DNA of 64,000 bases from Minisyncoccota bacterium (lineage in GTDB: Bacteria > Patescibacteriota > Minisyncoccia > Phycocordibacterales > JAACPR01). The position numbers were made by a program, and so were the translations under genes. Under the pieces are notes generated by a model. That model was not told the DNA's origin. It made no database searches and saw only the letters and a program-made list of their open reading frames with translations. This document shows positions 1-64,000 of this stretch, piece after piece. The DNA is taken from contig JBAYWG010000001.1 of assembly GCA_041674225.1 (NCBI GenBank), positions 326,273-390,272 of the forward strand. The letters run 5' to 3'. How positions within the stretch are numbered: position 1 is the first letter of the stretch; each line of letters starts with the position of its first letter.

Positions 1-1506
1 AATCTTTTTCTCTGTAGAGGCATCCACACGAGCCGTAAAATCATCTAGAAACAAAACTTGCGGATTCAAGGCAAGAGCCCTCGCAAGCATTATCCGTTGT
101 TTTTGTCCTCCAGAAAGCGACGTACCTCTCTCAGACACACTTGTATTCAAACCTTCTGGCAGTGTGTTTATAAACTCATCAAGCTCTGCAGTCTTTATCG
201 CTTTATTAATGCTCTCATCATTTGTAATTTGGCTAAAAGAAATATTTTCAATAACACTCATATTGAACATAACACTATCTTGAAAAACAAAAGCCACCTG
301 AGAATAAAGAGAGTCTCTTGTGTATTTTTCTAATTCAATTCCATCATATAAAACAGAGCCAGAAGTAGGAGTCGTCAATCCAAGTAATATCTGTAAAAGT
401 TGAGTCTTTCCAGCTGCTGTTGGTCCAATAATCGCTGTTTTGGTTCCAGCTTTTAGAGAAAATGAAACATCTTTCAAAATTTGTCTTTCTCCATAACTTA
501 AATTAATTTGTTTCAGCTCTACATCACCTTTAATCTTTGCTTCGATTGTTCCAGAATCTTTTTCTTCTTCTATGTCGATAATATTTTGTATTCTTACATA
601 AGATTCTTGTGCTCGGGATATTGTGCTAGAAATAAATCCGAGCATGATAATTGGGAAAATTAAAATAAACACATAACTATTAAAAGCAGTGAAGTCTCCC
701 AGAGACATTGTTGCATCTATAACAAACTTTCCTCCTAAAACTAGGATAATAAGAGAGGCCAGGTTGGCAATTATTCCAACAGAAGGAATTACAAAAGAAA
801 AATATCTCAAAATCCTCATACTGTTTTCTTTAGAAATATCGTTTTCTTGTCTAAATTTATTGTATTCTATTTTTCCAGAATCAAGCACTCGCACAATTGC
901 AGCACCTACAACACTTTCTCCAATAATAGTATTAAATTTATCTATTATCTCCTGACTCTTTTTAAACAGTGGACCAAGTTTAGAAAAAACTAATGCAAAT
1001 AAAATTCCAATTAAAGGAAGCAGAGCCAGTACGACTAGAGCAAGTTTCCAATTTATAGTAAGTAGAAGTATTGCAGCACCAATAATCACAACAACAGAAG
1101 ATATGGCAATTGATACAGCAAAAGAAAGAAACATTTTTATTGACTCAATGTCAGATGTAAAATTGGTTAAAATCTTTGCAGATGTCTCTGTTTCAATTTG
1201 ACGATAACTCAATCGTGAAATCTTATCTGCTAATTGATTTCGAATATCATAAGAAGCTTTTTCTGCTAAATACGTTTGAAAAATTCCCTGAAAATAAGTC
1301 AAAAGGAAAATTCCAAATGAAACTAGTGTGAACTGAATGTAATAATTTGTACCAATTTCCTTTCCTAAAACATAGGAATCAATACCAGAGGAAATAAATT
1401 TTGGAACAACCAAATACAAAACATTTGCCACAATTGTGGAGATACTCAAAAGCAATACTGGTTTCCAGTAACTTTTCAATAGAGAAAAGATATGTTTATT
1501 TTTCAT
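1..1506 (-). CDS. ABC transporter, fused permease/ATP-binding protein (MsbA-like exporter). Start codon at 1506; the 3' end runs off the window.
   Basis: Minus-strand translation starts MKNKHIFSLLKSYWKPVLLLS (TM-rich N-terminus). Near the window start it reads LSGGQKQRIMLARALALNPQVLFLDDFTARVDASTEKKI, i.e. ABC signature plus Walker B. Not in the ORF track because it runs off the edge. Confidence 0.8.
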   Translation of the reverse strand, partial: MKNKHIFSLLKSYWKPVLLLSISTIVANVLYLVVPKFISSGIDSYVLGKEIGTNYYIQFTLVSFGIFLLTYFQGIFQTYLAEKASYDIRNQLADKISRLSYRQIETETSAKILTNFTSDIESIKMFLSFAVSIAISSVVVIIGAAILLLTINWKLALVVLALLPLIGILFALVFSKLGPLFKKSQEIIDKFNTIIGESVVGAAIVRVLDSGKIEYNKFRQENDISKENSMRILRYFSFVIPSVGIIANLASLIILVLGGKFVIDATMSLGDFTAFNSYVFILIFPIIMLGFISSTISRAQESYVRIQNIIDIEEEKDSGTIEAKIKGDVELKQINLSYGERQILKDVSFSLKAGTKTAIIGPTAAGKTQLLQILLGLTTPTSGSVLYDGIELEKYTRDSLYSQVAFVFQDSVMFNMSVIENISFSQITNDESINKAIKTAELDEFINTLPEGLNTSVSERGTSLSGGQKQRIMLARALALNPQVLFLDDFTARVDASTEKKI

Positions 1507-1509
1507 AAT

Positions 1510-1923
1510 TTATCCAACTAAACTTCCGGCTGAAATATTTTCCCCTACTTCCAAAAGCGAGAAACCATTTCCATCTTTGTCATTCACTGCAAGTATCATT
1601 CCGTTTGATTCAAGTCCACGAATAACTCTCGGTGCAAGATTTGCCACAAATGGAACCTTTTTCCCAACAAGACTTTGCGGGTCTTCAAAATACATTCTGA
1701 TTCCAGAAAGAATTTGTCTTGGAGATTCTTCACCCATATCTACAGAAAGTTTCAAAAGTTTATCAGCATCAGGAACAATCTCTACAGATAAAATTTTCCC
1801 AATCTTAATTTGCACAGCTTTAAATTGATCAATAGAAATTTTTGGATCAACTTTTACCTCAACAACCTCCGGCGCAACGCTTTCTTCAGTATTTTGTGTA
1901 TTTAAATCTGGTGTATCTGACAT
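1510..1923 (-). CDS. tRNA-binding domain protein (CsaA/Trbp111/EMAP-like OB fold)
   Basis: KVGKILSVEIVPDADKLLKLSVDMGEE...GMILAV is typical of the tRNA-binding (MetRS C-terminal-like) domain. Start taken at MSDTPDL to avoid overlapping ruvX. Confidence 0.65.
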   Translation of the reverse strand: MSDTPDLNTQNTEESVAPEVVEVKVDPKISIDQFKAVQIKIGKILSVEIVPDADKLLKLSVDMGEESPRQILSGIRMYFEDPQSLVGKKVPFVANLAPRVIRGLESNGMILAVNDKDGNGFSLLEVGENISAGSLVG

Positions 1924-1927
1924 ATTT

Positions 1928-2344
1928 TTATTTATTAGTATCAATATAACTTTGTAACATAATTGCGGCGGCTTGTGCATCTATTTGTTTTGTTTTTTGC
2001 ACTCCCCGATCTTTATGTCTTTCTGATAATTGGAAATGGGTTTTTTCTGCCTGCATCGAAGTCATAAACTCCGCATGAAAAAATACTTCTACATTTTTTG
2101 CTTTTAATTCATCGGCAAAATCTTTTGCTTCTTGCATGATTCTATTTTCTCTCATGTTGAAATCTTTTGACTCCCCTATCACAACCTTCTCCACTTCATA
2201 ATCTTCAACCAATTTTAAAACTTCATTAATTGAATCTTTGTTGTTTATGATTGTTGTATGAGGAAAAGCCAAACGAACGCCTTCATCAGAAAGCGCTACG
2301 CCGATTCTTTTTTCGCCAAAATCTATTCCCAATAATCTCGCCAT
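1928..2344 (-). CDS. ruvX: Holliday junction resolvase-like protein RuvX/YqgF
   Basis: MARLLGIDFGEKRIGVALSDE N-terminus; size and motifs of the YqgF family. Confidence 0.8.
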   Translation of the reverse strand: MARLLGIDFGEKRIGVALSDEGVRLAFPHTTIINNKDSINEVLKLVEDYEVEKVVIGESKDFNMRENRIMQEAKDFADELKAKNVEVFFHAEFMTSMQAEKTHFQLSERHKDRGVQKTKQIDAQAAAIMLQSYIDTNK

Positions 2345-2402
2345 TGATACAATCTAATTCTTTTTTGCTTCAAACACAACCAAGCATTTATTAAGGAGTA
2401 TC

Positions 2403-2771
2403 CTATACTTCCAAACCTTCTTCTGCCGTTTGTGCATCAATCGGTCTATTCATCACAACAGGTTTGATGATTCCCCAGAAAAAAACCCAGTAAACTAGCA
2501 TTGCAAGTAGAGCGTTCCATTCAAAGATACTTCCACCAACACTGTTGTTTTGGAAAACAAATCTAAATGGCGCCATAAATACACCACTTAATGTGTAGAT
2601 GAAGTTTGTGAATCCGGCTGCGGGGTTGGCTCCAAAAAGTTTCAATAGTAATCTAAACAAAATTAATGTTTCGACTACATAGAAAAAATACCAAATTAAT
2701 TTTGTCGATTTGTACAATGATTTTTCGTTTGTCATGCAGTCCAAGACGTTGCTTCTGAGAAAATGTGACAA
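2403..2771 (-). CDS. YggT-family small membrane protein
   Basis: Two hydrophobic segments; LLKLFGANP...F motif pattern of YggT/Ycf19. Confidence 0.5.
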   Translation of the reverse strand: MSHFLRSNVLDCMTNEKSLYKSTKLIWYFFYVVETLILFRLLLKLFGANPAAGFTNFIYTLSGVFMAPFRFVFQNNSVGGSIFEWNALLAMLVYWVFFWGIIKPVVMNRPIDAQTAEEGLEV

Positions 2772-2774
2772 ATC

Positions 2775-4058
2775 TTAATTTCTCTTGTTTAAACACAAAT
2801 AGAAAGATAGTAGAACCAACTGTAAAAGACCCACCAACAACGGACCGAATTTCAATGCAAATGATTGTGAAAAAACATAAACCAACAGAACAAAAACTAG
2901 TATTCCAACAACCCTTCCAAAATTAAGAAAGAACTCGTTATCAAAAATAAAAGAATATTCTTCCTTTTCATTGTTAGACATCTCTATTTCAGATTCCGCA
3001 AGAATAATTGGTTCTGCTCCAACATAATATAAATTTGAAAATATTGAGCCAATTAAAATATATGAAATAAAACTTACAGAACTTGGTAAAAACACTAGAG
3101 ATAAAGCACCTGAAAGAAATAATATATTAGAAACCAAAGATACTTTTACACGAGCTGTTTCTTTTGAAAATTTTCCATAAAAATATAGAACTACCGAACC
3201 CAAAATAGAAGCCACAGCTGTAAGAGTTCCCAACACACCCTCGTCCCCCAAGTGAATTAAAATTATAATCGCAAAAATAAAGCCAATACCATCAACAACT
3301 CCATGAGAAGTATTAAGTAAAAATCTTTTATTCAAAAATTTCTGAAGCTTGAATCTAGTAATAATCAGAGGTTTTGGACTAACATGATTACCTTTATAAA
3401 TTACTAATCCAGCTTTGATCATCAAAATAAAAGCAAAAATAAAAAGTATCCAATAAGCTGTTTCTACCTTATAAAAACCTGAGTTTGAACCTAAAACAAT
3501 AAACCAACCTGCAATAAAAGGAACCAACGCTCTAGTAGTCCAGCCCACCGCATTTATTAAACTAAAATAATAATTTCTTGAACTGTCTTTTATTTCCTTA
3601 AGCTCTAAGTAATTTCTGTTTGGCCAATACAAACCATATCCAAAAGCATTCATAAGCCCTATTAAAAAGAATAATAAGACCTGCTGGCTTTCAGAAAAAA
3701 ACAAAACAATAAGACTAGTTGCACCTGTCAAAAAAGTACTAGCCAAAAAAATATTCTTCAAATAAAATTTCCTTAATAAAATTCCATTGACCCAGAAACC
3801 AGCAGCTAAAGCAATATAGAATCCAATCTGATAAAAAGCGACAGCATAAAATGATTCGGTAAATCTCCAGATAAAAGCCGCAATAAAAATATTGGTTATG
3901 CTTTCTGCTGTGATTTGAAAAATATTAGATACGAAAAGCTTCTGAGTATTCTGATTTAATCTTTCTTTAAAGTGTAGTATCTCTGTTGTTATCATTTGAA
4001 TTTTTTCCAGTTTTCTTCTTCCCAAATACAAATACATACAGAATATCCAAAATTCCAA
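2775..4058 (-). CDS. Polytopic integral membrane protein (transporter-like; function unknown)
   Basis: 427 aa ORF with at least 10 hydrophobic helices. The start is uncertain; an internal Met at about 3995 would remove the overlap with the 3967..4215 ORF. Confidence 0.5.
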   Translation of the reverse strand: MEFWIFCMYLYLGRRKLEKIQMITTEILHFKERLNQNTQKLFVSNIFQITAESITNIFIAAFIWRFTESFYAVAFYQIGFYIALAAGFWVNGILLRKFYLKNIFLASTFLTGATSLIVLFFSESQQVLLFFLIGLMNAFGYGLYWPNRNYLELKEIKDSSRNYYFSLINAVGWTTRALVPFIAGWFIVLGSNSGFYKVETAYWILFIFAFILMIKAGLVIYKGNHVSPKPLIITRFKLQKFLNKRFLLNTSHGVVDGIGFIFAIIILIHLGDEGVLGTLTAVASILGSVVLYFYGKFSKETARVKVSLVSNILFLSGALSLVFLPSSVSFISYILIGSIFSNLYYVGAEPIILAESEIEMSNNEKEEYSFIFDNEFFLNFGRVVGILVFVLLVYVFSQSFALKFGPLLVGLLQLVLLSFYLCLNKRN

Positions 4059-4215
4059 ATGTATTTACCAAAAGCAAAACTATGAACCATTTCTTGCTGT
4101 TGTTCTTTGCAGCTCTCCAAAGTGACATCCCCTTCCAAACCAATGACCATGTTAATAAAACCAATAAAAGTGGCGAAGCAACGATCGCCATTGCTGATGT
4201 TTCAAAATATTCCAT
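3967..4215 (-). CDS. Small membrane protein (DUF5652-like)
   Basis: 82 aa, two TM helices, conserved-looking LWRAAKN...KWFIV motif seen in small CPR membrane proteins. Confidence 0.4.
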   Translation of the reverse strand: MEYFETSAMAIVASPLLLVLLTWSLVWKGMSLWRAAKNNSKKWFIVLLLVNTFGILDILYVFVFGKKKTGKNSNDNNRDTTL

Positions 4216-4245
4216 ATAAAAATTGTATCATTATTTTATTTTTTC

Positions 4246-5016
4246 TTAAACCAAATTTTTTGAACTAAATATATAATCAATAAGACTTTTCAAGGTTGTG
4301 GCTATTTCTTTATTTTTTATGACGATTCCTGAAGGATTTTTACCATCCTCAGAAACAGTATGGAAGCGAACTTCGTCTCTAAAAATAGAAACATCACATT
4401 GTATCGGAAACTGTTCTTGATCAATCTTAATCAACTCTTGCAACTTTGAATTTCTCTCAATCACTTTTTGAGATCCAGAGTAGACCGCTCGAAATCGTAT
4501 ATTATTTTCAACCCGTTTTTTATCAATTTCATCTAAATGTTTTTTATCAAAAATTTTAGGCAACAAATCATACGAATAAATTCCATAATCTAAACCTTCT
4601 GAAAATTCTTCCTGAGCAACAAATTCTTCAACAGACTGTCTCAACGCCTCCTTCCCCTCATAAAAACGAACAACAGGTCTTTCTCCGTCGTCTCTGCCAA
4701 TAGTTTTGAGTTCTGCCACAATATGTTCCGCTCGTTTCATTTTTTTAATAGTTTCCAAATGCTCACTTTCAACCATGTTCAATAAGACTTCCGGTGGCTC
4801 TGCTGCATAAAAAACTCTTTTTCCAACAACAACTTCTTTAAGTATTCTCTTTCGCAACAAAGTACCCAAGATTACATATATTGTCGGTTGCTTCATTGCA
4901 AGTTTTCTAGCAAGAGATGAAGCTTGTGCATGTCCAACTTTTAATAATGAAAGGTAAACTTTTGCCTCCTTTTCTGACAACCCAATATATTCAAGGTTTT
5001 TTTGATACATTTGCAT
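4246..5016 (-). CDS. TrmB-family HTH transcriptional regulator
   Basis: N-terminal LEYIGLSEKEAKVYLSLLKVGHAQASSLARKLAMKQPTIYVILGTL matches the TrmB wHTH; C-terminal TrmB_C-like domain. Confidence 0.7.
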   Translation of the reverse strand: MQMYQKNLEYIGLSEKEAKVYLSLLKVGHAQASSLARKLAMKQPTIYVILGTLLRKRILKEVVVGKRVFYAAEPPEVLLNMVESEHLETIKKMKRAEHIVAELKTIGRDDGERPVVRFYEGKEALRQSVEEFVAQEEFSEGLDYGIYSYDLLPKIFDKKHLDEIDKKRVENNIRFRAVYSGSQKVIERNSKLQELIKIDQEQFPIQCDVSIFRDEVRFHTVSEDGKNPSGIVIKNKEIATTLKSLIDYIFSSKNLV

Positions 5017-5178
5017 AATATGGTGATTCTAAAACAAACAGTGTCTTTTGTCAAAAGTTTATAATTTTAATTATAATATTTATTTTAAAATATGGCTTAA
5101 TATAATGATATATTTAATTAAAGTTATTTTTCTATAAAAATAGTTGAGTTTACTAACAAAAAATTATAGAGTGCAAAT

Positions 5179-5679
5179 GTGGCTAAGATGGCTACAAACA
5201 AACCAAAAAGAAAAAGTTCTTTAAAAGAAAACATGACTGAGTTCACATTAATAACAATAGTAATCATTATGATTATAAGTGGCATTACCATGACATGGAT
5301 AATGACAGCTCAATTGAAAAAGAGAGAGCTCCACAGACCATTAACAATACTTAAACTCTTCAACGAGGAGTTTATTGCAGGCAACGAATCTCTGACCCTT
5401 GGAAATACTGAGGGTTTGGAACTGGGTATTGTTCACTTCAAAAAAGCATTGAAGTTTTCTACCTTCCAAGAAGATAGACAGCTCAAGAAGGCAATCCAGC
5501 ACTTAAAGAAATCTCTTGCGTGCAACAAAGTGGCAGATTTAGGACCTTGGGGCTCATTATTTCGTTGGAAAAACTCTCTTGAGGATCGTCAGTATCATCT
5601 CAGAGAGGCATGGAAACCTATCCGTGAGATCAATGAAAATTTAAAGTCACAAGGCTTGGGTTGGGACTATAAAAAATAA
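5179..5679 (+). CDS. Hypothetical membrane-anchored protein
   Basis: ORF with one N-terminal TM helix; no recognisable domain. Confidence 0.4.
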   Translation: MAKMATNKPKRKSSLKENMTEFTLITIVIIMIISGITMTWIMTAQLKKRELHRPLTILKLFNEEFIAGNESLTLGNTEGLELGIVHFKKALKFSTFQEDRQLKKAIQHLKKSLACNKVADLGPWGSLFRWKNSLEDRQYHLREAWKPIREINENLKSQGLGWDYKK

Positions 5680-5691
5680 TCCTAGTTTCAC

Positions 5692-5722
5692 ACCGTACAC
5701 TTAAAACGTGTACGGTTTTTAT
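5692..5722. terminator. Rho-independent terminator hairpin (bidirectional)
   Basis: ACCGTACAC-ttaaaac-GTGTACGGT followed by a T-run, between convergent genes. Confidence 0.6.
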
Positions 5723-5727
5723 TTAGA

Positions 5728-6123
5728 CTACCCTTTTCTAAACAATCCCATCCATTGTCTTTTCGTCTGACACAAAAAGTAAACGTTTAAAATCAATAGA
5801 ATATTTCCCATCAGCGCACCCATTTTAAATAATCCCCCATCAAGAAAAGCGTGGAAGCCAACAATATTTAAAGTTATCGGCAACAACAAAAGTGCAGCTA
5901 GTGCCACTCGCCCAGTCCACAAAGATACCAGTGCGATTAGAAAAACAACCGACATCATCATTGTGATGTATCCGCTGTCCATCATAATTTGAATAAAATT
6001 AAATGCTTCAGGCGTGTTGTACATATCTGCTGTAGGTGCAGGAAAAATTCCTAAAGATCCTACAATCGGCATTACTAACATTAAGCTCAAAACTACCTTC
6101 AAAAAATTATTTAATATTTTCAT
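5728..6123 (-). CDS. Small integral membrane protein (DoxX-like fold possible)
   Basis: 131 aa, 3-4 TM helices. Confidence 0.4.
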   Translation of the reverse strand: MKILNNFLKVVLSLMLVMPIVGSLGIFPAPTADMYNTPEAFNFIQIMMDSGYITMMMSVVFLIALVSLWTGRVALAALLLLPITLNIVGFHAFLDGGLFKMGALMGNILLILNVYFLCQTKRQWMGLFRKG

Positions 6124-6148
6124 AATGGTTTTATTTTACTACAACTAA

Positions 6149-6577
6149 CTATCTGTTCAAATAAGTAATTGTAAGTTGCAAACATGTGGCAAAAGTTCCC
6201 CACAGAAGGTACGGGATATTCACATAAACAATCCAACGAAGATCCGGCGAAGCATTCCACAAAGCAACAAAAGCCCACACTAAAGTTCCGACAACAAGAA
6301 GAATATCAATCGAAGCTAGAAGATTATTTTTTAATCCAAACTGAATCGGTGTGAACGCAAGATTGAAAAGTAGATTCAGAGCAAAAGGAAGTGCGACAAG
6401 CCAAGGTAACTTTCCATTAAATGCTTTATAGAAAACAGTACCGAAAGAAACAAATATGATTGCATAAAGCACAGTCCACACTGGGCCAAAAATCCAAGAT
6501 GGTGGAGCCCATGAGGGTTTTATAAGATTTAGATATTGTGTAGGTTCATTCATGTGCTCTATTGTACTACTTTTCAA
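6149..6577 (-). CDS. tspO: TspO/MBR family tryptophan-rich sensory protein
   Basis: LIKPSWAPPSWIFGPVWTVLY is a hallmark TspO motif; 5 TM helices, ~142 aa. Confidence 0.85.
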   Translation of the reverse strand: MKSSTIEHMNEPTQYLNLIKPSWAPPSWIFGPVWTVLYAIIFVSFGTVFYKAFNGKLPWLVALPFALNLLFNLAFTPIQFGLKNNLLASIDILLVVGTLVWAFVALWNASPDLRWIVYVNIPYLLWGTFATCLQLTITYLNR

Positions 6578-6753
6578 AAGTTAAATTCGACTCAGACAAA
6601 ACAGAAAGAGACGGACGCGCACGCATCCGTCTCTTTCTGTTCACTTTCGGTTAGGAAAACGAAGTGGTTGTAGTGTATCACCCCAGCTGGACTTTAAGCA
6701 ATAATTTAGTAATGTCTATCACGAACAACAAAAACAAATTTAGTGATAGTTCT

Positions 6754-7746
6754 ATGAAAAAAATAGCAATCGTTGGAATAGGAGCCGTCGGCACAGAGCT
6801 GATTCGACTCCTGGTAAAAAGAAAATTTCCATTTAGTTCGATAACAATTTTGGCACGTTCAGAGCGGACCGAAATAATCGATGGGAAACCTTACGAGGTG
6901 AGAAAAGCAGAACCGGAATCATTCAATGATATCGATCTCGCTTTTTTTGCCGGGACCGAAGGTTCGACTGGAGCCTCAAAGATGCTTGGTTTTGAAGCTA
7001 TCGAGAGAGCATGTATGGTGATCGATAACGGTGACGATTACAGAATGGACGAAAGAGTTCCGCTCGTAATCCCTGAAATCAATGGGGAGGACATCAAGAA
7101 ACATCAAGGGTTAATTGCAAATCCAAACTGCAGTACGATCATTACACTGATGACTCTTGCACCGCTTCACAAGGCAGCAAAGATTAAGAGAATTGTGGCT
7201 AGTACCTATCAAGCCGTTTCTGGAACAGGTACAAATGGAATCAATGAGCTCGAGACTCAAATTAAGTCTTGGGCAAAAGGAGACCCGATGTTGAAGGAGG
7301 TGTATCCACATCAAATTGCGTTCAACGTTATTCCTCATGTCGGTTCATTCAAAAATGATTCCGAAGAAAGCACCGAGGAAATAAAAATGCGTCGAGAGAT
7401 TCATAAAATTCTCGGTGATTCTTCGATTCGAATCGCAACAACTTGTGTTCGTGTACCAGTCTTTAATGGTCACAGTGTTTCAATTAATGTTGAGTTTGAA
7501 GAACCTCTCAGCGCACAACGTGCCAAGGAAATCTTGGAAGAAACTAATGGAGTATTCGTGATGGATGAACGAGCAAACAACATCTACCCGATGCCGATAG
7601 AAGCTTCTGGTCAATACGACGTGTTGGTCGGGCGAATTCGCAAGGACCAGAGTGCCGAAAATGGTTTGATGCTCTGGTGCTCAGGAGACAACATTTGGAA
7701 AGGTGCGGCACAGAATGCAATCCAAATTGCTGAATTGCTCAAGTAA
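6754..7746 (+). CDS. asd: Aspartate-semialdehyde dehydrogenase
   Basis: MKKIAIVGIGAVGTELIRLL Rossmann N-terminus; NPNCSTII active-site Cys motif. Start moved to the internal Met at 6754. Confidence 0.85.
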   Translation: MKKIAIVGIGAVGTELIRLLVKRKFPFSSITILARSERTEIIDGKPYEVRKAEPESFNDIDLAFFAGTEGSTGASKMLGFEAIERACMVIDNGDDYRMDERVPLVIPEINGEDIKKHQGLIANPNCSTIITLMTLAPLHKAAKIKRIVASTYQAVSGTGTNGINELETQIKSWAKGDPMLKEVYPHQIAFNVIPHVGSFKNDSEESTEEIKMRREIHKILGDSSIRIATTCVRVPVFNGHSVSINVEFEEPLSAQRAKEILEETNGVFVMDERANNIYPMPIEASGQYDVLVGRIRKDQSAENGLMLWCSGDNIWKGAAQNAIQIAELLK

Positions 7747-7784
7747 GACTCAAAGAGTTGGTGGATTTTTCCACCAACTCTTTT

Positions 7785-8405
7785 TTATTTTAAAAGTAAA
7801 TCCCAATTCTCCCACAACTCCAAAATTATTTCTCGAATTTCTGGAATATTTCTTATTTCACCAATCAATTCATTTACCTCTAAAGCAACTTCTTCTGAAT
7901 ATCCAAGTCCAAGAATAAAATTCTTTCGAGAAATATCGGTAGGAGAATCTTTAAAATATTCTTGCAACAAAAAGTGCCACATCTTTACACCCTCACCTTG
8001 CGCAACGAGTTGCGTCTCTTCAGGTAAAACTTTATCCAAAAATTTTGCCACTTCATTCCAATCAGAAACTTTTGAATAAAGAATTTCGTCTTCGTAAATT
8101 TTGATAGCTTGTGTGATAAATTTTGAATCAGGAACAATAGAATAAATCCCCTTCTCTACCATATATTTTTCTCGCGCTTCATCTACAAGGCTGTGGTATT
8201 TCAAACCAGCAATAAAAGAGTTTTCTTCATCTAAAACATCTTTAATAGACAATCCTTTGAGATGAGTCTTCTCTCGATCTATTATTTTCAGATATCGAAT
8301 ATCAGGAAAGACTGTACCAACAAGAAAAGATTCTTTATCAAACTTTTTAAAAAGTTCATCTGACATTTTTTCTGCTAGAACGATGTGTGTGATTTGGTTT
8401 GCCAT
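7785..8405 (-). CDS. Hypothetical protein (weak resemblance to zinc-dependent phospholipase C-like HxxLA...GxxFPD motif)
   Basis: ORF only; HIVLAEKM...GTVFPDIRYL is suggestive, nothing more. Confidence 0.3.
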   Translation of the reverse strand: MANQITHIVLAEKMSDELFKKFDKESFLVGTVFPDIRYLKIIDREKTHLKGLSIKDVLDEENSFIAGLKYHSLVDEAREKYMVEKGIYSIVPDSKFITQAIKIYEDEILYSKVSDWNEVAKFLDKVLPEETQLVAQGEGVKMWHFLLQEYFKDSPTDISRKNFILGLGYSEEVALEVNELIGEIRNIPEIREIILELWENWDLLLK

Positions 8406-8450
8406 TGTGAGAATATTTTAACTTATATGAAGGTGTTTGAGTATTAGAGT

Positions 8451-9062
8451 TTACTTTTCAACAACAGCAACACCCTTATATAACAATCCAAGTAGTCTAG
8501 ATTTTTGATAAAATTTCTCTAGTTTTTGCATTTCAAATCCAGCATTAAGAATTAGTTTTTCTACATCCCTGTTCATATGACACCCTCCCGCAACTCTTTT
8601 TGAGATTGGAGTGAATAGATTTTGCATTTTCGAAACTAAAGTATTTGGAGATTTACCGTGTTCAATAAATAAAAATTTGCCGCTTGGTTTTAAAACTCTC
8701 AAGATTTCTTTAAGTGCTATTTCAGGGTTCGGAATACTGCACAGAGTCCATGTAGATACGACAGAATCAACACTATTATCAGGGAGTGGAATTATTTCTG
8801 CCGAAGCTTGAAGATATTCCACTGGAAATAAAACACTTTTAATTCTTTCTTGTGCGAGTTGATACAACTCTTGCGAAGGATCGAGAGCATAAAATTTATT
8901 TATATTTTTATAATAAGAAAGATTAAGTCCGGAGCCAAAACCAATTTCAAGCACAACACCACTCGCCCCTCCGGCAACACCTGCACGATACTTTTCCAAA
9001 TCCTTATTCCTCATCACAAGGTTTATGTATTTAGGAAGAATATATTTGTTGTATAGGTTCAT
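8451..9062 (-). CDS. Class I SAM-dependent methyltransferase (Methyltransf_11-like)
   Basis: VLEIGFGSGLN motif I; LKPSGKFLFIEHG post-II region. Confidence 0.75.
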   Translation of the reverse strand: MNLYNKYILPKYINLVMRNKDLEKYRAGVAGGASGVVLEIGFGSGLNLSYYKNINKFYALDPSQELYQLAQERIKSVLFPVEYLQASAEIIPLPDNSVDSVVSTWTLCSIPNPEIALKEILRVLKPSGKFLFIEHGKSPNTLVSKMQNLFTPISKRVAGGCHMNRDVEKLILNAGFEMQKLEKFYQKSRLLGLLYKGVAVVEK

Positions 9063-9565
9063 TACTTTTTATTATATTGAGCAAGAGCTTCTTTAATTAC
9101 TTCTAGTTTAAACGTTTTATCTTCAATATAGTTTTTATACTCATCAAAACTAATCCATTTGATTTCAGTAATATTTCCAGCTACGTCTTCAACAAAATCA
9201 CCTTCAGGGACTACATCACATAAATAAAATGTAGCATAATATAAATCTCCATCTGAAGCTTGAATTTTTTGATATGCGATCGGTTCCAAAGAAACAACAT
9301 TACAATTTGTTTCTTCAAGCACTTCTCTGTGTAGAGTTTCGATAATAGTTTCACCTTCATCTCTTCCACCTCCCGGAATACTCCAGATATTCCATTCAGG
9401 ATGCAGGACAAGAAGAATTTTATTATTATGAATACAAACGCCGTGGGCTTTCTTGATTAATTCATCTGGAATAGCAGAAAAATCATTGGTATTTTTATGC
9501 ACCACATCGCACCGTTCTTTTTTATAAGTAATGGCTTTTTCAAAAATTATTTCTTCTTTGTTCAT
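9062..9565 (-). CDS. NUDIX hydrolase
   Basis: Nudix box GGGRDEGETIIETLHREVLEETN. The track ORF extends upstream over tRNA-Ser, so the start was trimmed to MNKEEIIF at 9565. Confidence 0.8.
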   Translation of the reverse strand: MNKEEIIFEKAITYKKERCDVVHKNTNDFSAIPDELIKKAHGVCIHNNKILLVLHPEWNIWSIPGGGRDEGETIIETLHREVLEETNCNVVSLEPIAYQKIQASDGDLYYATFYLCDVVPEGDFVEDVAGNITEIKWISFDEYKNYIEDKTFKLEVIKEALAQYNKK

Positions 9566-9604
9566 AATCTTAATTCTATTTAGACCAATACTTTGTTCTT
9601 TCAG

Positions 9605-9691
9605 CGGAGAGAGAGAGATTCGAACTCTCGGTCCCCTTTCGAGGACTCCAGTTTTCAAGACTGGTGCATTCAACCACTCTGCCATCTCTCC
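9605..9691 (-). tRNA. tRNA-Ser (anticodon UGA), long variable arm
   Basis: Reverse complement GGAGAGATGGCAGAGTGGTTGAATGCACCAGTCTTGAAAACTGGAGTCCTCGAAAGGGGACCGAGAGTTCGAATCTCTCTCTCCG: 7-bp acceptor, anticodon loop CTTGAAA, long extra arm, T-loop TTCGAAT. Confidence 0.85.
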
Positions 9692-9824
9692 ATGAATCTG
9701 GTTGCGGCGCTCACCTATATACAAAGCGCCAATTCAAGACAGGACAAAACCTGTGTCGGTAATACTACCTAATCATCGAGCTCTTCGCAATATCAAAAAA
9801 TAAAACAAATTACACAATAAAATT

Positions 9825-10886
9825 TTGGCCAAAGGAGCAAATTACTATACAATATTATTCATGTTAACAATTTATTTACTTATAGTAGCGGCCGCATTAA
9901 TAGGACTGACGATTACAATCAATATTTACAAAAAGAAGCACAAGAAAAAAGTTCTTGTCTGCCCTTTTGGAGCCGATTGTGACTCTGTGATCACCAGCGA
10001 TTTCTCTAGCTTCCTTGGAATTGGTTTGGAAATTTACGGAATGCTTTATTACGGATTAATAGCATTATCATATTCTTCCCTTATTTTATTTCCGAACCTC
10101 CAATCCGAGATGACAACTTTCATTTTGGCGGGAGCTTCTATAGGAGCGTTTCTTTTCTCTCTTTACCTTACTTTTGTTCAAGCTTTCTTGATTAAAACTT
10201 GGTGTTCATGGTGTCTAATGTCTGCCGGAGTTTCAACTTCTATTTTCATATTTGCCATGATTGGGATTTCTATCGACGGATTTTCTTTTGTACCAATACT
10301 TACAGAATACAAATCTTACGTTACACTTCTACATTTGTTTGGATTCGCATTAGGAGTTGGAGGAGCCACAATCAGTGATGTTTTGTTCATGAGATTTTTA
10401 AAAGATTTCAAAATTACAGTCGAAGAAAAAAGCATTTTGCAATTGATGTCACAAATTGTTTGGATTGGATTATTGATAATAGTAGTTTCTGGAATTGGAT
10501 TATTTTTACCAGAATCAGAAAGGCTTTTGGACAGTGCTAAATTCCTAACAAAAATGGTGGTGATAGCTGTGGTAATTCTAAATGGTGCAGTACTAAATCT
10601 TTTGATCACACCAAAACTTCTTACAATCGCTTGGAAAGAAAACGGAATTGATGTTAAACACACTTCACGAATGAGCAATATTGCTTTTGCTTCTGGCGCA
10701 GTATCTTTCATCTCTTGGTACACAGCTTTCTTCTTAGGATTCGCAAATAATGTTCCTTATAGTTTTGTTCAATTAATTTCGGTTTACGTAGGAGCACTAT
10801 TAATCGGAATTATTGGAAGCCAACTGTTTAAAAAAGTTTTACAATGCAAAAACAGTGGTAAAGATAACTCGACTATTGTTCATTAA
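9825..10886 (+). CDS. Vitamin K epoxide reductase (VKOR) family protein fused to a C-terminal multi-TM domain
   Basis: CPFGADCDSV and TWCSWCLMSA Cys pairs in a 4-TM N-terminal VKOR-like core; further TM helices C-terminal. Confidence 0.65.
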   Translation: MAKGANYYTILFMLTIYLLIVAAALIGLTITINIYKKKHKKKVLVCPFGADCDSVITSDFSSFLGIGLEIYGMLYYGLIALSYSSLILFPNLQSEMTTFILAGASIGAFLFSLYLTFVQAFLIKTWCSWCLMSAGVSTSIFIFAMIGISIDGFSFVPILTEYKSYVTLLHLFGFALGVGGATISDVLFMRFLKDFKITVEEKSILQLMSQIVWIGLLIIVVSGIGLFLPESERLLDSAKFLTKMVVIAVVILNGAVLNLLITPKLLTIAWKENGIDVKHTSRMSNIAFASGAVSFISWYTAFFLGFANNVPYSFVQLISVYVGALLIGIIGSQLFKKVLQCKNSGKDNSTIVH

Positions 10887-10903
10887 TTGGAGATAATAAA
10901 TGC

Positions 10904-11374
10904 ATGGCATCAAAAGTTATTGAGTGGCAAGCTCTCGAACATCATCACCATCACGAAAAAACTCCGGATTGGTTTTGGATTGTAGGAACCATCGCAGTAG
11001 CGGGAGCTATTTTGGCTGCTTATTTTGGAAATGTTTTATTTGCAATAATTATTGTGATTGCCGCAATGACAGCTTTTCTACAAGCGCACACAACTCCTAA
11101 AATACTAACTTACAGAATCACCAGAAAAGGTGTGCAAGCAGGCTCATCTGTTTTCCCCTACTCTTCTCTAGAATCTTTTTGGGTAATTGACGAAGAAATC
11201 AACGACCGAATTATCTTGAAATCACAAAAGTTTTTAATGCCGTACATCATAATTCCTTATGATAGTACAAAAATAAATCCTGATCACATTCGAGATTATC
11301 TTTTGGAATATATAAATGAAGAAGAAATGGAGGAACCTGTTTCTCAACAAATAATGGAGCGTCTTGGGTTTTAG
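10904..11374 (+). CDS. Hypothetical membrane protein (natural HHHHH run near N-terminus)
   Basis: ORF, 2 TM helices. Confidence 0.4.
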   Translation: MASKVIEWQALEHHHHHEKTPDWFWIVGTIAVAGAILAAYFGNVLFAIIIVIAAMTAFLQAHTTPKILTYRITRKGVQAGSSVFPYSSLESFWVIDEEINDRIILKSQKFLMPYIIIPYDSTKINPDHIRDYLLEYINEEEMEEPVSQQIMERLGF

Positions 11375-12036
11375 TCTTCTACTTTTCCATCTACCACTCG
11401 AATAATTCTATCTGCCTTTTTTCCATACTCTTCTTCGTGAGTCACCATCACCACAGTGTGTTTAAACTTTTTGCATGTTTCTTCTAAGATTTTTATAACA
11501 GCTTTTGAAGATTCTAAATCCAGGTTTGCTGTCGGCTCATCTGCGAAAATAATCTTTGGACTATGCACTACAGCTCTAGCAATAGAAACTCTTTGTTGCT
11601 CTCCTCCCGAAAGTTGGTTTGGAAGATTATTTATTTGTTTTTCTAATCCAAGAGTTTTCAAAACTTCGTGAGCTTTTTTAATCGAATAATTAAAATCATA
11701 TCCTTGCATCAAAAGCGGCAGGATAACATTTTCTGTTGCAGTTAATTCTGGAATCAAAGCATAATCTTGGAAAACAAATCCCATGTTTTTTAGACGAAAT
11801 TGTGTCTTTTGATTTTGGTCAAAGTCAGAAACTGTTTTTCCATCAATAATAATTTCTCCAGATGTCGGAGTGTCTAAAAGAGAAATCTGATAAAGCAAAG
11901 TAGATTTACCGGCACCCGATCGTCCCATGATTGCGACAAACTCCCCTTCTTTTATTTCCAGATCAACACCCTTCAAAACTTTCGTTTCGACTTCTCCTTG
12001 GATGAATGATTTTTTTATATTTTTTACTTTTATCAT
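11371..12036 (-). CDS. ABC transporter ATP-binding protein (MacB/LolD-type)
   Basis: GRSGAGKSTLL Walker A, LSGGEQQRVSIARA signature, IFADEPT Walker B. Confidence 0.9.
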   Translation of the reverse strand: MIKVKNIKKSFIQGEVETKVLKGVDLEIKEGEFVAIMGRSGAGKSTLLYQISLLDTPTSGEIIIDGKTVSDFDQNQKTQFRLKNMGFVFQDYALIPELTATENVILPLLMQGYDFNYSIKKAHEVLKTLGLEKQINNLPNQLSGGEQQRVSIARAVVHSPKIIFADEPTANLDLESSKAVIKILEETCKKFKHTVVMVTHEEEYGKKADRIIRVVDGKVED

Positions 12037-12040
12037 ATTT

Positions 12041-13303
12041 TTATCGTCTACCCAGAATTGAATCCAGTGTATTTTTCTTTACAACAATTCTAGCTGGAAT
12101 AAATCCGGCAATAACAGTTGTTAATACTAGAAGTGTAATTCTAAACATTGTACTTCCAAAGGGCGCCACAAGAATTCCGTCTGAAAATGGGAAGTTAATT
12201 GGATTCGCTGCAAAGTACGGAACTAAAATCACATAAAGCAAAGTCAGACCAATCACAGAACCCACAATCGCATAAAACAAAGATTGAAAAATGTAAGAAA
12301 TCTCAATTGCTTTTGCATTCACTCCTATGGCTTTCATGATTCCAATATATTTTTGACGAGTGATTGCGTTGATGAAAATTACAATGAAGATTGTGATAGC
12401 AGCCACAGCAAGACCAATTGAACTAATCATCGCACCCAGCAAAGCAAAAGTTTTTTTAATATCTTGCAAGAATTTTGGTTGAGCATCTATGTATGTCTGC
12501 ACTTTTGCAAGCTGATCAACATCGTTTGCGAGCAAAGCGGCTTTTGTCGCATCGGCATATTTTTCATCTACCAAACTTATCGCAATTTCATCAACACTGT
12601 ATTCAGAACCTCCAATCATTGAACGCAGTTGAGTGTCTACCATAAATACTCGGCGATCTATTTCATCTACCTTACTTTTTGTAATCCCTTTCACTTCTAC
12701 TTCACGCACCACGTCGCCGATTGTTAACCTGATTTTTGAACCAATTTCCACGTCTTTCAAAGCTGGAAATGCTTCACTATCAATCTGCAAATATTTTGCC
12801 AAAAGCATTGAACCCAAAACAACCTTATCGAAATCGTCTGCATTTAAATATTCTCCCTCCACCACAAGACTAGCAATTCCAGAAACTGCGTCTTCTTTTT
12901 GAGGGTTGATTCCTACAATTTGAGTAGAAACTAATTCCGGTAAATCATTTTCGTTTGTTTGAGTTTGATAATTTGATTCGATTGTTCCCCCTGCCACATA
13001 TCGCGCACTAATAGCTTCGACATTCGGAAGGCTCTCTGCGATTCGAATCACTCTAGAACTGTCTTCTATATATTTATTTTCACGAAGATTAGAAACTATC
13101 ACATCACTTGTGTATCTTTCTCTCACTGCATATTGAGCACCTTCAATCAAACCAACTAAAATTCCACTAACTACCACCAAGTTTAAAAAAGTCAGCGTCA
13201 TTACGGCAATAATCAAAACTGTAGACCAAAGAGTTGATCTTCTTATTTGTCTTACTGCCAGAAAAAATCCAATTTGAATTGGTAACATTTTATTTTTATT
13301 CAA
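12041..13303 (-). CDS. ABC transporter permease, FtsX/MacB-like
   Basis: N-terminal TM, large periplasmic domain, C-terminal 3-TM FtsX-like region; operon with the upstream ATPase and adaptor. Confidence 0.75.
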   Translation of the reverse strand: MNKNKMLPIQIGFFLAVRQIRRSTLWSTVLIIAVMTLTFLNLVVVSGILVGLIEGAQYAVRERYTSDVIVSNLRENKYIEDSSRVIRIAESLPNVEAISARYVAGGTIESNYQTQTNENDLPELVSTQIVGINPQKEDAVSGIASLVVEGEYLNADDFDKVVLGSMLLAKYLQIDSEAFPALKDVEIGSKIRLTIGDVVREVEVKGITKSKVDEIDRRVFMVDTQLRSMIGGSEYSVDEIAISLVDEKYADATKAALLANDVDQLAKVQTYIDAQPKFLQDIKKTFALLGAMISSIGLAVAAITIFIVIFINAITRQKYIGIMKAIGVNAKAIEISYIFQSLFYAIVGSVIGLTLLYVILVPYFAANPINFPFSDGILVAPFGSTMFRITLLVLTTVIAGFIPARIVVKKNTLDSILGRR

Positions 13304-14774
13304 CAGAACTCACCACCACTTTTTCACCCACACTTAATCCCGACAAAACTTCTACAAAACCTTTTGAATCAGTTCGACCAATTATAATTTCTTTTTCTAC
13401 AATCTTTCCGTTTTCATCCATCACCTTCACCATCGCTTTTATTTGATTCACATCATCCACCACTTCGTCTGTTATTTTTGTTGCCGATCTAGGAATCAAC
13501 AAAACATTTTCAACAACTAAAGTGTCAATTTCAATTCCTGCAGTCATACCAGTTTTGATATCAGGAGAATCCACAGTTAGAGCAAGGGTTGTTTTGTATG
13601 TCACTATTCCGTTTCTTACCACACCTCTGTCTTCAACATAAACAACAGACGCACCAATCACAAAGTCGTCTCCAAGTGCTTCAATTTTTACTCTTCCAGG
13701 ATCCCCTACTTGCAAATCTTTCATATAAATTTCTGGCACAAACACTTCCACTTCAACAGAAGAATTATTTATCAGCACCAGCACCGCTTGGTTTGCAGAC
13801 ACATTTTCACCAGCTGAAGCAGACACATCTACCACCACACCATCAAAAGGAGCCACAATTGCGTAATTATTTATTTGAGCTTGAAACTTATCAATACTTG
13901 CAGAAGCCGCAATGATTCTGGCTTCTTGCACTGGAATTTCTGCATCTACACTTCTCAGATTTTCTTGAGCGGTTGAAAGCTCGTTAATCATAGTGTCGAT
14001 AGCAGAACGTGCAGATGTTACGATTCCTCGATATTCAGAAAGTGTCGCAGACGAAACATTATTATTTGTTTCTGCTTCTGATAGAGATTTTGAAAGAACT
14101 GTAAAGAAAGAACTTATTTCACCTAAATTTTTTAAAGATCTTTCCAAATCAGAACGAGAAATGTTTGTTTGGCTTTTTGAACTTAAATCAGATGACCAGT
14201 TGTCTAGAATTTTTCCAACATCAACTCTTTGTTGAATGATAGATTGTTGTTCAAAATAATCTTTGCTAGAAAATTTCAATTTAGGACGACCTGATTGTGG
14301 GTCTATAAAAAGAGAATCTGTATTTGTTTTGATTTGAGTAATAGAAACATTTAGAGCTTTTTGAGCAGAGTTGTATGCATCTTTTTTTGCTGATTCCAAT
14401 TTTCCATCCAAAGAACCCGATCCAACGATTGAAGTCAGTTCACTTTCTGAAACGTTTCTCTCAGCCACAGCCTGTCTCAAGCTCGCATCAACCTCAGAAG
14501 AATCCAGTGTCGCCAACACTTGCCCACGAGAAACTCTCTGCCCTTCTTGTACAGAAAGAGAACTAATTCGCCCTGGGCTAGAGAAACCTAGAGTCACTTC
14601 GTCGGCTGGAACAATTTTTCCAGTCACGTCTATTGTGCGAGTCAGTGTGTCGACTTTTGCTTCTGCTGTGACATCATCAGTGTTGTTGTTGATTGCAATG
14701 ACAATTACCACAAGCAAAACTAATGCTACGGCGCTTATAATTCCTATTAATTTCCAGTTGTATCGTGTTTTCAT
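13296..14774 (-). CDS. HlyD-family periplasmic adaptor (membrane fusion protein), MacA-like
   Basis: N-terminal TM anchor, long coiled-coil region, lipoyl/beta-barrel segments; 4-nt overlap with the permease gene. Confidence 0.7.
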   Translation of the reverse strand: MKTRYNWKLIGIISAVALVLLVVIVIAINNNTDDVTAEAKVDTLTRTIDVTGKIVPADEVTLGFSSPGRISSLSVQEGQRVSRGQVLATLDSSEVDASLRQAVAERNVSESELTSIVGSGSLDGKLESAKKDAYNSAQKALNVSITQIKTNTDSLFIDPQSGRPKLKFSSKDYFEQQSIIQQRVDVGKILDNWSSDLSSKSQTNISRSDLERSLKNLGEISSFFTVLSKSLSEAETNNNVSSATLSEYRGIVTSARSAIDTMINELSTAQENLRSVDAEIPVQEARIIAASASIDKFQAQINNYAIVAPFDGVVVDVSASAGENVSANQAVLVLINNSSVEVEVFVPEIYMKDLQVGDPGRVKIEALGDDFVIGASVVYVEDRGVVRNGIVTYKTTLALTVDSPDIKTGMTAGIEIDTLVVENVLLIPRSATKITDEVVDDVNQIKAMVKVMDENGKIVEKEIIIGRTDSKGFVEVLSGLSVGEKVVVSSVE

Positions 14775-14891
14775 GAACGAGATTTTAACACTTTCAACCT
14801 TATTTGTCTTTATTTTTGGAGTCCTTGATAAAAAGTTTCAAAAAAGTATTATGTTGGAGTTGTCTGACAAAATTCTTTGTTGCCAGACACT

Positions 14892-14963
14892 GCTCCTGTA
14901 GTTTAATGGATAAAATTGGAGTTTGCGGAACTCTAGCTCCAGGTTCGACTCCTGGCAGGGGCA
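14892..14963 (+). tRNA. tRNA-Arg (anticodon GCG by manual fold)
   Basis: GCTCCTGTAGTTTAATGGATAAAATTGGAGTTTGCGGAACTCTAGCTCCAGGTTCGACTCCTGGCAGGGGCA: clean cloverleaf, anticodon loop TTGCGGA, T-loop TTCGACT, C35 present. The isoacceptor call needs tRNAscan confirmation. Confidence 0.7.
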
Positions 14964-14973
14964 CATAAAAAAC

Positions 14974-15000
14974 AAAAAACCGGTTTTCACCGGTTTTTTG
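14974..15000. terminator. Bidirectional rho-independent terminator
   Basis: AAAAACCGG-ttttca-CCGGTTTTTT between the tRNA (+) and rpsT (-). Confidence 0.65.
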
Positions 15001-15002
15001 TT

Positions 15003-15272
15003 TTATTTAGTTTGAGCTTTCTTGATAGCTGCAACCAATCGAGATTTTTGCCGATTAGCATTACCTTTTTTGATTGTTCCCATCTTTGCGGCCTTGTCTA
15101 GAGCTTTATAAGCAGCACTTAGATTTGCTTGTGCTGATTTTGTATCTCCTGCAACAACCATCTTTTTAACAGCCTTAACAGCAGAAACAGAGTTTCGCTT
15201 TCGGCGTAGATTATAAACACGCTTCTTCTCAGAAGCTCGTACAACTTTTTTAGCACCTTTAGTGATAGGCAT
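15003..15272 (-). CDS. rpsT: 30S ribosomal protein S20
   Basis: MPITKGAKKVVRASEKKRVYNLRRK... is typical S20. Confidence 0.9.
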   Translation of the reverse strand: MPITKGAKKVVRASEKKRVYNLRRKRNSVSAVKAVKKMVVAGDTKSAQANLSAAYKALDKAAKMGTIKKGNANRQKSRLVAAIKKAQTK

Positions 15273-15338
15273 AACGAGAACACTTTAACAAAAAGGGCTA
15301 AAAATGCAAGATGTCGAAAGATTAGGTATCATTAATGC

Positions 15339-15902
15339 ATGATTAGAAAATTGAGCGGTGAAATTGATGAGATCTCGGAAAGTGAAATTATATTAAATGT
15401 TTCGGGTGTTGGTTATGGTGTGAGAGTGGCAAATCACATGCTTTCGAACATTCGAACAGGTATGAAAATAACTATTTACACTCATCATGCGCTCCGCGAA
15501 AACGCTTCTGATTTATATGGTTTTTTGGAAAAAGATGATTTAGATTTTTTTGAATTGCTTTTGGGAATTTCTGGGATTGGCCCGAAGTCTGCGCTTGGAA
15601 TAATAAACACGGCACCTGTTGCAACAATTATAGAAGGAATTCAAAGTGGCAACGCAGATCATTTGGTAAAAATTTCTGGAATTGGAAAAAAGAATGCGGA
15701 AAAAATTCTTGTAGCTTTGAAAGATAAAGTGGGGGCAGGCGCGGGCGGCGGAACGCAAACTTTAAACGGAGCCACCGACGCCATCGAAGCACTCACAGCT
15801 CTGGGCTACACTCTCAACGACGCCCGCGCCACCGTCCAAAAACTAGACAACTCCCTATCAACAGAAGAACTTGTAAAACTTGCTTTAAAAAATTTATCTT
15901 AA
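15339..15902 (+). CDS. ruvA: Holliday junction DNA helicase subunit RuvA
   Basis: MIRKLSGEI...GVGYGV OB-fold N-terminus; HhH motifs (GISGIGPKSA, ISGIGKKNAEKI). Confidence 0.9.
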   Translation: MIRKLSGEIDEISESEIILNVSGVGYGVRVANHMLSNIRTGMKITIYTHHALRENASDLYGFLEKDDLDFFELLLGISGIGPKSALGIINTAPVATIIEGIQSGNADHLVKISGIGKKNAEKILVALKDKVGAGAGGGTQTLNGATDAIEALTALGYTLNDARATVQKLDNSLSTEELVKLALKNLS

Positions 15903-15905
15903 TTT

Positions 15906-17171
15906 ATGATTGAAAAAATACTACGCACAATACAAAAAATTATTCCCAAAAAACTTTATAAAGCAGGTCAACCTTTTTATCATTTTTCTCTGGCTTTCAT
16001 CTCAGCAGTTATTTGTGGCTTCCCTTCTAAAAAATTAAAGATTGTCGGAATCACAGGAACAAAAGGAAAAACAACAACATCAGAACTTGTCGCAAGTATT
16101 TTAAGGTCAGCAGGATACAAAGTTGCACTCGCAAACAGCATTCATTTTGTAATAGGAGAAAAAGACACACGAAACATGCACAAAATGTCTATGCCTGGAC
16201 GTGGCTTCATGCAAAAGTTTTTAAAAAAAGCTTTAAAAGAAAATTGTCACTGGGTAGTTTTAGAACTAACTTCCGAAGGTTCAAAACAATTTCGACATAA
16301 ATTTATAGACCTAGACGCATTTATTTTCACAAACCTTCAACCAGAACACATCGAGTCACACGGCTCATTTGAAAAATATAAAGAAGCTAAAATCGCACTT
16401 GGAGAATCTTTAATCAAAAAACCTCATTCAATTTTAGTTGTAAATGGAGACGACGTTCACTCTAAAGATTTTCTAGAAAAAGTTCCTGCATCAAAAAAAG
16501 TTTCTTATTCTCTAGAATCAATGCGACCTTTCAAAACAGACGATGGTGTAGAAATGCGTTTCCAAAACAGCACGATATATTCAAAACTCCACGGCGAATT
16601 CAATGCCAACAATATTTTGAGTGCAATCACTTTTGCCGAGTCAATAAATATAAATGAAAAAATAATTAAAGAAGGAATTGAAAATGTGCGAACTGTTTCA
16701 GGGCGAGCAGAAAAAATAATCTCAGCAGAAACTTTTGAAGTTTATGTTGATTACGCCCACACTCCGGATTCCCTTTTAGCTTTGTACTCTTCATTTCCAA
16801 ATCAAGAAAAAGTTTGCGTGCTAGGAAACACAGGAGGAGGAAGAGACACTTGGAAAAGACCAGCGATGGCAGAAATAGCTGACAAATATTGTGATGCAAT
16901 AATCCTAACCAACGAAGATCCGTACGACGAAAATCCTGATCAAATTGTAAAAGAAATGTCAGACGCAATTTTAGATAAAAGTCCGGAAATCATTATGGAC
17001 CGACGCTTCGCTATTCGAAAAGCCATGGAACTCGCTTCTAAAAAGGCCAACGCTGTAGTATTAATCACAGGAAAAGGAACCGATCCGTACATCATGGGAG
17101 CAAACGGAACAAAAGAACCTTGGTCTGACGCCGATGTCGTACGCGAAGAATTCGCAAAACTAAAAAACTAA
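15906..17171 (+). CDS. murE: UDP-N-acetylmuramoyl-tripeptide synthetase (Mur ligase, MurE-type)
   Basis: KIVGITGTKGKTTT P-loop; DYAHTPDSL motif characteristic of MurE. Confidence 0.75.
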   Translation: MIEKILRTIQKIIPKKLYKAGQPFYHFSLAFISAVICGFPSKKLKIVGITGTKGKTTTSELVASILRSAGYKVALANSIHFVIGEKDTRNMHKMSMPGRGFMQKFLKKALKENCHWVVLELTSEGSKQFRHKFIDLDAFIFTNLQPEHIESHGSFEKYKEAKIALGESLIKKPHSILVVNGDDVHSKDFLEKVPASKKVSYSLESMRPFKTDDGVEMRFQNSTIYSKLHGEFNANNILSAITFAESININEKIIKEGIENVRTVSGRAEKIISAETFEVYVDYAHTPDSLLALYSSFPNQEKVCVLGNTGGGRDTWKRPAMAEIADKYCDAIILTNEDPYDENPDQIVKEMSDAILDKSPEIIMDRRFAIRKAMELASKKANAVVLITGKGTDPYIMGANGTKEPWSDADVVREEFAKLKN

Positions 17172-18409
17172 ATTAAGTCGTGTAAAAAGTCTCTCGTATT
17201 AGAATCGAGCTTCCCTGTTGTCTCCAATCCATATTTATCTTGAAAATTTTTCAGCGCTGTTTCGGTGCATTTTCCAAAACTTCCAGTGATAGGACAATCC
17301 TCAAAATTATTCATCGGCGGATACATTTCATAAAGTCTCAAAAGAATCTGTAGAGCAAACACATCTAAATCAGTTTTCTCTTTTCCATCCAAATCTTTGT
17401 ACCAAGTGTACGGCAGCAGCGTCGTTTCAGAATTAGAAGCTACATAATTTTCATCAAAGAAATATTTCATTCCAACATAAGTTTGATATGCCAATTCTTT
17501 CAAAACCACAGGTCTCAAATTTTCATCGGTAAGTTGTGGTTCATAAATATATCCGTACTCCATTAGCAGTGCGATTGAATCCACAGAATTAAAAGCACCG
17601 ACAGCAATCAACTCAGTATCTTGAATCACACCCACCCGCTCAGCAGGATTTGTCGATGGAGAAAATATTTTCGTTAATCTTCCAAAAATATTTTCCGCCA
17701 ATTCCAAACTCGCAGAACCATTTGAATATTGCGAAGCCGGAACATAAATAGAAATTCCAGAATGTTTTCCCTCAGAAGTTTTTGGTCTTCCTGGATAATC
17801 ATTGAAATGAACGTGTAAAACAATATCGAAATCTTCTTCGTTGGCGTATCTATTTATTCCATACAAAACATTTGCAACTTCTTCTGGCGCAGAGTTATGT
17901 GCGACATATTGTTCAAGTTGAATTTCTCCAGAATCAATCAGGCTTTCTGTAATTTGTTTTTTAAATTTTCTAAATTCTTCAATCTCATTTTTCTCTTCTT
18001 CTAAATAATTTTCGATTCGATCATTGAAACCATTTTCATCAGAAGCTAGAAATACCCGGAAGTTTTTATCTTTCAATAAAAATTGATAAAGATTTTTTGC
18101 CAATTCCCTATTCAAATCAACTTCTCTCAAACCATTAAATGTAGCGCCGTGATGTACGTCATCGTGCCCTGGAACAATTAGAACCTTAATTCTGTTCGCA
18201 ACATGATTTCGTCCATTAGAAAATCTTTTATATCTATTTTTCAAATCATCCACACTTACAGCATCACTCAAAGATGCTGTCTGAGAATTATTTTCAGCTG
18301 GCACAAAATTTCCCGCAATATTAAAAGGATCTTTTTCTGCAAAATAAACCACCGTAGGAACGGCTATCAAAATAAATAAAATAAAAACAAAAAAACTATC
18401 TATGCTTCT
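17168..18409 (-). CDS. Peptidoglycan hydrolase (amidase-like) with C-terminal peptidoglycan-binding domain
   Basis: VLIVPGHDDVHHGATFNG amidase-like region; C-terminal CTETALKNFQDKYGLETTGKLD is PG_binding_1-like. Start trimmed to MRSIDSFF (the track ORF extends to 18490 and would overlap fpg). Confidence 0.5.
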   Translation of the reverse strand, partial: RSIDSFFVFILFILIAVPTVVYFAEKDPFNIAGNFVPAENNSQTASLSDAVSVDDLKNRYKRFSNGRNHVANRIKVLIVPGHDDVHHGATFNGLREVDLNRELAKNLYQFLLKDKNFRVFLASDENGFNDRIENYLEEEKNEIEEFRKFKKQITESLIDSGEIQLEQYVAHNSAPEEVANVLYGINRYANEEDFDIVLHVHFNDYPGRPKTSEGKHSGISIYVPASQYSNGSASLELAENIFGRLTKIFSPSTNPAERVGVIQDTELIAVGAFNSVDSIALLMEYGYIYEPQLTDENLRPVVLKELAYQTYVGMKYFFDENYVASNSETTLLPYTWYKDLDGKEKTDLDVFALQILLRLYEMYPPMNNFEDCPITGSFGKCTETALKNFQDKYGLETTGKLDSNTRDFLHDLI

Positions 18410-18462
18410 CATTGCTCTTATAATACCTTGCAACTCACGAAGCTTCAATTTATGCTTCTTGC

Positions 18463-19386
18463 ATGCCTGAATTACCCGAAGTTCACACAACTGCCACCGA
18501 GCTAAAAAAGCGAATAGTCGGACAAGAAATTGTCGATATTTGGAGTGGGTATGATTCTCCTTATAGATATGGAAAAGACGATATCAAAGATCCAAAGTTT
18601 TTTAAGAAATTTCGTGCAGAACTTATAGGTTCAAAGATAAAAGACACTGGCCGTGTTGGAAAAAATGTTTTGATTCATACAAACAAAGACCAGACTATTT
18701 TAGTACACATGAAAATGACAGGTCACCTGCTCCACGGAAAATATGCATACGACAAAAAGAAAAAAGAATGGTTAGCAACAGAACCAGGACCTCTTCGAGA
18801 TGATCCGTGGAATGGACACATCCGACTTGTTTTTCAATTGAAAAACGGCACGAGTGTTGTACTTTCTGATACAAGAAAATTTGCGAAGATCACATTGATA
18901 CAGACTTCGAAAATGTTTGAGCATCCTGATGTTAAAGTTTTGGGCCCAAATCCTGTCGCAGATGATTTCACATTTCAAATTTTTCAAGACAGAATTTTGC
19001 GAAGAAAGACTTGGAAGATAAAACAAGCTCTGCTTGATCAAGAATTGATTGCTGGAATTGGAAATATTTATTCTGACGAATCTTTATGGATGTCTAAAAT
19101 TCACCCGGAAACTCTTGTGCACAAACTAGATAAAACTGCGTTAAAAAATTTATATAAATCAGTTGTAGAAGTTTTGAAAAAAGGAATTGATTTTGGCGGA
19201 GACTCAATGCAGGACTACCGCACACCGTCTGGCGAAAAAGGCCGATTCCAATTAGAACACCAGGTTTATCAAAGAAAAGGAAAAGATTGTCTACGAAAAA
19301 ATTGCAAAGATAAAATCTCAAGAATTGTAGTTGCGGGTCGAGGAACTCATTACTGCCCTACTTGCCAATTTATATCTCCAAAATAA
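18463..19386 (+). CDS. mutM: Formamidopyrimidine-DNA glycosylase
   Basis: MPELPEVHTT catalytic N-terminus; C-terminal zinc finger CPTCQ. Confidence 0.9.
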   Translation: MPELPEVHTTATELKKRIVGQEIVDIWSGYDSPYRYGKDDIKDPKFFKKFRAELIGSKIKDTGRVGKNVLIHTNKDQTILVHMKMTGHLLHGKYAYDKKKKEWLATEPGPLRDDPWNGHIRLVFQLKNGTSVVLSDTRKFAKITLIQTSKMFEHPDVKVLGPNPVADDFTFQIFQDRILRRKTWKIKQALLDQELIAGIGNIYSDESLWMSKIHPETLVHKLDKTALKNLYKSVVEVLKKGIDFGGDSMQDYRTPSGEKGRFQLEHQVYQRKGKDCLRKNCKDKISRIVVAGRGTHYCPTCQFISPK

Positions 19387-19464
19387 AAATCTTTATAAGA
19401 TTAATTTGTTGACATAAATTATTTAATATGATTTTATTTCATAAAATCAACCGAAAGGAGATCC

Positions 19465-19911
19465 TTGAGTATACACATTTGCCAACTAGTCGACAGATCA
19501 TTTCCTACTAATTTAAATATGGATCAACTAATTGAGTTCATCAACCGATCCGAAACAAAGAGTGCTCTCAAAGAATTTGAAAAAGTTAAAGACCGTGTTA
19601 ATCAAGCAAAATGTAAAACCATATGGGAAGAAATTCTCAAATCTGATGAGTGTTATGCGGAAATTTTAGTATTACCAAAAGAACACAGAGATACAGGATC
19701 TTGCATACAGACCAATATGCAAAATTCTCTCTCTGAATTTACTATTGTGGAGCGTGAGTTTAGGAAAGCTCTTATCCATGCTCCGCGAATTCTGGTAATG
19801 GCCCTTGAAAGTATTAATAAAAATTACTTCCAAGCATATTCAGAATTGCGCTCTTGGGCCAATGAAGGTGTACACATCCTTCAAAAGGTTTCCGAGCTAA
19901 AGCCCAACTGA
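19465..19911 (+). CDS. Hypothetical protein
   Basis: ORF only. Confidence 0.35.
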   Translation: MSIHICQLVDRSFPTNLNMDQLIEFINRSETKSALKEFEKVKDRVNQAKCKTIWEEILKSDECYAEILVLPKEHRDTGSCIQTNMQNSLSEFTIVEREFRKALIHAPRILVMALESINKNYFQAYSELRSWANEGVHILQKVSELKPN

Positions 19912-19935
19912 TAACAGTTTCAATACTCGAAACTA

Positions 19936-19975
19936 CGACCTTATAGAGAAAAGTCTCTATAAGGTCGTTTTATTT
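19936..19975. terminator. Rho-independent terminator
   Basis: CGACCTTATAGAG-aaaagt-CTCTATAAGGTCG plus T-run, between convergent genes. Confidence 0.65.
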
Positions 19976-20486
19976 AAATCTCCAAAATCCTAAAAATAAA
20001 AATTCCAAACGCCACCGCCACATTCAGCGACTCTTTTTCTCCCAGCATCGGGATCTCCGCAGTCACATCGCACAAATCTAAAATCTCGGAATCAACACCT
20101 TTCACTTCATTCCCTACCAAAACAACTCTCTTGTCCGCAGGAAATTCTTTATTCAAATTTTTATAATCAACAGAATTTTTACTTTGCTCCAATGCAACAA
20201 TTTGAAATCCGTCACTTTTCATTTCTTTCAAAAAACTCTCGACACTTTTTCCGATCTCTTCCAAAACTTCCCATTTCACAGAATCCTCCGCACCTAATGC
20301 ACTCTTTGAAACATCACTTCTCTTTCTTCCAAAGCGATCAATCGGCGAAGGTGTGATCCCAGAAAAGAAAACTTTATCAATTCCAGATGCATCACAAGTA
20401 CGCAAAATCGCCCCAACATTCTGAGTGCTTCGAATGTTGTTCAAAACGACATAAAATTCTCCTGCTGTTTCCCTTGCTTGTTTCAT
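19974..20486 (-). CDS. SpoU/TrmH-family RNA 2'-O-methyltransferase
   Basis: GNEVKGVDSEILDLCD and IPMLGEKESLNVAVAFGI are SPOUT motifs II/III. Confidence 0.8.
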   Translation of the reverse strand: MKQARETAGEFYVVLNNIRSTQNVGAILRTCDASGIDKVFFSGITPSPIDRFGRKRSDVSKSALGAEDSVKWEVLEEIGKSVESFLKEMKSDGFQIVALEQSKNSVDYKNLNKEFPADKRVVLVGNEVKGVDSEILDLCDVTAEIPMLGEKESLNVAVAFGIFIFRILEI

Positions 20487-20514
20487 ATCAATAATAACTT
20501 TATACTACATTTAT

Positions 20515-20919
20515 ATGTTAAATACATTTCCAGAGCTTCTAAATTACGCCATCCTTAGTCCAACACTCTTGCGACTAGTTTTAGCCTTTACCCTAATCAC
20601 AATAGGCCTAGATACAATCCGAAACAAAAGAGCTTTGTTTATGGCTTATTTTTCTAGTCGAGACTATCCAATGGCCAGTTTCCTACCTTGGAAATTCGGA
20701 ATTGCAGAAATAATTCTAGGATTATTCTTTATCTTCGGCTTCTTTACACAAGTTGCAGCCCTAATCACAATATACATTCTTTTCGCCCTTTTCTACATAG
20801 AAAACCGAGCCGAAAAAATCCTGCCACACACATCAGCTTTTTATCTTGTGATGATCGTGATTGCAATTTCCTTGCTGTTTACGGGCGCAGGGGCTTTTGC
20901 AGTTGATTTACCTCTATAA
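20515..20919 (+). CDS. DoxX-family membrane protein
   Basis: 134 aa, 4 TM helices, DoxX-like pattern. Confidence 0.5.
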   Translation: MLNTFPELLNYAILSPTLLRLVLAFTLITIGLDTIRNKRALFMAYFSSRDYPMASFLPWKFGIAEIILGLFFIFGFFTQVAALITIYILFALFYIENRAEKILPHTSAFYLVMIVIAISLLFTGAGAFAVDLPL

Positions 20920-20939
20920 AAGTTGTATCCTTTCAAAAT

Positions 20940-21012
20940 CCGTCCATAGCTCAGCTGGTAGAGCACCCGCCTTTTAAGCGGAGGGTCGTAGGTTCGATTC
21001 CTACTGGACGGA
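20940..21012 (+). tRNA. tRNA-Lys (anticodon UUU)
   Basis: CCGTCCATAGCTCAGCTGGTAGAGCACCCGCCTTTTAAGCGGAGGGTCGTAGGTTCGATTCCTACTGGACGGA: anticodon loop CTTTTAA. Followed by a hairpin terminator at about 21027..21056. Confidence 0.85.
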
Positions 21013-21105
21013 CAAGTGAGTGAAATAAAAAAAGTGGCTTTGCCACTTTTTTTATTTCCGAACGCGAACGGACAGAACGATAGTTCGGACGGACAAGTAT
21101 TTGTT

Positions 21106-21447
21106 CTAAAGATATTTTGAAACCTCTATAATAGATTTCAATACTAAACCATCCTCAGTATCAAATGGATGACCTTCGCCCGAAGGAAGTCCACTCCCAA
21201 TAAAATAATGAAACGCTGCGAAGTGTTCAGGAGCATGCCCGACTCCATGCTCTTTTAACTTATCAGCAACAAACTCATTTCTCATGGCGACCCATTGGTC
21301 AAATTTTTCAGCATTACCATCCATTTTTTTCCAAGCTCTATCGTTCATCTCCTCTGCAATTTCTCTTATTTGTCTTTTTTCATCTTCAAAATCTGAAAAT
21401 AATTCGTTTGAGGACTGTTGTTGTGGCATTTCAATCATAAACTTCAT
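21106..21447 (-). CDS. Hypothetical protein
   Basis: ORF only. Confidence 0.35.
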   Translation of the reverse strand: MKFMIEMPQQQSSNELFSDFEDEKRQIREIAEEMNDRAWKKMDGNAEKFDQWVAMRNEFVADKLKEHGVGHAPEHFAAFHYFIGSGLPSGEGHPFDTEDGLVLKSIIEVSKYL

Positions 21448-21456
21448 TTTAACATT

Positions 21457-22167
21457 TTAAATACTCAAAACCCATCGCTCCAAAGCTACCTCAAAACTGC
21501 ACAATCCCCTTCTAGAATCGTGCGACACAGCAATCAATTCTGTAGTTAGTCTTTCTAATTCTTCTTCTGAATATTTTTTTGAGCCTGCTTTTGCTTTGCT
21601 AAAAGGAAAAGGTTTCATATCAACTTCCGCCGCTGTTTTATATTTTTGCGCCAAAAGCATACTTTTCATTTGCCAAAAAAGTGTTCCATGCAACTCTTGA
21701 GGATCTGAAGAATTTAAAGCATCTTGAAAATTAACCCATAACTTTTGTTTGTTTCTCTCGCAAAGCGCATCTGCCAAAATAAAAGAATTAAATTTTGGTT
21801 TCTCGATTTTTTTTGTTTCTGAAAATTGTTGAACTTTTGCCGCGTGTTTTTCAATTTCTTTTAAAGATTTTTCATCCACATCTCTATCTACCCAAATAAA
21901 AATATTTTCTGATTGAGCTATTTCCGGCAAAAAAGAAATAACGGATTCCGCAGTCTCAACTTTTTCAAACAAATGTCGAAGCTCAATAATATATCTTTGA
22001 GAAAAAAGACCTTGTCCGTGAAGCAGTCCTTCCATTTCTCCCACTTCCCAATTTTGCGAATCAATTTTAAACCTTGCCGCGTCTGGCTGTTTTGCAATCA
22101 AAGAATCCACCATGCTTCTGGCTTTCTCCGCTGCTTTTGGCACATCACCATATAGGAAATATAACAT
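21457..22167 (-). CDS. DNA polymerase III delta subunit-like (HolA-like), short form
   Basis: N-terminal MLYFLYGD... resembles the HolA start; positioned next to polA. Weak. Confidence 0.4.
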   Translation of the reverse strand: MLYFLYGDVPKAAEKARSMVDSLIAKQPDAARFKIDSQNWEVGEMEGLLHGQGLFSQRYIIELRHLFEKVETAESVISFLPEIAQSENIFIWVDRDVDEKSLKEIEKHAAKVQQFSETKKIEKPKFNSFILADALCERNKQKLWVNFQDALNSSDPQELHGTLFWQMKSMLLAQKYKTAAEVDMKPFPFSKAKAGSKKYSEEELERLTTELIAVSHDSRRGLCSFEVALERWVLSI

Positions 22168-22184
22168 TGCTTTTATTTTACCAC

Positions 22185-24548
22185 TTACAAACTCTTCATT
22201 TCTCCCCAGCTTTTACCCACCGCACACTCCACAATTATTGGCACACCCACCTTTTGCTCTTCGGTCAAAACGTTTTCCATGATCTTTTTTATCTGCGGCG
22301 CTAGTTTTTCAATTTCATCTTCATCAATTTCAAAAATAAGTTCATCGTGAATTTGCAAAAGCATATCAATCTTGCCGTTTAATTTATTTTCTTCAATCCA
22401 CTTCGCAACGTGCACCATTGCGAGCTTTGTAATATCGGCAGAAGTTCCCTGAATCGGCGCGTTGATTGCCATTCTTTCTGCTTGTGCACGAATAAAAGGA
22501 AGAGATGATTTAATTCCATCAAGATGTCGTCGACGACCAAAAAGAGTTTCTACATAACCATTTATCTTTGCGTTTGATTTTGTTTCTTCAAGATAATTCG
22601 CCAGCGTTGTGAAAGTTTCAAAATAATCATCATAAAATTTCTGCGCTTCTTTTCTTTCCGTCTTTAAATTTTTCTGCAAAGCCACAACCCCCATTCCATA
22701 AAGAATTCCAAAGTTAATTGTTTTCGCTTTCACACGCATCATCTTTGTAATTTCATTTTCGGGAACTCCAAAAACTAGCGAAGCAACGCTCGAGTGAATA
22801 TCTTTTCCAGAACGAAATGCTTCCACGAATTTTTCATCACCAGAAAAAATCGCAGCCAGACGAAGTTCTATTTGAGAATAATCGCAAGCTAAAAATCTTC
22901 TCCCTTTTGGTGCGACGAATGCGGTTCTGATTCGTCGACCGTTATCGGTCTTGATTGGAATATTTTGAATGTTTGGATCCTGAGATGACATTCGCCCTGT
23001 CGCCGCACCTGTTTGAATAAATTTAGGATGCAATCGCCCATCCTTTGCAATCATGTTTGGAATTTTGTCGATGTATGTAGAAACAAGTTTTGAAAGTTCT
23101 CGATAATCCATAATTAAATCAATGATCGGGCTTGTGCCTAAAAGCTTTTGCAAAACATCTTCTTTCGTTGAATACGCACCAGTCGAAGTCTTTCTCATTC
23201 CTGGATATTTCAATTCCATTTTCACAAACAAAACTTCCGCCATTTGTTTCGGAGAATTAATATTAAATTCTTCTCCCGCCATTTTATAAATTTCTTTTTC
23301 AAGAATATTTAATTTTTTGTGATATTCATTTGAAAGCTCTTTCAATACTTTTGGCAAAACAGCAATCCCCTTTTCTTCCATCTTCTTCAAAATCGGAATC
23401 AGAGGTTTTTCAATTTCATCAAATACAAATTTCATATTGTGTTTTTCAACTTCCTCTATAATTTTTTTGTGAGCACTTTCGAAAAGTTCTGTCCGAGCAA
23501 AATGCAAAACGTCTTGCATTGAAGGATTTGTTAAATTCGAATTCAAAAGCCACAAACCAATCTTTGCTTCTTGCAAAAGATCCTCGTCCACAACCTGTTC
23601 GACCTTTTCTTCTACGGTTTCGGTTTCTCCAGTTGAAAACAAAGTGTTAAATCTTTCAGCAAGAGAGCGAAATTCTAGTTCATTAAAAAGTGTTTTTATT
23701 TTTTGAGCAGGAATATTTTCTATCCAACTTTTTTCTGGCACTTCTATCTCCACAGGAGCATCTCGCCGAATTGTCGCCAACATTTTACTAAACTCCGCTT
23801 CTTCTTTGTGTTCTTTCAAAAGCTCCAATATTCTCGGTGTTATTTTGGCTTCTTTAAATTTCGGTGAATCTTTTTCAATCGCTGCATAAATTTTTTCAAT
23901 CGTTCCAAAAGTTTGCAGAAGTGTTGTGGCAGTTTTTTCACCAATACCTGGCACGCCAATAATATTGTCAGAAGGATCACCGCGCAGACCTTTAAAATCT
24001 ATTAATTGATTTGGTTTGAAATTGTATCTTTCAAAAACTCCGTCTTCGTCGTATAGAATCGTATCTTTAATCCCCTTTCTCAAAGTGAAAACCTTAACTT
24101 GTTTTTTGTACACGAGTTGCAAAGTATCCATATCTCCCGAAGCAATAATAATTTCGTTGTTGGAATCTTTTTGTAATTGTTCAACAGCCGTTCCAATAAT
24201 ATCGTCGGCTTCAAAACCCTCTGCTTCATAAATTGGAATTCCAAATGCTTTAAAAATATCTCGCGCTCTTTTTAATTGAATTGAAAGATTTTCGTCCAAC
24301 GCTTTTCTTCCGGATTTATAATCAGCATAAGCTTCGTGACGATAAGTTGGTTTAGGAAGATCGAAAGCAGCCACCATAAAATCCGGTTTGAATTCATTAA
24401 TGATTGCCATCAACATTGAAGACAGTCCATAGAGCGCACCAGTTGGTTCACCTTTTGATGAAGAAAAATCCGGTAGAGCATGATACGCGCGATGAATAAT
24501 TGCGTGTGAATCAAATAAAATTATTTTTCTTTTATCTTTTTTAGACAT
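22185..24548 (-). CDS. polA: DNA polymerase I (5'-3' exonuclease plus polymerase domains)
   Basis: N-terminal 5'-3' exo (ILFDSHAIIHRAYHAL); polymerase motifs RRIRTAFVAP, DYSQIELRLAA, HDELIFE. Confidence 0.9.
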   Translation of the reverse strand: MSKKDKRKIILFDSHAIIHRAYHALPDFSSSKGEPTGALYGLSSMLMAIINEFKPDFMVAAFDLPKPTYRHEAYADYKSGRKALDENLSIQLKRARDIFKAFGIPIYEAEGFEADDIIGTAVEQLQKDSNNEIIIASGDMDTLQLVYKKQVKVFTLRKGIKDTILYDEDGVFERYNFKPNQLIDFKGLRGDPSDNIIGVPGIGEKTATTLLQTFGTIEKIYAAIEKDSPKFKEAKITPRILELLKEHKEEAEFSKMLATIRRDAPVEIEVPEKSWIENIPAQKIKTLFNELEFRSLAERFNTLFSTGETETVEEKVEQVVDEDLLQEAKIGLWLLNSNLTNPSMQDVLHFARTELFESAHKKIIEEVEKHNMKFVFDEIEKPLIPILKKMEEKGIAVLPKVLKELSNEYHKKLNILEKEIYKMAGEEFNINSPKQMAEVLFVKMELKYPGMRKTSTGAYSTKEDVLQKLLGTSPIIDLIMDYRELSKLVSTYIDKIPNMIAKDGRLHPKFIQTGAATGRMSSQDPNIQNIPIKTDNGRRIRTAFVAPKGRRFLACDYSQIELRLAAIFSGDEKFVEAFRSGKDIHSSVASLVFGVPENEITKMMRVKAKTINFGILYGMGVVALQKNLKTERKEAQKFYDDYFETFTTLANYLEETKSNAKINGYVETLFGRRRHLDGIKSSLPFIRAQAERMAINAPIQGTSADITKLAMVHVAKWIEENKLNGKIDMLLQIHDELIFEIDEDEIEKLAPQIKKIMENVLTEEQKVGVPIIVECAVGKSWGEMKSL

Positions 24549-24984
24549 TTTTGATGATATTTATTTCCCGGGAATCTTCGTCTGCAACTTCAAATGTGAT
24601 TGTGATTCTTTTTTCTGGCAAAACTTCTTCAACTTTTTCCGGCCACTCTATAAAAATTAGATTTTCTGGATCATCACACAACTCAGAAAACTTTAAAACT
24701 TTTAATTCGTTTGGATCTTCGACTCGATAAGCGTCGATGTGAATTAGGTTTTTGAATTTTCCAAAGTCGATGGAATATTTTTTCATCAAAACAAAAGTTG
24801 GGCTGGTGATTTTTTCTTCAATATTTAAAATTTTTGAGACTTGTTGAGTGAAAGTTGTTTTGCCGGCGCCAAGGTTTCCCGAAAGTCCTATTAATAAAGC
24901 TTTTTCTGAGCTTGTAGAATCAGCCCCAAAATCGTTTAAAAAATTAGAAGCAAAGTCTGGAAGCTGTTCAAGCAGAATTTTCAT
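24541..24984 (-). CDS. tsaE: tRNA threonylcarbamoyladenosine biosynthesis protein TsaE
   Basis: GLSGNLGAGKTTF P-loop, SPTF, HIDAYR motifs; about 147 aa. Confidence 0.85.
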   Translation of the reverse strand: MKILLEQLPDFASNFLNDFGADSTSSEKALLIGLSGNLGAGKTTFTQQVSKILNIEEKITSPTFVLMKKYSIDFGKFKNLIHIDAYRVEDPNELKVLKFSELCDDPENLIFIEWPEKVEEVLPEKRITITFEVADEDSREINIIKNV

Positions 24985-25058
24985 AGATGTAGCATAGCAA
25001 AAATAGAGGCAAAAAAGAAAAATAGAGGCCTTATTGAATACAAGGCCTCTATAAATAA

Positions 25059-25313
25059 CTAAGTCTCCACGAAGATGGGAGGAGGAACGGAAGGTCTTTC
25101 AAGTGGCTCCACAAAAAAACGGATGTAACGAGAATATTCTAAATCAATTCTCATTTGGTCAAGAATGTCCTTTGTTTCTTTGTAGACGAAGGACCACATA
25201 AGCGTGGAAAAAAGAGCCCCCCAGCCAAAACCCAGCAGCCAAGTAATCCAGACAGGCTTTGTTTTAGGTTTTAATTTAGAAACCACCTCTCCCAGATTGT
25301 TTTCTTGTTTCAT
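25059..25313 (-). CDS. Small membrane protein, hypothetical
   Basis: 84 aa ORF with one TM. Confidence 0.35.
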   Translation of the reverse strand: MKQENNLGEVVSKLKPKTKPVWITWLLGFGWGALFSTLMWSFVYKETKDILDQMRIDLEYSRYIRFFVEPLERPSVPPPIFVET

Positions 25314-25452
25314 TTATTTTTCCTTCTATTTTAAAATTAAACTATTTCTTTATTTTTATACACTAAAAAAAGGCATGCGTCAATTCATCTAATTTTCCTT
25401 TTTCCCATAAAAATCCAATAAAAACAAAACTTCTTGTGCTAAAATTATCGCA

Positions 25453-27225
25453 ATGATGGCTCAATTTGCAGACGAAGAATTACGAGATACAAAAGTAGCC
25501 GAGCTCCGCAGGAGCGAGGAGGAAGATCTTGCAAAAATTCTTTCAAAAAAATACAACGTTCCATACGCCGACCTTTCTCGTATCACAATCGACACGGACG
25601 GTCTAAAAACTCTTCCCGAAGAAGAAGCCCGCGCTGCGAAAATTGCGGTTTTTGATTTAATCGGAAAAAGAGTTCGTGTAGCAGTTCTTGCACCAGGACG
25701 AGAAGACACAAAAGCTGTAATGAAATCTTTAGAGGACAAAGGCTTTATCGTGGAGCCTTTTATGGTTTCTACACAAAGCCTAGAAAGAGCGTGGGAAAGA
25801 TATAAAGAAATTTCTTACGCCAGCAACACAAAAGAAGGAATGCTTGAAATTTCTAGCAAAGACATCGAGGATTTCATCAATAAAGTTCAAAAAATCGAAG
25901 ACGTAAAAGCTTTGATTGAAGAAATTGTGCAAATGAAAAAAAGCTTCCGTATTTCTCGGATTGTTGAAATTATTATGGCCGGCGCAATCTCTCTGGGAGC
26001 TTCCGATGTTCACATCGAACCAGAAGACGACTTTATTCAAATCAGATTCCGTTTAGACGGCGTGCTTATCGAAGTAACAAAATTAGATCAGGAAACTTAC
26101 CATCTGCTTCTTTCTAGGATAAAGCTTCTTTCTGGAATGAAATTGAATATTAAAGAAACAGCACAAGACGGTCGTTTCAGTATTGCTATTGGCGAAAGAG
26201 AAATCGAAATTCGTTCTTCTACCCTTCCAGGAAACTACGGAGAAAGCGTCGTTATGCGTCTTCTTGACCCGGCTTCTATTCAGGTAAAAATCCAAGACCT
26301 TGGTGTGCCAGATAAATTGTTAAAAGTTTTTATGGAGGCTTTGGCAAAACCAAACGGAATGATTCTAAACACAGGTCCGACCGGTTCCGGAAAAACAACA
26401 ACTCTTTATGCCTTTCTTCGTTTAAAGAAAACTCCTGAAATAAAAATTATTACAATCGAAGATCCTATCGAATACCACTTGGACGGAATAGTGCAAACAC
26501 AAGTTGATAACGAAAAAGGTTATGACTTCGCAACCGGTTTGAAAAAAACTCTTCGACAAGATCCAGACGTAATCATGGTGGGAGAAATCCGAGATTTAGA
26601 AACAGCAGAAACAGCTGTACACGCAGCTCTTACAGGTCACTTAGTTTTCTCTACTCTTCACACAAACAACGCCGCAGGAACTTTCACTCGATTGATCGAC
26701 CTTGGAGTGAATCCAAAAATTCTAACTTCTGCTATTAGTATGGCAATCGCGCAGAGACTTGTACGAAGACTTTGTGATGGGTGTAAAGAAGAAAAAGTTC
26801 TTGAAGGAGAAAATTTGACTCTAATGAAACAAGTTTATGAAAGTATAAAAGAAAAAGAAGTCGCTTGGGCTGAAAAAACTTTCACAGCAAAAGTTGGAGG
26901 TTGTGAAAAATGTAATCAAACAGGATATAAAGGACGAATTGGAGTTTTTGAAGCTGTTCTTTCAGATCAAAAAGTTGAAGAAGCTCTTGAATCAAATCCA
27001 AGTGAAAGAGAAATCAAAGAAGCCGCTGAACATCAAGGAATTATGGATATGGCGCAAGATGGTGTTACAAAAATTTTGAAAGGATACACAGACTTAGAAG
27101 AACTAAGAAGAGTTGTTGACCTTTCAACACGAAGCGGACTTGGCGATGCATCAGATGGATGGGCTAATGAAGATAAATCTACCGAAAAGAAAGAAGATTT
27201 TGATATTACGAAAATTGCGGAATAA
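25453..27225 (+). CDS. pilB: Type IV pilus assembly ATPase PilB (GspE family)
   Basis: N-terminal GspE_N-like domain; GPTGSGKTTTLYA Walker A; tetracysteine CDGC...CEKC zinc motif. Confidence 0.85.
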   Translation: MMAQFADEELRDTKVAELRRSEEEDLAKILSKKYNVPYADLSRITIDTDGLKTLPEEEARAAKIAVFDLIGKRVRVAVLAPGREDTKAVMKSLEDKGFIVEPFMVSTQSLERAWERYKEISYASNTKEGMLEISSKDIEDFINKVQKIEDVKALIEEIVQMKKSFRISRIVEIIMAGAISLGASDVHIEPEDDFIQIRFRLDGVLIEVTKLDQETYHLLLSRIKLLSGMKLNIKETAQDGRFSIAIGEREIEIRSSTLPGNYGESVVMRLLDPASIQVKIQDLGVPDKLLKVFMEALAKPNGMILNTGPTGSGKTTTLYAFLRLKKTPEIKIITIEDPIEYHLDGIVQTQVDNEKGYDFATGLKKTLRQDPDVIMVGEIRDLETAETAVHAALTGHLVFSTLHTNNAAGTFTRLIDLGVNPKILTSAISMAIAQRLVRRLCDGCKEEKVLEGENLTLMKQVYESIKEKEVAWAEKTFTAKVGGCEKCNQTGYKGRIGVFEAVLSDQKVEEALESNPSEREIKEAAEHQGIMDMAQDGVTKILKGYTDLEELRRVVDLSTRSGLGDASDGWANEDKSTEKKEDFDITKIAE

Positions 27226-27296
27226 AAAAAATGCTTTGACTAGTTGTGGTAAAATTTAAAACGGTTATATTTTCTATAGAAATGCCGTTTGAAAAT

Positions 27297-27437
27297 GCAG
27301 ATCTCTAAGCGAGCCAATGAACCGTGCCAAAGGGAGACGAGGAATTAAGGATAACCCCAGCAAACACGCGTTAGCATGTAACCAGGAGTGTCCTTTATTG
27401 CTCGCCTATAGACAATGTCTATCGCTTAGAGATCTGC
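27297..27437. ncRNA. Palindromic, probably structured intergenic element: 16-bp perfect terminal stem enclosing about 109 nt with nested helices (candidate small RNA or MITE-like element)
   Basis: GCAGATCTCTAAGCGA at 27297..27312 pairs perfectly with TCGCTTAGAGATCTGC at 27422..27437. Inner complementarity GCGAGC/GCTCGC and CAATGAA/TTTATTG; internal hairpin ATAGAC-aat-GTCTAT. The overlapping 69-aa track ORF is low-complexity and probably spurious. Confidence 0.35.
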
Positions 27438-27494
27438 CGTTTCAAAAATCATCCGTGTGCAGTTGTTGCAAGTATAGTAACATATTTAAAAAAA

Positions 27495-28508
27495 ATGTCA
27501 ACAAACATCACAAACCCTTTAAATGAAGCCCCGGGAGAAGTCTCTTTTCTTGATAAAGAACTTCGCCCGAGTGTATGGGACGAATATGTTGGTCAACAGT
27601 CTATTAAAGACAATTTAAACGTACTTTTAGAGGCCGCTCGAGAAAGAGGACACCCACCTGAACACATTTTATTTTACGGTCCTCCGGGTCTTGGAAAAAC
27701 AACGTTGGCATACCTTATCGCAAAACACATCGGAGCGCAAATCAAAATCACATCGGGGCCTGCTATAGAAAAAGTTGGGGATCTTGCTTCGATTCTTACA
27801 AATCTTTCATCTGGAGATATTCTTTTTATTGATGAAATTCACAGATTGAACAAAGCAATTGAAGAGGTTTTGTATCCGGCAATGGAATCTGGTGTTTTGG
27901 ATATCATTATTGGGAAAGGCCCATCAGCGAGAACAATTCAATTAGATTTGCCACCTTTCACTTTGATCGCAGCAACAACAAAGATTGCGAGTTTGTCTTC
28001 CCCACTTCGCTCACGCTTCTCTGGAGGAACATATCGATTAGAATTTTATTCTGAAAAAGAAATTGAGACTATTTTAAAAAGATCTGCGAGAATTTTACAT
28101 ATCGAATTAGAAGGCACCGCAGCAAACGCAATTTCAAAAAGAAGCAGAAGCACTCCGCGAACAGCAAACTACCTTTTGAAAAGATGTCGCGACTTGGCGC
28201 AAATTAAAAAAGAAAACCTAGATGCAAAAAATGTTTGTGAAGCTTTGGATATGTTGGAGATCGACGAACTTGGTTTAACAAAAATGGACAGAGATGTTTT
28301 GCGAGTTTTAATTGAAAAATTTAAAGGAGGGCCCGTGGGATTGAACACTCTTGCGACAGCACTTCACGAAGAAGAATCTACAGTTGAAGAATTCCATGAA
28401 CCATATTTAATTCAACTTGGAATGATCGAAAGAACTCCGCGTGGAAGAATTGCGACAGAAAAAGCGTATGCGCATTTAGGAAAAGAAGCTCCACAGATTT
28501 TTAAATAA
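27495..28508 (+). CDS. ruvB: Holliday junction DNA helicase RuvB
   Basis: LRPSVWDEYVGQQ...HILFYGPPGLGKTTLA AAA+ motif; C-terminal winged helix. Confidence 0.9.
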   Translation: MSTNITNPLNEAPGEVSFLDKELRPSVWDEYVGQQSIKDNLNVLLEAARERGHPPEHILFYGPPGLGKTTLAYLIAKHIGAQIKITSGPAIEKVGDLASILTNLSSGDILFIDEIHRLNKAIEEVLYPAMESGVLDIIIGKGPSARTIQLDLPPFTLIAATTKIASLSSPLRSRFSGGTYRLEFYSEKEIETILKRSARILHIELEGTAANAISKRSRSTPRTANYLLKRCRDLAQIKKENLDAKNVCEALDMLEIDELGLTKMDRDVLRVLIEKFKGGPVGLNTLATALHEEESTVEEFHEPYLIQLGMIERTPRGRIATEKAYAHLGKEAPQIFK

Positions 28509-28510
28509 AA

Positions 28511-28532
28511 AGGTGTCGCGCAAGCGCGACAC
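28511..28532. terminator. GC-rich bidirectional terminator hairpin
   Basis: GGTGTCGCGC-aa-GCGCGACACC between ruvB (+) and a minus-strand gene. Confidence 0.6.
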
Positions 28533-28538
28533 CTGAAA

Positions 28539-28820
28539 TCATCCCCAAAACCTTTTGTTTCGATTAGAAAAAATCCAATAGAAAAGTACAAACCAATTCA
28601 CAATTGCCCATGGCCAGACTATTAAATTAACAAAGAAGCTAATTCTATAAAACTCCCATGTGGCAGTAGAAGCACTCAATAAACATTGAGCTTCATCCTC
28701 ATCAAGTTTTTGGAGCCAAAACCTACGAAGAATGGGTGTTTTTATAATTCTTCTTGCAGAATCAACTGAACAAACAGCCCCCACCAAAACAAATGCTAAA
28801 TAGAAAATTATCCAACTCAT
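28539..28820 (-). CDS. Small membrane protein, hypothetical
   Basis: 93 aa, 2-3 hydrophobic helices. Confidence 0.35.
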   Translation of the reverse strand: MSWIIFYLAFVLVGAVCSVDSARRIIKTPILRRFWLQKLDEDEAQCLLSASTATWEFYRISFFVNLIVWPWAIVNWFVLFYWIFSNRNKRFWG

Positions 28821-28910
28821 TTATTATTTTTAAGTTTACTTTCAAAACCCAAATTACTCTTTTATAAAAATTAGTCAACAAAAGAAAAACGCTTCCGAAG
28901 AAGCGCGGTA

Positions 28911-29306
28911 TCACAAAAAACCAAGTTGGCCGACTTCTTCCTCATCTCCCAAAAAAGAAGCCTTTGCTTTTGGTAATCCCTTAAACTTAATAACAAGATC
29001 TTCTGCACGGTCGTGATGCAAAAAATTAATTAAACCACCAACCGTTGCCGTGATACCTTTGTCAAAAAAGAATTCTACATCTGAAATATAAGTGTTCGAT
29101 TTTAATGTTCTGTATGTATTTACAAAAAGCAGATCTAATTTGGCGTAATAGTTGTGAGTAATAATCGCCTGATCTGGAAATAACGAATCTCTCCTATTTA
29201 CCCGAATCACGAATGTTTTCCCTAGCAACTCTTCTGGTGTAACAGGATGAACAAATCCAAAAAACTTTCCCAAACCGTCTGAAACTATTTTGTCTATATC
29301 ATTCAT
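28911..29306 (-). CDS. Hypothetical protein
   Basis: ORF only. Confidence 0.35.
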   Translation of the reverse strand: MNDIDKIVSDGLGKFFGFVHPVTPEELLGKTFVIRVNRRDSLFPDQAIITHNYYAKLDLLFVNTYRTLKSNTYISDVEFFFDKGITATVGGLINFLHHDRAEDLVIKFKGLPKAKASFLGDEEEVGQLGFL

Positions 29307-29421
29307 ATTTTAAGTATCTATTTAAAAAGAAAACTACACTTTATTTTCAATCAGGTCAATCAGTTTTTTATTTCCCTAAAATTTGATATGCTTCAAAAAT
29401 AACGGATATAATTTCAAATAT

Positions 29422-29952
29422 ATGTCAGGACATAATAAATGGTCAAAAATCAAAAGAAAGAAGGAAGGTGAAGATGCTAAAAAGAGCAAAGTCTTTTCTC
29501 GCTTGTCTCGACTTCTAACAAACGAATCTAAAAAAGTTGGAGGAAATCTGACTTCCCCTTCTCTTGTGGCCATTATGGATATTGCTCGAAAAGAAAATAT
29601 GCCAAAAGACAACATCGAGCGTGCTGTCAAAAAAGGAACTGAATCAGGTACGGCTGAAATGTTTCCTGTTTTATACGAAGCGTACGGACCAGGTGGAGTC
29701 GCAATAATTATTGATGCACTTACAGACAACAAAAATCGCACCGCAGCAGAAATCCGCCACACTCTCTCTAAATCAAATTTGGAACTAGCAACTCCAGGAG
29801 CAGCGTCTTGGGCTTTTTCAAAACAAAATGGAGAATGGATTGCCAACTCTACAATCGAAATCTCTGAAGAAGATGGAGAAAAACTTGGAAACCTTTTAGA
29901 CGCCCTAGAAGAAAGCGATGACGTACAAGGAGTTTACACAAACGAAGCATAA
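29422..29952 (+). CDS. yebC: YebC/PmpR-family probable transcriptional regulator
   Basis: MSGHNKWSKIKRKK N-terminus is diagnostic of YebC/TACO1; internal start chosen. The antisense ORF 29376..29846 is rejected. Confidence 0.85.
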   Translation: MSGHNKWSKIKRKKEGEDAKKSKVFSRLSRLLTNESKKVGGNLTSPSLVAIMDIARKENMPKDNIERAVKKGTESGTAEMFPVLYEAYGPGGVAIIIDALTDNKNRTAAEIRHTLSKSNLELATPGAASWAFSKQNGEWIANSTIEISEEDGEKLGNLLDALEESDDVQGVYTNEA

Positions 29953-30052
29953 AAACCGAAAACAACCACCTATTTATTTAATTAAAAAAATGTGGTATTT
30001 TGCGTTTGACTGTTTGAACCTTGAATTAAACTCCCACCCAAAAAAAATATAA

Positions 30053-30460
30053 ATGCAAAGAACTGAAACTGATACGGAGATGGTTTTGAGAATTGCCAGG
30101 GAATATCTGGAAAAAGAACCTACAGCATTGGGAAATGCTGTGATGGCTTTCAACATCACTAATCAAGAAATTGAGAGATTTAAACTGAACCCCTCTTACC
30201 GAAACCTTCAATGGTTCGTCCGATTACACTCAAAGAAAATTGCAGTTGTCGAAAGAAGACTTCGAGTAGAACTTTGCGAAATTGCTCTCAAGGTTGGAGC
30301 CATATCTATAGGAAAATTTATTCCAACATCCGACGGACTCATAATGAAAAGTGCCAGCTCTGACGGTTTTTTACTGGCAGACAACCCAATCACTAAAGTT
30401 GTTGAGTTTGTAAATCCACTAAAAAAGGATTTCTTGAATCTGATCAGGTCAATAGCTTAG
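30053..30460 (+). CDS. Hypothetical protein
   Basis: ORF followed by a strong terminator. Confidence 0.4.
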   Translation: MQRTETDTEMVLRIAREYLEKEPTALGNAVMAFNITNQEIERFKLNPSYRNLQWFVRLHSKKIAVVERRLRVELCEIALKVGAISIGKFIPTSDGLIMKSASSDGFLLADNPITKVVEFVNPLKKDFLNLIRSIA

Positions 30461-30482
30461 GATTCTTTTTAAGAGCTGTTTC

Positions 30483-30512
30483 GGCCGGCGTCTGCGACGC
30501 CGGCCTTTTTAT
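30483..30512 (+). terminator. Rho-independent terminator
   Basis: GGCCGGCG-tctgcga-CGCCGGCC followed by TTTTT. Confidence 0.75.
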
Positions 30513-30537
30513 TTTCTTTTTTGATAGAATCAATCTA

Positions 30538-31023
30538 ATGAAGATTATCGCTTTTGATCCCGGATATGAGAGGCTCGGAATTGCCATTTTAGAAAAAACA
30601 GAGCTCGGCAAAGATGTTGTGATTTTTTCTGAGTGCTTTAAAACGAGTGCAAAAGATTCGCATCCCGAAAGACTTGGGCAAATCGCAAATAAAGTTTTGG
30701 ATTTATTAAAAGAATTTTCTCCTGCACAAATGGCGATTGAAACTTTATTTTTTAGCAAAAACACAAAGACCGCAATGAAAGTGGCAGAATCTCGTGGAGT
30801 TTTGATGGCAATGTGTGCGAAAGAAGGTTTGCCCGTTAATGAATATTCTCCTCAAGCAATAAAAGTGGCAGTTACCGGTTCTGGAAGCAGTGATAAATCT
30901 CAAGTTTTAAAAATGGTTAGCTTGATAACAAAGATAGATTTATCTAATAAAATTGATGATGAAATCGACGCAATCGCGGTTGGATTAACCTGTTTAGCAA
31001 CACTTCGAAATATCCACAGGTAA
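30538..31023 (+). CDS. ruvC: Crossover junction endodeoxyribonuclease RuvC
   Basis: MKIIAFDPGYERLGIAIL (catalytic Asp near start), ...DAIAVGL C-terminal motif, about 160 aa. Confidence 0.85.
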   Translation: MKIIAFDPGYERLGIAILEKTELGKDVVIFSECFKTSAKDSHPERLGQIANKVLDLLKEFSPAQMAIETLFFSKNTKTAMKVAESRGVLMAMCAKEGLPVNEYSPQAIKVAVTGSGSSDKSQVLKMVSLITKIDLSNKIDDEIDAIAVGLTCLATLRNIHR

Positions 31024-31085
31024 AAAGACTTGATTTAACTTTTGGTTATGTTAAATAATATGTCATTAAAATAAAATTCAAAAAA

Positions 31086-31313
31086 ATGAGCGACGAATTG
31101 GAAATAGATTTGGAGTTACCAGAAGTTCCGGAAGACGATGAGCTTGCGGAGTTGGACGATCTTCTTGGTGGAGAATTGGATGATGATATTCTAGGGGTCG
31201 CCGCTGTAGATGAAGAGGAGGAAGATGATGACGAGGATGATGAAGACGACGAGGAAGAAGACGAGGATGCAGATCTTTATGACGACGTAGAACCAGAAGA
31301 CGGGTTCTACTAA
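31086..31313 (+). CDS. Highly acidic (Asp/Glu-rich) small protein, hypothetical
   Basis: 75 aa, more than 50% D/E. Confidence 0.35.
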   Translation: MSDELEIDLELPEVPEDDELAELDDLLGGELDDDILGVAAVDEEEEDDDEDDEDDEEEDEDADLYDDVEPEDGFY

Positions 31314-31366
31314 AAATAAATATTTAAAAACAAAAAGGACTCGTATTACATAAGAGTCCTTTTTGT

Positions 31367-32593
31367 TTAAGAGAGTATCTCAATCTTCACAAACCTTCGC
31401 TTACCGATTTTATAAGTTTCATTTTCCACTAAAGCATTCGGGTCCTTAATTTGAGTCCCGTCTGCTTTTTTAATTCCCCCACCATCGATAAGTCTTCGAA
31501 ACTCTCCTCGCGATTCAACAATTTTATTTTCTACCAAAACATCAATCAAACCCTGATTATCCTTTGCTTTTAAAATCTGCAGATCTTCTGGCACTCCACC
31601 TTTTGAAAAAGTCTCCACCCAGTTTTTCTCTGCATCTTCTGCAGCTTTTTTATCATGATAAATAGCCACAATCTCTCTCGCCAGTCTCATCTTAGCTTCT
31701 TTAGGATTTTCTGAAATTAATTTATCTAAATCCAAAATTTCTTCATCACTTAACCAAGTTCCATCAATAAACAAAGATTTAATAACTTCATCTGGCAGTG
31801 CCATAATTTTTCCGTACATATTTTTTGAATCGTCTTGCAGAGAAACATAACCACCCTCGCTCTTGCTCATTAATTTCTTTCCAGTTACAGGATTTTGCAA
31901 AAGAGTTGTCGCCACTACAAACTTATTTTTTCCTGTTAAGTTTTTTTGCAAAGTTCTTCCAGCCAGCATATTAAAAGTTTGATCGTTTCCACCAAGCTCA
32001 ATATCAACATCCAAAACAACAGAGTCATATCCGACCATCAAAGGATACATAAATTCATGTACATACACAGGCTTCCCTTCTTTTATTCTCTTGTCGAACA
32101 TGTCTCTCTCAATCATTTGTTGCACGGTAAAGTTTGAAGCGAGATCAACAACTTTTTCAAAAGTTAAAGTTGAAAGCCATTTACTATTTTTTTCAAAAGT
32201 AACTGGATTTTTTTTGTCATCAACTTTTAAAACTTTACTGATTTGTTTCTTCCAAGTTTTAATATTTTCTTCAACCTCTTCTCTTGAAAGGCGAACTCGC
32301 GTAGCGTCTTTATCACTCGGATCACCAATCATCGCTGTAAAATCTCCAAACAAAATAACAATTTCATGTCCAAGTTGTCTCATTCTTTCTAAAAAGAAAA
32401 AATTCGTAGCGTGCCCTAAGTGCAAGTCTGGCCCAGTGGCGTCAGCTCCAATATAAATCTTCAGTCTTCTCCCAGACATAAATTCTTTTTTCAAATCTTC
32501 TTTTGATGGCAGAATTGTAGAAATACTTCTCGAGAGCAAAACATCGATTTTTGATTCATCTGTCACCACTTCAAATTTTTTATTGAAAAACAT
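31367..32593 (-). CDS. tyrS: Tyrosine--tRNA ligase
   Basis: HLGH (HIGH) motif, KLMSKS (KMSKS) motif, C-terminal S4-like domain. Confidence 0.9.
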   Translation of the reverse strand: MFFNKKFEVVTDESKIDVLLSRSISTILPSKEDLKKEFMSGRRLKIYIGADATGPDLHLGHATNFFFLERMRQLGHEIVILFGDFTAMIGDPSDKDATRVRLSREEVEENIKTWKKQISKVLKVDDKKNPVTFEKNSKWLSTLTFEKVVDLASNFTVQQMIERDMFDKRIKEGKPVYVHEFMYPLMVGYDSVVLDVDIELGGNDQTFNMLAGRTLQKNLTGKNKFVVATTLLQNPVTGKKLMSKSEGGYVSLQDDSKNMYGKIMALPDEVIKSLFIDGTWLSDEEILDLDKLISENPKEAKMRLAREIVAIYHDKKAAEDAEKNWVETFSKGGVPEDLQILKAKDNQGLIDVLVENKIVESRGEFRRLIDGGGIKKADGTQIKDPNALVENETYKIGKRRFVKIEILS

Positions 32594-32712
32594 AAATCGA
32601 TTCTATCATTTTATTTGAATACTTTAAAAGTATGCCGCAGCCTCACCCTTCATCATTGATTATTGACACCTTTAAAACATAGTTGTATTCTCACTTTTAA
32701 AAGTACAAAACA

Positions 32713-33012
32713 ATGAAAAGACTAGTAGGACAAAGAGAAGAGGTGGACCCTGGAATGAAAGGGGCGATGGTACTACTTTCGTATTTCATTATCGACGTAC
32801 CACCACCTCCAACCCAAATCATGTTCCACAAGACTTGTGCAGTCTGCAAAGTTCCAATCATTCTTACTCTTACAGAAGAAGTTGAGACTGGTGAAATATG
32901 GGCGGAAGGTCCAGACAATTGTAGTAACTGCAATCACCAAATTTCAGATCCGAAGTCAGAGCACAAAATGATGTCTCAAGAACAAATCAAATCCCTTTTT
33001 GGGAAATACTGA
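32713..33012 (+). CDS. Small zinc-ribbon protein, hypothetical
   Basis: CAVCKVP...CSNCNHQ Cys pairs. Possible sigma70-like promoter upstream (TTGACA, 17 nt spacer, TATTCT at about 32653..32681). Confidence 0.4.
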   Translation: MKRLVGQREEVDPGMKGAMVLLSYFIIDVPPPPTQIMFHKTCAVCKVPIILTLTEEVETGEIWAEGPDNCSNCNHQISDPKSEHKMMSQEQIKSLFGKY

Positions 33013-33106
33013 CACAAGAGAGAAACCTCTGTCTAACCTCAATAAATATATTGAGGTTTTTATTTTATTGACTCTAACAACCATAAATTGTATATTCCAC
33101 GCACAA

Positions 33107-35626
33107 ATGAAGAAAATAAATTTCAAAAGATTGTATAATAGATACATTAAAAATAATTTACCAACTCGCAAAGAAACGGAAGATTTTTTGAATTGGGGTG
33201 GTGAAAAAACAAATCAAATGATAAATACAATCGTAAAAAAATCCCGAAAAGCCATCGCATATATCAAAAAAATGGGCTGGAAAAAGATAGTCCTAGCCTG
33301 CCTTTTGTTTTTATTTCTATTCGCAGGCTCTGTCGCAATCTGGGTAGCAACATTTGAGATGCCAGACCTAGACAACTTTGCCGAAAGAAAAGTTGTTCAA
33401 TCTACAAAAATCTTCGATAGAACTGGCCGAGTAATCCTTTTCGACGTTCACGGAGAAGTAACTCGAACAGTTGTAACGCTCGACAAAATCAACGATTACG
33501 CAGAAAAAGCCTCTATTGCAATCGAAGACTCAAACTTCTACAACCACAACGGAGTTGAACCAAAAGCCATCTTCCGGGCAATTCTAACAAACCTAAAAGA
33601 CGGAAATCTTTTCAGCGGACAAGGAGGTTCAACAATCACCCAGCAAGTTCTAAAAAACGCTCTTCTTACATCTGATAAAAAAATCTCACGAAAATTGAAA
33701 GAATGGGTTCTTGCACCAAGACTAGAAGCTCAACTTTCAAAAGATCAGATTCTTGAAATTTACTTAAACGAAATTCCATATGGAGGAACTGTTTATGGAA
33801 TCCAAGAAGCATCTCGAAGATTCTTTGGAAAAGATGCTATCGATTTAACCCTTGCAGAATCTGCATATCTAGCCGCTCTTCCCCAAGCACCGACATATTT
33901 TTCTCCATACGGAAAAAACCTAGAGGCGCTTGAATCTAGAAAAAATAAAGTTCTGAGCGAAATGTTAAAGAATGATTTCATTTCACAAGAAGAATACGAT
34001 TCAGCAATGAAAGAAGAAGTGTCTTTCCAAAAAATAGAAAACTTTGGGATCAAAGCACCTCACTTTGTTTTTTGGATAATAGAACAACTTGAAGAAAAAT
34101 ATGGAGCAGAAGCCGTTGAACAAGGAGGACTGAAAGTTGTTACAACACTAGATTGGGAACTTCAAGAAAAAGCAGAAGAGATTGTAAAAAAACACGCTCT
34201 AGAAAACGCAACTCGATACAATGCAGAAAATGCATCAATCGTAGCAACAGACCCAAAGACAGGAGAGGTTCTGGTGATGGTTGGTTCTCGAGATTATTTT
34301 GATGAAGAAATTGATGGAAACTTCAACATTGCAACAACAGAGCGACAGCCTGGGTCTGCTTTCAAGCCTTTTGTTTATGCAGAAGCTTTCAATAAAGGTT
34401 ACCGTCCAGAAACTGTAGTGTTTGATGTTCCAACAGAATTTTCTACAACATGTGCAAGTGGAGGAAATTGTTACAATCCACAAAACTACGACAATGTTTT
34501 CAGAGGCCCCATGTCTCTGCGAGATGCTCTAGCTCAATCTGTAAACATTCCTGCTGTAAAAGTTCTTTACCTTGCAGGAATTCAAGATTCATTAAACCTA
34601 GCTAAAAAAATGGGAATCGAAACTCTAACAAACGTTGATCAATATGGATTAACTCTTGTTCTAGGAGGAGGAGAAGTGCGTCCACTCGACATGGCCACAG
34701 CTTACGGAGTTTTTGCAAATGATGGAATCAAAGCAAAGACACAAGGAATTCTGACAGTACAAGACAGAAAAGGAAAAGAGCTAGAAAAATTTGAAGAAGA
34801 AAAAGAAAGAGTTCTCCCAGAACAAACTGCTCGACTTATCTCTAGTGTACTTTCAGACAACGCTGCGCGAACACCAGCCTTTGGTTCAAGCTCATATTTA
34901 AATATTCCAGGAGTAGCTGTGAAAACAGGAACAACAAACGATTACCGAGACGCTTGGATTGTGGGATACACCCCGGAAATTTCTCTAGCAGCGTGGGCTG
35001 GTAACAACGACAACAGCTCAATGGAAAAAAGAGTTGCTGGATTTATCGTAGCCCCAATGTGGAATGAGTTTATGCAATTTGCAATAAGTAAAAAACCCCC
35101 AACATCATTCTCTTCACCAGACGGAATAACAGAAGGAATTAAACCAATCATCGCCGGAAACTGGCAATACACAAACGACGGAATAATTCACACAATTTTG
35201 CACTGGGTAGACAGAAACAATCCTCTTGGAGGCGAACCTAGAAATCCAGGGGCAGATTCTCAATATTGGTTATGGGAAAACGCAGTTAGAGCATGGCAAG
35301 GAAATGTTCCCTTGGTGGACACAAATACTCCTGACTCTTCTAAACCAAGTCTTCAAATAATTAACCCCTTAAACGGTGATGTCTTTCTAGAAGACACAGA
35401 AGTCTATGTAGCAATTCAATTAAACAACACCTCAATTCCGCTAAAAGAAGGTACTGTTAAAATCAATGGAGTTCAAGAAGGTAAAATAGATATAAATACA
35501 AAATCTTTCTCATTCTTTCCAGACAAAATCGACAAAATGAAAAAATCTGGCAACAAGCTTGAGGTAGAAGTTGAAGATACTGAAGGAAATAGATATCAAG
35601 ACTCAATAACTTTTGGAACAAACTAA
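33107..35626 (+). CDS. Class A penicillin-binding protein (bifunctional transglycosylase/transpeptidase, PBP1A-like)
   Basis: GT51 motifs (EDSNFYNHNGV, GGSTITQQ); transpeptidase SAFKP (SxxK) and KTGTT motifs. Start set at MKKINF (the track ORF begins at 32999). Confidence 0.85.
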   Translation: MKKINFKRLYNRYIKNNLPTRKETEDFLNWGGEKTNQMINTIVKKSRKAIAYIKKMGWKKIVLACLLFLFLFAGSVAIWVATFEMPDLDNFAERKVVQSTKIFDRTGRVILFDVHGEVTRTVVTLDKINDYAEKASIAIEDSNFYNHNGVEPKAIFRAILTNLKDGNLFSGQGGSTITQQVLKNALLTSDKKISRKLKEWVLAPRLEAQLSKDQILEIYLNEIPYGGTVYGIQEASRRFFGKDAIDLTLAESAYLAALPQAPTYFSPYGKNLEALESRKNKVLSEMLKNDFISQEEYDSAMKEEVSFQKIENFGIKAPHFVFWIIEQLEEKYGAEAVEQGGLKVVTTLDWELQEKAEEIVKKHALENATRYNAENASIVATDPKTGEVLVMVGSRDYFDEEIDGNFNIATTERQPGSAFKPFVYAEAFNKGYRPETVVFDVPTEFSTTCASGGNCYNPQNYDNVFRGPMSLRDALAQSVNIPAVKVLYLAGIQDSLNLAKKMGIETLTNVDQYGLTLVLGGGEVRPLDMATAYGVFANDGIKAKTQGILTVQDRKGKELEKFEEEKERVLPEQTARLISSVLSDNAARTPAFGSSSYLNIPGVAVKTGTTNDYRDAWIVGYTPEISLAAWAGNNDNSSMEKRVAGFIVAPMWNEFMQFAISKKPPTSFSSPDGITEGIKPIIAGNWQYTNDGIIHTILHWVDRNNPLGGEPRNPGADSQYWLWENAVRAWQGNVPLVDTNTPDSSKPSLQIINPLNGDVFLEDTEVYVAIQLNNTSIPLKEGTVKINGVQEGKIDINTKSFSFFPDKIDKMKKSGNKLEVEVEDTEGNRYQDSITFGTN

Positions 35627-35627
35627 A

Positions 35628-35867
35628 TTAACGAATCGTTTTTATATCGTTAATTTTGTTTTCAATAATATTTCTTTTCATAAAAAGTTCGGCTTTTGCT
35701 GCACCACTCACAGAAATATTAACTGTCATATCTCGAATTGAAATTAATTCTTTATCCAACTCTAAACCAGTTTCTTCTTTTACCACTTCAATAATTTTCA
35801 ACTTCAGATCTCGCTCTTTAAATCCAAAATTTTCGTACTTTTTTAGGTATAAGCTAATCTGATCCAT
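35628..35867 (-). CDS. Hypothetical small protein
   Basis: ORF only. Confidence 0.35.
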   Translation of the reverse strand: MDQISLYLKKYENFGFKERDLKLKIIEVVKEETGLELDKELISIRDMTVNISVSGAAKAELFMKRNIIENKINDIKTIR

Positions 35868-35899
35868 GATTTTGTTTTAAAATTCACCAGTAAGCAATT

Positions 35900-37000
35900 T
35901 TAGCGATTTAAAGGCATCACTAAATACATAAAGCTCTGATCATTTACACCACGCATTACCATTGGTCTATTCGCGCCATTAAACATCAGAATCAAACTAT
36001 CTGAATTAATTGAACTAAAAGAATCTCCTAGGTATTTGTGATTGAAACTAATCTCAATAGAATCCCCTCGAAGTGTCGCTTCGATGTTGTTTTTGTTTTC
36101 ACCTTTATCTACGTTTTTAGAAGCAACCTCAAAAACTCCATCCTCTGGACGAATAGTCATGTGAACTTGATTAAATTTATCTGAGAAAATATTTGAAAGT
36201 TTTAGTGCCTGAATTAAGTCTTGTTTTAACACAACAACCTCTGTTGTATTTTCTTTGGGGATAATTTGTTTATAGTCTGGAAAGTTTCCATCAACAATTC
36301 TTGAAACTAAATAAAGTCCATCATAAACAAAAGCGATTTGTCCTTCATCAAAAAGAATTTCTATATCTCCAACAATCCCATCAAAAATTCTAATAATTTC
36401 TGAAACGTTTCTAAACGGAACCAAAACACTTTCGAAAGTGTCAATTTCTTTTACATCAATTCTTTTTTCTGCCAATCGAAAAGAATCCGTAGCCACAAAC
36501 ATTAAACTAGAATCTTTTGGATAAAGATAAACACTGGCAAGTTCTGGTTTCATACTCGAAACAGACGCGCTGTACCAAACAGATTTCAAACCATGAATCA
36601 GAGAGTGTGCTGAGATTTTACAACTCTTATCAGTTTCAACTTTTGGAATACTTGGGAAGTCATCGTGTGGAAGAGTTTTTACAGTTGCTTCACTTTTGCT
36701 TGATGTTAGAAGAATATTTTTATTAACAATTTCAATTGTGATATTTTCATCTCCTGAAATATTTGAAAGGTATTGCAAAAAGAGTGCTCCAGGAACAGCT
36801 ACAATTCCCTCTTGTTCCACCTTCACAGGAATAGTAGCTTCAATTCCCAAATCTAAATTTGTAGATCTCACAACCAAATGATTTTGTTTTGTCTCAAGAA
36901 CAACACACGAAAGAACTGGAAGTGTTGAATTCTTTCCAGATATTTTTTCAGCTTTCGAAATTAGATTCTGAAGCTTTTCTTTTGAGCAGATAAATTTCAT
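35900..37000 (-). CDS. dnaN: DNA polymerase III beta subunit (sliding clamp)
   Basis: 366 aa, MKFICSKEKLQNLISKAE...TLPVLSCVVLE N-terminus; immediately downstream of dnaA. Confidence 0.9.
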   Translation of the reverse strand: MKFICSKEKLQNLISKAEKISGKNSTLPVLSCVVLETKQNHLVVRSTNLDLGIEATIPVKVEQEGIVAVPGALFLQYLSNISGDENITIEIVNKNILLTSSKSEATVKTLPHDDFPSIPKVETDKSCKISAHSLIHGLKSVWYSASVSSMKPELASVYLYPKDSSLMFVATDSFRLAEKRIDVKEIDTFESVLVPFRNVSEIIRIFDGIVGDIEILFDEGQIAFVYDGLYLVSRIVDGNFPDYKQIIPKENTTEVVVLKQDLIQALKLSNIFSDKFNQVHMTIRPEDGVFEVASKNVDKGENKNNIEATLRGDSIEISFNHKYLGDSFSSINSDSLILMFNGANRPMVMRGVNDQSFMYLVMPLNR

Positions 37001-37272
37001 TTAATTGTTTATTAGTTTTTTAATTTAAAGATTTATTATTACTATTAGTCCTGTGGAAAAGTGGATAAGTCTAAAATAATTTGTTTATTTAAGGCTCTTT
37101 TGTAATTTTGATTTATAAAAACTTGTGGAAAGTTTTTGATAAGTTGTTTACAAATGTGAAGAACTTTTTTATACCCTCTACTTATCCTTTTTAATCCCCA
37201 ACTCAACCCCTCGTTAATCCAACACTAATCCCAAACAAATTCACAGACATGCTAACAGTTTATACACAGTTT
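37001..37272. promoter_or_regulatory. oriC candidate region 1 (dnaN-dnaA intergenic): AT-rich unwinding stretch plus several DnaA boxes
   Basis: AT-rich run 37001..37050; DnaA-box-like 9-mers (consensus TTATNCACA) TGTGGAAAA and GTGGATAAG at about 37052..37070, TGTGGAAAG at about 37133, TTATACACA at about 37250. Confidence 0.6.
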
Positions 37273-38631
37273 TTATAGCATGGCGCGAATTTGTGAGATT
37301 TGTTGAACGAGGTTTTGATCAGTTTTTAGATCATTTTTTATTTTTTCACAAGAATGTATAACAGTGGTGTGGTCTCTTCCTCCGAGCTTATCCCCTATTG
37401 TTGGGTACGATGTGCTGAAGTCTTCTCTCAGAATGTACATGGTGATTTGTCTTGGTCTTACAACTTCTTTTTTTCTGGTTTTATCACAAATAGCGTCTGG
37501 ATCAATGTTGTAGAAATCAGCAACAAGTTTTATCAAGTCTTTGATAGAAACCATCTTCTTTGGGCGTGCACTGTTTTTTACCAGGTCTTTTACATCGTTT
37601 AGATTAAGTTCTCTGTTCTTTAGTTGAGATTGGCAAGCTATTGAATTGATTACCCCTTCTAATTCTCGAATGTTTCCATCAATTGTTGTTGAAAGGAAAT
37701 CACAAATTTCAGCCGAGATGCAGATGTTGTTTTGCTTCGCTTTTGTTTGAAGAATTGAAATTCTTGATTCTGAATCCGGCTTAGGAATATCTACAATCAT
37801 TCCTTGGTTGAATCTCGACTTCAATCTTTCTTCTAAACCAGGAATAAAGTTTGGATGCATATCTGATGAAAAAACAATTTGTTTGTTGTTGTCATAAAGA
37901 GTGTTGAACAAATGAAAAAGTTCTTCTTGAGTTTTTTCCATCTTTGAAAGGAATTGAATATCGTCCATTATCAACACATCGTATTTTCGATATTTATCTT
38001 TAAACACAGTCATTTTATTTTGTTGAATAGCAGCAACGTATTCAGACGCAAATTTTTCTGAAGTTAGATAAAAAACTTTTTTATCTCTTTGATTTTCTTT
38101 TATTTTATTTCCGATTGCTTGTATTAAGTGAGTTTTTCCGTGTCCTGTATTTCCATAAATAAATAATGGGTTGTAAACAATTCCCGGTTGTCGAACAATC
38201 GCTTGTGAAGCTGCGTGTGCAAGTTCGTTGAATGATCCAATAATAAAAGAATCAAAAGTATATCGAGGATTTAAATTGTCATCTTTGTTTATGTAATAAT
38301 CCGCAAGAGGAAGTTCTTGAGTTTCTTTTTGTTCTCTCTTCACAAACTTTTCTTTTTGAGCGCGGATCTTTTCGATGTTTGCAACTGTGAATGAAACAGA
38401 TTTTATTTCATCATTTTGATCGCGCAAAGATTTTAGGATTGTTTTTGAAAACTTATTGCTCAACCAATCTTTCACAAAAGTATTTGGTACGCCCACAACC
38501 GCCTCCCCATCGTTTAGTTTTATTAAAAATGTATCTTTAAACCAAGTTGCAAAGTTTGCTTTTGAAACTAGTGTTTCAATTTCTGCCAGAGAAGTTTCCC
38601 ATAAATTTTTTGTGTCGTTGATTATTGTCAT
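37273..38631 (-). CDS. dnaA: Chromosomal replication initiator protein DnaA
   Basis: AAA+ GNTGHGKTHL, Walker B IMDDIQFL, C-terminal DNA-binding helix with basic loop motif (...SYPTIGDKLGGRDHTTVIHSCEKI). Start at MTIIND. Confidence 0.9.
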   Translation of the reverse strand: MTIINDTKNLWETSLAEIETLVSKANFATWFKDTFLIKLNDGEAVVGVPNTFVKDWLSNKFSKTILKSLRDQNDEIKSVSFTVANIEKIRAQKEKFVKREQKETQELPLADYYINKDDNLNPRYTFDSFIIGSFNELAHAASQAIVRQPGIVYNPLFIYGNTGHGKTHLIQAIGNKIKENQRDKKVFYLTSEKFASEYVAAIQQNKMTVFKDKYRKYDVLIMDDIQFLSKMEKTQEELFHLFNTLYDNNKQIVFSSDMHPNFIPGLEERLKSRFNQGMIVDIPKPDSESRISILQTKAKQNNICISAEICDFLSTTIDGNIRELEGVINSIACQSQLKNRELNLNDVKDLVKNSARPKKMVSIKDLIKLVADFYNIDPDAICDKTRKKEVVRPRQITMYILREDFSTSYPTIGDKLGGRDHTTVIHSCEKIKNDLKTDQNLVQQISQIRAML

Positions 38632-38749
38632 TTTGAAAAACTGTTGATAGCTTATTATATACACATGACAGAAATGAGAAACTTGTGAAATTCCCTTCTT
38701 TATGTTAAAAACTTGTTTACAAACTGTGAATAAGTATAAATAAAATTTT
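38632..38749. promoter_or_regulatory. oriC candidate region 2 (dnaA-rpmH divergent intergenic) with DnaA box
   Basis: TGTGAATAAG at about 38725 is the reverse complement of TTATTCACA, a perfect match to TTATNCACA; classic rpmH-dnaA divergent arrangement. Confidence 0.5.
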
Positions 38750-38884
38750 ATGTCAGTAACATATAACCCAAGTAATAAAAAAAGAAAGACAACACACGGA
38801 TTCCTTGTAAGAGGTAGAACTTCTGGTGGAAAGAACGTTTTAGCTAGACGACGAGCAAAAGGACGAGCAAAGCTTGCTGTTTAA
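38750..38884 (+). CDS. rpmH: 50S ribosomal protein L34
   Basis: Manual translation [44 protein letters not shown] (44 aa) matches the L34 family. Under 60 aa, so absent from the ORF track. Confidence 0.85.
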
Positions 38885-38888
38885 ATAA

Positions 38889-39206
38889 ATGCTTCCCAAA
38901 ACACAAAGGATCAATACCCAAAGATTCGGAGAAATTATGGCCTCTGGCAGGAATATTAACGCCGGAGGTTTTTATTTAAAGACTCTAAATAACGATTCTT
39001 TGAGGTTTGCTGTGGCAATTCCTAAAAAGGTGGTCAAAAGTGCCATTAAGAGGCATCTTCTAAAACGTCGTATATTCAACATTATTAAAGAAAACAAAGA
39101 CCTTTTCCCTGTGGCTGATTATATTGTTTTTACTAATAAAGAAGCTTTGGATTTAAATCGAGTTCAAATGGAAGAAGCTATTAAAATAGCAGCTCAAAAG
39201 GTATAA
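38889..39206 (+). CDS. rnpA: Ribonuclease P protein component
   Basis: 105 aa basic protein, LPKTQRI...FRFAVAIPKKV pattern; rpmH-rnpA-yidC synteny. Confidence 0.8.
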   Translation: MLPKTQRINTQRFGEIMASGRNINAGGFYLKTLNNDSLRFAVAIPKKVVKSAIKRHLLKRRIFNIIKENKDLFPVADYIVFTNKEALDLNRVQMEEAIKIAAQKV

Positions 39207-39215
39207 TAAAAAACT

Positions 39216-39995
39216 ATGAAAGAACTTTTTAATGACCTGTTTTTTATACCCCTTTACAATGTCCTAGTTTTCTTTATTGATATTATTCCTGGAGGAGATG
39301 TGGGGTTTGCGGTGATTGCCCTTACACTTATGGTGAAGTTTATTCTCTTCCCTCTTTCTAAATCAGCTGTACGAACTTCTATTAAAAGTCGAGAAATTCA
39401 ACCAGAACTAGAAGAACTAAAAACAAAATACAAAGATAATAGAGAGGAAATGGGTCGAGCAATGCTTGATTTGTACAAGAAGCACCAAATAAACCCTTTC
39501 TCTGGGATACTTCTTATTTTTATTCAATTGCCAGTTATTTTGGCTCTTTATTGGGTGGTATATAAAGGTGGTCTGCCAGCCATAAACACAGACATCCTTT
39601 ATTCTTTTATTAGTGCCCCTTTAAACGTCGACATGACCTTTCTTGGGGTATTTCACATTGCAGAATCAAAGAACATAACACTGGCGCTTTTGGCTGCTGT
39701 GACTCAACACATTCAAGCGCGATTATCTTTCCCAAAACAAGAAAAGAAAGAGAAAAAAGAATCAGACAAACCAGATTTCAAGGAAGATTTAATGAGAGGT
39801 ATGCAAATCCAAATCAAATGGGTTCTTCCTGTGATGGTGTTTGCTTTTTCTTATGGACTAATCGCGGTGGTTTCTTTGTATTGGACTATCTCAAACCTTT
39901 TTGCCATTGGACAAGAGATTTATATTCGGGAAACAATCAAAAAACCTGCTCAAAAACTTAAGGATCAATTAGATCTCGACGCTCCAAAGAGTTAA
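39216..39995 (+). CDS. yidC: Membrane protein insertase YidC (short form)
   Basis: 259 aa, 5 TM helices, conserved YidC/Oxa1 region (ILFPLSKSAVRTSIKSREIQPELEELKTKY...NPFSGILLIFIQLPV). Confidence 0.8.
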   Translation: MKELFNDLFFIPLYNVLVFFIDIIPGGDVGFAVIALTLMVKFILFPLSKSAVRTSIKSREIQPELEELKTKYKDNREEMGRAMLDLYKKHQINPFSGILLIFIQLPVILALYWVVYKGGLPAINTDILYSFISAPLNVDMTFLGVFHIAESKNITLALLAAVTQHIQARLSFPKQEKKEKKESDKPDFKEDLMRGMQIQIKWVLPVMVFAFSYGLIAVVSLYWTISNLFAIGQEIYIRETIKKPAQKLKDQLDLDAPKS

Positions 39996-41270
39996 ATCTC
40001 TTTTATTTACAAATAGAATAAAGTCATCTTTTGGACTTGTTGCAAGTTTTATCATGTCAAAACTTTGCTCCACCTCTTCCTTGTCACCTAAAATCTGATC
40101 GTATTGTTGAGTGTCTAGATTTATTCTCCAAAGGTTGTCAGCTAGAGATGTTGTTCCTTGATACCATGATTCAGGTAGAGCAACTCTTGGCATTTGAGTT
40201 GGTCCTGCGCAGAAAAGTACATCTTGGCTTGTTTGAGCAAAAACACATTTCTCAGGAAGAGTTGTCACTCCAAGTCTTTTTGTCTCCCCTGTTTCTGTGT
40301 TTAGTGAAAATGTACTGAACTCATTTGTTCTTGATACAGAGTATATTAGCCATTTTTCGTTAGAGCTAATTATTGCTGTAAGCCCAGATAAGTCTCCAAG
40401 TAGTTTTTCAGAAGATCCGTTCTGTGCATTTACAAGATAAGCAAAACCAGACACTCGCGAGTCAGCTTTTGTTGTCATTAAAATATTATTTGTGTTTACT
40501 CGCGAAATTACCCAATCTTTTAAAGGTGATTCCATAACTATTTTTTTAGAAAGGTCGTCGAGTGTAGATGTTATCAATGTGCTTCCGCCTGTGTTTTTTG
40601 GTAATAAATAAGTTAGTCCCGCCGCACTTAGTTTAGCGTCGATAAGGTTTGGAGAAAGATAAGTTCCTTCAAGTGCAAATCCGTCTGCAACCGGAGCCCC
40701 TCCAGAAGGTGATGTTGCAGATTTTTCAGTTACTTTAGCAGAAAGAGTCTGTGTTGATTCTTGGTCTTCATTTAAAATTCTCAAAAGAACCCTCTCTCCA
40801 TCTCTTGAAAAATAAGAATCAACCACACGTGGAATAGTTGTGTTTGAAAGCCTTGTTTGTGTCAAAGAGTCTTCCCTTGCTTCATAGAGGTGTCCTGTAG
40901 ATCTTTCAAGATATCGAAATACCACAAATGTATCTCTCTCTGTTGTTTCTGAACCATCTTCAGAAATAATTGGCCGAGAAGTGTTACCTGTTCTCTCGAT
41001 TGCAACAGATCCAGCTACAGGCACTTGAGAAAGTTGTCGAAGTCTTGGAATTAGATTTCGATTTAGAGGGTTTGTTCTGTTTGGATCAGCTCCAATTTCA
41101 CCATTTTCATCCATACCTGGAATATCAACAGGAAAGAAATCTTCAGGACGATTAAAAGCCGAAGGGTTTGTTGGATCCACATCTTCTTTTATAAAAAACA
41201 ACCAAACGACAAAACCGATAAAAGCAAATATTAAGATAAAAATTGTCCAAGCAAGTATTTTTCTAATCAT
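39969..41270 (-). CDS. Hypothetical membrane-anchored exported protein (last gene of the T4SS-like cluster)
   Basis: 433 aa, N-terminal TM, no recognised domain; co-directional and tightly packed with the cluster. Confidence 0.4.
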   Translation of the reverse strand: MIRKILAWTIFILIFAFIGFVVWLFFIKEDVDPTNPSAFNRPEDFFPVDIPGMDENGEIGADPNRTNPLNRNLIPRLRQLSQVPVAGSVAIERTGNTSRPIISEDGSETTERDTFVVFRYLERSTGHLYEAREDSLTQTRLSNTTIPRVVDSYFSRDGERVLLRILNEDQESTQTLSAKVTEKSATSPSGGAPVADGFALEGTYLSPNLIDAKLSAAGLTYLLPKNTGGSTLITSTLDDLSKKIVMESPLKDWVISRVNTNNILMTTKADSRVSGFAYLVNAQNGSSEKLLGDLSGLTAIISSNEKWLIYSVSRTNEFSTFSLNTETGETKRLGVTTLPEKCVFAQTSQDVLFCAGPTQMPRVALPESWYQGTTSLADNLWRINLDTQQYDQILGDKEEVEQSFDMIKLATSPKDDFILFVNKRDLTLWSVEI

Positions 41271-41284
41271 GAAATTATTATAAC

Positions 41285-42043
41285 CTATCTTCTAATCGCA
41301 CCTAGTGTGTAATTCTCTTTTTCAACTAATACCAATTCGAAACTTCCTAGTGCGTTATTATCTAGGCCGAGCGCAATTCGCCCCGCCTCTGAAATCATTA
41401 AAGTGTTCTCAATTGGGTTTCTAGAATCAATCTCCACCACTACTTCTTTGTTGTTAGTTAAATTTTTAATTTTTAAATATTTTGTTGATAGGAATCTGTT
41501 TGCAACCCCAGTGTTTTCTACTATTGTAAAACCTGATTTCAGGGCTAATTCACTGGTTGGATACGCGGCATAGTATTCTGCACTCGGAATTCTTTCTCTT
41601 ATTGGAACTCCACTTACTTCCCCTACATCTCCATATCCAAATCTTCCGCTTGCATCACCTGGTGTGAAAATAATATTTTCTCCTGCTGAGTCTTGTGCAA
41701 AATAATATTCCCCAAATTCGTCTGAAGAAACAAACTCCAGCCCACCAATACTTTTAGGATTTCTAATCAAAGAGTATTCAACATTATTTTTTATTACAGT
41801 TTTAATATCTTTTGGCCCACCGTATACATTTATTTTCAATTTATTAAGACCAAAAGATTCAAAATACTCTGTTGGGCTCGAAGATGTGTCTTCTTTTACA
41901 AAATCAAAAGATTGCTCTGCTGGAATATTTTCTGCTGGAGAGTTTGATACTTCTGCTCTATCTTGAAATGTAAAAATAATTCCAAAGATTGCAAAAATTA
42001 TTATGATGACAGAAACCCCTATAATTATTTGTTGTTTATTCAT
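41285..42043 (-). CDS. Hypothetical bitopic protein (N-terminal TM plus about 220 aa extracytoplasmic domain; VirB8-like topology possible)
   Basis: Topology and size only. Confidence 0.35.
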   Translation of the reverse strand: MNKQQIIIGVSVIIIIFAIFGIIFTFQDRAEVSNSPAENIPAEQSFDFVKEDTSSSPTEYFESFGLNKLKINVYGGPKDIKTVIKNNVEYSLIRNPKSIGGLEFVSSDEFGEYYFAQDSAGENIIFTPGDASGRFGYGDVGEVSGVPIRERIPSAEYYAAYPTSELALKSGFTIVENTGVANRFLSTKYLKIKNLTNNKEVVVEIDSRNPIENTLMISEAGRIALGLDNNALGSFELVLVEKENYTLGAIRR

Positions 42044-42681
42044 TATCCAAAAATATCAATTATGAATTTTGTACCATCTCCTTTTGATGGAAGAATTGTT
42101 GAAATCATTAGAATTGAAACTAGTGCAATCAAAAGACCTCCTAGAGCTGCGTAGATTTTGTCTTTTCCTGCCCCTTTTGCAAAAACAGATTCGCTTCCCA
42201 TATATTGAATTCCGCCCACAATCATCATTATTACCGCCAAAACAATAGTTATCGTGATTGAAACTGTAAAAATAGTTTCAATCATTCCACCCAAACCTGT
42301 TCTTCCGTCAAAAAAAGTTTGATAACCGGGCGTAATTGGTTTGTATTTACTTCCACTTGCGCTATTTGAGACAGGGTTGGTGCTTACATTCCTTCCCGCA
42401 GACGCTCCAAGGTTTCCAATGTTTGAATTGTTGGTGCTTACATTCCTTCCCGCAGACGCTCCAAGGTTTCCAATGTTTGAATTGTTGGGATTTACTCCCG
42501 AGTCTTGTTGTGCTGCTTCCGTAGACAATCTATCTTCCAGACGTTTTGCAGCTTCCTCCATTTGATCACTAAGATTAAGATTTGGACGCTGAGCTTGAGC
42601 GACAGTTGTGTTTATTGAATATATAAATATAAATACAATTACAAATATAAAATATTTAGTTTTAGAAAGCAGTTGTTGCAT
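42043..42681 (-). CDS. Signal-peptide protein with tandem 19-aa repeat and C-terminal pair of TM helices (candidate VirB2/TrbC-like pilin)
   Basis: N-terminal signal peptide, repeat NNSNIGNLGASAGRNVSTN twice, C-terminal hydrophobic hairpin GGMIETIFTVSITITIVLAVIMMIVGG...LLIALVSILMISTIL. Confidence 0.35.
   Translation of the reverse strand: MQQLLSKTKYFIFVIVFIFIYSINTTVAQAQRPNLNLSDQMEEAAKRLEDRLSTEAAQQDSGVNPNNSNIGNLGASAGRNVSTNNSNIGNLGASAGRNVSTNPVSNSASGSKYKPITPGYQTFFDGRTGLGGMIETIFTVSITITIVLAVIMMIVGGIQYMGSESVFAKGAGKDKIYAALGGLLIALVSILMISTILPSKGDGTKFIIDIFG
42378..42491. repeat. Perfect 57-bp tandem duplication (2 copies) inside the pilin-like gene
   Basis: TGGTGCTTACATTCCTTCCCGCAGACGCTCCAAGGTTTCCAATGTTTGAATTGT occurs twice in tandem. 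Confidence 0.85.
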
Positions 42682-43693
42682 CGTTGTTTATTGTATCAAA
42701 TTGTTGATTTCCCAACACGTTAATTTTGAAAAGATTACTCCCTTCTTGAAGAATGTTTTGAACATGCTCTACTTTTACAGATAAGCTAGCCGTTCCACTT
42801 TTTTCTTTCCCAGGATTTAAATAATTGATAAAGCTTCCAACAGAGTCGTCCCCTACTGGTCGGCCGTTTTCAAACCAAGAATATTGTAAATTTCCCGAAC
42901 TTCTTTCTTGTGCGCTAAAAAAGTATGGAACAGCCGTTATTCCCACCTCCTCTCTGTCAAAATTAAATGTTCCAGTAAGTGCTTTTTCAAAAATACTTCC
43001 ATAAATTGGATTATTTTCATAAAGGATAACTTGAGGAATTGTTGGATTTATTAAAATTCTTTTCTTTGCTGTGAGATTTGAATTGATAGATTCAGCCACT
43101 ACAGAAACATAAAAAGGTCTTGAGATTAAAGATCCTTGAATTTTGATACTATCTCTCCCCGTTCCAGAAGCCGATTGAATTATTTCGTCGTCCTTTGACC
43201 AAGTGTAAGTAATTCTTTCTTTTGGAAGTAAAACCCCATTTTCTATAAAATTTGTCATCGCCGCTACTGTCAGAGATGATTGATGCGTAAAAAGTGATCG
43301 TCCTTTGTAAAATGGAGGAACATAAGTATCTGCTTCATAAACTAAATCTAAGTCTGTAGGGTTAATAGAAATCGAATCACGCAAAACCAAACCATTTTCT
43401 TTAGTTACATTCACAGAAATATTCGAGTTCCTTCCAGATTCAGGGGCTTGAAATTGGAAAAAAGTCTCTCCCACCCCGCTTTTTTTTACAACCCCATCTA
43501 CTAGCCAAGAAATATTGGTCTTTTTTAGGCTCGCATAATAACTGCTTTTTACTTGTGCACTGACCATTTCTTTTGGTGCTGGAATTTTAGGAATAATTTC
43601 AATAGAAACTGTTTCATCAAAAGCAGATGAAGTTGTTTGTGCAAAAAATTGAATTGGAGAAAATATTAGTGCAAAGAGTATTAAATATTTCAT
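42662..43693 (-). CDS. Secreted hypothetical protein (signal peptide)
   Basis: MKYLILFALIFSPIQFFAQ signal peptide; 343 aa. Confidence 0.4.
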   Translation of the reverse strand: MKYLILFALIFSPIQFFAQTTSSAFDETVSIEIIPKIPAPKEMVSAQVKSSYYASLKKTNISWLVDGVVKKSGVGETFFQFQAPESGRNSNISVNVTKENGLVLRDSISINPTDLDLVYEADTYVPPFYKGRSLFTHQSSLTVAAMTNFIENGVLLPKERITYTWSKDDEIIQSASGTGRDSIKIQGSLISRPFYVSVVAESINSNLTAKKRILINPTIPQVILYENNPIYGSIFEKALTGTFNFDREEVGITAVPYFFSAQERSSGNLQYSWFENGRPVGDDSVGSFINYLNPGKEKSGTASLSVKVEHVQNILQEGSNLFKINVLGNQQFDTINNDATTAF

Positions 43694-43754
43694 TATGATT
43701 ATTTTAACTCTTTTTAAAAAAGTTAACTACTTATTTATTAAATACAAAAAGGTT

Positions 43755-44327
43755 TTATTTCTTTGCCGCGGCTTTTTGGGCAGCTTTATCTGCTAGGGCG
43801 CTATCAAGATAGTTCCAAATAAATATAATTGTAAACAAAGGAAGCGCTTCTATAACAGGAATGCTCTCTGCGGCTATCGCAACAAGCCTCAACCATTTTG
43901 GAAGCTTCAGCGCCGCTTTAAAAGCTTCTTCTGCTTTAGCTGCTGCTTCAGCAAGCTTTCCGGCTTTCTGGAGTCTGTTAGAGCTTCCCATATATCGGGT
44001 TACTTTTCTAAAATCTGTAATTGTGCTCGCTTTATGAACATCTTCATATCCAAAGCTACTTTCCAGATTCCTTGCATTAGCTTGATGTTTTTTGTCTTTT
44101 TTATGTAGATAAATAAGGAGTAGCGGGGTAAAAATAAATGTAGTACAGATCCATACGATGGCAGCACCTGGTCCTGTGAAGTATCCTCCAATATCTATTA
44201 TGTCTACCAAGATACAAAGTATCAGCATAAGAATATCAAGACCAACGTCTTTTTTTGTGGTGGTCTCAGTCTGAGAAGTTTTTCCGTTTCCCTGTCTGGC
44301 TAGTCGGGTCACCTTTTCGTTTGCCAT
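43755..44327 (-). CDS. Membrane protein, hypothetical (T4SS-associated)
   Basis: 190 aa, several TM helices, Ala/Lys-rich C-terminus; immediately downstream of VirB4. Confidence 0.4.
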   Translation of the reverse strand: MANEKVTRLARQGNGKTSQTETTTKKDVGLDILMLILCILVDIIDIGGYFTGPGAAIVWICTTFIFTPLLLIYLHKKDKKHQANARNLESSFGYEDVHKASTITDFRKVTRYMGSSNRLQKAGKLAEAAAKAEEAFKAALKLPKWLRLVAIAAESIPVIEALPLFTIIFIWNYLDSALADKAAQKAAAKK

Positions 44328-44328
44328 G

Positions 44329-46209
44329 TTAGTTTACTGTATTACTTTTAACCTCTGTTGTTCGTCGAGCTAGGACGTCAGACGCTTTTGTTCCTGCAGA
44401 TTCTTTCAAATCAGATTTAGCTTTTTTGATTTGTAGAACCTGTGAAGGGTCGGATGTAATAATCTGATCCTCTGTATAAGAAGCAATAATTTTAATAGCA
44501 ACGTGTTTGATTCCGGCGAAGAAGATTCCCTCCCCCACATCAGATTCTAGAAGTAGATATTTTTCTTCTTCGGTTAGGTTGAAAGTTTGCTGAATCATAT
44601 CAATCGCTGTTGGAGATTGTTTTAACAAAAGTTGAATCGATGAGTTGGTAATAATTGGCATTCCATAAGGTGATCGCAAAAAGTCTTCCACGTCTTGTGT
44701 AATTGTAGACATTCCCAAATAATATTTTCGTCCTCGTTTTGCAAGACCAAACAAAAATGATGCAGTGTCTTCTGATTTCATCATCCACCATGCCTCATCA
44801 ATCACTAATAATCTTTTCTTTAATTGCTTTCTAACTGCATTCCAAATAAAGTGTGTCACCAAATACATCGCAACTGGTTTTAGTTCATCTTCCATGTCTC
44901 TCAAAGAAAACACGACGAATCTTTTATTTATATCTACGTTTGTTGGTCTATTGATGAAACCTGACCATGTTCCTCGAGTGTATTTAGAAAGTTTTTGTGC
45001 CAAAGATTCCCCTCCTTCCATTCCAGACAAAACATATTCGAAGTCTGAAAGAAGTGGCGGTTCAATATTTGAGAAATCACTTTCAGGAGTAATATCTTTC
45101 AATGCATAAGTTTCTGCAATTGCTCTATCCACGATAGCATCTTCTTCTGGAGTTAATCCTCCAAGCATCAGTCGGAAAAGCCCTACAAGGTTTACAATGT
45201 TTGAGCGCAAAATATCAGACGCAGCTTCATCATCTCTTGCTGGCGGAAGATCAAAAGGGTTAATGTGGTGATCTGATGTAAGAGAAATGTTGAAGTACCT
45301 TCCTCCTGTGGCTTCTGCCAAGAATTCGTATTCCCTTTCAGGGTCGATTACTAGCACATCTGTTTCAAACATTAGTGTTCTCAAAATTTCTAGTTTTGTA
45401 GCGTAAGATTTTCCAGAACCGGCTTTCGCAAACGTTACAGAGTTGTAGTTTTCTAGACTGAATCTATCAAACAAAATTAGTGAACTGTTGTGTCGGTTGA
45501 TTCCAAAAAGAATTCCTTTGTCTGATGTAAGGTCAAAAGAAATAAAAGGAAACAAACTTGAAAGAGGTGCAGAATTTAGTTTTGAATGAACTCCTAAAAT
45601 ATCTTGAGCAGTTGGAATAACAGTTTTAAAACCTTCCTCTTGTTGAAAAAGTGCAGGTTTTACATAAACTAATTTTGCTTCAAGAATTGATTTTATTTCT
45701 GATTCAAATTTATCTAGTTCATCTTTGCTTTCTGCATAAATAGAAAAATAGAGTCCAACATCAAATATTTTTTCTTGAGCTTGCTGCAAACTGTCTCTCA
45801 AAATTTCCAAATCTTGATAAGCTGTATCCAATATAGGATCTCGAACCAACCCTTTATTTTCTCGTGTGTGAATTTGTGATTGTACTTCCGCAACTTTCTT
45901 TTTGAATTGTCGCAAAATTGTAGCCGTATCTATCGGGTGAACATAAATAGAAATATCAAAAACTCTGTCCAAGTTAATCACCGGAGAAAACCAAGAGTCA
46001 GACAAAAATCTTGGATATGAAATCACAAAGAAACTTCTCACCATTTTGTCCCCCAGGTTTATTTCCCTAGGTGTTACTTTCAAAGCGCTCGGTGCAATCA
46101 CATCTTGCAACTCCAAAACTCCAGCTTCATAAATTTCTTGTGGCAGAAAAGAAGTAATCTGTGTTGGTTCTTTTTGTTTTTTTCCTTTTATAAAATCAAG
46201 TATTCCCAT
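44329..46209 (-). CDS. Type IV secretion system ATPase VirB4/TrbE/TraC family (C-terminal ATPase portion)
   Basis: Walker A FAKAGSGKSYA; Walker B LLVIDEAWWMM (DEAW is characteristic of VirB4); C-terminal RGRKYYLGMSTITQDVEDF. Confidence 0.8.
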   Translation of the reverse strand: MGILDFIKGKKQKEPTQITSFLPQEIYEAGVLELQDVIAPSALKVTPREINLGDKMVRSFFVISYPRFLSDSWFSPVINLDRVFDISIYVHPIDTATILRQFKKKVAEVQSQIHTRENKGLVRDPILDTAYQDLEILRDSLQQAQEKIFDVGLYFSIYAESKDELDKFESEIKSILEAKLVYVKPALFQQEEGFKTVIPTAQDILGVHSKLNSAPLSSLFPFISFDLTSDKGILFGINRHNSSLILFDRFSLENYNSVTFAKAGSGKSYATKLEILRTLMFETDVLVIDPEREYEFLAEATGGRYFNISLTSDHHINPFDLPPARDDEAASDILRSNIVNLVGLFRLMLGGLTPEEDAIVDRAIAETYALKDITPESDFSNIEPPLLSDFEYVLSGMEGGESLAQKLSKYTRGTWSGFINRPTNVDINKRFVVFSLRDMEDELKPVAMYLVTHFIWNAVRKQLKKRLLVIDEAWWMMKSEDTASFLFGLAKRGRKYYLGMSTITQDVEDFLRSPYGMPIITNSSIQLLLKQSPTAIDMIQQTFNLTEEEKYLLLESDVGEGIFFAGIKHVAIKIIASYTEDQIITSDPSQVLQIKKAKSDLKESAGTKASDVLARRTTEVKSNTVN

Positions 46210-46213
46210 GTTT

Positions 46214-46852
46214 TTAATTTACCGGAATCGGTTTTTCTACATCTCCTGGATTGAACAGTCTATAAAAAACTTCAATCGCTTCTTCTGTTCCTAATTGTAC
46301 AGCTCTTACTCCTGCTCTTGTAATACCTTGTTGTACGACCGCAATCCTTTGTTCTATTTGTGTGCTGTGTTCTTCAAAATCCTCTTTCTTCCCCGCTGCC
46401 ACTGTGGCGGCACTTTGTTTTTTGAAAAAACCTTTGCTCTTGTTGGAGTTGATGTTGATTGTTGCAGGTGTATAAGGCACAACGATGTAAAAAGTTTTGG
46501 TCATAATATTTGTTCTGTCTGTGAAAGCCTTGATGAATTCAATGTATTCCTTTACTTGGATACGCATCAAATCGTTTATTTGTTCTTTTTCTCGCACCTC
46601 CAATGTTGCGATGTATGGTCGGATGTCTAGCCTTCGTGATTGAATAAAAATCTGTACGCTGAAATTTAGAGAGTTTAGAAATTGTTGAAATTGGAAAATA
46701 ATAGAATCTTGCTCATCTTGAGACTTAAGTGCGAAGTTTACAGAAGATGTCATCAATAGAGCACGCATCGAACCATCTTTCAAAACTAAAATTCCATTAC
46801 GAACTTCTTTAATCGGAACAATTGTTTGTGTTGATTTTTTACTTTCCGCCAT
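46214..46852 (-). CDS. VirB4 N-terminal domain-like protein (split from the ATPase ORF)
   Basis: IVPIKEVRNGILVLKDGSMRALLMTSSVNFALKSQDEQ...IQSRRLDIRPY resembles the VirB4/TraC N-terminal domain. The stop is 4 nt before the ATG of the ATPase ORF, in a different frame. Confidence 0.5.
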   Translation of the reverse strand: MAESKKSTQTIVPIKEVRNGILVLKDGSMRALLMTSSVNFALKSQDEQDSIIFQFQQFLNSLNFSVQIFIQSRRLDIRPYIATLEVREKEQINDLMRIQVKEYIEFIKAFTDRTNIMTKTFYIVVPYTPATININSNKSKGFFKKQSAATVAAGKKEDFEEHSTQIEQRIAVVQQGITRAGVRAVQLGTEEAIEVFYRLFNPGDVEKPIPVN

Positions 46853-46869
46853 AATATTTTTTTATTATA

Positions 46870-47298
46870 TCACTGCTTCGGAGTAATATCGTCTAAAGTT
46901 TCTAGAGTTTCGTGAATATCTAATCCCCAAGATAAATCTTTTAGTTTGCTGTTTGAAAGTTTTGGCACATCAAGTGATGCTCTTTGAATAATTTCTGCAG
47001 CTTGTTTCTCCGGAGTTCGCTCTCTTTTTTTCCAAAGATAAAGTTTTGGTGCAAATAAATATTTAAAGAAATGTTCGATTGCTATCACTAGTGGTCTGTC
47101 GTTTACTTTCCAAAAAGCTAATCCAAAAAACAAAGCCACAAAAGGTGCTCCAAATAAAATTGCTAAAAATCTCGGAAAGGTTGTCCAAAAAACAAAGCCG
47201 ATAGCTATCCCCGCTCCAGCATAAAGGAATTGTTTTAATGTAAATGGTCCGAATATTTTATCTTCGATTTCTAAGAATTGTGGAACTTGATATTTCAT
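46870..47298 (-). CDS. VirB3/PrgI-like small two-TM membrane protein
   Basis: 142 aa, two adjacent TM helices (FLYAGAGIAIGFVFWT...LAILFGAPFVALFFGLAFW), positioned directly upstream of the VirB4 N-domain. Confidence 0.45.
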   Translation of the reverse strand: MKYQVPQFLEIEDKIFGPFTLKQFLYAGAGIAIGFVFWTTFPRFLAILFGAPFVALFFGLAFWKVNDRPLVIAIEHFFKYLFAPKLYLWKKRERTPEKQAAEIIQRASLDVPKLSNSKLKDLSWGLDIHETLETLDDITPKQ

Positions 47299-47307
47299 AT
47301 TTATATT

Positions 47308-48120
47308 CTACGCTACTGGTTCTCTGTATGGATCTACTTTTGCAGGTTGAGTTGTGTTTGGTGGTGTGATTTTTTCTTCAAATACTGATGTATCAACCGA
47401 TTTTGGCATTGGAATGAAGATTGGCTTTGGTGGAGTAACCGGTTTAATTGTGACTGGCTCAGGTTTTATTTCTGCAACAACTGGTGGAACTATAAGTGTT
47501 ATTGGGGTCTTTGGAATTTCTGGCGCCACAGGAACAGTTGGAATAGTTGGAATTTTTAAGTCTTCTGGAATAGGTTCTTTGTAAGGATCTTCCTTTTTTA
47601 CTTCTACGACAGACGGCACAGGTGGTGTAACTGGAGAAACTGAAGCATCTTTAGTTTCGTTTTTATTTTCAAAATAATCAGAAGGAATTTTGTTTTTTAG
47701 AGAAGGTTTTGAATTTATTTTTACCGCACTCTCGATATCTTGAGCAACTCTGTTTAGTTGGCTGTTGGCCTCTCTGTCTACATCCGCGACTGTATCTGCT
47801 GTCTCTGTAATAGAAATCAGTTTCCGGCGGATGTCTCCAAAGATTTCTCGTTCAACTTCGTTTGAAATTGTATAAGCTTGATCGTCACTTACTCCTGCAT
47901 ACTCTTTTGCGTTTCGTACAAAAGTTTCTGGAGTTTCTATTCCTAACATTGTGATGAAAACTAGATTTTCAATGGCTGCTCCTTGATCAACATGAAGATT
48001 GTTATTTTTTACAACTCTACGAATTTTTTCTTGCCAATTAGAACCAGTGATAGTATCTCGAATTACCGGTGGTAATGTTTTGAATTGTTCTTTTATGATG
48101 CTTTGTGTGTCGTTATCCAT
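47308..48120 (-). CDS. Pro/Val/Thr-rich hypothetical protein (no TM)
   Basis: C-terminal PxxP-rich low-complexity region (TPPVPSVVEV...IPTIPTVPVAPEIPKTPITL...). Confidence 0.4.
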   Translation of the reverse strand: MDNDTQSIIKEQFKTLPPVIRDTITGSNWQEKIRRVVKNNNLHVDQGAAIENLVFITMLGIETPETFVRNAKEYAGVSDDQAYTISNEVEREIFGDIRRKLISITETADTVADVDREANSQLNRVAQDIESAVKINSKPSLKNKIPSDYFENKNETKDASVSPVTPPVPSVVEVKKEDPYKEPIPEDLKIPTIPTVPVAPEIPKTPITLIVPPVVAEIKPEPVTIKPVTPPKPIFIPMPKSVDTSVFEEKITPPNTTQPAKVDPYREPVA

Positions 48121-48123
48121 ATT

Positions 48124-50214
48124 TTATTTTCCCTCTTTATCTCCTCCTTTGCTATCAGATTTATTATCCGGCTTCTTGTCATCCCCTTCCAATAGTTTTT
48201 TTAGATCCTTCAATTGTTTTTGTTCTGTAGACATTGCTTTCATAATTTCCCCAGCTGCCTTCTTGTCAATTGACTTTGCACTTGGCAACCAAGTGGTTGG
48301 CATAACTAAGTCTATTTTGGTGCGATTTCCTTCTAAATTATCCGCGTGCTTCATTCTTTGTGATTTCATTGCCACAACTTTTTCAAGTGCTTTGTATTCA
48401 TCAGTGTCTCTTACTCTAGTTTCATGTGTGCTTAAATTTTGTGTGGCATTAGATAGGAGTGTGTTAATGCGCTTCATTCGTTCTGAATCTCCTGAAGATT
48501 TTGCAGCTTCATAATCAATATTTAGTTCATTGATTGTCTTTTTAGCCTCCACAACATAATCATCAGAATTTATAGATGCTTCCATGTCTTTCTTAGCTTG
48601 TTTTTGTGCCTCTTTTTGATCATCTGTAAAGCCGTCGCTTAGATTTTTTGAGCGGTCAACTCTTAGTTTTTGAGATCTTTCTTGTTGACCTATGTAACCA
48701 TCTTTTGTTGGAGCAAGTGTTCCTTTAAAGTCTCCTCCAACTCCTGTGGCAGAAGCTACACCTTTAAAGACTTTGGATTCTCTAAGATCAAAGCCAGATT
48801 TAGCAACCCCTTTCATTCCACTTAGTAGTGTCATCCCCGCTCGTGTTGTAGCAAAATTACTTTTTGCAAATTTGTCTGCACCGGCACTAGCTGCCCAACC
48901 AACTGTATTTCTACCAGCAAAACCAATTGTTCCAAGAATTGTCCCACCGACAGCCGATGAAACGCCACCGCTGATTTTGCTAACAGCCGCACTTCCTCCT
49001 GATGATACTTTTTGAGCTACGATTAGTGCGGCAACAAAAAGTCCTATTATAATTCCATAAATCATTGCTACTCCACCAACCACATTAACCACTGATGCAA
49101 AGGTAGAAGTACCTTCTACTGTATTGTTGAGTGCATTCTCTGTTATCTTTGCCACATTTTCTGGCACCTTTTCGGCTATTTTTACCGCAACATATATAAA
49201 CAAAAGAAATGCCGGTAGAAAAAAAGAATGACCCACCAAAGATCTCCACCATTCTTCGGATATTTTTTTTGTGTTTGGCAAAACCATACTTGCAAAAGCA
49301 ATCGGAGATACAATCAAAAGAAGAATAAGAGCAACTAATCTTCCTATTATGATACTTAAAGCTGAAAACAAAACTGCAGCTAAAACTAATGACGTTATAC
49401 CACTCAGTGTGGAAGCCACTGCCACGACTAACATTTTTTGGAAAAAAGTACCTATTGCCCATCCTGTTTCAAATGCTGTTTTAGATCCAGGTAATTTTTT
49501 ATACCAAGGCATTTCAGAGTATGTTTTCTCAAGAAGCTTTTCTTGGTTTTTGTCGAATTGAGAGTTCATTATTGACCCGAACGCCGCCACTTGGGTTTTT
49601 TCATAGAAATAAGAACCAAGCTTTAGACTGTCACCATTGTCTCCAGAAGAATTTTTATCAGTCTCTTCTTTTATTTGGTCATAAATTGTTAAAGCCATTT
49701 CGTTAGAAATATCGATAACCACTGCTCCAAAGAAAAAACTAAAGTTCATTAAAAGTGCTGCCAAGATAGCTTTGCTTAAAAGTTTCTTGGCTTCATATCC
49801 ACTGAACTGAAGTATTGTGCTGATTGCAATAAAAATAAGCACAAAAATAATTCCAATATTGGCAATATTTCTAAAAATTTTCCAAGAGTCTTGGACAATG
49901 TTACTACCTGTGACAAAGTCACTCATACCATACACAGCCAGATCTATTGCTAAATCGAAACCATAAGAGGCAATCCCCAAGACAAGTGCTGCTATGGATG
50001 AAAAAAAGTAAGCAATAACTGCAAGTACAGGAGAGGCTAGCTGCAATCCTTCCGCGGGAAGATCGACAAGAGGTTTCTCTGTGAGGTCTTTTTCTTCTGG
50101 TGTTTCGGACGCCGCCGGTGCATCTTGTGCAAAGACAAAATCAGACGGGTTAAGAAATATTGTGAATAAAAAAAGTAATACAAAAAAACTTTTTTTATTA
50201 AACAAAAAACTCAT
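48124..50214 (-). CDS. VirB6/TrbL-like polytopic membrane protein with charged C-terminal tail
   Basis: 696 aa, signal-like N-terminus, at least 8 TM helices over the first 450 aa, then a hydrophilic Lys/Asp-rich tail; architecture and position match VirB6/TrbL. Confidence 0.5.
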   Translation of the reverse strand: MSFLFNKKSFFVLLFLFTIFLNPSDFVFAQDAPAASETPEEKDLTEKPLVDLPAEGLQLASPVLAVIAYFFSSIAALVLGIASYGFDLAIDLAVYGMSDFVTGSNIVQDSWKIFRNIANIGIIFVLIFIAISTILQFSGYEAKKLLSKAILAALLMNFSFFFGAVVIDISNEMALTIYDQIKEETDKNSSGDNGDSLKLGSYFYEKTQVAAFGSIMNSQFDKNQEKLLEKTYSEMPWYKKLPGSKTAFETGWAIGTFFQKMLVVAVASTLSGITSLVLAAVLFSALSIIIGRLVALILLLIVSPIAFASMVLPNTKKISEEWWRSLVGHSFFLPAFLLFIYVAVKIAEKVPENVAKITENALNNTVEGTSTFASVVNVVGGVAMIYGIIIGLFVAALIVAQKVSSGGSAAVSKISGGVSSAVGGTILGTIGFAGRNTVGWAASAGADKFAKSNFATTRAGMTLLSGMKGVAKSGFDLRESKVFKGVASATGVGGDFKGTLAPTKDGYIGQQERSQKLRVDRSKNLSDGFTDDQKEAQKQAKKDMEASINSDDYVVEAKKTINELNIDYEAAKSSGDSERMKRINTLLSNATQNLSTHETRVRDTDEYKALEKVVAMKSQRMKHADNLEGNRTKIDLVMPTTWLPSAKSIDKKAAGEIMKAMSTEQKQLKDLKKLLEGDDKKPDNKSDSKGGDKEGK

Positions 50215-50267
50215 ATGAAAATTATAACATTAGGATTGAAATTTAAAACAAAACTATTCAGTTTTGT

Positions 50268-51884
50268 TTATGAAATATCCTCACCTAGTTCCTTCGTCAT
50301 TTGATAAACTTTTGAAAAATACTCTGCGATAAGTTTTCCATCTTCCCCTGCTTCGTCTAGTCCTACAAATCTACTTATCGCAAGCATCATGTGTTCTAGT
50401 GCTTGTGGTAAATAATGTGTTGCAGGGATTACAATATCACCTGTTTCTGGATCAGTGATGTTTAAATGTCCTTGTGCTATTTCTGTTTCATAAGCGAGCT
50501 CTCGAGTGTTTGAAGTTATTATTTCATCAACCTCCAATGCTATTTCAAAGTGTTTAAATAGAACACTTCCTCTAGCATCTGATTGAGTTAGAAAGTTTTC
50601 TATTTTATTTAAATCATATTTTTCTTCACTAGATTCTTCGGCTGAACATTGCTGATTTGACTCTCGATTGATTAAGGATTGGCTATTTCTGACTTTAACC
50701 AAAGATTCAGCAATATTCTTTTCTTCTTCCGGTAAACATGACTTTGCTTCTTGAAGTTTTTCAATAGCTTGTTCAAATGCTTTATCTTGAATGTTTATGA
50801 AGTGTTTTTTGTAATTAACTACAAAAGTAGGCTTATCATCATTTCCTGTGTATAGGAAATTTGTTGATTTCTCAATCATGATTTTGATAGAAACATCGAT
50901 ATTGCAGTTAGAAACAGCATCAAGCGAAGGGGTTTTTTCTTTTTCATCTACCCTACCAATTTCTTTTTCTGTAAGTGCTGCAATGTTTTTCTCTATGTTT
51001 TGGATAGGTGTAACTATTGGTTTAGGATCGGTTGGTACTAATTGTTCTTTGGGTTCTTCTGGCTTCTTTTGTTGAAGCTCCTCACGCATTTTTTCTGTCT
51101 TTTTATCTTGTTCTTCACACTTTTGTTCATCCTTTTGTTTTTGAGTTGCATCTTCATCACCCTCTGTTACATCCTCTGTGGTAAATGTTCCAGGGTCGTC
51201 TTCTTCTTCTCCGTCGGGGTTAGAGTCAGGGTTATTTGGATCGTTTGGATTATTTCCACCTCCACCACCTCCAGGATTGTTTGGATCAGTAGGATTATTT
51301 GGATTATTTGGATTGTTTCCAGTGTTACCACCAGTGTTTCCTCCGGTATTACCACCGGTATTTCCTCCTGTGTTACCACCAGTGTTACCACCAGTGTTTC
51401 CTCCGGTATTACCACCGGTATTTCCTCCTGTGTTACCACCAGTATTACCACCGGTATTTCCTCCTGTGTTACCACCAGTATTACCACCACCTCCAGGAAT
51501 ATTTGGAATTTCCAGAACAGTTACAGTACAATCGTCTGAAAGAGTTATTCCCCCTGTTGTGATTGTTACTGTAGCCGTTTTTATACCAATGTTTGAATAC
51601 CTTGCTGTTGTTGTCGCTCTGTTCACGTCTTGTATAGAATTACCTTCCCATTCATAAGAAATTGTAGAACTTGCATTTGAAACAATTGCTCTCCAAGTTA
51701 CAGTTGAATTCTTCAAAACAATATTTTGGTGAGGTTCACATTTAACACTTAATGGCGCTGGAGCTGTTTGTGCTTGTGTTTGTCGAGAAAAAGCCTGAAA
51801 CGAGAAAAAGGCAATAATCAAAACACCTAAAACACCGCTTAAAATTATTTTCAGAACTTTTTTTAAATTAAATTGATTTGTCAT
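50268..51884 (-). CDS. Secreted or surface protein with Ig/PKD-like N-terminal region, about 19 GGNT repeats, an Asn/Pro-rich and acidic linker, and a C-terminal globular domain
   Basis: N-terminal TM/signal; beta-rich Thr/Ser segment (NSTVTWRAIVSNASSTISYEWEGNS...TVTITTGGITL); (GGNT)n; NPNNPNNPTDPNNPGGGGGG. Confidence 0.5.
   Translation of the reverse strand: MTNQFNLKKVLKIILSGVLGVLIIAFFSFQAFSRQTQAQTAPAPLSVKCEPHQNIVLKNSTVTWRAIVSNASSTISYEWEGNSIQDVNRATTTARYSNIGIKTATVTITTGGITLSDDCTVTVLEIPNIPGGGGNTGGNTGGNTGGNTGGNTGGNTGGNTGGNTGGNTGGNTGGNTGGNTGGNTGGNTGNNPNNPNNPTDPNNPGGGGGGNNPNDPNNPDSNPDGEEEDDPGTFTTEDVTEGDEDATQKQKDEQKCEEQDKKTEKMREELQQKKPEEPKEQLVPTDPKPIVTPIQNIEKNIAALTEKEIGRVDEKEKTPSLDAVSNCNIDVSIKIMIEKSTNFLYTGNDDKPTFVVNYKKHFINIQDKAFEQAIEKLQEAKSCLPEEEKNIAESLVKVRNSQSLINRESNQQCSAEESSEEKYDLNKIENFLTQSDARGSVLFKHFEIALEVDEIITSNTRELAYETEIAQGHLNITDPETGDIVIPATHYLPQALEHMMLAISRFVGLDEAGEDGKLIAEYFSKVYQMTKELGEDIS
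51318..51490. repeat. 12-nt tandem repeat array (about 14 units; higher-order 60-nt units 51341..51400 and 51401..51460) encoding (GGNT)n
   Basis: GTGTTACCACCA / GTATTTCCTCCG-type units directly visible in the sequence. Confidence 0.85.
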
Positions 51885-51887
51885 GTT

Positions 51888-52694
51888 TTAAAAATTTCCC
51901 CAGAGAATTCCTGATTCATCTTCTGAAAAAATTATATCATTTAATTTAAAGTAGTATGAAATATTTGATAAAATTTCCGGTTGAATTTCTCTGATTTGAT
52001 TATATTGATTTAAAAACAAAGAAAGCAAGATGGGATCCTCATCTGTTTGTGCAATTTTAACTAACAAGATATTAATCTTATATAAATTGTTTATATACTT
52101 TAAATGGTCATCAGAAATACTTCTTGGGATGCTAATTTTTGACAATTCCTCGGCCTCTTCCCCAAAAACATTAGAGTATTTAATAATAAATTCCATATCA
52201 TCTTCAGCATCTACAGTTCTTAGTTTGTTTGTGTATTTTGTAATTATTTTTGCAAACTGGTTTCCGTATTGTTTAGCGTCATCTTTTCTATAATCAGGAA
52301 AAGTTGAAAGTTGATAAATAGAGTATTTGTTTGGGATTGTAGTAGCGGCAACAGTTTCTTCAGCTAGTTTTGTTGTTAGTTTATCTAAGTTTTCTGGCGT
52401 ATTTAGTGACCGGTTTTTTAAATCTTCATAATTTCCAAGAAGTCCTAGTAGCACAGATTCTGAAAAAGTTTCTGGCGGCGTGTAGTCAATTTTATCTGGA
52501 TTTTTCTCTGCTTCCTCTAATAGAAATTGTTCCAAAGTTTTTACAGGTGAATTATCCATAACCTCAGTACCGTCTACCTCACCGAATACTTTTTGCAGAG
52601 ATCTTTTTGCCATTACATCTTTTCCAATCAAAGCAATCATCAAGGATACTGTGATGATTATTACTCCTATTACTTTTCTACTTGGCTTTTGCAT
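51888..52694 (-). CDS. Hypothetical membrane-anchored protein (first gene of the cluster)
   Basis: 268 aa, N-terminal TM. Confidence 0.4.
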   Translation of the reverse strand: MQKPSRKVIGVIIITVSLMIALIGKDVMAKRSLQKVFGEVDGTEVMDNSPVKTLEQFLLEEAEKNPDKIDYTPPETFSESVLLGLLGNYEDLKNRSLNTPENLDKLTTKLAEETVAATTIPNKYSIYQLSTFPDYRKDDAKQYGNQFAKIITKYTNKLRTVDAEDDMEFIIKYSNVFGEEAEELSKISIPRSISDDHLKYINNLYKINILLVKIAQTDEDPILLSLFLNQYNQIREIQPEILSNISYYFKLNDIIFSEDESGILWGNF

Positions 52695-52740
52695 TGATGA
52701 AATTATAACAGATTGCGTGATATAATTTTTTTATAAAGGT

Positions 52741-53193
52741 ATGAATTTGTTTAAAAATAATATAAATAAAATATTATTAATCACTGTGGCGCTTGGTTTT
52801 TTATTCTTGCAAGAGTCGCTGAGATTCACAAATGTTGAAGATGCCGTGTCTAATGGTTTAAACACAGCGGCACTCAGTCAGACGTCTTGGATGAATCAGA
52901 AGCGTCACCAAGGTGAGCCTTTTGGCGGTTATATACTCACTAGAATAGAATGTGATTGTGAAGGAAATTACATTGTTTTAATTAATGATTATGTTAGCCG
53001 GTCTAATCTTTGGCTTAAAGTTGAAAAGGGTAAATCAACTATTTATGAATACGGGAAGGAACTTACTCCTAATAAATATACCCTAGGTACTTATGATAAA
53101 GGTGCTACATGCAAGATGCAGGTTCGGGATTGTAAGCCTGCTAAAGTTGATGGAGTAATAAACAGCGGTCCGGGTGCTGGAGTTTCTAAATAA
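52741..53193 (+). CDS. Secreted hypothetical protein
   Basis: Signal peptide-like N-terminus, 150 aa. Confidence 0.4.
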   Translation: MNLFKNNINKILLITVALGFLFLQESLRFTNVEDAVSNGLNTAALSQTSWMNQKRHQGEPFGGYILTRIECDCEGNYIVLINDYVSRSNLWLKVEKGKSTIYEYGKELTPNKYTLGTYDKGATCKMQVRDCKPAKVDGVINSGPGAGVSK

Positions 53194-53194
53194 T

Positions 53195-53992
53195 TTAATT
53201 TCTCGCTAAACAAACCCAATCCTCTACTTTTAATTCCTCCGAACGAGTTTTTGGATCGATTCCACATTCTTCGAATTTACTTTTCTCCACCACTCCCTCT
53301 AAGTTTCCACCGAGTTGTTTTCTTTTGTGGGCGAATCCGGCTTTCATCACTTCGAAAAATCGTTTTTCATTTGGTCCGTTTTTTGCGTTTTTAAAAATTT
53401 TATTTGAAATATCTGCAATGTGAATAATTGCTGAATCAACTTTTGGAGCAGGTACAAAAGCCCCTTTTGGAACGGTTGCGATATATTTTGGCTTTCCAAA
53501 AACTTTGATTGAAATAGAAAGGATACTTTCTTTTTTGTCTTTAGAAATAATTCTTTCGGCAACTTCTTTTTGTACTAAAAATGTAATTGATTGTGGAGGA
53601 TTTTCTAGTGTTAGAAATTTTTCAATTAAAGCTCCGGTGATGTAGTACGGAATGTTGGCAACAATTTTGTAATCTTTTTTAAAATTTTTATTTTCACTAG
53701 GATTAAATTCCAGTGCATCTCTTCTAATAATTTCCAGTTGGCCGCTTTCACAAAAATCCTGCAAAACAATTTCTAATTCTCCAGCCAAAACTTCATCTTT
53801 TTCAATCGCAATCACGCGTGCACCTGTCTCTAAAAGTTTTTTAGTTAAAGCTCCTCTTCCTGGTCCGATTTCTAAAACTGTTTCCCCTTCCCTTAATTCA
53901 GAAGCAGTTATCATTTGGTTCAGAGCTTTTTCTGATTTTAAAAAGTTTTGCCCTAAAGATTTTTTTGCTCGCTGACTAAAATTTTCTGACAT
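53195..53992 (-). CDS. rsmA: 16S rRNA (adenine1518-N6/adenine1519-N6)-dimethyltransferase RsmA/KsgA
   Basis: LGQNFL motif, VLEIGPGRGALT SAM-binding motif. Confidence 0.85.
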   Translation of the reverse strand: MSENFSQRAKKSLGQNFLKSEKALNQMITASELREGETVLEIGPGRGALTKKLLETGARVIAIEKDEVLAGELEIVLQDFCESGQLEIIRRDALEFNPSENKNFKKDYKIVANIPYYITGALIEKFLTLENPPQSITFLVQKEVAERIISKDKKESILSISIKVFGKPKYIATVPKGAFVPAPKVDSAIIHIADISNKIFKNAKNGPNEKRFFEVMKAGFAHKRKQLGGNLEGVVEKSKFEECGIDPKTRSEELKVEDWVCLARN

Positions 53993-54003
53993 TTTATTTT
54001 AAA

Positions 54004-55941
54004 TTACCAATTGATAAAAACACTTCGTGCTTGGCTGATTACATCATTGCCATCATCCCCTTCAGAGCTCTCGATTAAATCTTGTGGAATATCTTCCAAA
54101 AATTCTGACGGAATATTTACTTGTTGTGATCCATAGATTGTTCTGATTCCAGCATAAGAAAGAAATATTTTTTTTCTAGCTCGTGTTAGCGCAACATAAA
54201 ATAATCTTCTCTCTTCTTCCTCATCATCTTTCTTTGCATCTTGTCTTTCGCTTGGGAAAAGTCCTTGTTCTAATCCTGTTATAAAAACATAATCAAATTC
54301 CAATCCTTTCGATGAGTGAATTGTCATAAGTTTAACGCCGTTTTTCTTTTGAATATCAGCTTCTGTTTCAATTTCGTCTTGATCTGTCGCAAGTGCCGCT
54401 TCTTCTAAAAGCTTTGCAATTCCCTCGCTTGGATCACCTTGATCATATTTTTGTGCCAAGGTTGCAAGCTCTTTGATGTTTTGAATTCTTTCCAAACCTT
54501 CTTCTCCTCCCTTTTTCAAATCATCTTCCATTCCAGTTGATTTGATAATCATTTTAATAGTTTCACTCGGTGGATTTGTTTCTGCTGTTTTTTTAATTCT
54601 CACTAACAAACTTCTGAAGTCTGCAATTTTTTCTGCAACCTTCCCTGTCAGCAATCCTTCATTTCCTTCCAAAATTTTCAAAAGAGTTACCTTCCCAATT
54701 CCTCGCGCAGGCACATTTATAATTCTTCCCAAACTTGTTAAATCATCTGGATTAAAAGCCGCTCTCAAAAAACTTAAAATATCTTTCACTTCTTTTCTGT
54801 CGAAGAATTTTGTTCCAAGAACTTGATATGGCAAAGCCAATCTCAATAAATATTCTTCTAAAATTCGTGATTGAAAGTTTGCTCTATATAAAATCGCAAT
54901 TTCATTTGGATTCGCACCTCCATTTATTAATTCTTGAATTTCTTCTGCAACAAATCTCGCTTCGTCTAATCCATCGAACGCGTTATATAAAATCATTTTT
55001 TCTCCATCGCCATTTTCTGTAAAAAGATTTTTCTCTCGACGGTTTGTGTTTTTTTCAATCACAGCATTCGCAGCCTTTAAAATATTTCCTGTTGATCTGT
55101 AGTTTTGTTCAAGCACAATCATTTCTGCACCAGCAAAATCTTTTTCAAAATTTAAAATATTTTTTATTGTTGCACCTCTCCAGCTGTAAATGTTTTGATC
55201 AATATCCCCCACTACGCAAACATTATTTTTGTCTCCGATAATACATCTAGCCATTTCGTACTGTACGCCGTTTGTATCCTGGTACTCATCAATGTGTACA
55301 TGTTGCCAAAGGTCTTGATATTTTTTTCTAATTTCCGGATTTCTTTTTAGAAGTAAAGTTGATTCCAAAAGTAAATCATCAAAGTCATATGCTTTCTCTC
55401 GTTTTAAATTTTCTTGATACTTCACCCACACTTTTGCGGCAATTTCAGAGACAAAAGAATGATTTGACTGAGATTCAAATTCTGTGTGAGTCACCATGTT
55501 TCCTTTTTCACGAGAAATTATCGAGATGATTGTTTTTGGCTCTACACCATTTTCCCCTTCTCCGATCTCTTTCAATATTTTTTTGATTAAAGAAATAGAA
55601 TCGCTTCTGTCGTAAATATTAAAATGTTTTGGAATTCCTAAAAGATGAGAATTGTCACGCAAAATTTTTACACCCAATGAGTGAAAGGTAGAAACAAATG
55701 GTCTTCCCAAATCTTCCGCTAAAAGTTTTCCTAGTCGCTCCTTCATTTCTTTCGCAGCTTTGTTTGTGAATGTAATAGCCAGAATGTTTTCGGGTAAAAC
55801 TCCTTCTTTGACAAGGTTTAAAATTCGATGTGTTAGGGTTTTGGTTTTTCCTGCTCCTGCACCAGCCAAAATCAAAAGAGGCCCTCTGTTGTGGATAACT
55901 GCCCGTTTTTGCGCTTCATTTAAGCCCTCTAAATGTTTCAT
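54004..55941 (-). CDS. ATP-dependent DNA helicase, UvrD/PcrA family
   Basis: LNEAQKRAV...LILAGAGAGKTKTLTHRI motif I, DEYQDTN motif II, C-terminal helicase domain. Confidence 0.9.
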   Translation of the reverse strand: MKHLEGLNEAQKRAVIHNRGPLLILAGAGAGKTKTLTHRILNLVKEGVLPENILAITFTNKAAKEMKERLGKLLAEDLGRPFVSTFHSLGVKILRDNSHLLGIPKHFNIYDRSDSISLIKKILKEIGEGENGVEPKTIISIISREKGNMVTHTEFESQSNHSFVSEIAAKVWVKYQENLKREKAYDFDDLLLESTLLLKRNPEIRKKYQDLWQHVHIDEYQDTNGVQYEMARCIIGDKNNVCVVGDIDQNIYSWRGATIKNILNFEKDFAGAEMIVLEQNYRSTGNILKAANAVIEKNTNRREKNLFTENGDGEKMILYNAFDGLDEARFVAEEIQELINGGANPNEIAILYRANFQSRILEEYLLRLALPYQVLGTKFFDRKEVKDILSFLRAAFNPDDLTSLGRIINVPARGIGKVTLLKILEGNEGLLTGKVAEKIADFRSLLVRIKKTAETNPPSETIKMIIKSTGMEDDLKKGGEEGLERIQNIKELATLAQKYDQGDPSEGIAKLLEEAALATDQDEIETEADIQKKNGVKLMTIHSSKGLEFDYVFITGLEQGLFPSERQDAKKDDEEEERRLFYVALTRARKKIFLSYAGIRTIYGSQQVNIPSEFLEDIPQDLIESSEGDDGNDVISQARSVFINW

Positions 55942-56112
55942 AGTCAGACTATATTAACACACCGTTGACACCTTTCCCTAGACTGCTACCATTAAATAAT
56001 CCTCTGTAGATGGGGTCTGAAAAGGCTTATTACTTATCTGGAAAAAGACTCTGACCCTTCGTCCACGAAGCCGTATCGAGTTAACATAAATCAAATTAGT
56101 TCACGAATTACC

Positions 56113-57117
56113 GTGAAAAAGTCTTTTGTCATGGCTGCGCTTTTAGTTCTCCCAATCCTTGCTAATGCTGGAGTTTTTTCTTTCTTGGGTAGCTCTGATA
56201 ATAAAAATCTGAATGAGCCAAATGTTTCTTTAAATTCTCAAACTATCCCGGTGCTTCAGGCTGCTACAAACAATGACCCTAACCCAGCCAAAGGAGGTGG
56301 AGATATTATGGTGGTGGATGATAAAGCCATTATGGCAGTTTCGACTATTACCGGTGACCCTGTAGAAATCTATCGACCAAAATCTGATCAGATTAGTGTG
56401 TATGTGGTGCGTGAAGGTGACACTCTTTCTCAAATTGCCAACATGTTCCATGTGACTTCAAATACTATTCGTTGGGCCAATGATTTAGAGGGAGAAATCC
56501 AACCAGGACAACAATTGGTGATTTTGCCGGTGACAGGAGTGAAACATAAGGTGAAGAGTGGTGGAACAGTTGCTGATTTGGCTGAACTATACAAAGCCGA
56601 CGCAAGAGAAATTGCTTTGTTTAACGGTATTTCTGTAAATACAAAACTTGAAGCTGGTATGGAAATTCTTGTACCTAACGGAGAACTTCATGTAGAAGAA
56701 AAGAAAAAGACAAAAACTATTGCAAAAAGCAGTTCAGGAAAATCAACAGCCTCGTCATCTGCTTCAAAAGGTTCAAGTGTATTCAAAAACCCAGTTCCTG
56801 GTGCTGTAAAGACACAAGGAATTCACGGATACAACGGTGTAGACTTCGGTGCTCCAATCGGTACATCTATTTATGCAGCTGCAGCAGGACAAGTTATTAT
56901 TAGTAAGAGTAGTGGATGGAATGGTGGATACGGAAATTATGTTGTTATCAAACACGACAATGGCTCACAAACTCTTTATGCTCACGCAAGTACTGTAAAT
57001 GTTTCTTCAGGTGAATGGGTTTCTCAAGGTGATTTAATCGCTACTGTTGGAAATACAGGAAAATCAACAGGACCACACCTTCACTTTGAAGTTCGAGGAG
57101 CGACAAACCCTTTCTAG
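56113..57117 (+). CDS. Peptidoglycan endopeptidase: two LysM domains plus C-terminal M23 (LytM) peptidase
   Basis: LysM (YVVREGDTLSQIANMF; HKVKSGGTVADLAELY); M23 motifs GYNGVDFGAP, HLHFEV. Confidence 0.85.
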   Translation: MKKSFVMAALLVLPILANAGVFSFLGSSDNKNLNEPNVSLNSQTIPVLQAATNNDPNPAKGGGDIMVVDDKAIMAVSTITGDPVEIYRPKSDQISVYVVREGDTLSQIANMFHVTSNTIRWANDLEGEIQPGQQLVILPVTGVKHKVKSGGTVADLAELYKADAREIALFNGISVNTKLEAGMEILVPNGELHVEEKKKTKTIAKSSSGKSTASSSASKGSSVFKNPVPGAVKTQGIHGYNGVDFGAPIGTSIYAAAAGQVIISKSSGWNGGYGNYVVIKHDNGSQTLYAHASTVNVSSGEWVSQGDLIATVGNTGKSTGPHLHFEVRGATNPF

Positions 57118-57119
57118 TC

Positions 57120-58640
57120 TTATTCAACCCTTCGATACTGAAAGGCTTCTAATATATGAGAGTCTTTAATTTCTGGCGAAGTTTCTAGGTCTGCAATCGT
57201 TCGAGAAAGTTTTAAGATTTTGTGAATTACTCGTGCGGAGAGGTTTAATTTTTCTGAAAGTTGTTTTAATAATTTTTTATTTGATTCGTCCAGTTTTATA
57301 TACTCATTTATTTTCGATGCAGGAATTTTTGAGTTTAAAAAACCTTGTCTTTTAATTTGCAATTCTCTAGCGCGCTCTATTTTTTCTCTATAAATTTGAG
57401 ATTCAGTTTTGGGGTTTGTTTGCGGTGATATTTTTTGATCAATCAAATCAGCTGCAACAATTTGATCAACACAAATACACATATCAATTCGATCTAAAAT
57501 TGGCCCAGAGATTTTTTGTTTGTATTTTAAGATTGATTGATTACTGCAATCACATTGCTTAATATTGGTTTGATAATAACCGCACGGACATGGATTCATT
57601 GTTGTGATTAAAATAAAACTCGCAGGGTATGTCACAGAACCATTTTTTCTAGCCAGAGAAATCTTTCCGTCTTCAAGCGGACCTCTCAATGATTCAATCG
57701 CTCTCCTGTCGAATTCAGGAAATTCATCTAGAAATAAAACCCCACAATGTGCGAGTGTGATTTCTCCAATATTTAAATTTCCTCCACCTCCACAAATCGC
57801 TGTGTATGAAGCACTGTGATGTGGTGCTCGAAAAGGTCTTTGTGCAAAATTTTCAGGAGACAATAATCCTGCGCTCGAATAAATTGTTGTGATCTCCAAT
57901 AGTTCTTTTTCATTTGGTATTGGCAAAATATCTTTGAACGCTTTTGAAAGCATTGTTTTCCCTGTTCCGGGTGGACCCAAAAAAGAAATGTTGTGTTCTC
58001 CTGCTCCCGCTATCTCCAATCCTCGTTTTGCTATTTGTTGCCCTTTTATATTTTCAAAATCAATTTCGATTACCCTTTCTTTGTTTTTTAAAAAAGTTTT
58101 TCTTTGTGATTCAATAGATTCACTCTTTTGCAGATGATTAATTACTTGCAACAAATTTTTGGCAGGATAAATTTTTATTCCATCTATCAATCCAGCCTCC
58201 ACCCCATTTTCAAAAGGAATAAATATTTCTTTAAAACCTTTTTCTTTTGCAAATTTTGCAATTGGCAATGCCCCTTGAATTTTTCGAAGTCCTCCATCCA
58301 ACGCTAGTTCCCCTACAAAAACTGATTGACCAGTCTCAAATTCAAATTTCTCTGACGCTTTTAAATACCCCACGGCTATAGCTAAATCAAAAAGCGGTCC
58401 GTGTTTTTTAATATGCGCAGGAGCGAGCGATACCAGAATCCTTTCGTTCTTTTGTTTCGGAGATTTAAATCCAGAATTCTTTATTGCAGATGTCACTCTG
58501 TCTCGCGCTTCAGAAATAGCTTTATCCCCCAGCCCAACAATATTTAAAGAATAAATCCCATTAGAAATATCAACCTCTACATCCACCTTCTCGGTATTTA
58601 AATTCGAAACATGCGCGCTATACACTTTTGAAAATGACAT
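57120..58640 (-). CDS. comM: YifB/ComM-family Mg-chelatase-like AAA+ ATPase (competence protein ComM)
   Basis: N-terminal ChlI-like domain; Walker A GPPGTGKTML; Cys-rich insertion; C-terminal Mg_chelatase_C-like domain. Confidence 0.85.
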   Translation of the reverse strand: MSFSKVYSAHVSNLNTEKVDVEVDISNGIYSLNIVGLGDKAISEARDRVTSAIKNSGFKSPKQKNERILVSLAPAHIKKHGPLFDLAIAVGYLKASEKFEFETGQSVFVGELALDGGLRKIQGALPIAKFAKEKGFKEIFIPFENGVEAGLIDGIKIYPAKNLLQVINHLQKSESIESQRKTFLKNKERVIEIDFENIKGQQIAKRGLEIAGAGEHNISFLGPPGTGKTMLSKAFKDILPIPNEKELLEITTIYSSAGLLSPENFAQRPFRAPHHSASYTAICGGGGNLNIGEITLAHCGVLFLDEFPEFDRRAIESLRGPLEDGKISLARKNGSVTYPASFILITTMNPCPCGYYQTNIKQCDCSNQSILKYKQKISGPILDRIDMCICVDQIVAADLIDQKISPQTNPKTESQIYREKIERARELQIKRQGFLNSKIPASKINEYIKLDESNKKLLKQLSEKLNLSARVIHKILKLSRTIADLETSPEIKDSHILEAFQYRRVE

Positions 58641-58700
58641 TAAAGAACCATAACAAAACTAGCATTAAGATTTTCTAAATAAAGAATAAATATTAGTACA

Positions 58701-58826
58701 AAAATAAAATACTCACACCAGACACTGCGGAGGCCGTTAAGGGCCGAGCCTGTAGCGTCGAGAGATTTTTGAATGCGAAGCATTTAAAAATTCTCGAACG
58801 CGCGTCTGGTGTGAGTATTTTATTTT
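58701..58826. ncRNA. Long palindromic structured element: 23-bp perfect terminal stem enclosing about 80 nt with internal hairpins (candidate sRNA, leader or terminator structure)
   Basis: AAAATAAAATACTCACACCAGAC at 58701..58723 pairs with GTCTGGTGTGAGTATTTTATTTT at 58804..58826. Inner 19-bp hairpin TCGAGAGATTTTTGAATGC-gaa-GCATTTAAAAATTCTCGA and GGCC-gttaag-GGCC. Confidence 0.35.
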
Positions 58827-58833
58827 TGTGCTT

Positions 58834-59217
58834 TTACTTAGTCTTCTTTGCTACTTTCTTTGCAACAGGTTTAACCGCTGCTACTGTATGCTTCTTAATA
58901 TTCTTCCAATGCCCCTTCATATCCTTCAAAAGATCTTGAACTTCTTCTTCTGTAACAGTTTTAACTTTGCTGTACTTAGCTACCACACCATCTACTATTT
59001 TGTGGTAATTTTCTTCAGTAAGTTCACCTTTTACTTGTTCAATTTTTTCGATAACCTCTCCTTTTGCTTTCAAAGCCCATCCTTTGATAGCTTTTCGATT
59101 CTTTTTCGCGTCTTTAGATCCGTATAAAAAGTAAACCCCAGCTGCAGCTGCAGCAGCTAGTGCTAATCCAATCCCTGCTTGTACCCCACTATTATTGTCT
59201 TTCTTTTTTGTCGCCAT
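58834..59217 (-). CDS. Hypothetical membrane-associated protein (Ala-rich TM plus Lys-rich helical domain; YtxH-like)
   Basis: ORF, one TM. Confidence 0.4.
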   Translation of the reverse strand: MATKKKDNNSGVQAGIGLALAAAAAAGVYFLYGSKDAKKNRKAIKGWALKAKGEVIEKIEQVKGELTEENYHKIVDGVVAKYSKVKTVTEEEVQDLLKDMKGHWKNIKKHTVAAVKPVAKKVAKKTK

Positions 59218-59239
59218 AAATTTATTTAAATATTAATTA

Positions 59240-59521
59240 TTATTTTTTCTTCGATTTTTTGCCAGAAAAAATGTTCTTAACTAAACCAATTGCCAAGGAA
59301 ACACCTCTTAAAGCGTTTCCATCAGCCTTCATTTTTGCTCGTAGAGCTTGAATGTCTTCTATTGCGTTCTCACTCTCTTCTTTTACTGTGTTCACTATCT
59401 TCTTTACTTTTCTCAATATTGAAAAAACATAGAAGAAAAGAACAGCAAAAATGACGGTCAAACATATTACAGAAATCGAAGTGATTATGAAAAAAAAATC
59501 TGATTTCGCTATATCCGTCAT
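59240..59521 (-). CDS. DUF948-like small membrane protein
   Basis: 93 aa, N-terminal TM, coiled-coil tail. Confidence 0.4.
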   Translation of the reverse strand: MTDIAKSDFFFIITSISVICLTVIFAVLFFYVFSILRKVKKIVNTVKEESENAIEDIQALRAKMKADGNALRGVSLAIGLVKNIFSGKKSKKK

Positions 59522-59556
59522 ATGTTTATTGTAACACGAACCAATAATCTAAAAAA

Positions 59557-59910
59557 TTATTCATTCATGTGTTCTTTGCAAGTTCGTGCTGATGGGTTTG
59601 CCTCTAGCCTTTCTTCTTCAATTTCTTCTCCGCTCACTTCACATACACCATATGTTCCATTCTCAATTCGTTCCAAAGCATCTTTCACGTCGTTATATTG
59701 AGTTTCTAGTTGTTTTAAAATGGCAGTATTTGTTTCAAAATTATCAATACTGTCTGAGAATTCGTTCAAATCAGCAGAATCTTCTGTAAAACTAGGAGTA
59801 GCTTCCCAATCATCAGGGTTTTCTGGGTTTTTTCTTCCAACAGTTGCTAGCTCAGCTTCAAGCCGAGTCTTTTCTGCTAAAAGTAATTCTTTAAATTTAT
59901 TTTCGTTCAT
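59557..59910 (-). CDS. DksA/TraR-family C4-type zinc-finger protein
   Basis: C-terminal CEVSGEEIEEERLEANPSARTCKEH zinc-finger spacing; N-terminal coiled coil. Confidence 0.7.
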   Translation of the reverse strand: MNENKFKELLLAEKTRLEAELATVGRKNPENPDDWEATPSFTEDSADLNEFSDSIDNFETNTAILKQLETQYNDVKDALERIENGTYGVCEVSGEEIEEERLEANPSARTCKEHMNE

Positions 59911-59929
59911 ATACCTATTATAACAAATA

Positions 59930-60985
59930 TTAAATAATAAGTTTAGCTGAGCGAACTCTTCTCATAACTTCCCCAAAAGTTTCTTCTTTTGTTCCGAAGA
60001 AAATGTATTCATTGTCGATAAATGCATAAAAGAATACTACTTGCCCCATTTCATCAAAAAGTGCTCGTGTGTCGGTGTTTCGAATCACTCTGTCGTGCCA
60101 CACTCTTGTATTGTCTATAGTTTTTTGAACAATTTCGGTTGTTGTTGATGATGCAGGAGTTGTCGATGTCGAAGTAGTTGCTAATACTGCCGATTCTACA
60201 GTAACCTCTTCGGTTGTTGTAATTCTCGCTCTTGCGATTTCATTTGGAAAAATATTTTCCATATCTTTTGCAAGCGCACTTTCCCATGTAAGCATTGAAG
60301 AAAATGCGTTTTCAAAGTTGTTGATTCTAAACAAAACAAATACTTCATTTTTTGCAGCTTTGTGAACTCCTATCATAAATTCCTGGTCTAATGTTCTTCG
60401 TAGTGGTTCTGGAGTTCTAGCAGCTAATAAAGCAAGCAAGTCATTGGTGTCATACGATATTTTTTTTGTAAAATCAAAAGTAGAAGTTGGATCTGCTTTG
60501 ACTTCTTTTGATATTACCAGCTGTGTAATTGAGTTTGTCTCTACCGGCTCTGTCGAAGCTTGCTGAATTTTTGCAATGGTATTTCGTGAAAGTTGAGCCG
60601 ATGTAATCTCAATCATTTTCTCTGTAAGAAAATATTTGCTTTGCATAAAGAACGAGTTTTCTTGAGGGACTCTTTTATTTGAATTGATAATTGATAGAAC
60701 AATAAAAGCAATTGCTGCAATAATTAAAATGCCCGCAATAAGAAGTAATATTTTATTTCTAGGATTTGAAAAAGATTTTGCCGCACTCTCCTCTTTGAAA
60801 GTATCTCTTTTCTTTTGTTCAGCCATCAACATTCCAGCCGAAGACATTTCTTGTGAGTGCAGCGCTTCTTTAATAGCATCTTGGTAGGTGCTAATTCTAT
60901 TTAAAGGAGTTCCCCCTGGAGAATTTTTTTCGAGATTTTCTTTTTTTAATTCTTCGCCATCGCTCATTGGTTTATATTGTATCAA
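59930..60985 (-). CDS. Hypothetical membrane-anchored protein
   Basis: 351 aa, one TM around residues 80-100. Confidence 0.4.
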   Translation of the reverse strand: MIQYKPMSDGEELKKENLEKNSPGGTPLNRISTYQDAIKEALHSQEMSSAGMLMAEQKKRDTFKEESAAKSFSNPRNKILLLIAGILIIAAIAFIVLSIINSNKRVPQENSFFMQSKYFLTEKMIEITSAQLSRNTIAKIQQASTEPVETNSITQLVISKEVKADPTSTFDFTKKISYDTNDLLALLAARTPEPLRRTLDQEFMIGVHKAAKNEVFVLFRINNFENAFSSMLTWESALAKDMENIFPNEIARARITTTEEVTVESAVLATTSTSTTPASSTTTEIVQKTIDNTRVWHDRVIRNTDTRALFDEMGQVVFFYAFIDNEYIFFGTKEETFGEVMRRVRSAKLII

Positions 60986-61521
60986 AACTTTTTACCCTTT
61001 ATTATTTTTAACTTTTTTCCCATTAGATATTTTTTTGCATCTACATCTAGGTCAATAAAGTCATCTGCACAGTCGATAAGTTTGCTTGATGTTGATTTTC
61101 CAAAAGCTACCACCTCTACTTGGCATCCTGAATTTGTTTTTAAATATTCAACAAGTGGTACAAAATCTCCGTCGCCAGAAATAATAATTATTGTATCTAG
61201 CTTTGAAGACATTTTAATAGCATCAACTGCTAGTCCTACGTCCCAATCAGCCTTTTTTGCCCCACCCATAAAAATTTGAAGATCTTTTGTTTTGGTTTCG
61301 ATTCCAGATTTTGTTAATGCATCAAAAAAACTTTGTTCGTCTCCTGACTCTGATGTAATAACGTACGCAAGAGCTCGGATTAATTGTCTCCCAGCTAAAA
61401 TATCTTGAACAACCTTTCCAAAGTTTACTTTGCTTTTGTATAAATTTTTTGCACTGTGGTAAATGTTTTGTGTGTCTATAAAAATACCAACTCTTTGGTC
61501 TTTGTGTTTTACGATTGTCAT
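60982..61521 (-). CDS. NYN-domain (LabA-like) protein
   Basis: VGIFIDTQN...IIISGDGDFVPLV fits the NYN/PIN-like motif layout. Confidence 0.7.
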   Translation of the reverse strand: MTIVKHKDQRVGIFIDTQNIYHSAKNLYKSKVNFGKVVQDILAGRQLIRALAYVITSESGDEQSFFDALTKSGIETKTKDLQIFMGGAKKADWDVGLAVDAIKMSSKLDTIIIISGDGDFVPLVEYLKTNSGCQVEVVAFGKSTSSKLIDCADDFIDLDVDAKKYLMGKKLKIIKGKKF

Positions 61522-61611
61522 ATTAAAAAATTATGTGCTTTCTTTATATAAATTAAATTATAAGAATGAATAAGCACTACTTATAAAAACATATTTAATG
61601 TTAACAGATTT

Positions 61612-61648
61612 AAAAACAAAACACCGCACTTTGTGCGGTGTTTTGTTT
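61612..61648 (-). terminator. Rho-independent terminator of rpsO
   Basis: AAAACAAAACACCGCAC-tttg-GTGCGGTGTTTTGTTTT directly after the rpsO stop. Confidence 0.75.
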
Positions 61649-61924
61649 TTATGCGATTCGACTCTTTAGTCCAAGTTTCTTAACCAATTTCTTGTATCGG
61701 TCTGGAGATTTCTTTGATAAATAAGTTAAATGCTTTTGACGATCAGCAACCATTCCCAAAAGACCCTTTCGTGAGTGGTTATCTTTATCATTTTTCTTTA
61801 AATGCTTTGCAAGCTCGTCAATTTTCTTTGTTAAAATTGAAGCTTGTGCCTCAGGAGAACCAGTATCATTTGCATGAACTTGTGTTTCCTTTATAGCCGC
61901 CTCTTTCTTTCGTTTTGTTAACAT
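61649..61924 (-). CDS. rpsO: 30S ribosomal protein S15
   Basis: HSRKGLLGMVADRQKHLTYL is an S15 signature; start trimmed to MLTKRKK. Confidence 0.85.
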   Translation of the reverse strand: MLTKRKKEAAIKETQVHANDTGSPEAQASILTKKIDELAKHLKKNDKDNHSRKGLLGMVADRQKHLTYLSKKSPDRYKKLVKKLGLKSRIA

Positions 61925-62056
61925 ATGGTAGATAGTAACACGATTGAGTGTAAAATGCAAGTCTTTAAAGCTCTTTTAAATATGGATCAATTCAATACTT
62001 TGATTGACATATTGGATATATATGTTATAATTATAAAAGAATAAATAAACAAAGAA

Positions 62057-62137
62057 ATGACACTTTTCATTATCATTCCAGTCGGAGTTTTGGTCTATAC
62101 ATTGATTGTTCTAGGTATGACAATTATGTCTGCTTAG
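62057..62137 (+). CDS. 26-aa hydrophobic micro-ORF (MTLFIIIPVGVLVYTLIVLGMTIMSA), candidate small membrane peptide
   Basis: ATG with in-frame stop, a single predicted TM helix, its own terminator 40 nt downstream. Speculative. Confidence 0.25.
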   Translation: MTLFIIIPVGVLVYTLIVLGMTIMSA

Positions 62138-62174
62138 GCAGCGGCCTCCTTGAAGGGCTAAATAAAACTTAAAT

Positions 62175-62207
62175 AATCACTGTTCAGGGCAGTGATTTTT
62201 TCTTTTT
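62175..62207 (+). terminator. Rho-independent terminator
   Basis: AATCACTG-ttcaggg-CAGTGATT followed by TTTTTTCTTTTTT. Confidence 0.7.
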
Positions 62208-62232
62208 TAGAAATAATCGAGGTATAATTATT

Positions 62233-63192
62233 TTGCGACACTATATTATGGCCAACTCCCCTATTTTGAATATAAAACAAGAATTTCTGGAATATGTGGA
62301 AATTGAAAGAGGACGAAGTATTAAAACCGTTGAAAATTATGATCGTTATCTGAGTCGTTTTTTTGAACATGCTCAGATTAAAAATCCTAAAGATATAACA
62401 GAAACAAATATTCGCGAGTTTCGCTTGTGGCTCAATCGTCAACCTGGAGCTAAAAATAAAGACAAAAACACAATGAAGCGCCGAACGCAGAACTATTATC
62501 TGATTGCGCTCCGATCTTTTTTAAAGTTTTTGGCCAAAAGAGGTATTTCTGCACTTGCTCCGGAGAAAATTGAGTTAGCAAAAACAGAAGCTCGAGAGTT
62601 GGATTTGATGTCGAGTGAAGAACTCACACGATTATTGAATTCACCAGATACTACTCAGGTTAAAGGTTTGCGTGACAAGGCGATGTTGGAACTTTTTTTC
62701 TCAACAGGACTTCGGGTTTCAGAGTTGGTTTCCCTTCCGCGAGAATTGGATTTAACAAAGGATGAATTTTCTATTCGTGGAAAAGGAGACAAAGTGCGAG
62801 TTGTTTTTATTTCAGATGAAGCTCGAAAAGCTGTGAAAGCGTATTTGGATAAAAGAGACGACATGGACGATGCTCTTTTTGTGCAAGTTCCAAACAAAAG
62901 TGGAAAAAATGTTTTGGCGAAAAAGGCTTCGATGCGTTTATCTGCGAGATCGATAGAAAGAATTGTGCAAGGATACGCTGTGAAGTCTGGAATTTCTCGG
63001 AAAGTTACCCCGCACGTGATTCGACACAGCTTCGCTACCGACTTACTTTCAAATGGAGCTGATTTGCGTTCTGTACAGGCGTTGCTTGGTCATGCAAATA
63101 TCACAACTACTCAGGTATACACTCATGTCACCGACAAACATCTCCGTGATATTCACAAAAACTTTCACGGAAAAAATAGAGGCAAAAAATAA
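62233..63192 (+). CDS. Site-specific tyrosine recombinase, XerC/XerD-like
   Basis: N-terminal SAM-like core-binding domain; C-terminal catalytic motifs (R...HxxR: VIRHSFATDLL; LLGHANITTTQVYTHV with catalytic Tyr). True start may be MANSPIL at 62249. Confidence 0.85.
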   Translation: MRHYIMANSPILNIKQEFLEYVEIERGRSIKTVENYDRYLSRFFEHAQIKNPKDITETNIREFRLWLNRQPGAKNKDKNTMKRRTQNYYLIALRSFLKFLAKRGISALAPEKIELAKTEARELDLMSSEELTRLLNSPDTTQVKGLRDKAMLELFFSTGLRVSELVSLPRELDLTKDEFSIRGKGDKVRVVFISDEARKAVKAYLDKRDDMDDALFVQVPNKSGKNVLAKKASMRLSARSIERIVQGYAVKSGISRKVTPHVIRHSFATDLLSNGADLRSVQALLGHANITTTQVYTHVTDKHLRDIHKNFHGKNRGKK

Positions 63193-63199
63193 ATAATAA

Positions 63200-63227
63200 A
63201 GGCTCGGGGGCTTATTCCCCCGAGCCT
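63200..63227. terminator. GC-rich hairpin; acts as terminator for the minus-strand gene (U-run on the minus strand)
   Basis: AGGCTCGGGGG-cttatt-CCCCCGAGCCT. Confidence 0.5.
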
Positions 63228-63260
63228 GCTTCGTGTCTGTTTGTGTGTTTTTTGCCGCGG

Positions 63261-63686
63261 TTAAGCGGCTGCTGTACCTATGTAGATAATGTCTTTCCCC
63301 CTCTTTAAGGGTTGCATTTTTCTTCGCGGGTTCGGCATCGCAATGTGTTTCACCTTCTGCGGCATCTCGGCATGCTCTTTCCAACGGTTAGGGAGAGCAT
63401 CCTTGTTTTTCCGAGGAGTGTAACCCTCTTTCTTCATGGCATCTCGCACATTGTCGATATGGATTGTTTCCAAGTAGTAGTAACCCTCTTTGTAGTGGAT
63501 TTTGCCACAGAATCTTCCCTTACCGACCCTGCACACAGAGTCAACATGTCTTCCCGCTATTTTCTCGGTCTGAAGGTCGTGTATTGCCTTACTTACTTGC
63601 TCGGGCAGCATTCTTTCCCAGCTTGTAGGTATGGTTACTTTTCCTTCCGACATTTCTTCGAGCTTTTTTCTTAGTGATGAGGCCAT
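63261..63686 (-). CDS. Hypothetical protein encoded in a locally GC-rich segment (about 47% vs about 33% surrounding)
   Basis: 141 aa ORF; the composition shift is visible by eye. Confidence 0.4.
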   Translation of the reverse strand: MASSLRKKLEEMSEGKVTIPTSWERMLPEQVSKAIHDLQTEKIAGRHVDSVCRVGKGRFCGKIHYKEGYYYLETIHIDNVRDAMKKEGYTPRKNKDALPNRWKEHAEMPQKVKHIAMPNPRRKMQPLKRGKDIIYIGTAAA

Positions 63687-63836
63687 TTAACACACTTTCT
63701 TCAATTTTTGTTTATCAATTAAATGAAAAACTCATCCTCCTTTTATGAATGAACTTTTCAGCTCTTATTTTAACCATTTTTTCAGGGTTGACGCAAGAGG
63801 TGGATATTCTTTTGTGTTATAGTTTATTTTGCAATA

Positions 63837-64000
63837 TGAAAATAATTTCTTGGAATGTAAACGGAATTCGCGCTTGGTATAAAAAAGACTCCGAACAAAA
63901 GACTTTTTCTTGGTTTTTAAAACAAAATCCAGACTTCTTTTGCATTCAAGAAACGAAGGCCCATCCAGAACAACTCCCAGAATCTCTTACTGAAATCGAA
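63837..64000 (+). CDS. xth: Exodeoxyribonuclease III (Xth) / AP endonuclease, N-terminal fragment; continues beyond the window
   Basis: MKIISWNVNGIRA...FFCIQETK is a typical ExoIII N-terminus. Confidence 0.8.

Follow-up and report, generated by a model that had tools for sequence, protein, structure and literature searches.

A structured element between pilB and ruvB

In the window, by which we mean the whole 64-kb stretch of Minisyncoccota DNA analysed here, two genes on the plus strand enclose the intergenic region that is the subject of this report:

25453-27225, plus strand: pilB-like type II/IV secretion ATPase (Pfam T2SSE, 6.7e-120), convergent with the small RNA (sRNA) gene proposed below
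27495-28508, plus strand: ruvB (Pfam RuvB_N, AAA_lid_4 and RuvB_C), divergent from that proposed gene

The original prediction was of a 141-nt palindromic, structured element in this region, bounded by a perfect 16-bp terminal inverted repeat. Such an element is indeed present, and it is more stable than every shuffled sequence with which it was compared. Its arms, GCAGATCTCTAAGCGA (27297-27312) and TCGCTTAGAGATCTGC (27422-27437), match perfectly over 16 bp with 109 nt between them, and the repeat lengthens to 25 nt at 92% complementarity (27288-27312 and 27422-27446). The 141-nt element has a G+C content of 48%, against 25-30% in the flanking intergenic DNA and 36% over the whole window. Its minimum free energy is -54.9 kcal/mol on the plus strand (z -6.6) and -64.3 kcal/mol on the minus strand (z -6.8), and on each strand none of 200 dinucleotide shuffles was equally stable. 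Inverted-repeat arms of this sort are rare, one other pair that is equally long and more than a few bases apart being found in the 64 kb (58682-58845). BLAST and nhmmer found no second copy of the element within the window.

A family of homologous loci in Patescibacteria

The nearest genome relatives of the window RuvB, at 59-74% identity, are MAGs of Minisyncoccia, Paceibacterota, Zambryski-, Nomura-, Kaiser- and Ryanbacteria. These groups belong to the Patescibacteria/CPR, the NCBI phylum Minisyncoccota. Weak similarity to the element was detected by BLAST and nhmmer just 5' of ruvB in the loci of two relatives, and a relaxed motif search found the stem motif upstream of ruvB in 13 loci. A covariance model, designated R1, was built from 13 sequences. 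It finds the RNA in 20 of about 24 CPR ruvB loci and in none of about 58 ruvB loci from outside the CPR.

Metagenome contigs were scanned with a DNA pattern that takes no account of gene context, TCTCTAARYRAN{90,120}TYRYTTAGAGA, giving at least 120 matching loci. About 108 of the 120 pattern matches listed are family members by R1, with scores of 56-134 bits. Viral contigs gave four pattern matches and no family members. The homologues number at least about 128, one per locus, all of them in Patescibacteria/Minisyncoccia contigs; the family was found here only in contigs of the Patescibacteria/CPR, namely Minisyncoccia, Paceibacterota, Zambryski-, Nomura-, Kaiser- and Ryanbacteria. The closest relative among the matches listed, locus L161, has a RuvB 91% identical to that of the window. 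Conservation across CPR loci argues against the possibility, raised in the original prediction, that the element is noise, and a single copy in the window with one per locus elsewhere favours a non-coding RNA over a repeat element.

Gene order is also conserved. Among the pattern matches listed with enough flanking sequence, all but two share one arrangement, in which a divergent ruvB lies upstream at 28-480 nt from the model and a convergent pilB homologue comes downstream. RuvB identity among genomes that share this slot is only 63-91%. In one of the two exceptions (L173, positions 1-1563), the RNA and the convergent pilB are kept, and the place of ruvB is taken by a split methyltransferase and a toxin-antitoxin-like pair. 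In the other (L181, positions 1-1060), the RNA is kept and an unrelated ORF of 175 amino acids lies upstream. The RNA is single-copy, syntenic and not mobile, and it outlasts the loss of its adjacency to ruvB.

Covariation supports a closing stem and a tight multi-helix junction

The original prediction described nested helices around a multi-stem junction, to be checked by RNA folding and covariation analysis in homologous intergenic regions. When this analysis was run, covariation supported the helices and the junction alike. In a MAFFT alignment not fitted to any structure, RNAalifold called 38 pairs, 23 of them with compensatory double changes. In the 96-sequence model alignment, 94.3% of cells are paired, compared to 39-50% when the partners are slid by one to three columns, and in 30 of the 38 pairs both partners vary. 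When the columns of this alignment were shuffled 500 times, the observed value was never reached for any of five pairing measures. The parts of the structure, all on the minus strand and given here in the order in which the RNA is read, are as follows:

27422-27446, minus strand: 5' strand of the closing stem P1; the inner 16 nt are the right arm of the terminal inverted repeat, and the outer 7 nt lie beyond a 2-nt mismatch
27408-27421, minus strand: small hairpin P2, UAGAC-AUU-GUCUA, from the fold; optional in the family
27335-27407, minus strand: long irregular arm P3, made of a basal helix, an AGGAC / UAUCCU helix, a yyUGG / CUGrr helix and a variable tip hairpin
27314-27333, minus strand: 3'-side hairpin P4, AU-rich, with family consensus ACUUU...AAAG
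27288-27312, minus strand: 3' strand of P1; the inner 16 nt are the left arm of the terminal inverted repeat, and the outer part includes AUUUUCAAA

P1 is a closing stem of 25-30 bp in which 19 of 24 pairs are changed on both sides among the 96 sequences. In the main clade the sequence of its inner 13 bp (AUCUCUAAGCAAU / AUUGCUUAGAGAU) hardly varies, a conservation that in the metagenome set is partly forced by the search pattern. Distant members (L005, L007, L015, L019 and L023) keep the helix with a different sequence, and between the window and L161 a G-C pair is replaced by A-U through a double change. P2 is represented in relatives by many different compensating stems with UUCG- or CUYG-type loops. 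In many members it is a GC/UUCG hairpin of great stability, with energies as low as -13.7 kcal/mol, and it is absent or weak in 35 of the 96 sequences.

Conserved features of P3 include a C/UA internal loop beside the AGGAC / UAUCCU helix and a G•U/G mismatch next to an invariant G-C pair in the yyUGG / CUGrr helix; in helices 2 and 3 of the model, double changes occur in 9 of 11 pairs. The basal part and the tip of P3 pair only partially in the ungapped register, owing to bulges, and their sub-helices are taken from individual folds rather than from column statistics. The inner pairs of P4 (k2, k4, k5 and k6) each exceed all 500 shuffles. With joints of about one to four unpaired nucleotides, the helices meet in a tight four-way junction, or a three-way junction where P2 is missing. 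In the family consensus, conserved nucleotides lie in helices and internal loops, and every hairpin loop is variable.

Near-identical direct repeats, GCCGTTTGAAAAT at 27284-27296 and GCCGTTTCAAAAA at 27436-27448, flank the element of the window and mimic a target-site duplication; they are not kept in L161. The near-palindromic character of outer P1 accounts for them, together with a possible second hairpin (27255-27294).

The element had been judged not convincingly coding, and the homologues bear this out. Coding potential was rejected, since element lengths range from 135 to 189 nt with a flat distribution modulo three, showing no 3-periodicity, and the helices change by compensation. One ORF of 69 amino acids beginning with ATG (27317-27526, plus strand) runs through the element into the start of ruvB. 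Because it has no Pfam match, and because changes in the region compensate each other within base pairs and its indels do not come in triplets, this ORF is almost certainly spurious.

The second inverted repeat of the window, at 58682-58845, has 42-nt arms that are 88% complementary, including a core of about 30 bp without a mismatch. The 80 nt between the arms form two GC-rich hairpins. Its minimum free energy is -82.5 kcal/mol on the plus strand and -77.8 kcal/mol on the minus strand, with z scores of about -12 to -13. It lies between an ORF of 126 amino acids with no Pfam match and a Mg-chelatase/ComM-like AAA gene (57120-58640), both on the minus strand, and it has no match to Rfam or to R1. 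In build it resembles the RNA between pilB and ruvB, with a very long closing stem and a small junction. A further structured RNA, so far unannotated, or a large terminator may lie here.

The RNA is assigned to the minus strand

Counted on the minus strand, the 38 modelled pairs in 96 sequences contain 424 G·U or U·G cells and 53 A·C or C·A cells. Reading the opposite strand would swap the two counts and leave 424 A·C cells, and the RNA is therefore assigned to the minus strand, antisense to pilB and ruvB. In the window, the minus strand of the element is the more stable by 9.4 kcal/mol, and R1 matches 27285-27449 on the minus strand with 111.7 bits, compared to 38 bits on the plus strand. Every member reaches 56-149 bits with R1 on the RNA strand and no more than 54 bits on the opposite strand, a gap of 40-90 bits. 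A run of at least six U in eight nucleotides follows P1 on the RNA strand in 56 of 127 loci, three times as commonly as on the other strand (17 of 127). Four independent lines, namely the pair counts, the R1 scores, the promoter described below and the U-runs, point to the minus strand as the functional one, and not to the plus strand that was implicit in the original prediction.

Promoter and predicted transcript ends

The following features of the minus strand were identified around the element:

27496-27501, minus strand: -35 box TTGACA, from a promoter scan (10 of 12 matches, with TG before the -10 box), overlapping the ruvB ATG at 27495-27497 on the plus strand
27474-27482, minus strand: extended -10 box TGtTACTAT, from the promoter scan, with a predicted start near 27467 from promoter geometry
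27285-27467, minus strand: predicted sRNA transcript of about 180 nt, from the promoter, the R1 match and the fold
27251-27294, minus strand: possible alternative or back-up terminator, a hairpin UUUCAAACGG...CCGUUUUAAA followed by UUUU, from inverted repeat I7 and the fold; not kept in L161

Read in the direction of the RNA, TTGACA (27501-27496) is followed by a 16-nt spacer and by TGtTACTAT ending at 27474. This arrangement would act as a sigma-70-type promoter, with an extended -10, driving the sRNA from the minus strand. A generalized form, cTTGACA-N(12-14)-TGnTAnnnT, occurs upstream on the RNA strand in 120 of the 121 loci with enough flank, while the mirrored control gave two. In L161 the promoter is fully kept. 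The -35 box lies over the ruvB ATG in many relatives, as it does in the window. Elsewhere in the window, the sole other match to TTGACA-N13-16-TGCTAnnnT, a pattern common to the sRNA promoters of relatives, is at 55965-55992 on the plus strand, just 3' of an ORF at 54004-55941 and upstream of an ORF at 56113-57117.

From the promoter and the fold we infer an sRNA of about 170-190 nt, with its start, its 3' end and its abundance all deduced from sequence. The distance from promoter to P1 ranges from 5 to 182 nt across loci; given this variation, any position assigned to the mature 5' end is tentative, with processing assumed. A terminator-like hairpin, CCGCGGGAGCGG followed by UUUUGUUUUU, stands between the conserved promoter and P1 in L010 (3814-3990, minus-strand leader). 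In some genomes, then, the long leader may be transcribed separately as a short RNA, or transcription of the structured RNA may begin elsewhere.

At the 3' end, P1 appears to double as an intrinsic terminator in many members, placed around a conserved domain of 110 nt, and P1 with a directly following U-tract would often be the terminator of the RNA. The original prediction had held that the element lacks a U-run and is not a simple terminator. The first point stands weakly for the window copy, in which AUUUUCAAA follows the stem on the minus strand; there P1 is followed by AUUUU, with a tract of four U, and the terminator scan called none. It does not stand for the family, given the 56 of 127 loci with a U-run, and the second point fails to the extent that in many homologues the closing stem and U-tract do resemble an intrinsic terminator belonging to the RNA itself. 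A simple terminator was nevertheless rejected as a full account, since it would not need the conserved 110-nt interior. Members without a U-run after P1 often have a separate hairpin and U-run terminator, for example L006 and L016. In the window, termination at the second hairpin and its U-run near 27251 would give a transcript of about 215 nt instead.

Searches against catalogued RNA families

The Rfam/Infernal search proposed with the original prediction was run, and no catalogued family matches the element. Against Rfam 15 (4227 models, including SRP, tmRNA, RNase P and ribozymes), the window and 35 homologous loci, comprising 15 ruvB-linked loci and 20 short metagenome loci, gave no match to the element at the gathering score or at E≤10. 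Such chance matches as appeared were scattered and did not recur across loci. The model for 6S RNA, RF00013, likewise gave no match at the gathering score or at E≤10 in the window and the 35 loci. Comparison by eye with SRP helix 8, RNase P P4, tmRNA, 5S rRNA, hammerhead and twister cores, T-box, and TPP and purine aptamers found nothing convincing. The literature was searched for ncRNAs of CPR/Patescibacteria, for 6S RNA in the CPR and for RNA motifs linked to ruvB, and no relevant account was found. Judged by Rfam 15 and the searchable literature, the sRNA family is undescribed.

In the 64-kb window as a whole, the gathering-level Rfam matches are three tRNAs, at 9605-9691 (minus strand), 14892-14963 (plus strand) and 20940-21012 (plus strand). 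Genes for SRP, RNase P, tmRNA and 6S RNA were not found in the window at that level.

Proposed nature of the RNA

Comparative sequence evidence makes it likely that the locus is an independently transcribed, non-coding and highly structured sRNA gene on the minus strand, belonging to a previously uncatalogued CPR family, and that its product is probably protein-binding. Among the candidates that the original prediction put forward, a small regulatory or structured RNA is the one supported, the element being conserved, covarying and single-copy, with its own promoter and a terminator-like end. Since the hairpin loops are variable, the RNA has no conserved single-stranded seed. Conservation in helices and internal loops, with no seed, points to a protein-binding RNA rather than one that pairs with mRNA or senses a ligand in cis. 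The pattern of conservation suggests that the RNA is most likely a stable protein-binding RNA, serving as scaffold or decoy in a ribonucleoprotein.

A more specific proposal is offered tentatively, as something possible but short of probable. The RNA could be a subunit or decoy of an unknown Paceibacteria-type CPR ribonucleoprotein, constituting a new functional class, with P1 and P3 as sites of protein recognition and with the gene placed face to face with ruvB in a reciprocal setting. If this is true, RNA output and the capacity for recombination and repair would be set reciprocally, and the class would be distinct from 6S, SRP and Y RNA. That the tight four-way junction, beside ruvB/ruvC, mimics a Holliday junction would be at best a very long shot.

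CPR/Patescibacteria make up a large share of bacterial diversity, and have tiny genomes from which most non-essential DNA has been discarded. To our knowledge, almost none of their regulatory RNAs has been studied experimentally. A single-copy, strongly promoted and covarying RNA at a fixed position in such reduced genomes is likely to have an important role, because it has been retained across many Paceibacteria-type lineages whose cells shed most non-essential DNA. The family counts at least about 128 members and has an assigned strand, a consensus for its promoter and a covariance model that works, and it is ready for use in RNA catalogues and genome annotation.

Facing promoters and a possible local role

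In 48 of 120 loci (about 40%), an extended -10 box (TGnTAnnnT; TGCTATAAT in most loci listed) lies on the ruvB-sense strand inside the sRNA leader. Examples of such face-to-face sRNA and ruvB promoters are L160, L124, L101 and L163, where the two transcripts would overlap by about 10-100 nt at their 5' ends. Neither the window nor L161 has the ruvB-sense extended -10, and the promoter scan of the window gave no other ruvB promoter on the plus strand. At loci with facing promoters, transcription of the sRNA could dampen ruvB by promoter competition or through the antisense overlap of the 5' ends. Some additional dampening of ruvB is probably exerted where the promoters face each other, that is, in about 40% of relatives and not in the window.

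These observations bear on an alternative in which the role of the locus is mainly local. The antisense unit, through strong transcription, would limit ruvB by promoter occlusion, collision of convergent transcription and antisense pairing at the 5' end, the stem would be a terminator-insulator between pilB and ruvB, and the fold would serve stability and termination. Several features fit: ruvB is upstream and divergent at 28-480 nt in nearly all members, the -35 box covers the ruvB ATG in the window and many relatives, the promoters are face to face in 48 of 120 loci, P1 with its U-run resembles a terminator, and the plus strand of the window offers no other ruvB promoter. However, neither interference nor termination needs a four-way junction, conserved internal loops in P3, and pairing that is compatible with G·U throughout. 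Moreover, the RNA and its promoter are kept where no ruvB lies upstream (L173 and L181), and the facing promoter is missing from 60% of loci, including the window. We judge it unlikely that a local role is the main one. Such a role partly overlaps our preferred reading, a protein-binding sRNA, is compatible with a function in trans, and can coexist with it.

Other alternatives

An unlikely alternative, argued by analogy, is that the RNA is a highly diverged 6S RNA or a functional analogue, which would mimic an open promoter, sequester sigma-70-type holoenzyme, and be freed by a pRNA made on the 5' strand of P1. It bears on whether CPR bacteria have a 6S-type regulator of RNA polymerase or a substitute for one. 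6S RNA is about 200 nt long. Its two ends pair in a closing stem, internal loops break up its apical arm, and B. subtilis 6S-1 has a hairpin on the 3' side of the centre (PMC8876501). The present RNA, a predicted stand-alone sRNA put at about 170-200 or about 165-190 nt, with a strong promoter of housekeeping type, shares this plan: its ends are paired in a long closing stem, its apical arm is broken by internal loops, and P4 is a hairpin 3' of the centre. R1 matches of 135-189 nt, with covariation support for P1 and P3, agree with 6S RNA in size and closing stem. Also in favour is that about a third of members have a weak P2 or lack it. Because sequence identity among 6S RNAs is limited (PMC8876501), failure to match RF00013 at E≤10, in the window and 20 other members, counts against this alternative without deciding the matter.

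Several differences count against this alternative. 6S RNA is marked by a large bubble at its centre, relatively unstructured and open on the 5' side (PMC8876501), whereas the centre of the present RNA is a tight three- or four-way junction with about one to four unpaired nucleotides per joint, formed with a covarying P2 on the 5' side and P4 on the 3' side. With P2 absent or weak in 35 of the 96 sequences, this contrast does not hold in full. P2, moreover, is often very stable, reaching -13.7 kcal/mol. The inner part of P1 is a near-perfect helix, unlike the bulged arms of 6S RNA. Complementarity between the strands that would form the bubble and the 3' strand of P1, as expected for a 6S-type release or collapse helix, is not in excess: RNAduplex found the 5' and 3' junction strands to pair with it no better than shuffles do (mean z -0.06 and +0.06).

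It is very unlikely that the RNA is related to Y RNA or YrlA, or is some other RNA with a tRNA-like cloverleaf, serving to tether a Ro-type or RNA-processing protein. As in bacterial Y RNA and YrlA, a helix formed from both ends carries a multi-helix, cloverleaf-like domain, here a tight four-way junction, and is presumed to bind protein. Unlike them, the RNA lacks T-loop and D-loop signatures, including any conserved hairpin loop of T-loop type, has no match at E≤10 to the Rfam Y_RNA, YrlA or tRNA-clan models, and has pilB and ruvB for neighbours rather than rsr.

The original prediction also offered an RNA leader for ruvB, and to a cis-regulatory, riboswitch-like element in the 5' UTR of ruvB on the plus strand we give next to no weight. 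The element does lie directly upstream of ruvB nearly always, its plus strand also folds well, and a read-through transcript from pilB to ruvB would include it. Nevertheless, the leader was rejected because of the asymmetry between the strands and the orientation of the promoter. Read on the plus strand, 424 helix cells become A·C mismatches (compared to 53 on the minus strand), R1 scores drop by 40-90 bits, and in 120 of 121 loci the conserved promoter lies on the opposite strand. With 25 bp or more in the closing stem there is no space for switching, and the RNA persists in L173 and L181, away from ruvB.

Least credible of all is the MITE-like mobile element of the original prediction, with the 16-bp arms as terminal inverted repeats. 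Those repeats are perfect, and the immediate flanks noted in the present analysis, CGTTTGAAAAT and CGTTTCAAAAA, resemble an 11-bp target-site duplication. We rejected it on single copy, synteny and covariation: the 64-kb window contains a single copy and every other locus has one as well; the RNA occupies a syntenic slot in genomes whose RuvB proteins are only 63-91% identical (in all listed loci with enough flank except L173 and L181); the supposed terminal repeats covary as an RNA helix through compensatory changes; the duplication-like flank is part of the extended stem and is not kept in L161; and none of the four pattern matches in viral contigs is a member.

Comparison with known systems

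Among known RNAs, 6S RNA (ssrS; RF00013) has the nearest architecture, and the RNA between pilB and ruvB is not filed as 6S.

Face-to-face promoter pairs are a general mechanism of transcriptional interference or cis-antisense control, and systems with convergent promoters do not normally include a conserved, covarying RNA with a four-way junction. The present locus is like them in that the sRNA promoter overlaps the start of ruvB and a facing ruvB extended -10 occurs in 48 of 120 loci. It differs from them in having such an RNA, and in that the facing promoter is neither universal nor present in the window.

Structured RNA motifs named after phyla were reportedly found by comparative genomics in the work of Weinberg et al. 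(2010). The family described here is like orphan sRNAs of that type in being defined by covariation, by a conserved promoter and terminator and by restricted taxonomy, with one copy per genome near housekeeping genes. It differs from those motifs in sequence and structure and has no Rfam match, and it is set apart further by its confinement to the CPR/Minisyncoccia and by the unusually rigid synteny in which the RNA lies between pilB and ruvB.

Follow-up and report, generated by a model that had tools for sequence, protein, structure and literature searches.

The 64,000-nucleotide stretch of DNA analyzed here, the window, carries a 12-gene cluster that is very likely a chromosomal, vertically inherited Patescibacteria type IV secretion system (T4SS) in the Paceibacteria arrangement, derived from MPF-FATA machinery, located next to replication-origin genes, and serving as a host-contact apparatus. 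The cluster is an already published kind of system and no new type. Patescibacteria VirB4s form a monophyletic clade nested in MPF-FATA, the genes near virB4 encode TrsD, PrgI, VirB6, and VirB2-like pilins but almost no relaxases, and in Paceibacteria the neighbors of virB4 are dnaA, dnaN, rnpA, and ksgA (PMC12102498). The identities of the components, their conserved synteny, and the lack of conjugation genes in the window were observed directly, and the cluster most likely functions in interaction with a host, as a pilus or translocon driven by VirB4.

ORF calls placed 12 codirectional, densely packed genes on the minus strand between positions 39969 and 52694, with intergenic distances of -20 to +61 nt (Table 1), and public gene calls matched ours for five of them. 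The co-directionality and tight packing given in a preliminary description of this DNA therefore hold, but its count of eleven genes is one too low. Gene presence was counted in 80 related loci, and synteny was assessed in 43 full-length related Paceibacteria loci.

Table 1. Genes of the cluster, listed from the ksgA-proximal edge (TM, transmembrane).
Gene	Coordinates	Strand	Length (aa)	Product	Basis
g1	51888..52694	-	268	Bitopic protein, variable accessory, at the ksgA-proximal edge	Topology
g2	50268..51884	-	538	Secreted or anchored repeat protein, lineage specific	Topology, repeats
g3	48124..50214	-	696	Putative extended VirB6/TrbL-like polytopic membrane protein	Topology and orthologs
g4	47308..48120	-	270	Soluble protein without TM segment	Topology, alignment
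g5	46870..47298	-	142	PrgI family, VirB3 equivalent of monoderm T4SSs	Pfam
g6	46214..46852	-	212	TrsD-like, free-standing VirB4 N-terminal domain	NCBIfam
g7	44329..46209	-	626	VirB4-family ATPase (C-terminal two thirds of canonical VirB4)	NCBIfam/Pfam
g8	43755..44327	-	190	Small polytopic membrane protein, 3 TM	Topology, positional profile
g9	42662..43693	-	343	Secreted protein, three predicted tandem Ig/FnIII-like beta-sandwich domains	AlphaFold2/Foldseek
g10	42043..42681	-	212	Putative VirB2-like T4SS pilin	Orthologs and topology
g11	41285..42043	-	252	Bitopic membrane protein, lineage-specific accessory	Topology
g12	39969..41270	-	433	Membrane-anchored extracytoplasmic protein, predicted beta-propeller	AlphaFold2/Foldseek

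The ATPase encoded by g7 is of the MPF-FATA type, as it matched the NCBIfam CD1110 family above the cutoff (E = 4e-110; 369 bits against 325; model positions 178 to 733), and it also matched Pfam P-loop_TraG (9.6e-25), AAA_10, and DUF87. The Walker A (GSGKS) and Walker B (VIDEAW) motifs with which it had been described before were located at residues 264 and 469, and Walker-type patterns (G.GKS and hydrophobic-DE[A/G]W) were present in 80/80 orthologs. In a homolog search, all 8,000 scored candidates had E values of 1e-10 or less, identity among the 120 homologs listed was 79 to 100%, and those bearing names were Paceibacteria or Parcubacteria. Together with the CD1110 score and the 27 to 35% identity to the nearest relatives outside the Patescibacteria (CD1110-type VirB4s of Firmicutes and Actinobacteria), this gives strong, although indirect, support for placing g7 in the Patescibacteria VirB4 clade. 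Median identity in the same 29 genomes was 78.5% for VirB4 versus 60% for DnaA, 53% for UvrD, 50% for DnaN, 48% for KsgA, and 43% for YidC, and VirB4 was more conserved than all of these in 29 of the 29. VirB4 is, judging by sequence, under strong purifying selection. Because it is more conserved than the neighboring replication proteins, the data support a core cellular function rather than a mobile accessory one.

The N-terminal domain of VirB4 is encoded separately. The g6 product matched the N-terminal parts of the NCBIfam models VirB4_plasma (1.7e-9), CD1110 (positions 2 to 119; 2.1e-7), and TIGR00929 (positions 4 to 183; 1.4e-6) as well as the TrsD/TraD family (2.5e-6), and its precomputed family is PF26593, TraC-like. 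Since 79 of the 80 loci have such an ORF, about 212 aa long, apart from virB4, the split between g6 and g7 is conserved, and a frameshift is ruled out as its origin. The g5 product has two TM segments and matched Pfam PF12666, PrgI (E = 1.9e-8; 35.2 bits, cutoff of 27), the family also assigned by the public gene call, and a PrgI homolog was present in 78/80 loci. A two-TM VirB3-like protein had been reported just upstream of VirB4; its nature stands, but the TrsD-like ORF intervenes.

The g3 product is probably VirB6-like. A signal peptide, about six TM helices, and a hydrophilic coiled-coil C-terminal tail of about 290 aa agree with the roughly 700-aa polytopic protein noticed earlier and fit an extended VirB6, but the VirB6/TrbL family matches came through orthologs, as g3 itself had no significant Pfam or NCBIfam match. 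Six of 46 orthologs matched Pfam TrbL (best, 6e-5), and about 10 of the 46 matched monoderm conjugation membrane-protein families, namely, CD3337/EF1877 (five), MMCAP2_0566 (two; 1.4e-9), Mbov_0396 (two), and pLS20_p028 (one). Homologs of g3 occurred in 58/80 loci, upstream of PrgI every time, and the relative position is that of the CD1112 VirB6 gene of plasmid pCDC3875, although an hhalign comparison of g3 with this one protein did not reach significance.

The orthologs also point to g10 as a VirB2-like T4SS pilin. Following a signal peptide, the protein has an N-terminal extension, in which an 18-residue unit is duplicated, and a C-terminal two-helix pilin domain, and its TM segments span residues 137 to 155 and 179 to 197. 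The pilin-like character first proposed was supported by this topology and by orthologs, but g10 alone gave no significant Pfam or NCBIfam match and matched the pilin-like family Mbov_0395 weakly (E = 0.018). Among a mixed set that included about 30 g10 orthologs, 26 members matched PF18895, T4SS_pilin (best, 2.1e-9), and g10 shares their domain and topology. Moreover, an ortholog-derived pilin profile matched g10 and nothing else in the window (1.2e-29), a result that is partly circular, as the window sequence is in the profile.

Two further proteins belong to the central part of the cluster. The g4 product consists of a conserved N-terminal helical domain, a proline-rich linker, and an invariant C-terminal DPYREP motif; it had no PDB or family match, and homologs were found in 33 of 80 loci, sited between the VirB6-like gene and PrgI. 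The g8 family sits directly after virB4. A tblastn search with g8 gave no match in related loci, and a profile of 45 proteins encoded at the corresponding position in those loci matched g8 (E = 4e-11) and no other cluster protein; about a quarter of the loci have no gene at this position.

Structure prediction assigned folds to two extracytoplasmic proteins. The g9 model (mean pLDDT, 88.0), which follows a signal-peptide-like N terminus, resembled Hoc, Ig1-3 of NCAM, the SiiE adhesin, and FnIII arrays as the top Foldseek matches in the PDB (E values of 1e-8 to 1e-6), and g9 may be an adhesin-like or stalk-like array. The g12 model (mean pLDDT, 85.7) comprises a TM helix (residues 2 to 26), a disordered linker (residues 28 to 71), and a propeller (residues 77 to 432) that resembled oligogalacturonate lyase, TolB, tricorn, and WD40 propellers (E of about 1e-8); profile matches to TolB were weak (E = 0.02), and Cys342 and Cys354 are invariant. 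The gene is the last of the cluster, and it and yidC overlap at their 3' ends by 27 nt. VirB8-, VirB9-, or VirB10-like folds were rejected for both proteins, as g9 was modeled as Ig-like repeats and g12, for which such a fold had been envisaged, as a beta-propeller.

The remaining proteins are variable. N-terminally anchored by a TM segment (residues 8 to 26) with an external domain, g1 has homologs at the same position in 18/80 loci, and orthologs bear a DxDxD calcium-binding-like insert; g1 had no Pfam or NCBIfam match and no VirB8 signal by sequence. The g2 product, likewise without Pfam or NCBIfam match, has an N-terminal hydrophobic segment, about 14 GGNT units, and N/P-rich and acidic stretches. 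The several secreted repeat proteins mentioned in the preliminary description are borne out by a 12-nt tandem repeat (14.2 copies; positions 51319 to 51489) in g2 and a perfect 54-nt repeat (2.1 copies; positions 42376 to 42488) in the pilin gene. The g11 product, with one TM segment (residues 6 to 24), had been named for a check for VirB8- or VirB9/10-like folds; it belongs to a tiny lineage-specific family (11 representatives at E of 0.001 or less among 1.84 billion proteins) with no evidence of VirB8, DPBB, or another domain. Homologs of g2 and of g11 were each found in 2/80 loci, the closest two.

The machine could be smaller than the cluster: in what we consider a possible but unlikely reading, it consists of the central five or six genes, from the VirB6-like gene to the small membrane protein, plus the pilin, and g12, g9, g1, g2, and g11 are unrelated envelope proteins that share the operon. 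The narrow distribution of g1, g2, and g11 is consistent with such a division, as are the folds of g9 and g12, which are generic and have no counterpart in described T4SSs. However, homologs of g9 (74/80 loci) and g12 (64/80 loci, every time between the pilin gene and yidC) keep strictly the same placement with respect to virB4 and the pilin gene, even where housekeeping proteins have diverged to 45 to 60% identity, and the cluster genes abut or overlap. On the basis of this conserved adjacency, g9 and g12 may be parts of the machine.

Two of the closest known systems are from Patescibacteria. The Patescibacteria-clade T4SS of Quinonero-Coronel et al. (2025, Microb Genom; PMC12102498) shares with it an MPF-FATA-related VirB4, the adjacent TrsD, PrgI/VirB3, VirB6, and a VirB2-like pilin (PF18895/PF04956), the absence of a relaxase or T4CP near virB4, and the neighbors dnaA, dnaN, rnpA, rpmH, and ksgA. 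Nothing essential differs; the pilin gene here stands singly instead of in an array, the cluster contains no VirB1 homolog, and genes left unannotated in that work are given a fold or family here (the beta-propeller, the triple-Ig protein, the small polytopic family, and the DPYREP protein). The T4SS of Southlakia epibionticum ML1 (SEML1_0006-0019; Wang et al., 2023, Cell; PMC10633639) also has origin-proximal locus tags, PF18895 pilins, a nearby exported Ig/E-set protein (SEML1_0005), and no recognizable coupling protein or relaxase. Comparison with this Saccharibacteria locus favored the initial interpretation, as the core, with a VirB6-like protein, PrgI, a hypothetical (TrsD-like) protein, and VirB4, is collinear with SEML1_0013..0008. 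ML1, a member of the Saccharimonadia, has six pilin genes that are transcribed divergently, a pair of very large VirB6-like proteins, and, immediately following virB4, a gene for a lysozyme/glucosaminidase, whereas the Paceibacteria cluster has one same-strand pilin gene, one VirB6-like protein, no hydrolase, and a conserved beta-propeller. Among such systems, genetic evidence exists for that of ML1 alone: Southlakia is the only genetically tested relative (PMC12857230), and its T4SS and pilins are essential for epibiotic growth (PMC10633639; PMC12857230). Essentiality in Paceibacteria would be an extrapolation from another class. To our knowledge, no member of the Paceibacteria has been cultured.

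The cluster also resembles monoderm conjugation systems. Its core order of VirB6-x-PrgI-x-VirB4-small protein is collinear with that of the CD1110-type plasmid T4SS of Clostridium (the CD1110/CTn2 subclass of Firmicutes MPF-FATA; C. botulinum pCDC3875), and a separate TrsD likewise precedes VirB4 in the TrsC-TrsD-TrsE module of pGO1 (PMC12102498). By contrast, the closest plasmid VirB4s, from Firmicutes and Actinobacteria, are only 27 to 35% identical to g7, and the cluster lacks VirD4, relaxase, and an SLT/VirB1 hydrolase (no cell-wall hydrolase domain was found in the 12 genes), has a VirB2-like pilin where Gram-positive systems have none (PMC12857230), and is chromosomal, fixed in position, and vertically inherited. 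The VirB7/VirB9/VirB10 core, VirB5, VirB8, and VirB11 that mark diderm MPF-T systems gave no family matches in the cluster: the candidates for such parts are predicted to fold as a beta-propeller and Ig-like repeats, and profiles of g1, g4, g8, and g11 did not match VirB8. Operation with VirB4 but without VirD4 or a relaxase is known from the Bordetella Ptl and Brucella T4SSs (PMC12857230). The diderm systems ComB and Ptl contain VirB7-10, none of which is detectable in the cluster, and beyond VirB4 the cluster has no specific sequence relationship to ComB, Ced, or Ptl.

The ComB system of Helicobacter pylori, which takes up DNA, and the archaeal Ced system run with VirB4 and without VirD4 or a relaxase, and ComB keeps VirB2-, VirB3-, and VirB6-like parts. 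The presence of VirB2, VirB3, VirB4, and VirB6 without VirD4, VirB11, or relaxase resembles ComB, and CedB, a DNA import protein, was matched locally (1.1e-8), with a score far below its cutoff. A doubtful reading, accordingly, is that the cluster imports host or environmental DNA as a source of nucleotides or for transformation; Patescibacteria are unable to synthesize nucleotides, for which the T4SS is one suggested route of supply (PMC11665869). PilB (T2SSE, 7e-120; 25453..27225) and ComM (Mg_chelatase, 4e-80; 57120..58640) lie in the same window, about 12.7 kb and 4.4 kb from the cluster ends. Their coordinates agree with the preliminary description, which took them as support for DNA uptake, but that argument is weak, because housekeeping genes (RuvB, TyrRS/TrpRS, PBP1, dnaN, and dnaA; ksgA, uvrD, and an M23 peptidase) separate both from the cluster, and they therefore say little on such a role. 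Moreover, comM occurred in only 1 of 80 related flanks, though at the limit of the fetched flank, and the VirB7-10 channel proteins of the ComB type are absent. In Southlakia, deletion of comEC abolished competence but left cells viable, type IV pili already explain competence, and the T4SS is essential (PMC12857230), and therefore the essential role is not ComEC-dependent transformation.

Conjugation-specific genes were not found. By family searches, the cluster and its immediate surroundings were free of T4CP, relaxase, VirB11, and integrase genes, and when all ORFs of at least 300 aa in the 64,000-nt window were scanned, there was no T4CP (VirD4/TcpA), MOB relaxase, or VirB11, in line with the first inspection; a 351-aa ORF (59930-60985) had no family match. 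Patescibacteria genomes often encode T4CP homologs at other sites (PMC12102498), and a distant T4CP or relaxase gene may exist in this genome. The T4SS-like cluster devoid of conjugation-specific genes, as initially perceived, agrees with the published view of Patescibacteria (PMC12102498, PMC10633639, PMC12857230). The flank order uvrD-ksgA-[cluster]-yidC-rnpA-dnaA-dnaN was kept in nearly all of the 43 full-length loci, the GC content was the same as that of the surrounding DNA, and neither an adjacent tRNA nor flanking direct or att-like repeats were found. An integrated conjugative element or remnant that lies beside the origin by chance is thus highly improbable, despite the naming of the VirB4 family for proteins of conjugative transposons and plasmids, the collinear Clostridium plasmid transfer region, and a tyrosine recombinase (62233-63192) about 9.5 kb away, as the site is fixed, VirB4 conservation exceeds that of DnaA, phylogeny indicates vertical inheritance within classes (PMC12102498), and the recombinase has an XerC/D-type domain pair, with ksgA, uvrD, M23, comM, and further genes between it and the cluster.

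For the preferred reading, a host-contact T4SS, we propose the following mechanism. The apparatus would descend from monoderm (MPF-FATA) conjugation machinery that lost its DNA-processing and coupling functions. The VirB6-like g3, PrgI/VirB3 g5, and small polytopic g8 proteins would form a membrane platform onto which the split VirB4 (g6 and g7) docks. As in other T4SSs, VirB4 energy would pull the g10 pilin from the membrane, and we infer that it polymerizes into a filament or conduit across the cell wall. The triple-Ig protein and the anchored beta-propeller may be conserved extracytoplasmic partners occupying the place of diderm VirB7-10 and of Gram-positive adhesins, and g1, g2, and g11 may be variable surface accessories. 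The apparatus would most likely serve host-cell contact and exchange, whether by protein export or by import of host material, rather than relaxase-driven conjugation. The role of the Patescibacteria T4SS has been described as "completely unknown" (PMC11665869). More speculatively, and with rather little confidence, the origin-proximal Paceibacteria T4SS, with its ATPase more conserved than DnaA, may rank as an organelle of housekeeping grade that extends a VirB2-like tube into the host cell and imports host macromolecules or metabolites, with g12, g9, g8, and g4 as previously unrecognized structural subunits replacing the wall-spanning VirB7-10/VirB8 parts.

The Patescibacteria T4SS is regarded as a key to the life of these ultrasmall bacteria, poor in biosynthetic capacity, on other cells, and the single species in which it has been tested requires it. 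The window provides a clean, complete Paceibacteria example of this known system, and its conserved unannotated partners (the anchored beta-propeller, the triple-Ig protein, the small polytopic family after virB4, and the DPYREP soluble protein) could guide structural and genetic work. The origin-proximal locus is standard in Paceibacteria, with the same flanks in nearly all full-length loci, and was described in 2025; the cluster is not an unusual find. Its placement next to yidC and oriC, as originally stated, is based on the gene order dnaN-dnaA / rpmH-rnpA-yidC; DnaA boxes showed no clear enrichment (25 found versus 17.6 expected). Finally, a gene for a peptidase with M23 and LysM domains lies 3.4 kb from the cluster on the opposite strand.

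ORF calling indicated that the cluster at 39969..52694 consists of twelve co-directional minus-strand ORFs, not the eleven genes counted in the preliminary description, which encode, in transcription order, proteins of 268, 538, 696, 270, 142, 212, 626, 190, 343, 212, 252, and 433 aa (here g1 to g12). Five of the ORFs agree with public gene calls, intergenic gaps range from −20 to +61 nt, and the GC content of 0.35 to 0.37 equals the value elsewhere in the window. We infer from the spacing that the genes form an operon; when the cluster was scanned for promoters and terminators, sites were no commoner than in shuffled sequence. The order of the neighboring genes suggests that a replication origin is nearby, and a DnaA-box search allowing up to one mismatch returned 25 matches versus 17.6 expected. 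The convergent genes g12 and yidC share 27 nt at their 3′ ends. At the other end, a 150-aa ORF divergent from g1 and 46 nt away encodes a protein with several cysteines and a hydrophobic stretch near its N terminus; it is without a family match and has homologues in only 4 of 80 related loci from GTDB genomes that were compared with the window.

Coordinates of cluster neighbors and of individual features in the window
Feature	Position	Strand	Remark
MacAB-like module	12041-14774	-	HlyD-family adaptor, FtsX-like permease
PilB-type ATPase	25453-27225	+	T2SSE 7e-120
dnaN	35900-37000		yidC-side neighbor
dnaA	37273-38664		yidC-side neighbor
rpmH	38750-38884		yidC-side neighbor
rnpA	38889-39206		yidC-side neighbor
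yidC	39216-39995		neighbor at g12 end
g12/yidC overlap	39969-39995
g10 (pilin)	42043-42681	-
Tandem duplication in g10	42376-42488		54 nt, 2.1 copies, 100% identical
g4	47308-48120	-	between VirB6-like gene and PrgI
150-aa ORF	52741-53193	+
ksgA/rsmA	53195-53992		neighbor at g1 end
UvrD/PcrA-type helicase	54004-55941		beyond ksgA; named from helicase motifs in translation
M23 peptidase with LysM domain	56113-57117	+	3.4 kb from cluster
351-aa ORF	59930-60985	-
Tyrosine recombinase	62233-63192	+	XerC/D-type domain pair

The cluster had been described as type IV secretion system (T4SS)-like, an identification that proved correct. The g7 protein scored 369 bits (cutoff, 325; E 4e-110) against the NCBIfam model "VirB4-like conjugal transfer ATPase, CD1110 family," matched P-loop_TraG (9.6e-25), AAA_10, and DUF87 in Pfam, and carries the previously noted Walker motifs GSGKS and VIDEAW at residues 264 and 469, respectively. 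Walker-type patterns G.GKS and hydrophobic-DE[A/G]W were found in all 80 VirB4 orthologues, and an identical VirB4 protein is present in a public Candidatus Paceibacterota MAG. g7 covers only positions 178-733 of the CD1110 model; the N-terminal domain that it lacks comes from g6, the 212-aa ORF just before it. In NCBIfam, g6 matches the TrsD/TraD family as well as the first 120 to 180 positions of three VirB4 models, and it is publicly annotated as PF26593 (TraC-like). A frameshift artifact behind the split was rejected because g6 and g7 are separate ORFs in 79 of the 80 loci. A VirB3-like protein had been placed just upstream of VirB4; such a protein is indeed encoded by g5 (PrgI, the monoderm VirB3; Pfam E 1.9e-8, above cutoff), but it is the overlooked TrsD-like part of VirB4 that immediately precedes g7.

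The VirB6/TrbL-like protein of roughly 700 aa noticed earlier corresponds to g3 (696 aa), which begins with a signal peptide, contains about 6 TM helices, and ends in a hydrophilic tail some 290 aa long. No significant family match was obtained with g3 itself. Among its orthologues, 6 of 46 matched Pfam TrbL/VirB6 (best, 6e-5), and others matched polytopic membrane families of monoderm conjugation (CD3337/EF1877, MMCAP2_0566, Mbov_0396, and pLS20_p028), and thus, g3 is accepted as a predicted "extended VirB6." When the VirB6-like alignment was used as a profile against the PDB, nothing but coiled-coil noise, stemming from the C-terminal tail, was retrieved. Comparison of that alignment with one CD1112 VirB6 protein by hhalign gave no significant match (E 0.47); the invariant Arg292 region lay within the stretch that aligned. 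The proposed pilin, g10, has VirB2 topology (a signal peptide and two helices), and PF18895 (T4SS_pilin) was matched by 26 proteins in a mixed scan set that included about 30 g10 orthologues. It is the sole pilin gene in the window, where no paralogues were found. The N-terminal extension of g10 contains a perfect tandem duplication, and its pilin domain is C-terminal; in most orthologues, the domain occupies the N terminus, ahead of a long, variable tail. All window ORFs of at least 300 aa were scanned, and none encoded VirD4, a relaxase, or VirB11. The earlier nonconjugative reading was a sensible one. We conclude that the cluster encodes a complete inner-membrane T4SS module (VirB6-like, VirB3-like, and split VirB4) plus a VirB2-like pilin and that conjugation-specific parts are absent from the window.

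The two best-conserved unknowns, g9 and g12, were modeled by AlphaFold2 with family alignments. In the g12 model (pLDDT 85.7), a TM helix at the N terminus is joined through a disordered linker to an all-beta propeller similar to those of TolB, oligogalacturonate lyase, and WD40 proteins, with which sequence profiles weakly agree. The g9 model (pLDDT 88.0) consists of a signal peptide and three Ig/FnIII-like sandwiches resembling phage Hoc and the SiiE adhesin. Neither model contains a VirB8-, VirB9-, or VirB10-like fold, contrary to what had been envisaged for the 433-aa protein, and profiles of g1 and g4 gave no VirB8 or other informative match in the PDB. Directly after virB4, g8 found no homologue by tblastn and was specifically matched (E 4e-11) by a profile of 45 small proteins with 2 to 4 TM segments from the same position in other loci. 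The g4 protein has no TM segment; its conserved N-terminal domain is connected by a variable proline-rich linker to a C-terminal DPYREP motif, which is invariant and looks like a docking peptide. The remaining proteins, g1, g2, and g11, are bitopic or secreted and poorly conserved (in 18, 2, and 2 of the 80 loci, respectively), and only 11 representatives of the g11 family occur in a set of 1.84 billion proteins. From its appearance, g11 was guessed to be an RlpA-like DPBB wall hydrolase analogous to VirB1, but this was rejected: its sole support was a PDB match to PA4485 (E 1.4), a Pfam scan of the 11 representatives found no DPBB, and distant matches were to beta-propeller-repeat or unrelated proteins. 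An M23 peptidase with a LysM domain is encoded outside the cluster, and upstream of uvrD in 10 of the 80 loci; it may stand in for the absent VirB1-type hydrolase.

In established T4SS biology, pilin extraction and polymerization powered by VirB4 need no coupling protein. By that precedent, VirB4 would dock via VirB3/VirB6 and drive both steps. The cluster most likely builds a filament or conduit across the monoderm wall for host-cell interaction, which may consist in protein export, uptake of host material or DNA, or adhesion alone. The triple-Ig protein (g9) and the propeller (g12) would serve as conserved partners on the extracytoplasmic side, with g1, g2, and g11 as lineage-specific surface accessories. 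That the flanking envelope genes instead lie outside the machine is unlikely but retains some plausibility.

These findings are all covered by published work. A survey of 3,035 Patescibacteria genomes (Quinonero-Coronel et al. 2025; PMC12102498) recovered a VirB4 clade that is monophyletic and lies within MPF-FATA, the monoderm conjugation machinery type, with TrsD as the commonest virB4 neighbor, PrgI/VirB3, VirB6, and VirB2-like pilins nearby, relaxases almost absent, and, in Paceibacteria, dnaA, dnaN, rnpA, rpmH, and ksgA as neighbors. Epibiotic growth of Southlakia epibionticum requires the homologous cluster SEML1_0006-0019 (Wang et al. 2023; PMC10633639), in which the core genes follow one another as they do here (VirB6-like, PrgI, TrsD-like, and VirB4). 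A 2024 perspective calls the T4SS role "completely unknown" and offers effector delivery or nucleotide/DNA acquisition (PMC11665869). ComB/Ced-like uptake as the primary function is rather improbable: a comEC deletion is viable, which according to a 2025 review argues that the essential T4SS role is not ComEC-coupled DNA uptake (PMC12857230), and PilB and ComM, previously cited for uptake, are weak support because housekeeping genes separate both from the cluster. The PilB-type gene is followed by RuvB and not by other pilus genes. The same review speculates that a pilus serves as a conduit for exchange with the host. Among annotated plasmid systems, the nearest are CD1110-type T4SSs of Firmicutes and Actinobacteria (VirB4 identity, 27-35%). 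The core of the cluster is collinear with pCDC3875, where the genes run VirD4-x-VirB6-PrgI-x-VirB4-small ORF-SLT hydrolase; the window lacks this VirD4 and the SLT hydrolase. We conclude that the system typifies a family already described. The incremental additions of the present analysis are folds for the conserved unknowns, a family of membrane proteins encoded after virB4, the protein with the DPYREP motif, and the observation that VirB4 is unusually strongly conserved compared with neighboring replication genes.

Nearly all of the 43 full-length loci share the order uvrD-ksgA-[variable genes]-VirB6-like-(g4)-PrgI-TrsD-VirB4-(g8)-triple-Ig-(pilin)-propeller-yidC-(rnpA)-dnaA-dnaN; locus L031 lacks the upstream uvrD, ksgA, and VirB6-like genes, and L054 lacks yidC/dnaA/dnaN matches. 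In the 29 genomes with all comparators present (loci within L003-L078), VirB4 was always the most conserved, with a median identity of 78.5% versus 59.9% for DnaA, 52.9% for UvrD, 50.0% for DnaN, 47.9% for KsgA, and 43.4% for YidC, a comparison that is somewhat biased, as loci were picked by VirB4 similarity, but in which the margin is large nonetheless. Moreover, no adjacent tRNA, flanking direct repeats, or integrase was found at the cluster. Fixed synteny, absent mobility signs, and high VirB4 identity are traits of a core, vertically inherited function rather than of a mobile element and make an integrated conjugative element very improbable. Other T4SS parts (VirB6-like, propeller, and triple-Ig) are only 27-30% identical, in contrast to VirB4. 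Elsewhere in the window, and not adjacent to the cluster, are a tyrosine recombinase gene and a 351-aa ORF that matched no Pfam family. An HlyD-family adaptor gene beside that of an FtsX-like permease constitutes a MacAB-like export module, here in an organism presumed to be monoderm.

Follow-up and report, generated by a model that had tools for sequence, protein, structure and literature searches.

Organization of the locus

Two adjacent genes of a T4SS, here called ORF1 and ORF2, were found on the minus strand of the window, i.e., the whole stretch of 64,000 nucleotides that was analyzed. Sequence inspection confirmed their order as ORF1, the spacer AAAC and then ORF2. The features of the pair and of its surroundings are listed below.

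46214..46852, minus strand: ORF1, 212 aa, ATG start, C-terminus ...DVEKPIPVN, stop TAA; stand-alone TrsD-like protein
46210..46216, minus strand: ORF1/ORF2 junction, TAA stop (46216..46214) followed by the 4-nt spacer AAAC (46213..46210)
44329..46209, minus strand: ORF2, 626 aa, start MGILDF...; VirB4-type T4SS ATPase
45406..45429, minus strand: Walker A (P-loop) A-K-A-G-S-G-K-S, ORF2 residues 261-268, from a motif search
44794..44811, minus strand: Walker B L-L-V-I-D-E, ORF2 residues 467-472, from a motif search
46870..47298, minus strand: PrgI-family (VirB3-like) small membrane protein (Pfam PF12666 PrgI, E 1.9e-8, 35.2 bits against a cut-off of 27)
46864..46872, minus strand: extended -10-like box TGATATAAT
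48124..50214: VirB6-like candidate, 696 aa, multiple hydrophobic segments (sequence inspection only, no profile match)
35900..37000: DnaN
37273..38664: DnaA
53195..53992: KsgA

The 4-nt out-of-frame junction given in the preliminary description proved exact, reading TAA-AAAC-ATG on the minus strand, and the frame of ORF2 is +1 with respect to that of ORF1. Although an A5 run is present in the junction (TAAAAAC), an in-frame TAA located 12 nt 5' of the ORF2 ATG (ggTAAattaaaaacATG) makes the fusion of the two frames by a simple indel in this run impossible and leaves the last sense codon of ORF1 as the only one that could host a fusing shift. No SD-like motif or TAnAAT box was found before ORF2. 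A generic sigma-70/terminator scan returned no site at the junction and no terminator-like site inside the pair on the minus strand, with no enrichment compared to shuffles. The junction is probably a site of translational coupling at which termination is followed by re-initiation.

The PrgI-family gene lies directly 5' of ORF1, and its product is expected to tether the VirB4 N-terminal piece to the membrane and to act as its partner; in R388, the VirB4 N-terminal domain has PrgI/VirB3 as its partner (PMC12857230). Other T4SS membrane components are thus encoded alongside ORF2, namely PrgI and, as a candidate, the VirB6-like protein. NCBIfam and Pfam searches gave no useful names for the neighbour proteins encoded at 39969..44327 and 47308..52694. 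The extended -10-like box ends 11 nt before the ORF1 ATG and overlaps the PrgI stop codon. Of the 60 ORFs in the window, 25 have a TAnAAT box in the 30 nt before their start, against a background of 4.9%. The box upstream of ORF1 might serve as the promoter of a near-leaderless trsD-like/virB4 transcript, only a consensus-level lead that was not called in a generic -35/-10 scan.

The VirB4-type ATPase

ORF2 matched NF045971 (VirB4-like, CD1110 family) with an E-value of 4e-110 and 369.2 bits, above the curated cut-off of 325 for this VirB4/TraC-type ATPase profile, and the match spans positions 178-733 of the 752 in the model. Pfam matches to P-loop_TraG (87.5 bits against a cut-off of 25.8), AAA_10 and DUF87 were also obtained, PDB entry 4ag5 (VirB4 C-terminal domain) was matched at E 2.8e-41, and the ATPase domain corresponds to residues 446-735 of TrwK. 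Both Walker motifs are intact, and the ATPase motifs had been correctly placed in the 626-aa downstream ORF. Among 30 homologues, G264, G266, K267 and S268 are invariant in Walker A, as are L467 and V469-E472 in Walker B, with L468 falling under the 90% conservation threshold.

A complete N-terminal domain is not present on the ORF2 polypeptide, which starts at position 178 of 752 in the CD1110-family profile and at about residue 225 of the Lactococcus VirB4. It lacks the first ~175-225 residues of the fused VirB4 proteins and retains the second half of the N-terminal region together with the C-terminal P-loop ATPase domain. The 120 best-matching ORF2 homologues are all 550-703 aa in length. 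An AF2 model of ORF2, based on a 30-sequence alignment with 79-96% identity, had a mean pLDDT of 38 and a pTM of 0.24 and was left out of the fold search.

The TrsD-like protein

ORF1 matched the N-terminal part of three profiles of full-length VirB4 proteins, namely CD1110 (positions 2-119 of 752, E 2e-7), Mbov_0397 (positions 99-233 of 894, E 1.7e-9) and TIGR00929 (positions 4-183 of 792, E 1.4e-6). An AF2 model of ORF1 (pLDDT 76) gave TrwK/VirB4 of R388 as all of the top 14 fold matches in the PDB, with probabilities of 0.94-1.0, an E-value of ~3e-3 and a TM score of 0.4-0.5 that make this a modest link. It comes from the fold comparison only, since a search of PDB sequences with the ORF1-family profile found nothing meaningful (E 0.29 at best, for an unrelated protein from yeast). 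The family HMM of ORF1 also matches the N-termini of fused VirB4 proteins of 748-906 aa, as in P0358 (residues 9-202, E 1.9e-15), P0245 (E 7e-10) and P0250 (E 8e-8). Remote homology to the VirB4 N-terminal region was therefore found by profiles, fold comparison, hhalign (below) and the family HMM, as the preliminary description had proposed from the resemblance of ORF1 to the VirB4/TraC N-terminal domain; an absence of such homology, which would have spoken against that proposal, was not observed.

The TrsD/TraD family profile NF041427 was matched at positions 11-143 of 201 with an E-value of 2.5e-6, but the score of 27.5 bits lies below the curated cut-off of 200 bits. ORF1 is a remote relative of the TrsD/TraD subfamily as defined by NCBIfam, lying outside its membership. 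The layout is that of TrsD/TraD, with a stand-alone protein of 212 aa encoded 4 nt 5' of the VirB4-like ATPase gene. ORF1 carries the precomputed Pfam tag PF26593; a local Pfam search with ORF1 gave only sub-threshold matches (TraC_F_IV, E 0.082; DUF1398, E 0.009), which were taken as noise.

A total of 6319 database homologues of ORF1 were found at E<=1e-3, indicating homology far beyond chance. The best 120 of these, drawn from independent assemblies (NCBI, JGI, ENA and Logan), are all 202-226 aa in length with identities from 100 down to 65%, and proteins of 212 aa at 100% and 90-96% identity are present in independent assemblies. The ORF1 alignment contains 68 invariant columns.

Tiling of the two ORFs on fused VirB4

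A direct search with the ORF1 HMM missed the N-terminal end of the 805-aa VirB4 of Lactococcus, and a profile-profile comparison was needed. In this comparison, hhalign placed residues 7-209 of ORF1 on residues 35-211 of the Lactococcus protein (probability 95.8%, E 8e-9). Residues 32-569 of ORF2 correspond to its residues 225-778. The combined length of the two ORFs (212+626 = 838 aa) compares with 805 aa for the fused protein. In these alignments, ORF1 and ORF2 tile the fused VirB4 with no segment missing, the outcome for which alignment to full-length VirB4 proteins had been suggested as a check, and the N-terminal piece absent from ORF2 is ORF1. The break point falls near residues 211-225 of the 805-aa VirB4, within the part commonly termed the N-terminal domain.

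Conservation of the split in relatives

We compared the loci of 79 GTDB species representatives of Paceibacteria/Parcubacteria. The two genes are separate in all 79 and fused in none. ORF1 counterparts end after the same C-terminal motif at any of the three stop codons (TAA 61, TAG 16, TGA 2), and ORF2 counterparts start at their own ATG with a shared M-G-I/L-F/L-D-F. The spacer ranges from 1 to 496 nt, mostly 1-9 nt with a mode of 4-5 nt, and relative frames 0, 1 and 2 occur in 22, 32 and 25 loci respectively. A gene for a 23S_rRNA_IVP four-helix bundle lies between the two counterparts in five loci, and gaps of 100-500 nt in some loci require ORF2 to be initiated independently there. ORF1 evolves faster than ORF2, with identities across loci of 52-86% against 74-94%.

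Natural fused forms do exist (P0445 and P0358) but are rare: of the 150 top representatives of clusters at 50% identity, only P0445 (797 aa) is fused. Long disordered extensions of 261-443 aa, rich in P, Q, T and A, were observed in 41 of the 150 best family representatives. The variable spacers, frames and stop codons, together with the intervening genes, exclude sequencing error, pseudogene formation and programmed frameshifting. Three options had been left open at the outset, with an examination of orthologous loci proposed; the two-gene arrangement is the one that stood, being conserved in 79/79 loci, and the frameshift and the sequencing error fell away.

Comparison with known systems

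A published survey with the MPF-FATA TrsD HMM reports TrsD, which is remotely homologous to the VirB4 N-terminus, from 2,221 Patescibacteria assemblies, and 1,664 of these homologues adjoin virB4 (Quinonero-Coronel et al., Microb Genom 2025, PMC12102498). In that survey, TrsD ranks first in abundance among the T4SS components of Patescibacteria and is cited as essential in Ca. Southlakia epibionticum ML1, the T4SS is typically located near dnaA/dnaN/ksgA, and the TrsD genes of Gracilibacteria lie away from virB4 (PMC12102498). The window shows the same lineage (Paceibacterota/Parcubacteria), the same order of PrgI, TrsD-like and VirB4 genes and the same location near dnaA/dnaN/ksgA; no essential difference was found, and it is one more instance of the patescibacterial TrsD-VirB4 pair. 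Residue-level tiling, the variability of the junction and the rare fused forms do not appear in the part of the survey consulted. The main text of Guglielmini et al. 2014 (PMC4027160) makes no mention of TrsD.

The order PrgI, small protein and ATPase is also found on plasmids of Firmicutes. The staphylococcal pGO1/pSK41 and enterococcal pIP501 systems (MPF-FATA, pGO1 subclass) have a protein of ~210-230 aa encoded directly 5' of a VirB4-like ATPase of ~650-670 aa, with 227 aa (traD) and 670 aa in the pGO1-like system of S. aureus and 209 aa and 653 aa (TrsE) in the pIP501-like system of E. faecalis. The N-termini of ORF2 and the pGO1-like TraE align almost residue for residue, residues 6, 24 and 28 of ORF2 corresponding to residues 3, 21 and 26 of TraE. 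The ORF1 HMM, on the other hand, barely detects S. aureus TraD (E 0.02 in a nine-sequence search), which makes the link between ORF1 and the pGO1 TrsD a remote one. These systems serve plasmid-borne conjugation whereas the system in the window is chromosomal, beside dnaA and dnaN.

Similar pairs occur in the C. botulinum plasmid pCBG, where PrgI is followed by a 257-aa 'TraC family protein' and a 620-aa 'ATP-binding protein', and in Pontibacillus, where a 274-aa protein and a 621-aa member of the CD1110 family follow PrgI. In both pairs, the small protein is a clear homologue by HMM of ORF1 (C. botulinum, E 1.5e-16; Pontibacillus, E 1.7e-34) and the larger one of ORF2 (E 7e-49 and 6e-115 respectively). 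However, the clostridial and Bacillales genes overlap by 11 nt compared with the 4-nt spacing in the window, and the small protein has a hydrophobic TM-like start, a segment absent from ORF1. Fused VirB4 proteins such as the 805-aa CD1110-family protein of Lactococcus, where it follows PrgI, and the 823-aa TrwK of R388 (PDB 7o41, 7o43 and 8rtd) are covered end to end by ORF1 and ORF2, the difference being one polypeptide there and two in the window.

Interpretation of the gene pair

We conclude, with a probability of about 0.92, that the locus carries the gene pair normally found in the monoderm-type T4SS of Patescibacteria (CPR), in which ORF1 is the TrsD-like piece, equivalent to the opening ~200 residues of a classical VirB4, and ORF2 a VirB4 ATPase lacking exactly that piece. 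The two are separate genes that have been kept apart over hundreds of species. The arrangement is real, intact, ordinary for the lineage and already known; its existing name is TrsD/TraD plus TrsE/TraE/VirB4, under which the survey describes it for Patescibacteria (PMC12102498).

An unlikely alternative is that ORF1 is an independent accessory protein of VirB4 N-terminal descent, such as an adaptor, regulator or substrate recruiter, and that ORF2 works without this subdomain. TrsD has no assigned function and is unlinked to virB4 in Gracilibacteria according to the same source (PMC12102498), the disordered extensions suggest extra roles, and the faster evolution of ORF1 points the same way. 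Against this, the two ORFs tile the fused VirB4 proteins exactly at one boundary, the strict adjacency in all 79 loci mostly involves only a few nucleotides, fused forms occur in nature, and PrgI/VirB3, known as the partner of the VirB4 N-terminal domain, is encoded directly 5'.

Programmed +1 frameshifting or stop-codon bypass at AAT-TAA-A, which would yield a fused full-length VirB4, is very improbable. In some other genes, such as prfB, ribosomes are known to shift frame at a stop codon, and ORF2 does lie in the +1 frame, 4 nt past the stop. Among the relatives, however, there is neither a fixed frame relation nor a conserved slippery sequence, the spacers are unrelated, all three stop codons are used, a whole gene intervenes in some loci and ORF2 starts in every case at a conserved ATG of its own, with a conserved N-terminal motif; moreover, the sole permissive codon would re-pair its tRNA poorly (AAT to ATT). 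That a single VirB4 gene was disrupted by a sequencing or assembly error in the A-run, or by a pseudogenising frameshift of recent date, is barely credible, since the A5 run and the rare fused relatives are outweighed by near-identical and identical 212-aa proteins in independent assemblies, the same split with differing spacers in every species-level relative, the TAA that blocks fusion by a simple indel, the strong conservation of both halves and the split length of the best 120 homologues of each ORF.

For the TrsD-like/VirB4 pair, the two genes would be co-transcribed, and the spacing together with the absence of other signals suggests that ORF2 is translated by termination/re-initiation coupling across TAA-AAAC-ATG, which would tend to hold the two products near 1:1. 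The products may then reassemble non-covalently into a VirB4-like protomer, with ORF1 supplying the membrane-proximal subdomain that contacts VirB3 (PrgI) and so anchoring the ATPase hexamer to the translocon. The break point may represent a domain boundary inherited from, or common to, the pGO1/pIP501/clostridial subclass of MPF-FATA.

A broader reading, which as a whole we hold only tentatively and at less than even odds, is that of a single ancient fission at a structural hinge (~residue 211-225) followed by occasional re-fusion, an adaptor role and the acquisition of tails. The break may be common to the whole patescibacterial T4SS clade and the pGO1/pIP501/clostridial monoderm subclass, and P0445 and P0358 may be the re-fusions. 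The freed N-terminal module may have become a separately tunable adaptor docking the ATPase to PrgI/VirB3, and the disordered tails found in about a quarter of the lineages could recruit substrates or host-contact factors. This reading goes past the survey, where TrsD figures, in the part cited, as a component without assigned function (PMC12102498).

The result adds detail to what has already been published and does not amount to a discovery. A split VirB4 is no argument against an intact T4SS. In genome annotation, the T4SS should be treated as intact, with ORF1 and ORF2 neither merged nor flagged as a pseudogene. Few machines have been shown to be essential to epibiotic life in a cultivated CPR bacterium, and the T4SS is one of them; the TrsD-like piece is given in the survey as the most widespread component of the Patescibacteria T4SS (PMC12102498). 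The tiling and the fixed break point provide a testable hypothesis for its function, namely that the TrsD-like protein would act in trans as a VirB4 N-terminal subdomain that binds PrgI/VirB3.

Organisation of the gene pair

The split VirB4 is encoded by two adjacent genes on the minus strand, a TrsD-like gene (ORF1) and a VirB4-type ATPase gene (ORF2), with the gene of PrgI, a VirB3-like small membrane protein, directly upstream of ORF1.

46870..47298 (-), PrgI
46214..46852 (-), ORF1, 212 aa, C-terminus ...EKPIPVN, stop TAA
44329..46209 (-), ORF2, 626 aa, ATG start, MGILDF...

The junction proved to be exactly as in the preliminary description, with the TAA of ORF1, a 4-nt AAAC spacer and then the ATG of ORF2, which lies in frame +1 relative to ORF1. 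As another TAA occurs in the ORF2 frame 12 nt upstream of this ATG, an indel in the A-run is unable to fuse the two frames; a fusing shift is possible only at the last sense codon of ORF1.

Homology and tiling onto fused VirB4

ORF1 matches the N-terminal positions of three full-length VirB4 profiles, namely CD1110 (2-119), Mbov_0397 (99-233) and TIGR00929 (4-183), with E-values of 2e-7 to 1.7e-9, while its match to the stand-alone TrsD/TraD family NF041427 (E 2.5e-6) is well under the cut-off of that family. The 14 top PDB fold matches of an AlphaFold2 model of ORF1 (pLDDT 76, pTM 0.62) are TrwK/VirB4 chains of the R388 T4SS (probability 0.94-1.0, E about 3e-3 to 0.15, TM 0.4-0.5). ORF1 is the counterpart of the N-terminal part of VirB4, and the profiles and fold matches bear out the resemblance to the VirB4/TraC N-terminal domain that had been proposed for it.

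Judged by its sequence, ORF2 is a VirB4-type ATPase with intact motifs, in agreement with the earlier reading. Against the NCBIfam model "VirB4-like conjugal transfer ATPase, CD1110 family" it reaches 369 bits (E 4e-110, cut-off 325), aligning only with model positions 178-733 of 752, and it contains the Pfam domains P-loop_TraG, AAA_10 and DUF87. It also matches residues 446-735 of TrwK and the crystal structure of the VirB4 C-terminal domain, 4ag5 (E 2.8e-41). The Walker A motif AKAGSGKS spans residues 261-268 and the Walker B motif LLVIDE residues 467-472, and nearly all of these residues are invariant among relatives.

The fused comparator was an 805-aa protein from a Lactococcus lactis plasmid, where a PrgI gene likewise lies upstream. 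When the ORF1 family is compared profile to profile with an alignment of full-length VirB4 proteins like this comparator, ORF1 residues 7-209 correspond to residues 35-211 (E 8e-9, probability 95.8%), and the phmmer alignment pairs ORF2 residues 32-569 with residues 225-778. The ORF1-family HMM also directly matches the N-termini of the fused VirB4 proteins P0245 and P0250, and that of P0358 (residues 9-202, E 1.9e-15). Based on these placements, the two ORFs tile one VirB4 with no missing segment; the start of ORF2 carries about 20 additional lysine-rich residues.

Conservation of the split

Among 6319 ORF1 homologues, the top 120 (identity 100 to 65%) all have lengths of 202-226 aa and derive from independent assemblies (NCBI, JGI, ENA and Logan) that bear the names Paceibacterota or Parcubacteria. 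For ORF2, every one of the top 120 homologues has between 550 and 703 aa. With each GTDB species represented by a single genome, 80 loci were recovered, 79 of them with both genes. In all 79, the ORF1 homologue stops at the same C-terminal motif (TAA in 61, TAG in 16, TGA in 2) and the ORF2 homologue starts with ATG and the same M-G-I/L-F/L-D-F. The spacers are unrelated in sequence and range from 1 to 496 nt (mode 4-5 nt), with relative frames of 0 in 22 loci, 1 in 32 and 2 in 25.

In five loci (L004, L025, L027, L032 and L057) a 23S_rRNA_IVP four-helix-bundle gene encoding 116-141 aa lies between both genes, for instance at 4640-5060 in L004; the L025 copy was identified by Pfam scan (PF05635, E 4e-43) and the other four by the NIAEG-type sequence that they share with it. 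Since insertions occur exactly between the split halves in several species, this intergenic spot is suggested to be a recurrent landing site. A less certain ORF was seen between the two genes in L036.

Taken together, these data decide among the explanations left by the preliminary description, and the genuine two-gene arrangement is the one upheld. Programmed frameshifting is ruled out by the spacer lengths, the use of all frames and all three stop codons, and the intervening genes. A recent pseudogene and a sequencing error are ruled out by the homologue lengths and the 79-locus comparison.

Sizes and fusions in the ORF1 family

At 50% identity the ORF1 family has 3126 representatives (E<=1e-3). 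Out of the best 150, 108 are at most 260 aa and 41 (within P0376-P0507) are 261-443 aa; none of these 41 shows similarity to ORF2. Most of the eleven long representatives inspected carry P/Q/T/A-rich low-complexity, apparently disordered C- or N-terminal extensions, and one has a hydrophobic N-terminal extension instead. The ORF1 of the window has no P/Q/T/A-rich tail. The only true ORF1-ORF2 fusion among the best 150 is P0445 (797 aa), with ORF1-like residues 4-214, a joint of about 10 residues and ORF2-like residues 225-792. P0358 (906 aa) is a second naturally fused TrsD-like/VirB4 protein, and both are rare candidate re-fusions.

Split systems of Firmicutes

Firmicutes plasmids have the same layout of a small protein and an ATPase.

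C. botulinum pCBG: PrgI, 257 aa "TraC family protein", 620 aa ATPase; 11-nt overlap
Pontibacillus: 274 aa, 621 aa CD1110-family ATPase; 11-nt overlap
S. aureus pGO1-like: traD 227 aa, 670 aa ATPase
E. faecalis pIP501-like: 209 aa, 653 aa ATPase, TrsE

The ORF1 HMM matches the small proteins of Pontibacillus (E 1.7e-34) and C. botulinum (E 1.5e-16), and staphylococcal TraD only marginally. The ATPase N-termini of all four systems align with ORF2 nearly residue for residue, which puts the break at the same position. The C. botulinum and Pontibacillus homologues (L081 3815-4588 and L082 3884-4708) begin with a hydrophobic, transmembrane-like segment that patescibacterial ORF1 lacks, and their genes overlap the ATPase gene whereas the window has a spacer.

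Translation signals

Of the 60 ORFs in the whole window that do not overlap and reach 120 aa or more, 25 have a TAnAAT box in the 30 nt before the start codon (background 4.9%), mostly ending 6-9 nt ahead of the ATG, and five have an SD-like motif (background 10%). Initiation in this genome seems to depend on mRNAs with very short leaders or none, and not on Shine-Dalgarno motifs. Boxes precede the starts at 50214, 52694 and 41270 (-), and TGATATAAT at 46864..46872 (-) ends 11 nt upstream of the ATG of ORF1. ORF2 is preceded by no TAnAAT box and no SD-like motif, and no minus-strand terminator-like site was found inside the pair. The two genes are probably co-transcribed, and ribosomes that terminate at the end of ORF1 probably re-initiate at ORF2 across TAA-AAAC-ATG.

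Genomic neighbourhood and implications

The T4SS cluster is flanked by dnaN and dnaA on one side, and therefore adjoins these replication genes, and by ksgA and a UvrD-type helicase gene on the other.

35900..37000 (-), DnaN
37273..38664 (-), DnaA
41285..42043 (-), 252-aa protein, faint RlpA-like match (E 0.005)
42043..42681 (-), pilin-like candidate, 212 aa
48124..50214 (-), VirB6-like candidate, 696 aa, many hydrophobic segments
53195..53992 (-), KsgA
54004..55941 (-), UvrD-type helicase

The pilin-like candidate is proposed from an internal segment, NSNIGNLGASAGRNVSTN, that occurs twice in nearly duplicate form, and from two hydrophobic helices at its C-terminus. The nine further co-oriented ORFs around the pair, at 39969..44327 (-) and 47308..52694 (-), among them the VirB6-like and pilin-like candidates, gave no significant family match.

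A Patescibacteria-wide survey of T4SS genes (Quinonero-Coronel et al., Microb Genom 2025; PMC12102498) reports 2,272 TrsD homologues in 2,221 assemblies, 1,664 of them associated with virB4, a TrsD homologue listed as essential in Ca. Southlakia epibionticum ML1, and dnaA, dnaN and ksgA as the usual vicinity. The surroundings in the window, with DnaN, DnaA, KsgA and PrgI, fit this pattern. According to a 2025 review (PMC12857230), the N-terminal domains of VirB4 make contact with VirB3 and VirB8 and hold the ATPase in the membrane. The membrane-proximal, PrgI/VirB3-binding subdomain of VirB4 would be supplied in trans by the TrsD-like protein, which would assemble with the ORF2 ATPase.

The split VirB4 is the ordinary architecture of the patescibacterial T4SS and has been published before. 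The additions made here are small, namely the residue-level tiling, the freely drifting junction, the rare candidate re-fusions and a break point identical to that of the Firmicutes split systems.

Follow-up and report, generated by a model that had tools for sequence, protein, structure and literature searches.

A conserved helical domain marks a candidate exported accessory protein of a Patescibacteria type IV secretion cluster, with a PKD-like head on a predicted GGNT-rich tether

Introduction

What does a long run of GGNT tetrapeptides do in the middle of a protein encoded within a type IV secretion system (T4SS) gene cluster, and does the DNA array that encodes it change in length? The question arose from an ORF, here called the target, that lies within a 64-kb stretch of DNA (the window, meaning the whole stretch analysed). 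A first-pass annotation made from the DNA letters had read it as an exported, T4SS-associated surface protein interrupted by a natural hotspot of repeat-length variation.

Chromosomal, relaxase-poor T4SSs of the MPF-FATA-like type located near ksgA have been described for Patescibacteria (PMC12102498; review PMC12857230), and VirB6 genes are found near virB4 in these bacteria (PMC12102498). These systems are treated in PMC12102498 (Quinonero-Coronel et al. 2025), which cites Wang et al. 2023 on them, and in the review PMC12857230. In the only Patescibacterium tested to date the T4SS is reported to be essential to epibiotic life, and T4SSs of this kind may build pili (PMC12102498, PMC12857230). 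The same papers detected no adhesins and describe neither an adhesin nor a VirB5-like subunit (PMC12102498, PMC12857230).

We argue below, with a probability that we put at roughly 60%, that the target is a Sec-exported accessory subunit of the T4SS of a Paceibacteria-class Patescibacterium, composed of a docking C-terminal domain, a PKD head and a disordered GGNT tether that originated by block duplication.

Results

A chromosomal type IV secretion cluster surrounds the target gene

The target belongs to a co-oriented run of genes separated by tiny gaps (Table 1), in the order 268-aa gene, target, 696-aa protein, 270-aa gene, PrgI/VirB3, TrsD-like ORF and VirB4 ATPase; past VirB4 there are more conserved exported proteins, among them the VirB2-like pilin candidate. 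VirB4 matched the NCBIfam model conju_CD1110 (NF045971) with 369 bits against a cut-off of 325, and the 212-aa ORF at 46214..46852 gave both TrsD and VirB4 N-terminal matches. When GTDB species genomes were scanned with VirB4, 80 loci were recovered having VirB4 identities of 76-94%, and the block that extends from ksgA to a gene of 433 aa (g433) proved syntenic over about 80 MAGs. No relaxase was found within the stretches examined. Judged from its sequence, the locus is a chromosomal T4SS cluster of the monoderm (MPF-FATA-like) type. The T4SS association proposed in the first-pass annotation is thus upheld by the PrgI, TrsD-like and CD1110-type VirB4 neighbours and by the synteny of the locus.

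Among the 80 loci the informatively named records are Parcubacteria or Paceibacteria; the others go under uncultured Candidatus Saccharibacteria, Patescibacteria or just 'bacterium'. The two closest genomes carry the record label 'uncultured Candidatus Saccharibacteria', and the named relatives are all Parcubacteria/Paceibacteria.

Table 1 Coordinates of the target, its parts and the neighbouring T4SS genes in the window
Feature	Coordinates	Strand	Basis
Target ORF, 538 aa, exported accessory protein of the T4SS cluster (proposed)	50268..51884	-	ORF listing, syntenic ortholog
Predicted Sec signal, aa 1-40: K-rich n-region, hydrophobic core aa 11-30	51765..51884	-	Hydropathy scan; AF2 helix 5-35
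PKD/Ig-like beta-sandwich, aa 41-126, bounded by Cys49 and Cys119	51507..51764	-	AF2, Foldseek
(GGNT)x14 array, aa 133-188, 14 units of 12 nt, six synonymous DNA variants	51321..51488	-	Translation, repeat analysis
Remaining linker, predicted disordered, aa 189-243: NNP/NDP motifs, G6 run, acidic stretch	51156..51320	-	Sequence; pLDDT 26-42
Charged helix with invariant Cys256, aa 244-281, followed by the motif VPT(D/N)P.PIV.PI	51042..51155	-	AF2 helix 244-271
Conserved helical C-terminal domain, aa 282-538, family-defining module	50271..51041	-	HMM/jackhmmer, AF2
Co-oriented upstream gene, 268 aa, N-terminal TM segment, 3 nt from target start, syntenic in relatives	51888..52694	-	
Polytopic membrane protein downstream of the target, 696 aa; VirB6-like only in position and hydrophobicity, without HMM match	48124..50214	-	
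PrgI/VirB3-like protein	46870..47298	-	Pfam PF12666, 35.2 bits vs cut-off 27
Split VirB4	44329..46852	-	TrsD-like N-terminal ORF 46214..46852 and ATPase ORF 44329..46209
VirB2-like pilin candidate with perfect 54-nt tandem duplication (42376..42488)	42043..42681	-	Pfam T4SS_pilin only E=5

The target is a gene under purifying selection and carries a predicted export signal

A search for homologs of the whole protein returned mostly GGNT-like low-complexity matches in unrelated envelope proteins, and the sole true ortholog was P0001 (locus L001), which is syntenic with the target and 69% identical to it. Against this ortholog the dN/dS of the whole ORF was 0.16, with values of 0.185 for the PKD domain, 0.113 for the C-terminal domain and 0.23 for the alignable linker; the neighbouring KsgA gave 0.055. 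These ratios, 0.11-0.19 in the folded parts, show that the target is a genuine gene subject to purifying selection. The region of the target has no overlapping non-coding RNA, and the hairpin 3' of its stop codon was insignificant (z = -1.2).

The N-terminus has the makeup of a Sec signal, in line with the first-pass annotation, which had called the protein exported, and such a signal is also predicted in the orthologs, which have an NAQ/AQA-type motif (an A-x-A/Q-like site) after the hydrophobic core. The probable cleavage site would be after ...TQA|Q. If the signal instead remained as an uncleaved anchor, the geometry would be reversed and the PKD domain would lie close to the membrane. Inspection of the target sequence gave no LPXTG signal, no lipobox and no C-terminal TM segment; the C-terminus reads ...YQMTKELGEDIS.

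The C-terminal domain defines a family with a fixed place in T4SS loci

By tblastn the target was detectable in just a few of the approximately 80 syntenic MAGs. The C-terminal domain was searched exhaustively with HMMER against 1.84 billion cluster representatives and gave only 12 clusters, the members of which share an architecture: a signal, usually a Cys-bounded PKD-like domain, a G/N/Q/S/T/P-rich linker, a segment having one invariant Cys (the charged helix of the window protein), the 'MVPTNPIPIVDPI' motif and the C-terminal domain. Residues C256, V283 and P284 are invariant in a 13-sequence alignment (A5). AlphaFold2 (AF2) run with 13 sequences modelled aa 294-537 as a helical domain with moderate confidence (pLDDT 55-77).

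In most related loci an HMM made from the subfamily alone matched the ORF that directly precedes the VirB6-like gene (E values of 1e-28 to 1e-4), and jackhmmer iteration gave full-length matches with E values of 1e-42 to 1e-81. Among the 56 related Paceibacteria loci that have at least 6.5 kb of upstream flank, 54 encode an ORF of the family immediately upstream of the VirB6-like gene, with a g268-like gene on its other side and virB4 3.5-5.5 kb downstream. Membership in the family was defined by homology of the helical domain of roughly 240-300 aa. In a control, an hhalign comparison of the window C-terminal domain with a profile of 50 distant members that excluded the window's clade gave a probability of 84% (E=8e-6).

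The usual arrangement (47 of 55 members) has the domain directly next to the signal peptide, with variable extensions C-terminal to the domain. A PKD domain and linker N-terminal to the domain are confined to the window's clade, and the L006 lineage has a different Ig-like domain in front of the C-terminal domain. The PKD head and linker are additions specific to the window's clade. At the L003 locus identities were 94% for VirB4, 85% for PrgI and 76% for KsgA, with 35% for the target, which by this comparison is the most divergent and fastest-diverging gene of the T4SS cluster.

The family had no match in Pfam, NCBIfam, PHROGs or PDB sequences. A tblastn search of plasmids and phages with the C-terminal domain gave nothing, and pattern scans of GTDB genomes and JGI metagenomes with the same domain found no relatives. 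In hhalign comparisons with pCF10 PrgC to PcfA and with R388 VirB1, B2, B5, B6 and B8 all probabilities were below 1%. The family is unannotated, near-universal and with a fixed place in Paceibacteria T4SS loci, and has no existing name or model.

The N-terminal head has a PKD fold

The Ig/PKD-like region recognized in the first-pass annotation was recovered by structure prediction. With 13 sequences AF2 gave seven strands over aa 41-125 at pLDDT 83-92. Searched against the PDB with Foldseek, the model gave PKD domains as the top matches (1l0q, E=3e-5; the ColG PKD domain 2y72, TMt 0.75, rmsd 2.6 A), and its matches in BFVD were Ig-like, Hoc, BIG2 and PKD proteins. A profile of the N-terminal domain also matched the Ig domain of a phage decoration protein, 5lxk (E=1.3e-3). 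The window protein had no match to Pfam PKD (PF00801/PF18911) even at E<=10, and the ortholog at L004 scored 13.9 bits, under the cut-off of 23.5. As Pfam gives no match, the term 'PKD/Ig-like' holds for the fold and not for family membership. The Cys-bounded PKD-like subtype is specific to Patescibacteria and occurs in tandem in P0004.

The GGNT array was built from in-frame block duplications

The first-pass annotation had counted about 19 GGNT repeats; there are exactly 14, and a count of 19 needs the flanking GG, GNNP and NNP/NDP motifs. Its description of the DNA was accurate in other respects. Tandem Repeats Finder placed a 12-nt array of 14.2 copies within the ORF at 51319..51489 together with a 60-nt higher-order period (2.7 copies, 94% identity, score 286), and 51319-51378 is an exact 60-nt tandem duplicate of 51379-51438. 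Only one other tandem repeat in the window scores at least 80, and thus the GGNT array is far beyond chance. When the synonymous variants of the unit are lettered, their order is ABCABCDEFBCDEF, which is (ABC)x2 overlapping (BCDEF)x2, and shows duplications of 36 nt (ABC) and 60 nt (BCDEF). The repeat lengths of 12, 36 and 60 nt are all multiples of 3. On/off phase variation was rejected, every repeat unit being in frame.

The 12-nt unit has four variable sites, all four at third codon positions, so that every unit encodes GGNT; were four of the 12 sites drawn at random, the chance of this outcome would be 1 in 495. The DNA of the units has diverged by 23% with the peptide kept in 14 of 14, and this hints that in the window's lineage the GGNT peptide itself, beyond any flexible sequence, may be under selection. 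This pattern would also fit an ordered repetitive structure formed by GGNT and having a specific structural role, such as a glycine-rich helix bundle or a beta-solenoid stalk. We consider an ordered stalk very improbable: AF2 with the 13-sequence alignment left aa 131-240 unstructured, with block-mean pLDDT values of 26-32 throughout (disorder calls on repeats with shallow alignments being weak evidence), a period of 4 is unlike the known Gly-rich folds, which have a period of 3 (PPII and collagen), orthologs use unrelated GS, GQ or NP low-complexity sequence in its place, and similar runs are inter-domain linkers in unrelated envelope proteins.

The reading that we prefer, a flexible linker, is that of a spacer. 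The Asn/Pro-rich and acidic linker that the first-pass annotation had noted is present after the array, as is its distinct C-terminal domain, and the linker holds additional short repeats of 9 and 18 nt. Together the GGNT region and the NNP, G6 and acidic stretch are predicted to make up about 120 disordered residues. The spacer role suggested in that annotation is supported by the low pLDDT and with the lack of sequence conservation among orthologs. Among 10 PKD-bearing relatives the inter-domain stretch measures 110-158 aa, and every linker has a low-complexity run rich in G, N, Q, S, T or P, the types of repeat being different: GS/GT in P0001, GGQQ in P0122, GGTNPFTGGQQ in P0123, GGNNP in P0125 and P0131, and N/S runs in P0129. 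A DNA array comparable to the GGNT array was not found in L001 or L003. Many unrelated envelope proteins likewise have linkers made of GGNT-like runs, among them PBPs, LytR, PASTA kinases, NlpC/P60 proteins and autotransporters. The GGNT repeat taken alone is therefore an ordinary low-complexity linker, and the varied linkers of the relatives together with the occurrence of GGNT-like runs elsewhere argue that it is this lineage's current version of a tether of which the length is kept and the sequence is not.

Array length agrees between two assemblies

Over a shared 21.6 kb that takes in the GGNT array, the window matches the ENA contig k141_245379 at 100% identity and departs from it only by one 54-nt repeat unit in the pilin-like gene. 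A Logan contig from SRR6484325 is identical until the second GGNT unit, where the contig ends. No other alleles or length variants of the GGNT array were found in the collections. The closest ortholog has a Gly-Ser/Gly-Thr linker in place of GGNT, and by such comparisons the linker does turn over across long evolutionary times.

We weighed these data against the proposal that the array is a contingency-type hotspot, in which blocks of 12, 36 or 60 nt would often be gained or lost in frame, yielding subpopulations that differ in tether length or surface epitopes, with tuned reach or evasion of host or phage recognition as the payoff. The exact 60-nt duplicate and the clear block structure fit this proposal, as does the wholly different linker of the nearest ortholog. 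The other strong tandem repeat of the window, which lies in the pilin-like gene of the same cluster, differs by one unit between the assemblies, and thus this genome does show repeat instability. Assembly by k-mers also broke off within the array, but such a break is expected at any repeat longer than k, and the end of the SRR6484325 contig is small-k assembler behaviour that is uninformative on copy number. Given that the array is the same in the window and in k141_245379, that none of the collections held a length variant and that the synonymous differences between units lower the perfect homology needed for slippage, we regard a hotspot as unlikely, albeit the likeliest of the alternatives. 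The first-pass proposal therefore holds in part: the linker has turned over in the long term, and a short-term hotspot is unproven, both of the assemblies that match over 21.6 kb having the same array. The GGNT repeat would be of consequence only if its length were heterogeneous at the level of reads.

It could also be argued that the copy number, or part of the array, is an assembly artefact owing to a collapsed or expanded repeat, as the sequences are metagenome assemblies, the Logan contig stops inside the array and the two assemblies disagree at the 54-nt repeat. However, these two assemblies agree exactly on the GGNT array, a 168-nt array with internal synonymous differences can be spanned unambiguously by k=141 contigs, the array keeps the reading frame, and the sequence on either side of it agrees with the ortholog. 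An artefact of this kind seems improbable to us.

Discussion

In the model that we favor the protein is most likely docked on the T4SS, at its extracytoplasmic face, by the C-terminal domain, for which the argument is one of gene position: at almost all loci the domain is encoded directly upstream of the VirB6-like gene. The PKD/Ig-like head would probably make weak contacts with a surface ligand, either on a host cell or on the cell's own envelope. The (GGNT)14 run and the NNP/G6/acidic stretch would join the two as a flexible spacer, the job of which would be to provide length and flexibility rather than a specific fold. We suggest that the array is recent in this lineage and arose by in-frame duplication of blocks of three units (36 nt) and five units (60 nt), through replication slippage or unequal recombination, and that over evolutionary time each lineage swaps in another low-complexity repeat with the inter-domain distance remaining roughly constant. 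A near-universal family that diverges rapidly and that bears lineage-specific Ig-like domains on tethers is a candidate for a surface-exposed, host-facing part of the T4SS, and such a fast-evolving unannotated family is relevant to research on both CPR bacteria and T4SSs. An adhesin or a pilus-tip protein, as put forward in the first-pass annotation, is a possible role of the target.

The locus shares with the chromosomal T4SSs of Patescibacteria the gene set of CD1110-type VirB4, TrsD-like ORF, PrgI/VirB3, VirB6-like protein and VirB2-like pilin, as well as the chromosomal site near ksgA; no component matching the target family appears in the papers that describe those systems (PMC12102498, PMC12857230).

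The N-terminal domain has the fold of phage Hoc, phage T5 pb10 and the PKD domains of the collagenases ColG and ColH. Such Ig-like/PKD decoration domains typically give weak surface adhesion. The target domain differs from them in being sub-threshold for Pfam PKD and in belonging to a Patescibacteria-specific subtype bounded by a Cys pair.

In-frame DNA repeats within a T4SS component are also found in CagY (VirB10) of the Helicobacter pylori Cag T4SS. Recombination among the CagY repeats changes the length of the protein, and this variation is experimentally documented and alters Cag T4SS function. In contrast, no variation was seen in the GGNT array, and the GGNT repeat is a short low-complexity linker.

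PrgB (Asc10) and PrgC of pCF10, adhesins anchored to the cell wall in Gram-positive conjugation systems, are T4SS-encoded exported surface proteins that have Ig-like domains and repetitive or low-complexity spacers and that are encoded upstream of the channel genes, like the target (PMC12857230). Unlike these adhesins, the target has neither an LPXTG sorting signal nor a polymer-adhesin domain (Pfam, NCBIfam), its hhalign probability against PrgC is 0.1%, and its conserved helical domain has not been reported in PrgB or PrgC.

The remaining comparison is with the minor pilin VirB5/TraC/TrwJ of Gram-negative T4SSs, a three-helix bundle with a globular appendage that is found at the pilus tip and docks as a pentamer on VirB6. 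A somewhat bolder reading than the tethered accessory subunit is that the conserved helical domain is the functional counterpart of VirB5, seated on the VirB6-like platform or at the tip of a VirB2-like pilus and presenting lineage-specific Ig-like heads via rapidly replaced tethers. We hold this reading to be doubtful: the target has no Pfam or PDB-profile match to VirB5, and hhalign against TrwJ gave a probability of 0.8%. Nevertheless, VirB5/TraC/TrwJ and the target are alike in being Sec-exported and mainly helical (230-300 aa), in being encoded immediately upstream of virB6 or a virB6-like gene, and in belonging to a system with a VirB2-like pilin, and if the reading were true the target would be the host-recognition determinant of an epibiont's essential T4SS.

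Conservation of the T4SS gene block

The T4SS genes lie in a syntenic block (window 39969..53992) that was found in about 80 Paceibacteria MAGs (loci L003-L082). The gene order of the block is ksgA, g150, g268, the gene of the exported GGNT-repeat protein, the VirB6-like gene, g270, PrgI, TrsD, VirB4, g190, g343, the pilin-like gene, g252 and g433, where g numbers give protein lengths in residues. Several of these conserved members (g268, g343 and g433) have no family assignment. The two-ORF arrangement of VirB4 is common to all related loci, and the VirB4 ATPase is extraordinarily conserved, with 76-94% identity across the class, versus only 20-50% for the exported neighbours. In the 270-aa protein the N-terminal half is conserved and the C-terminal tail is long and rich in Pro, Val and Lys (PVTPPVPSVVEVKKEDPYKEPIPEDLKIPTIPTVPVAPEIPKTP...); this tail is a further low-complexity region within the T4SS cluster.

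Features in or near the T4SS cluster
Feature	Window coordinates	Strand	Description
VirB4	44329..46852	-	two ORFs: 212-aa TrsD-like N-terminal part and 626-aa ATPase
LysM and Peptidase_M23 protein	56113..57117	+	near the T4SS cluster
270-aa protein	47308..48120	-	between the VirB6-like gene and PrgI
VirB2-like pilin candidate	42043..42681	-	signal peptide and C-terminal two-helix hydrophobic hairpin
A/U-rich hairpin	50215..50267	-	10-bp hairpin, then UUUUAAAUUU; right after the stop codon of the repeat protein, ahead of the VirB6-like gene

The folding energy of the hairpin was indistinguishable from that of shuffled sequences (z = -1.2).

Modules joined to the conserved domain

In other lineages the modules joined to the conserved helical C-terminal domain of the repeat protein differ, as seen in the positional orthologs of loci L006, L017, L021 and L077. 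By eye, the ortholog at L006:3321-5282 looks like a protein bearing an IPT/TIG-type Ig domain. Others among these orthologs carry either homopolymeric runs of T and S, such as T7S17 in L017, or stretches rich in G, S, T and N. The conserved domain is often preceded by an amphipathic helix with a Cys ahead of it. Domain-only queries of a 5.8-billion-protein collection gave zero matches and missed even the source proteins themselves. As an exhaustive search of the cluster representatives found 12 clusters, the empty searches are no proof that relatives are absent.

Repeat variation and contig breaks

The VirB2-like pilin candidate contains a perfect 54-nt tandem duplication (window 42376..42488), each unit of which encodes 18 residues (NNSNIGNLGASAGRNVST x2). 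ENA contig k141_245379 has one 54-nt copy fewer than the window and is elsewhere 100% identical over 21.6 kb. Hence, it is the pilin repeat, rather than the GGNT array, that varies between assemblies. Logan contig SRR6484325_41078 (L084/L086), which comes from a different sample and is 100% identical to the window, ends after the second GGNT unit (window about 51465). The GGNT repeat breaks small-k assemblies, and thus the 3' part of its gene is expected to be systematically missing from short contigs.

A candidate VirB1 analogue

Functional analogues of VirB1, which act in cell-wall remodelling, have been discussed for Patescibacteria (PMC12102498), and the LysM and Peptidase_M23 protein is a candidate for this role.
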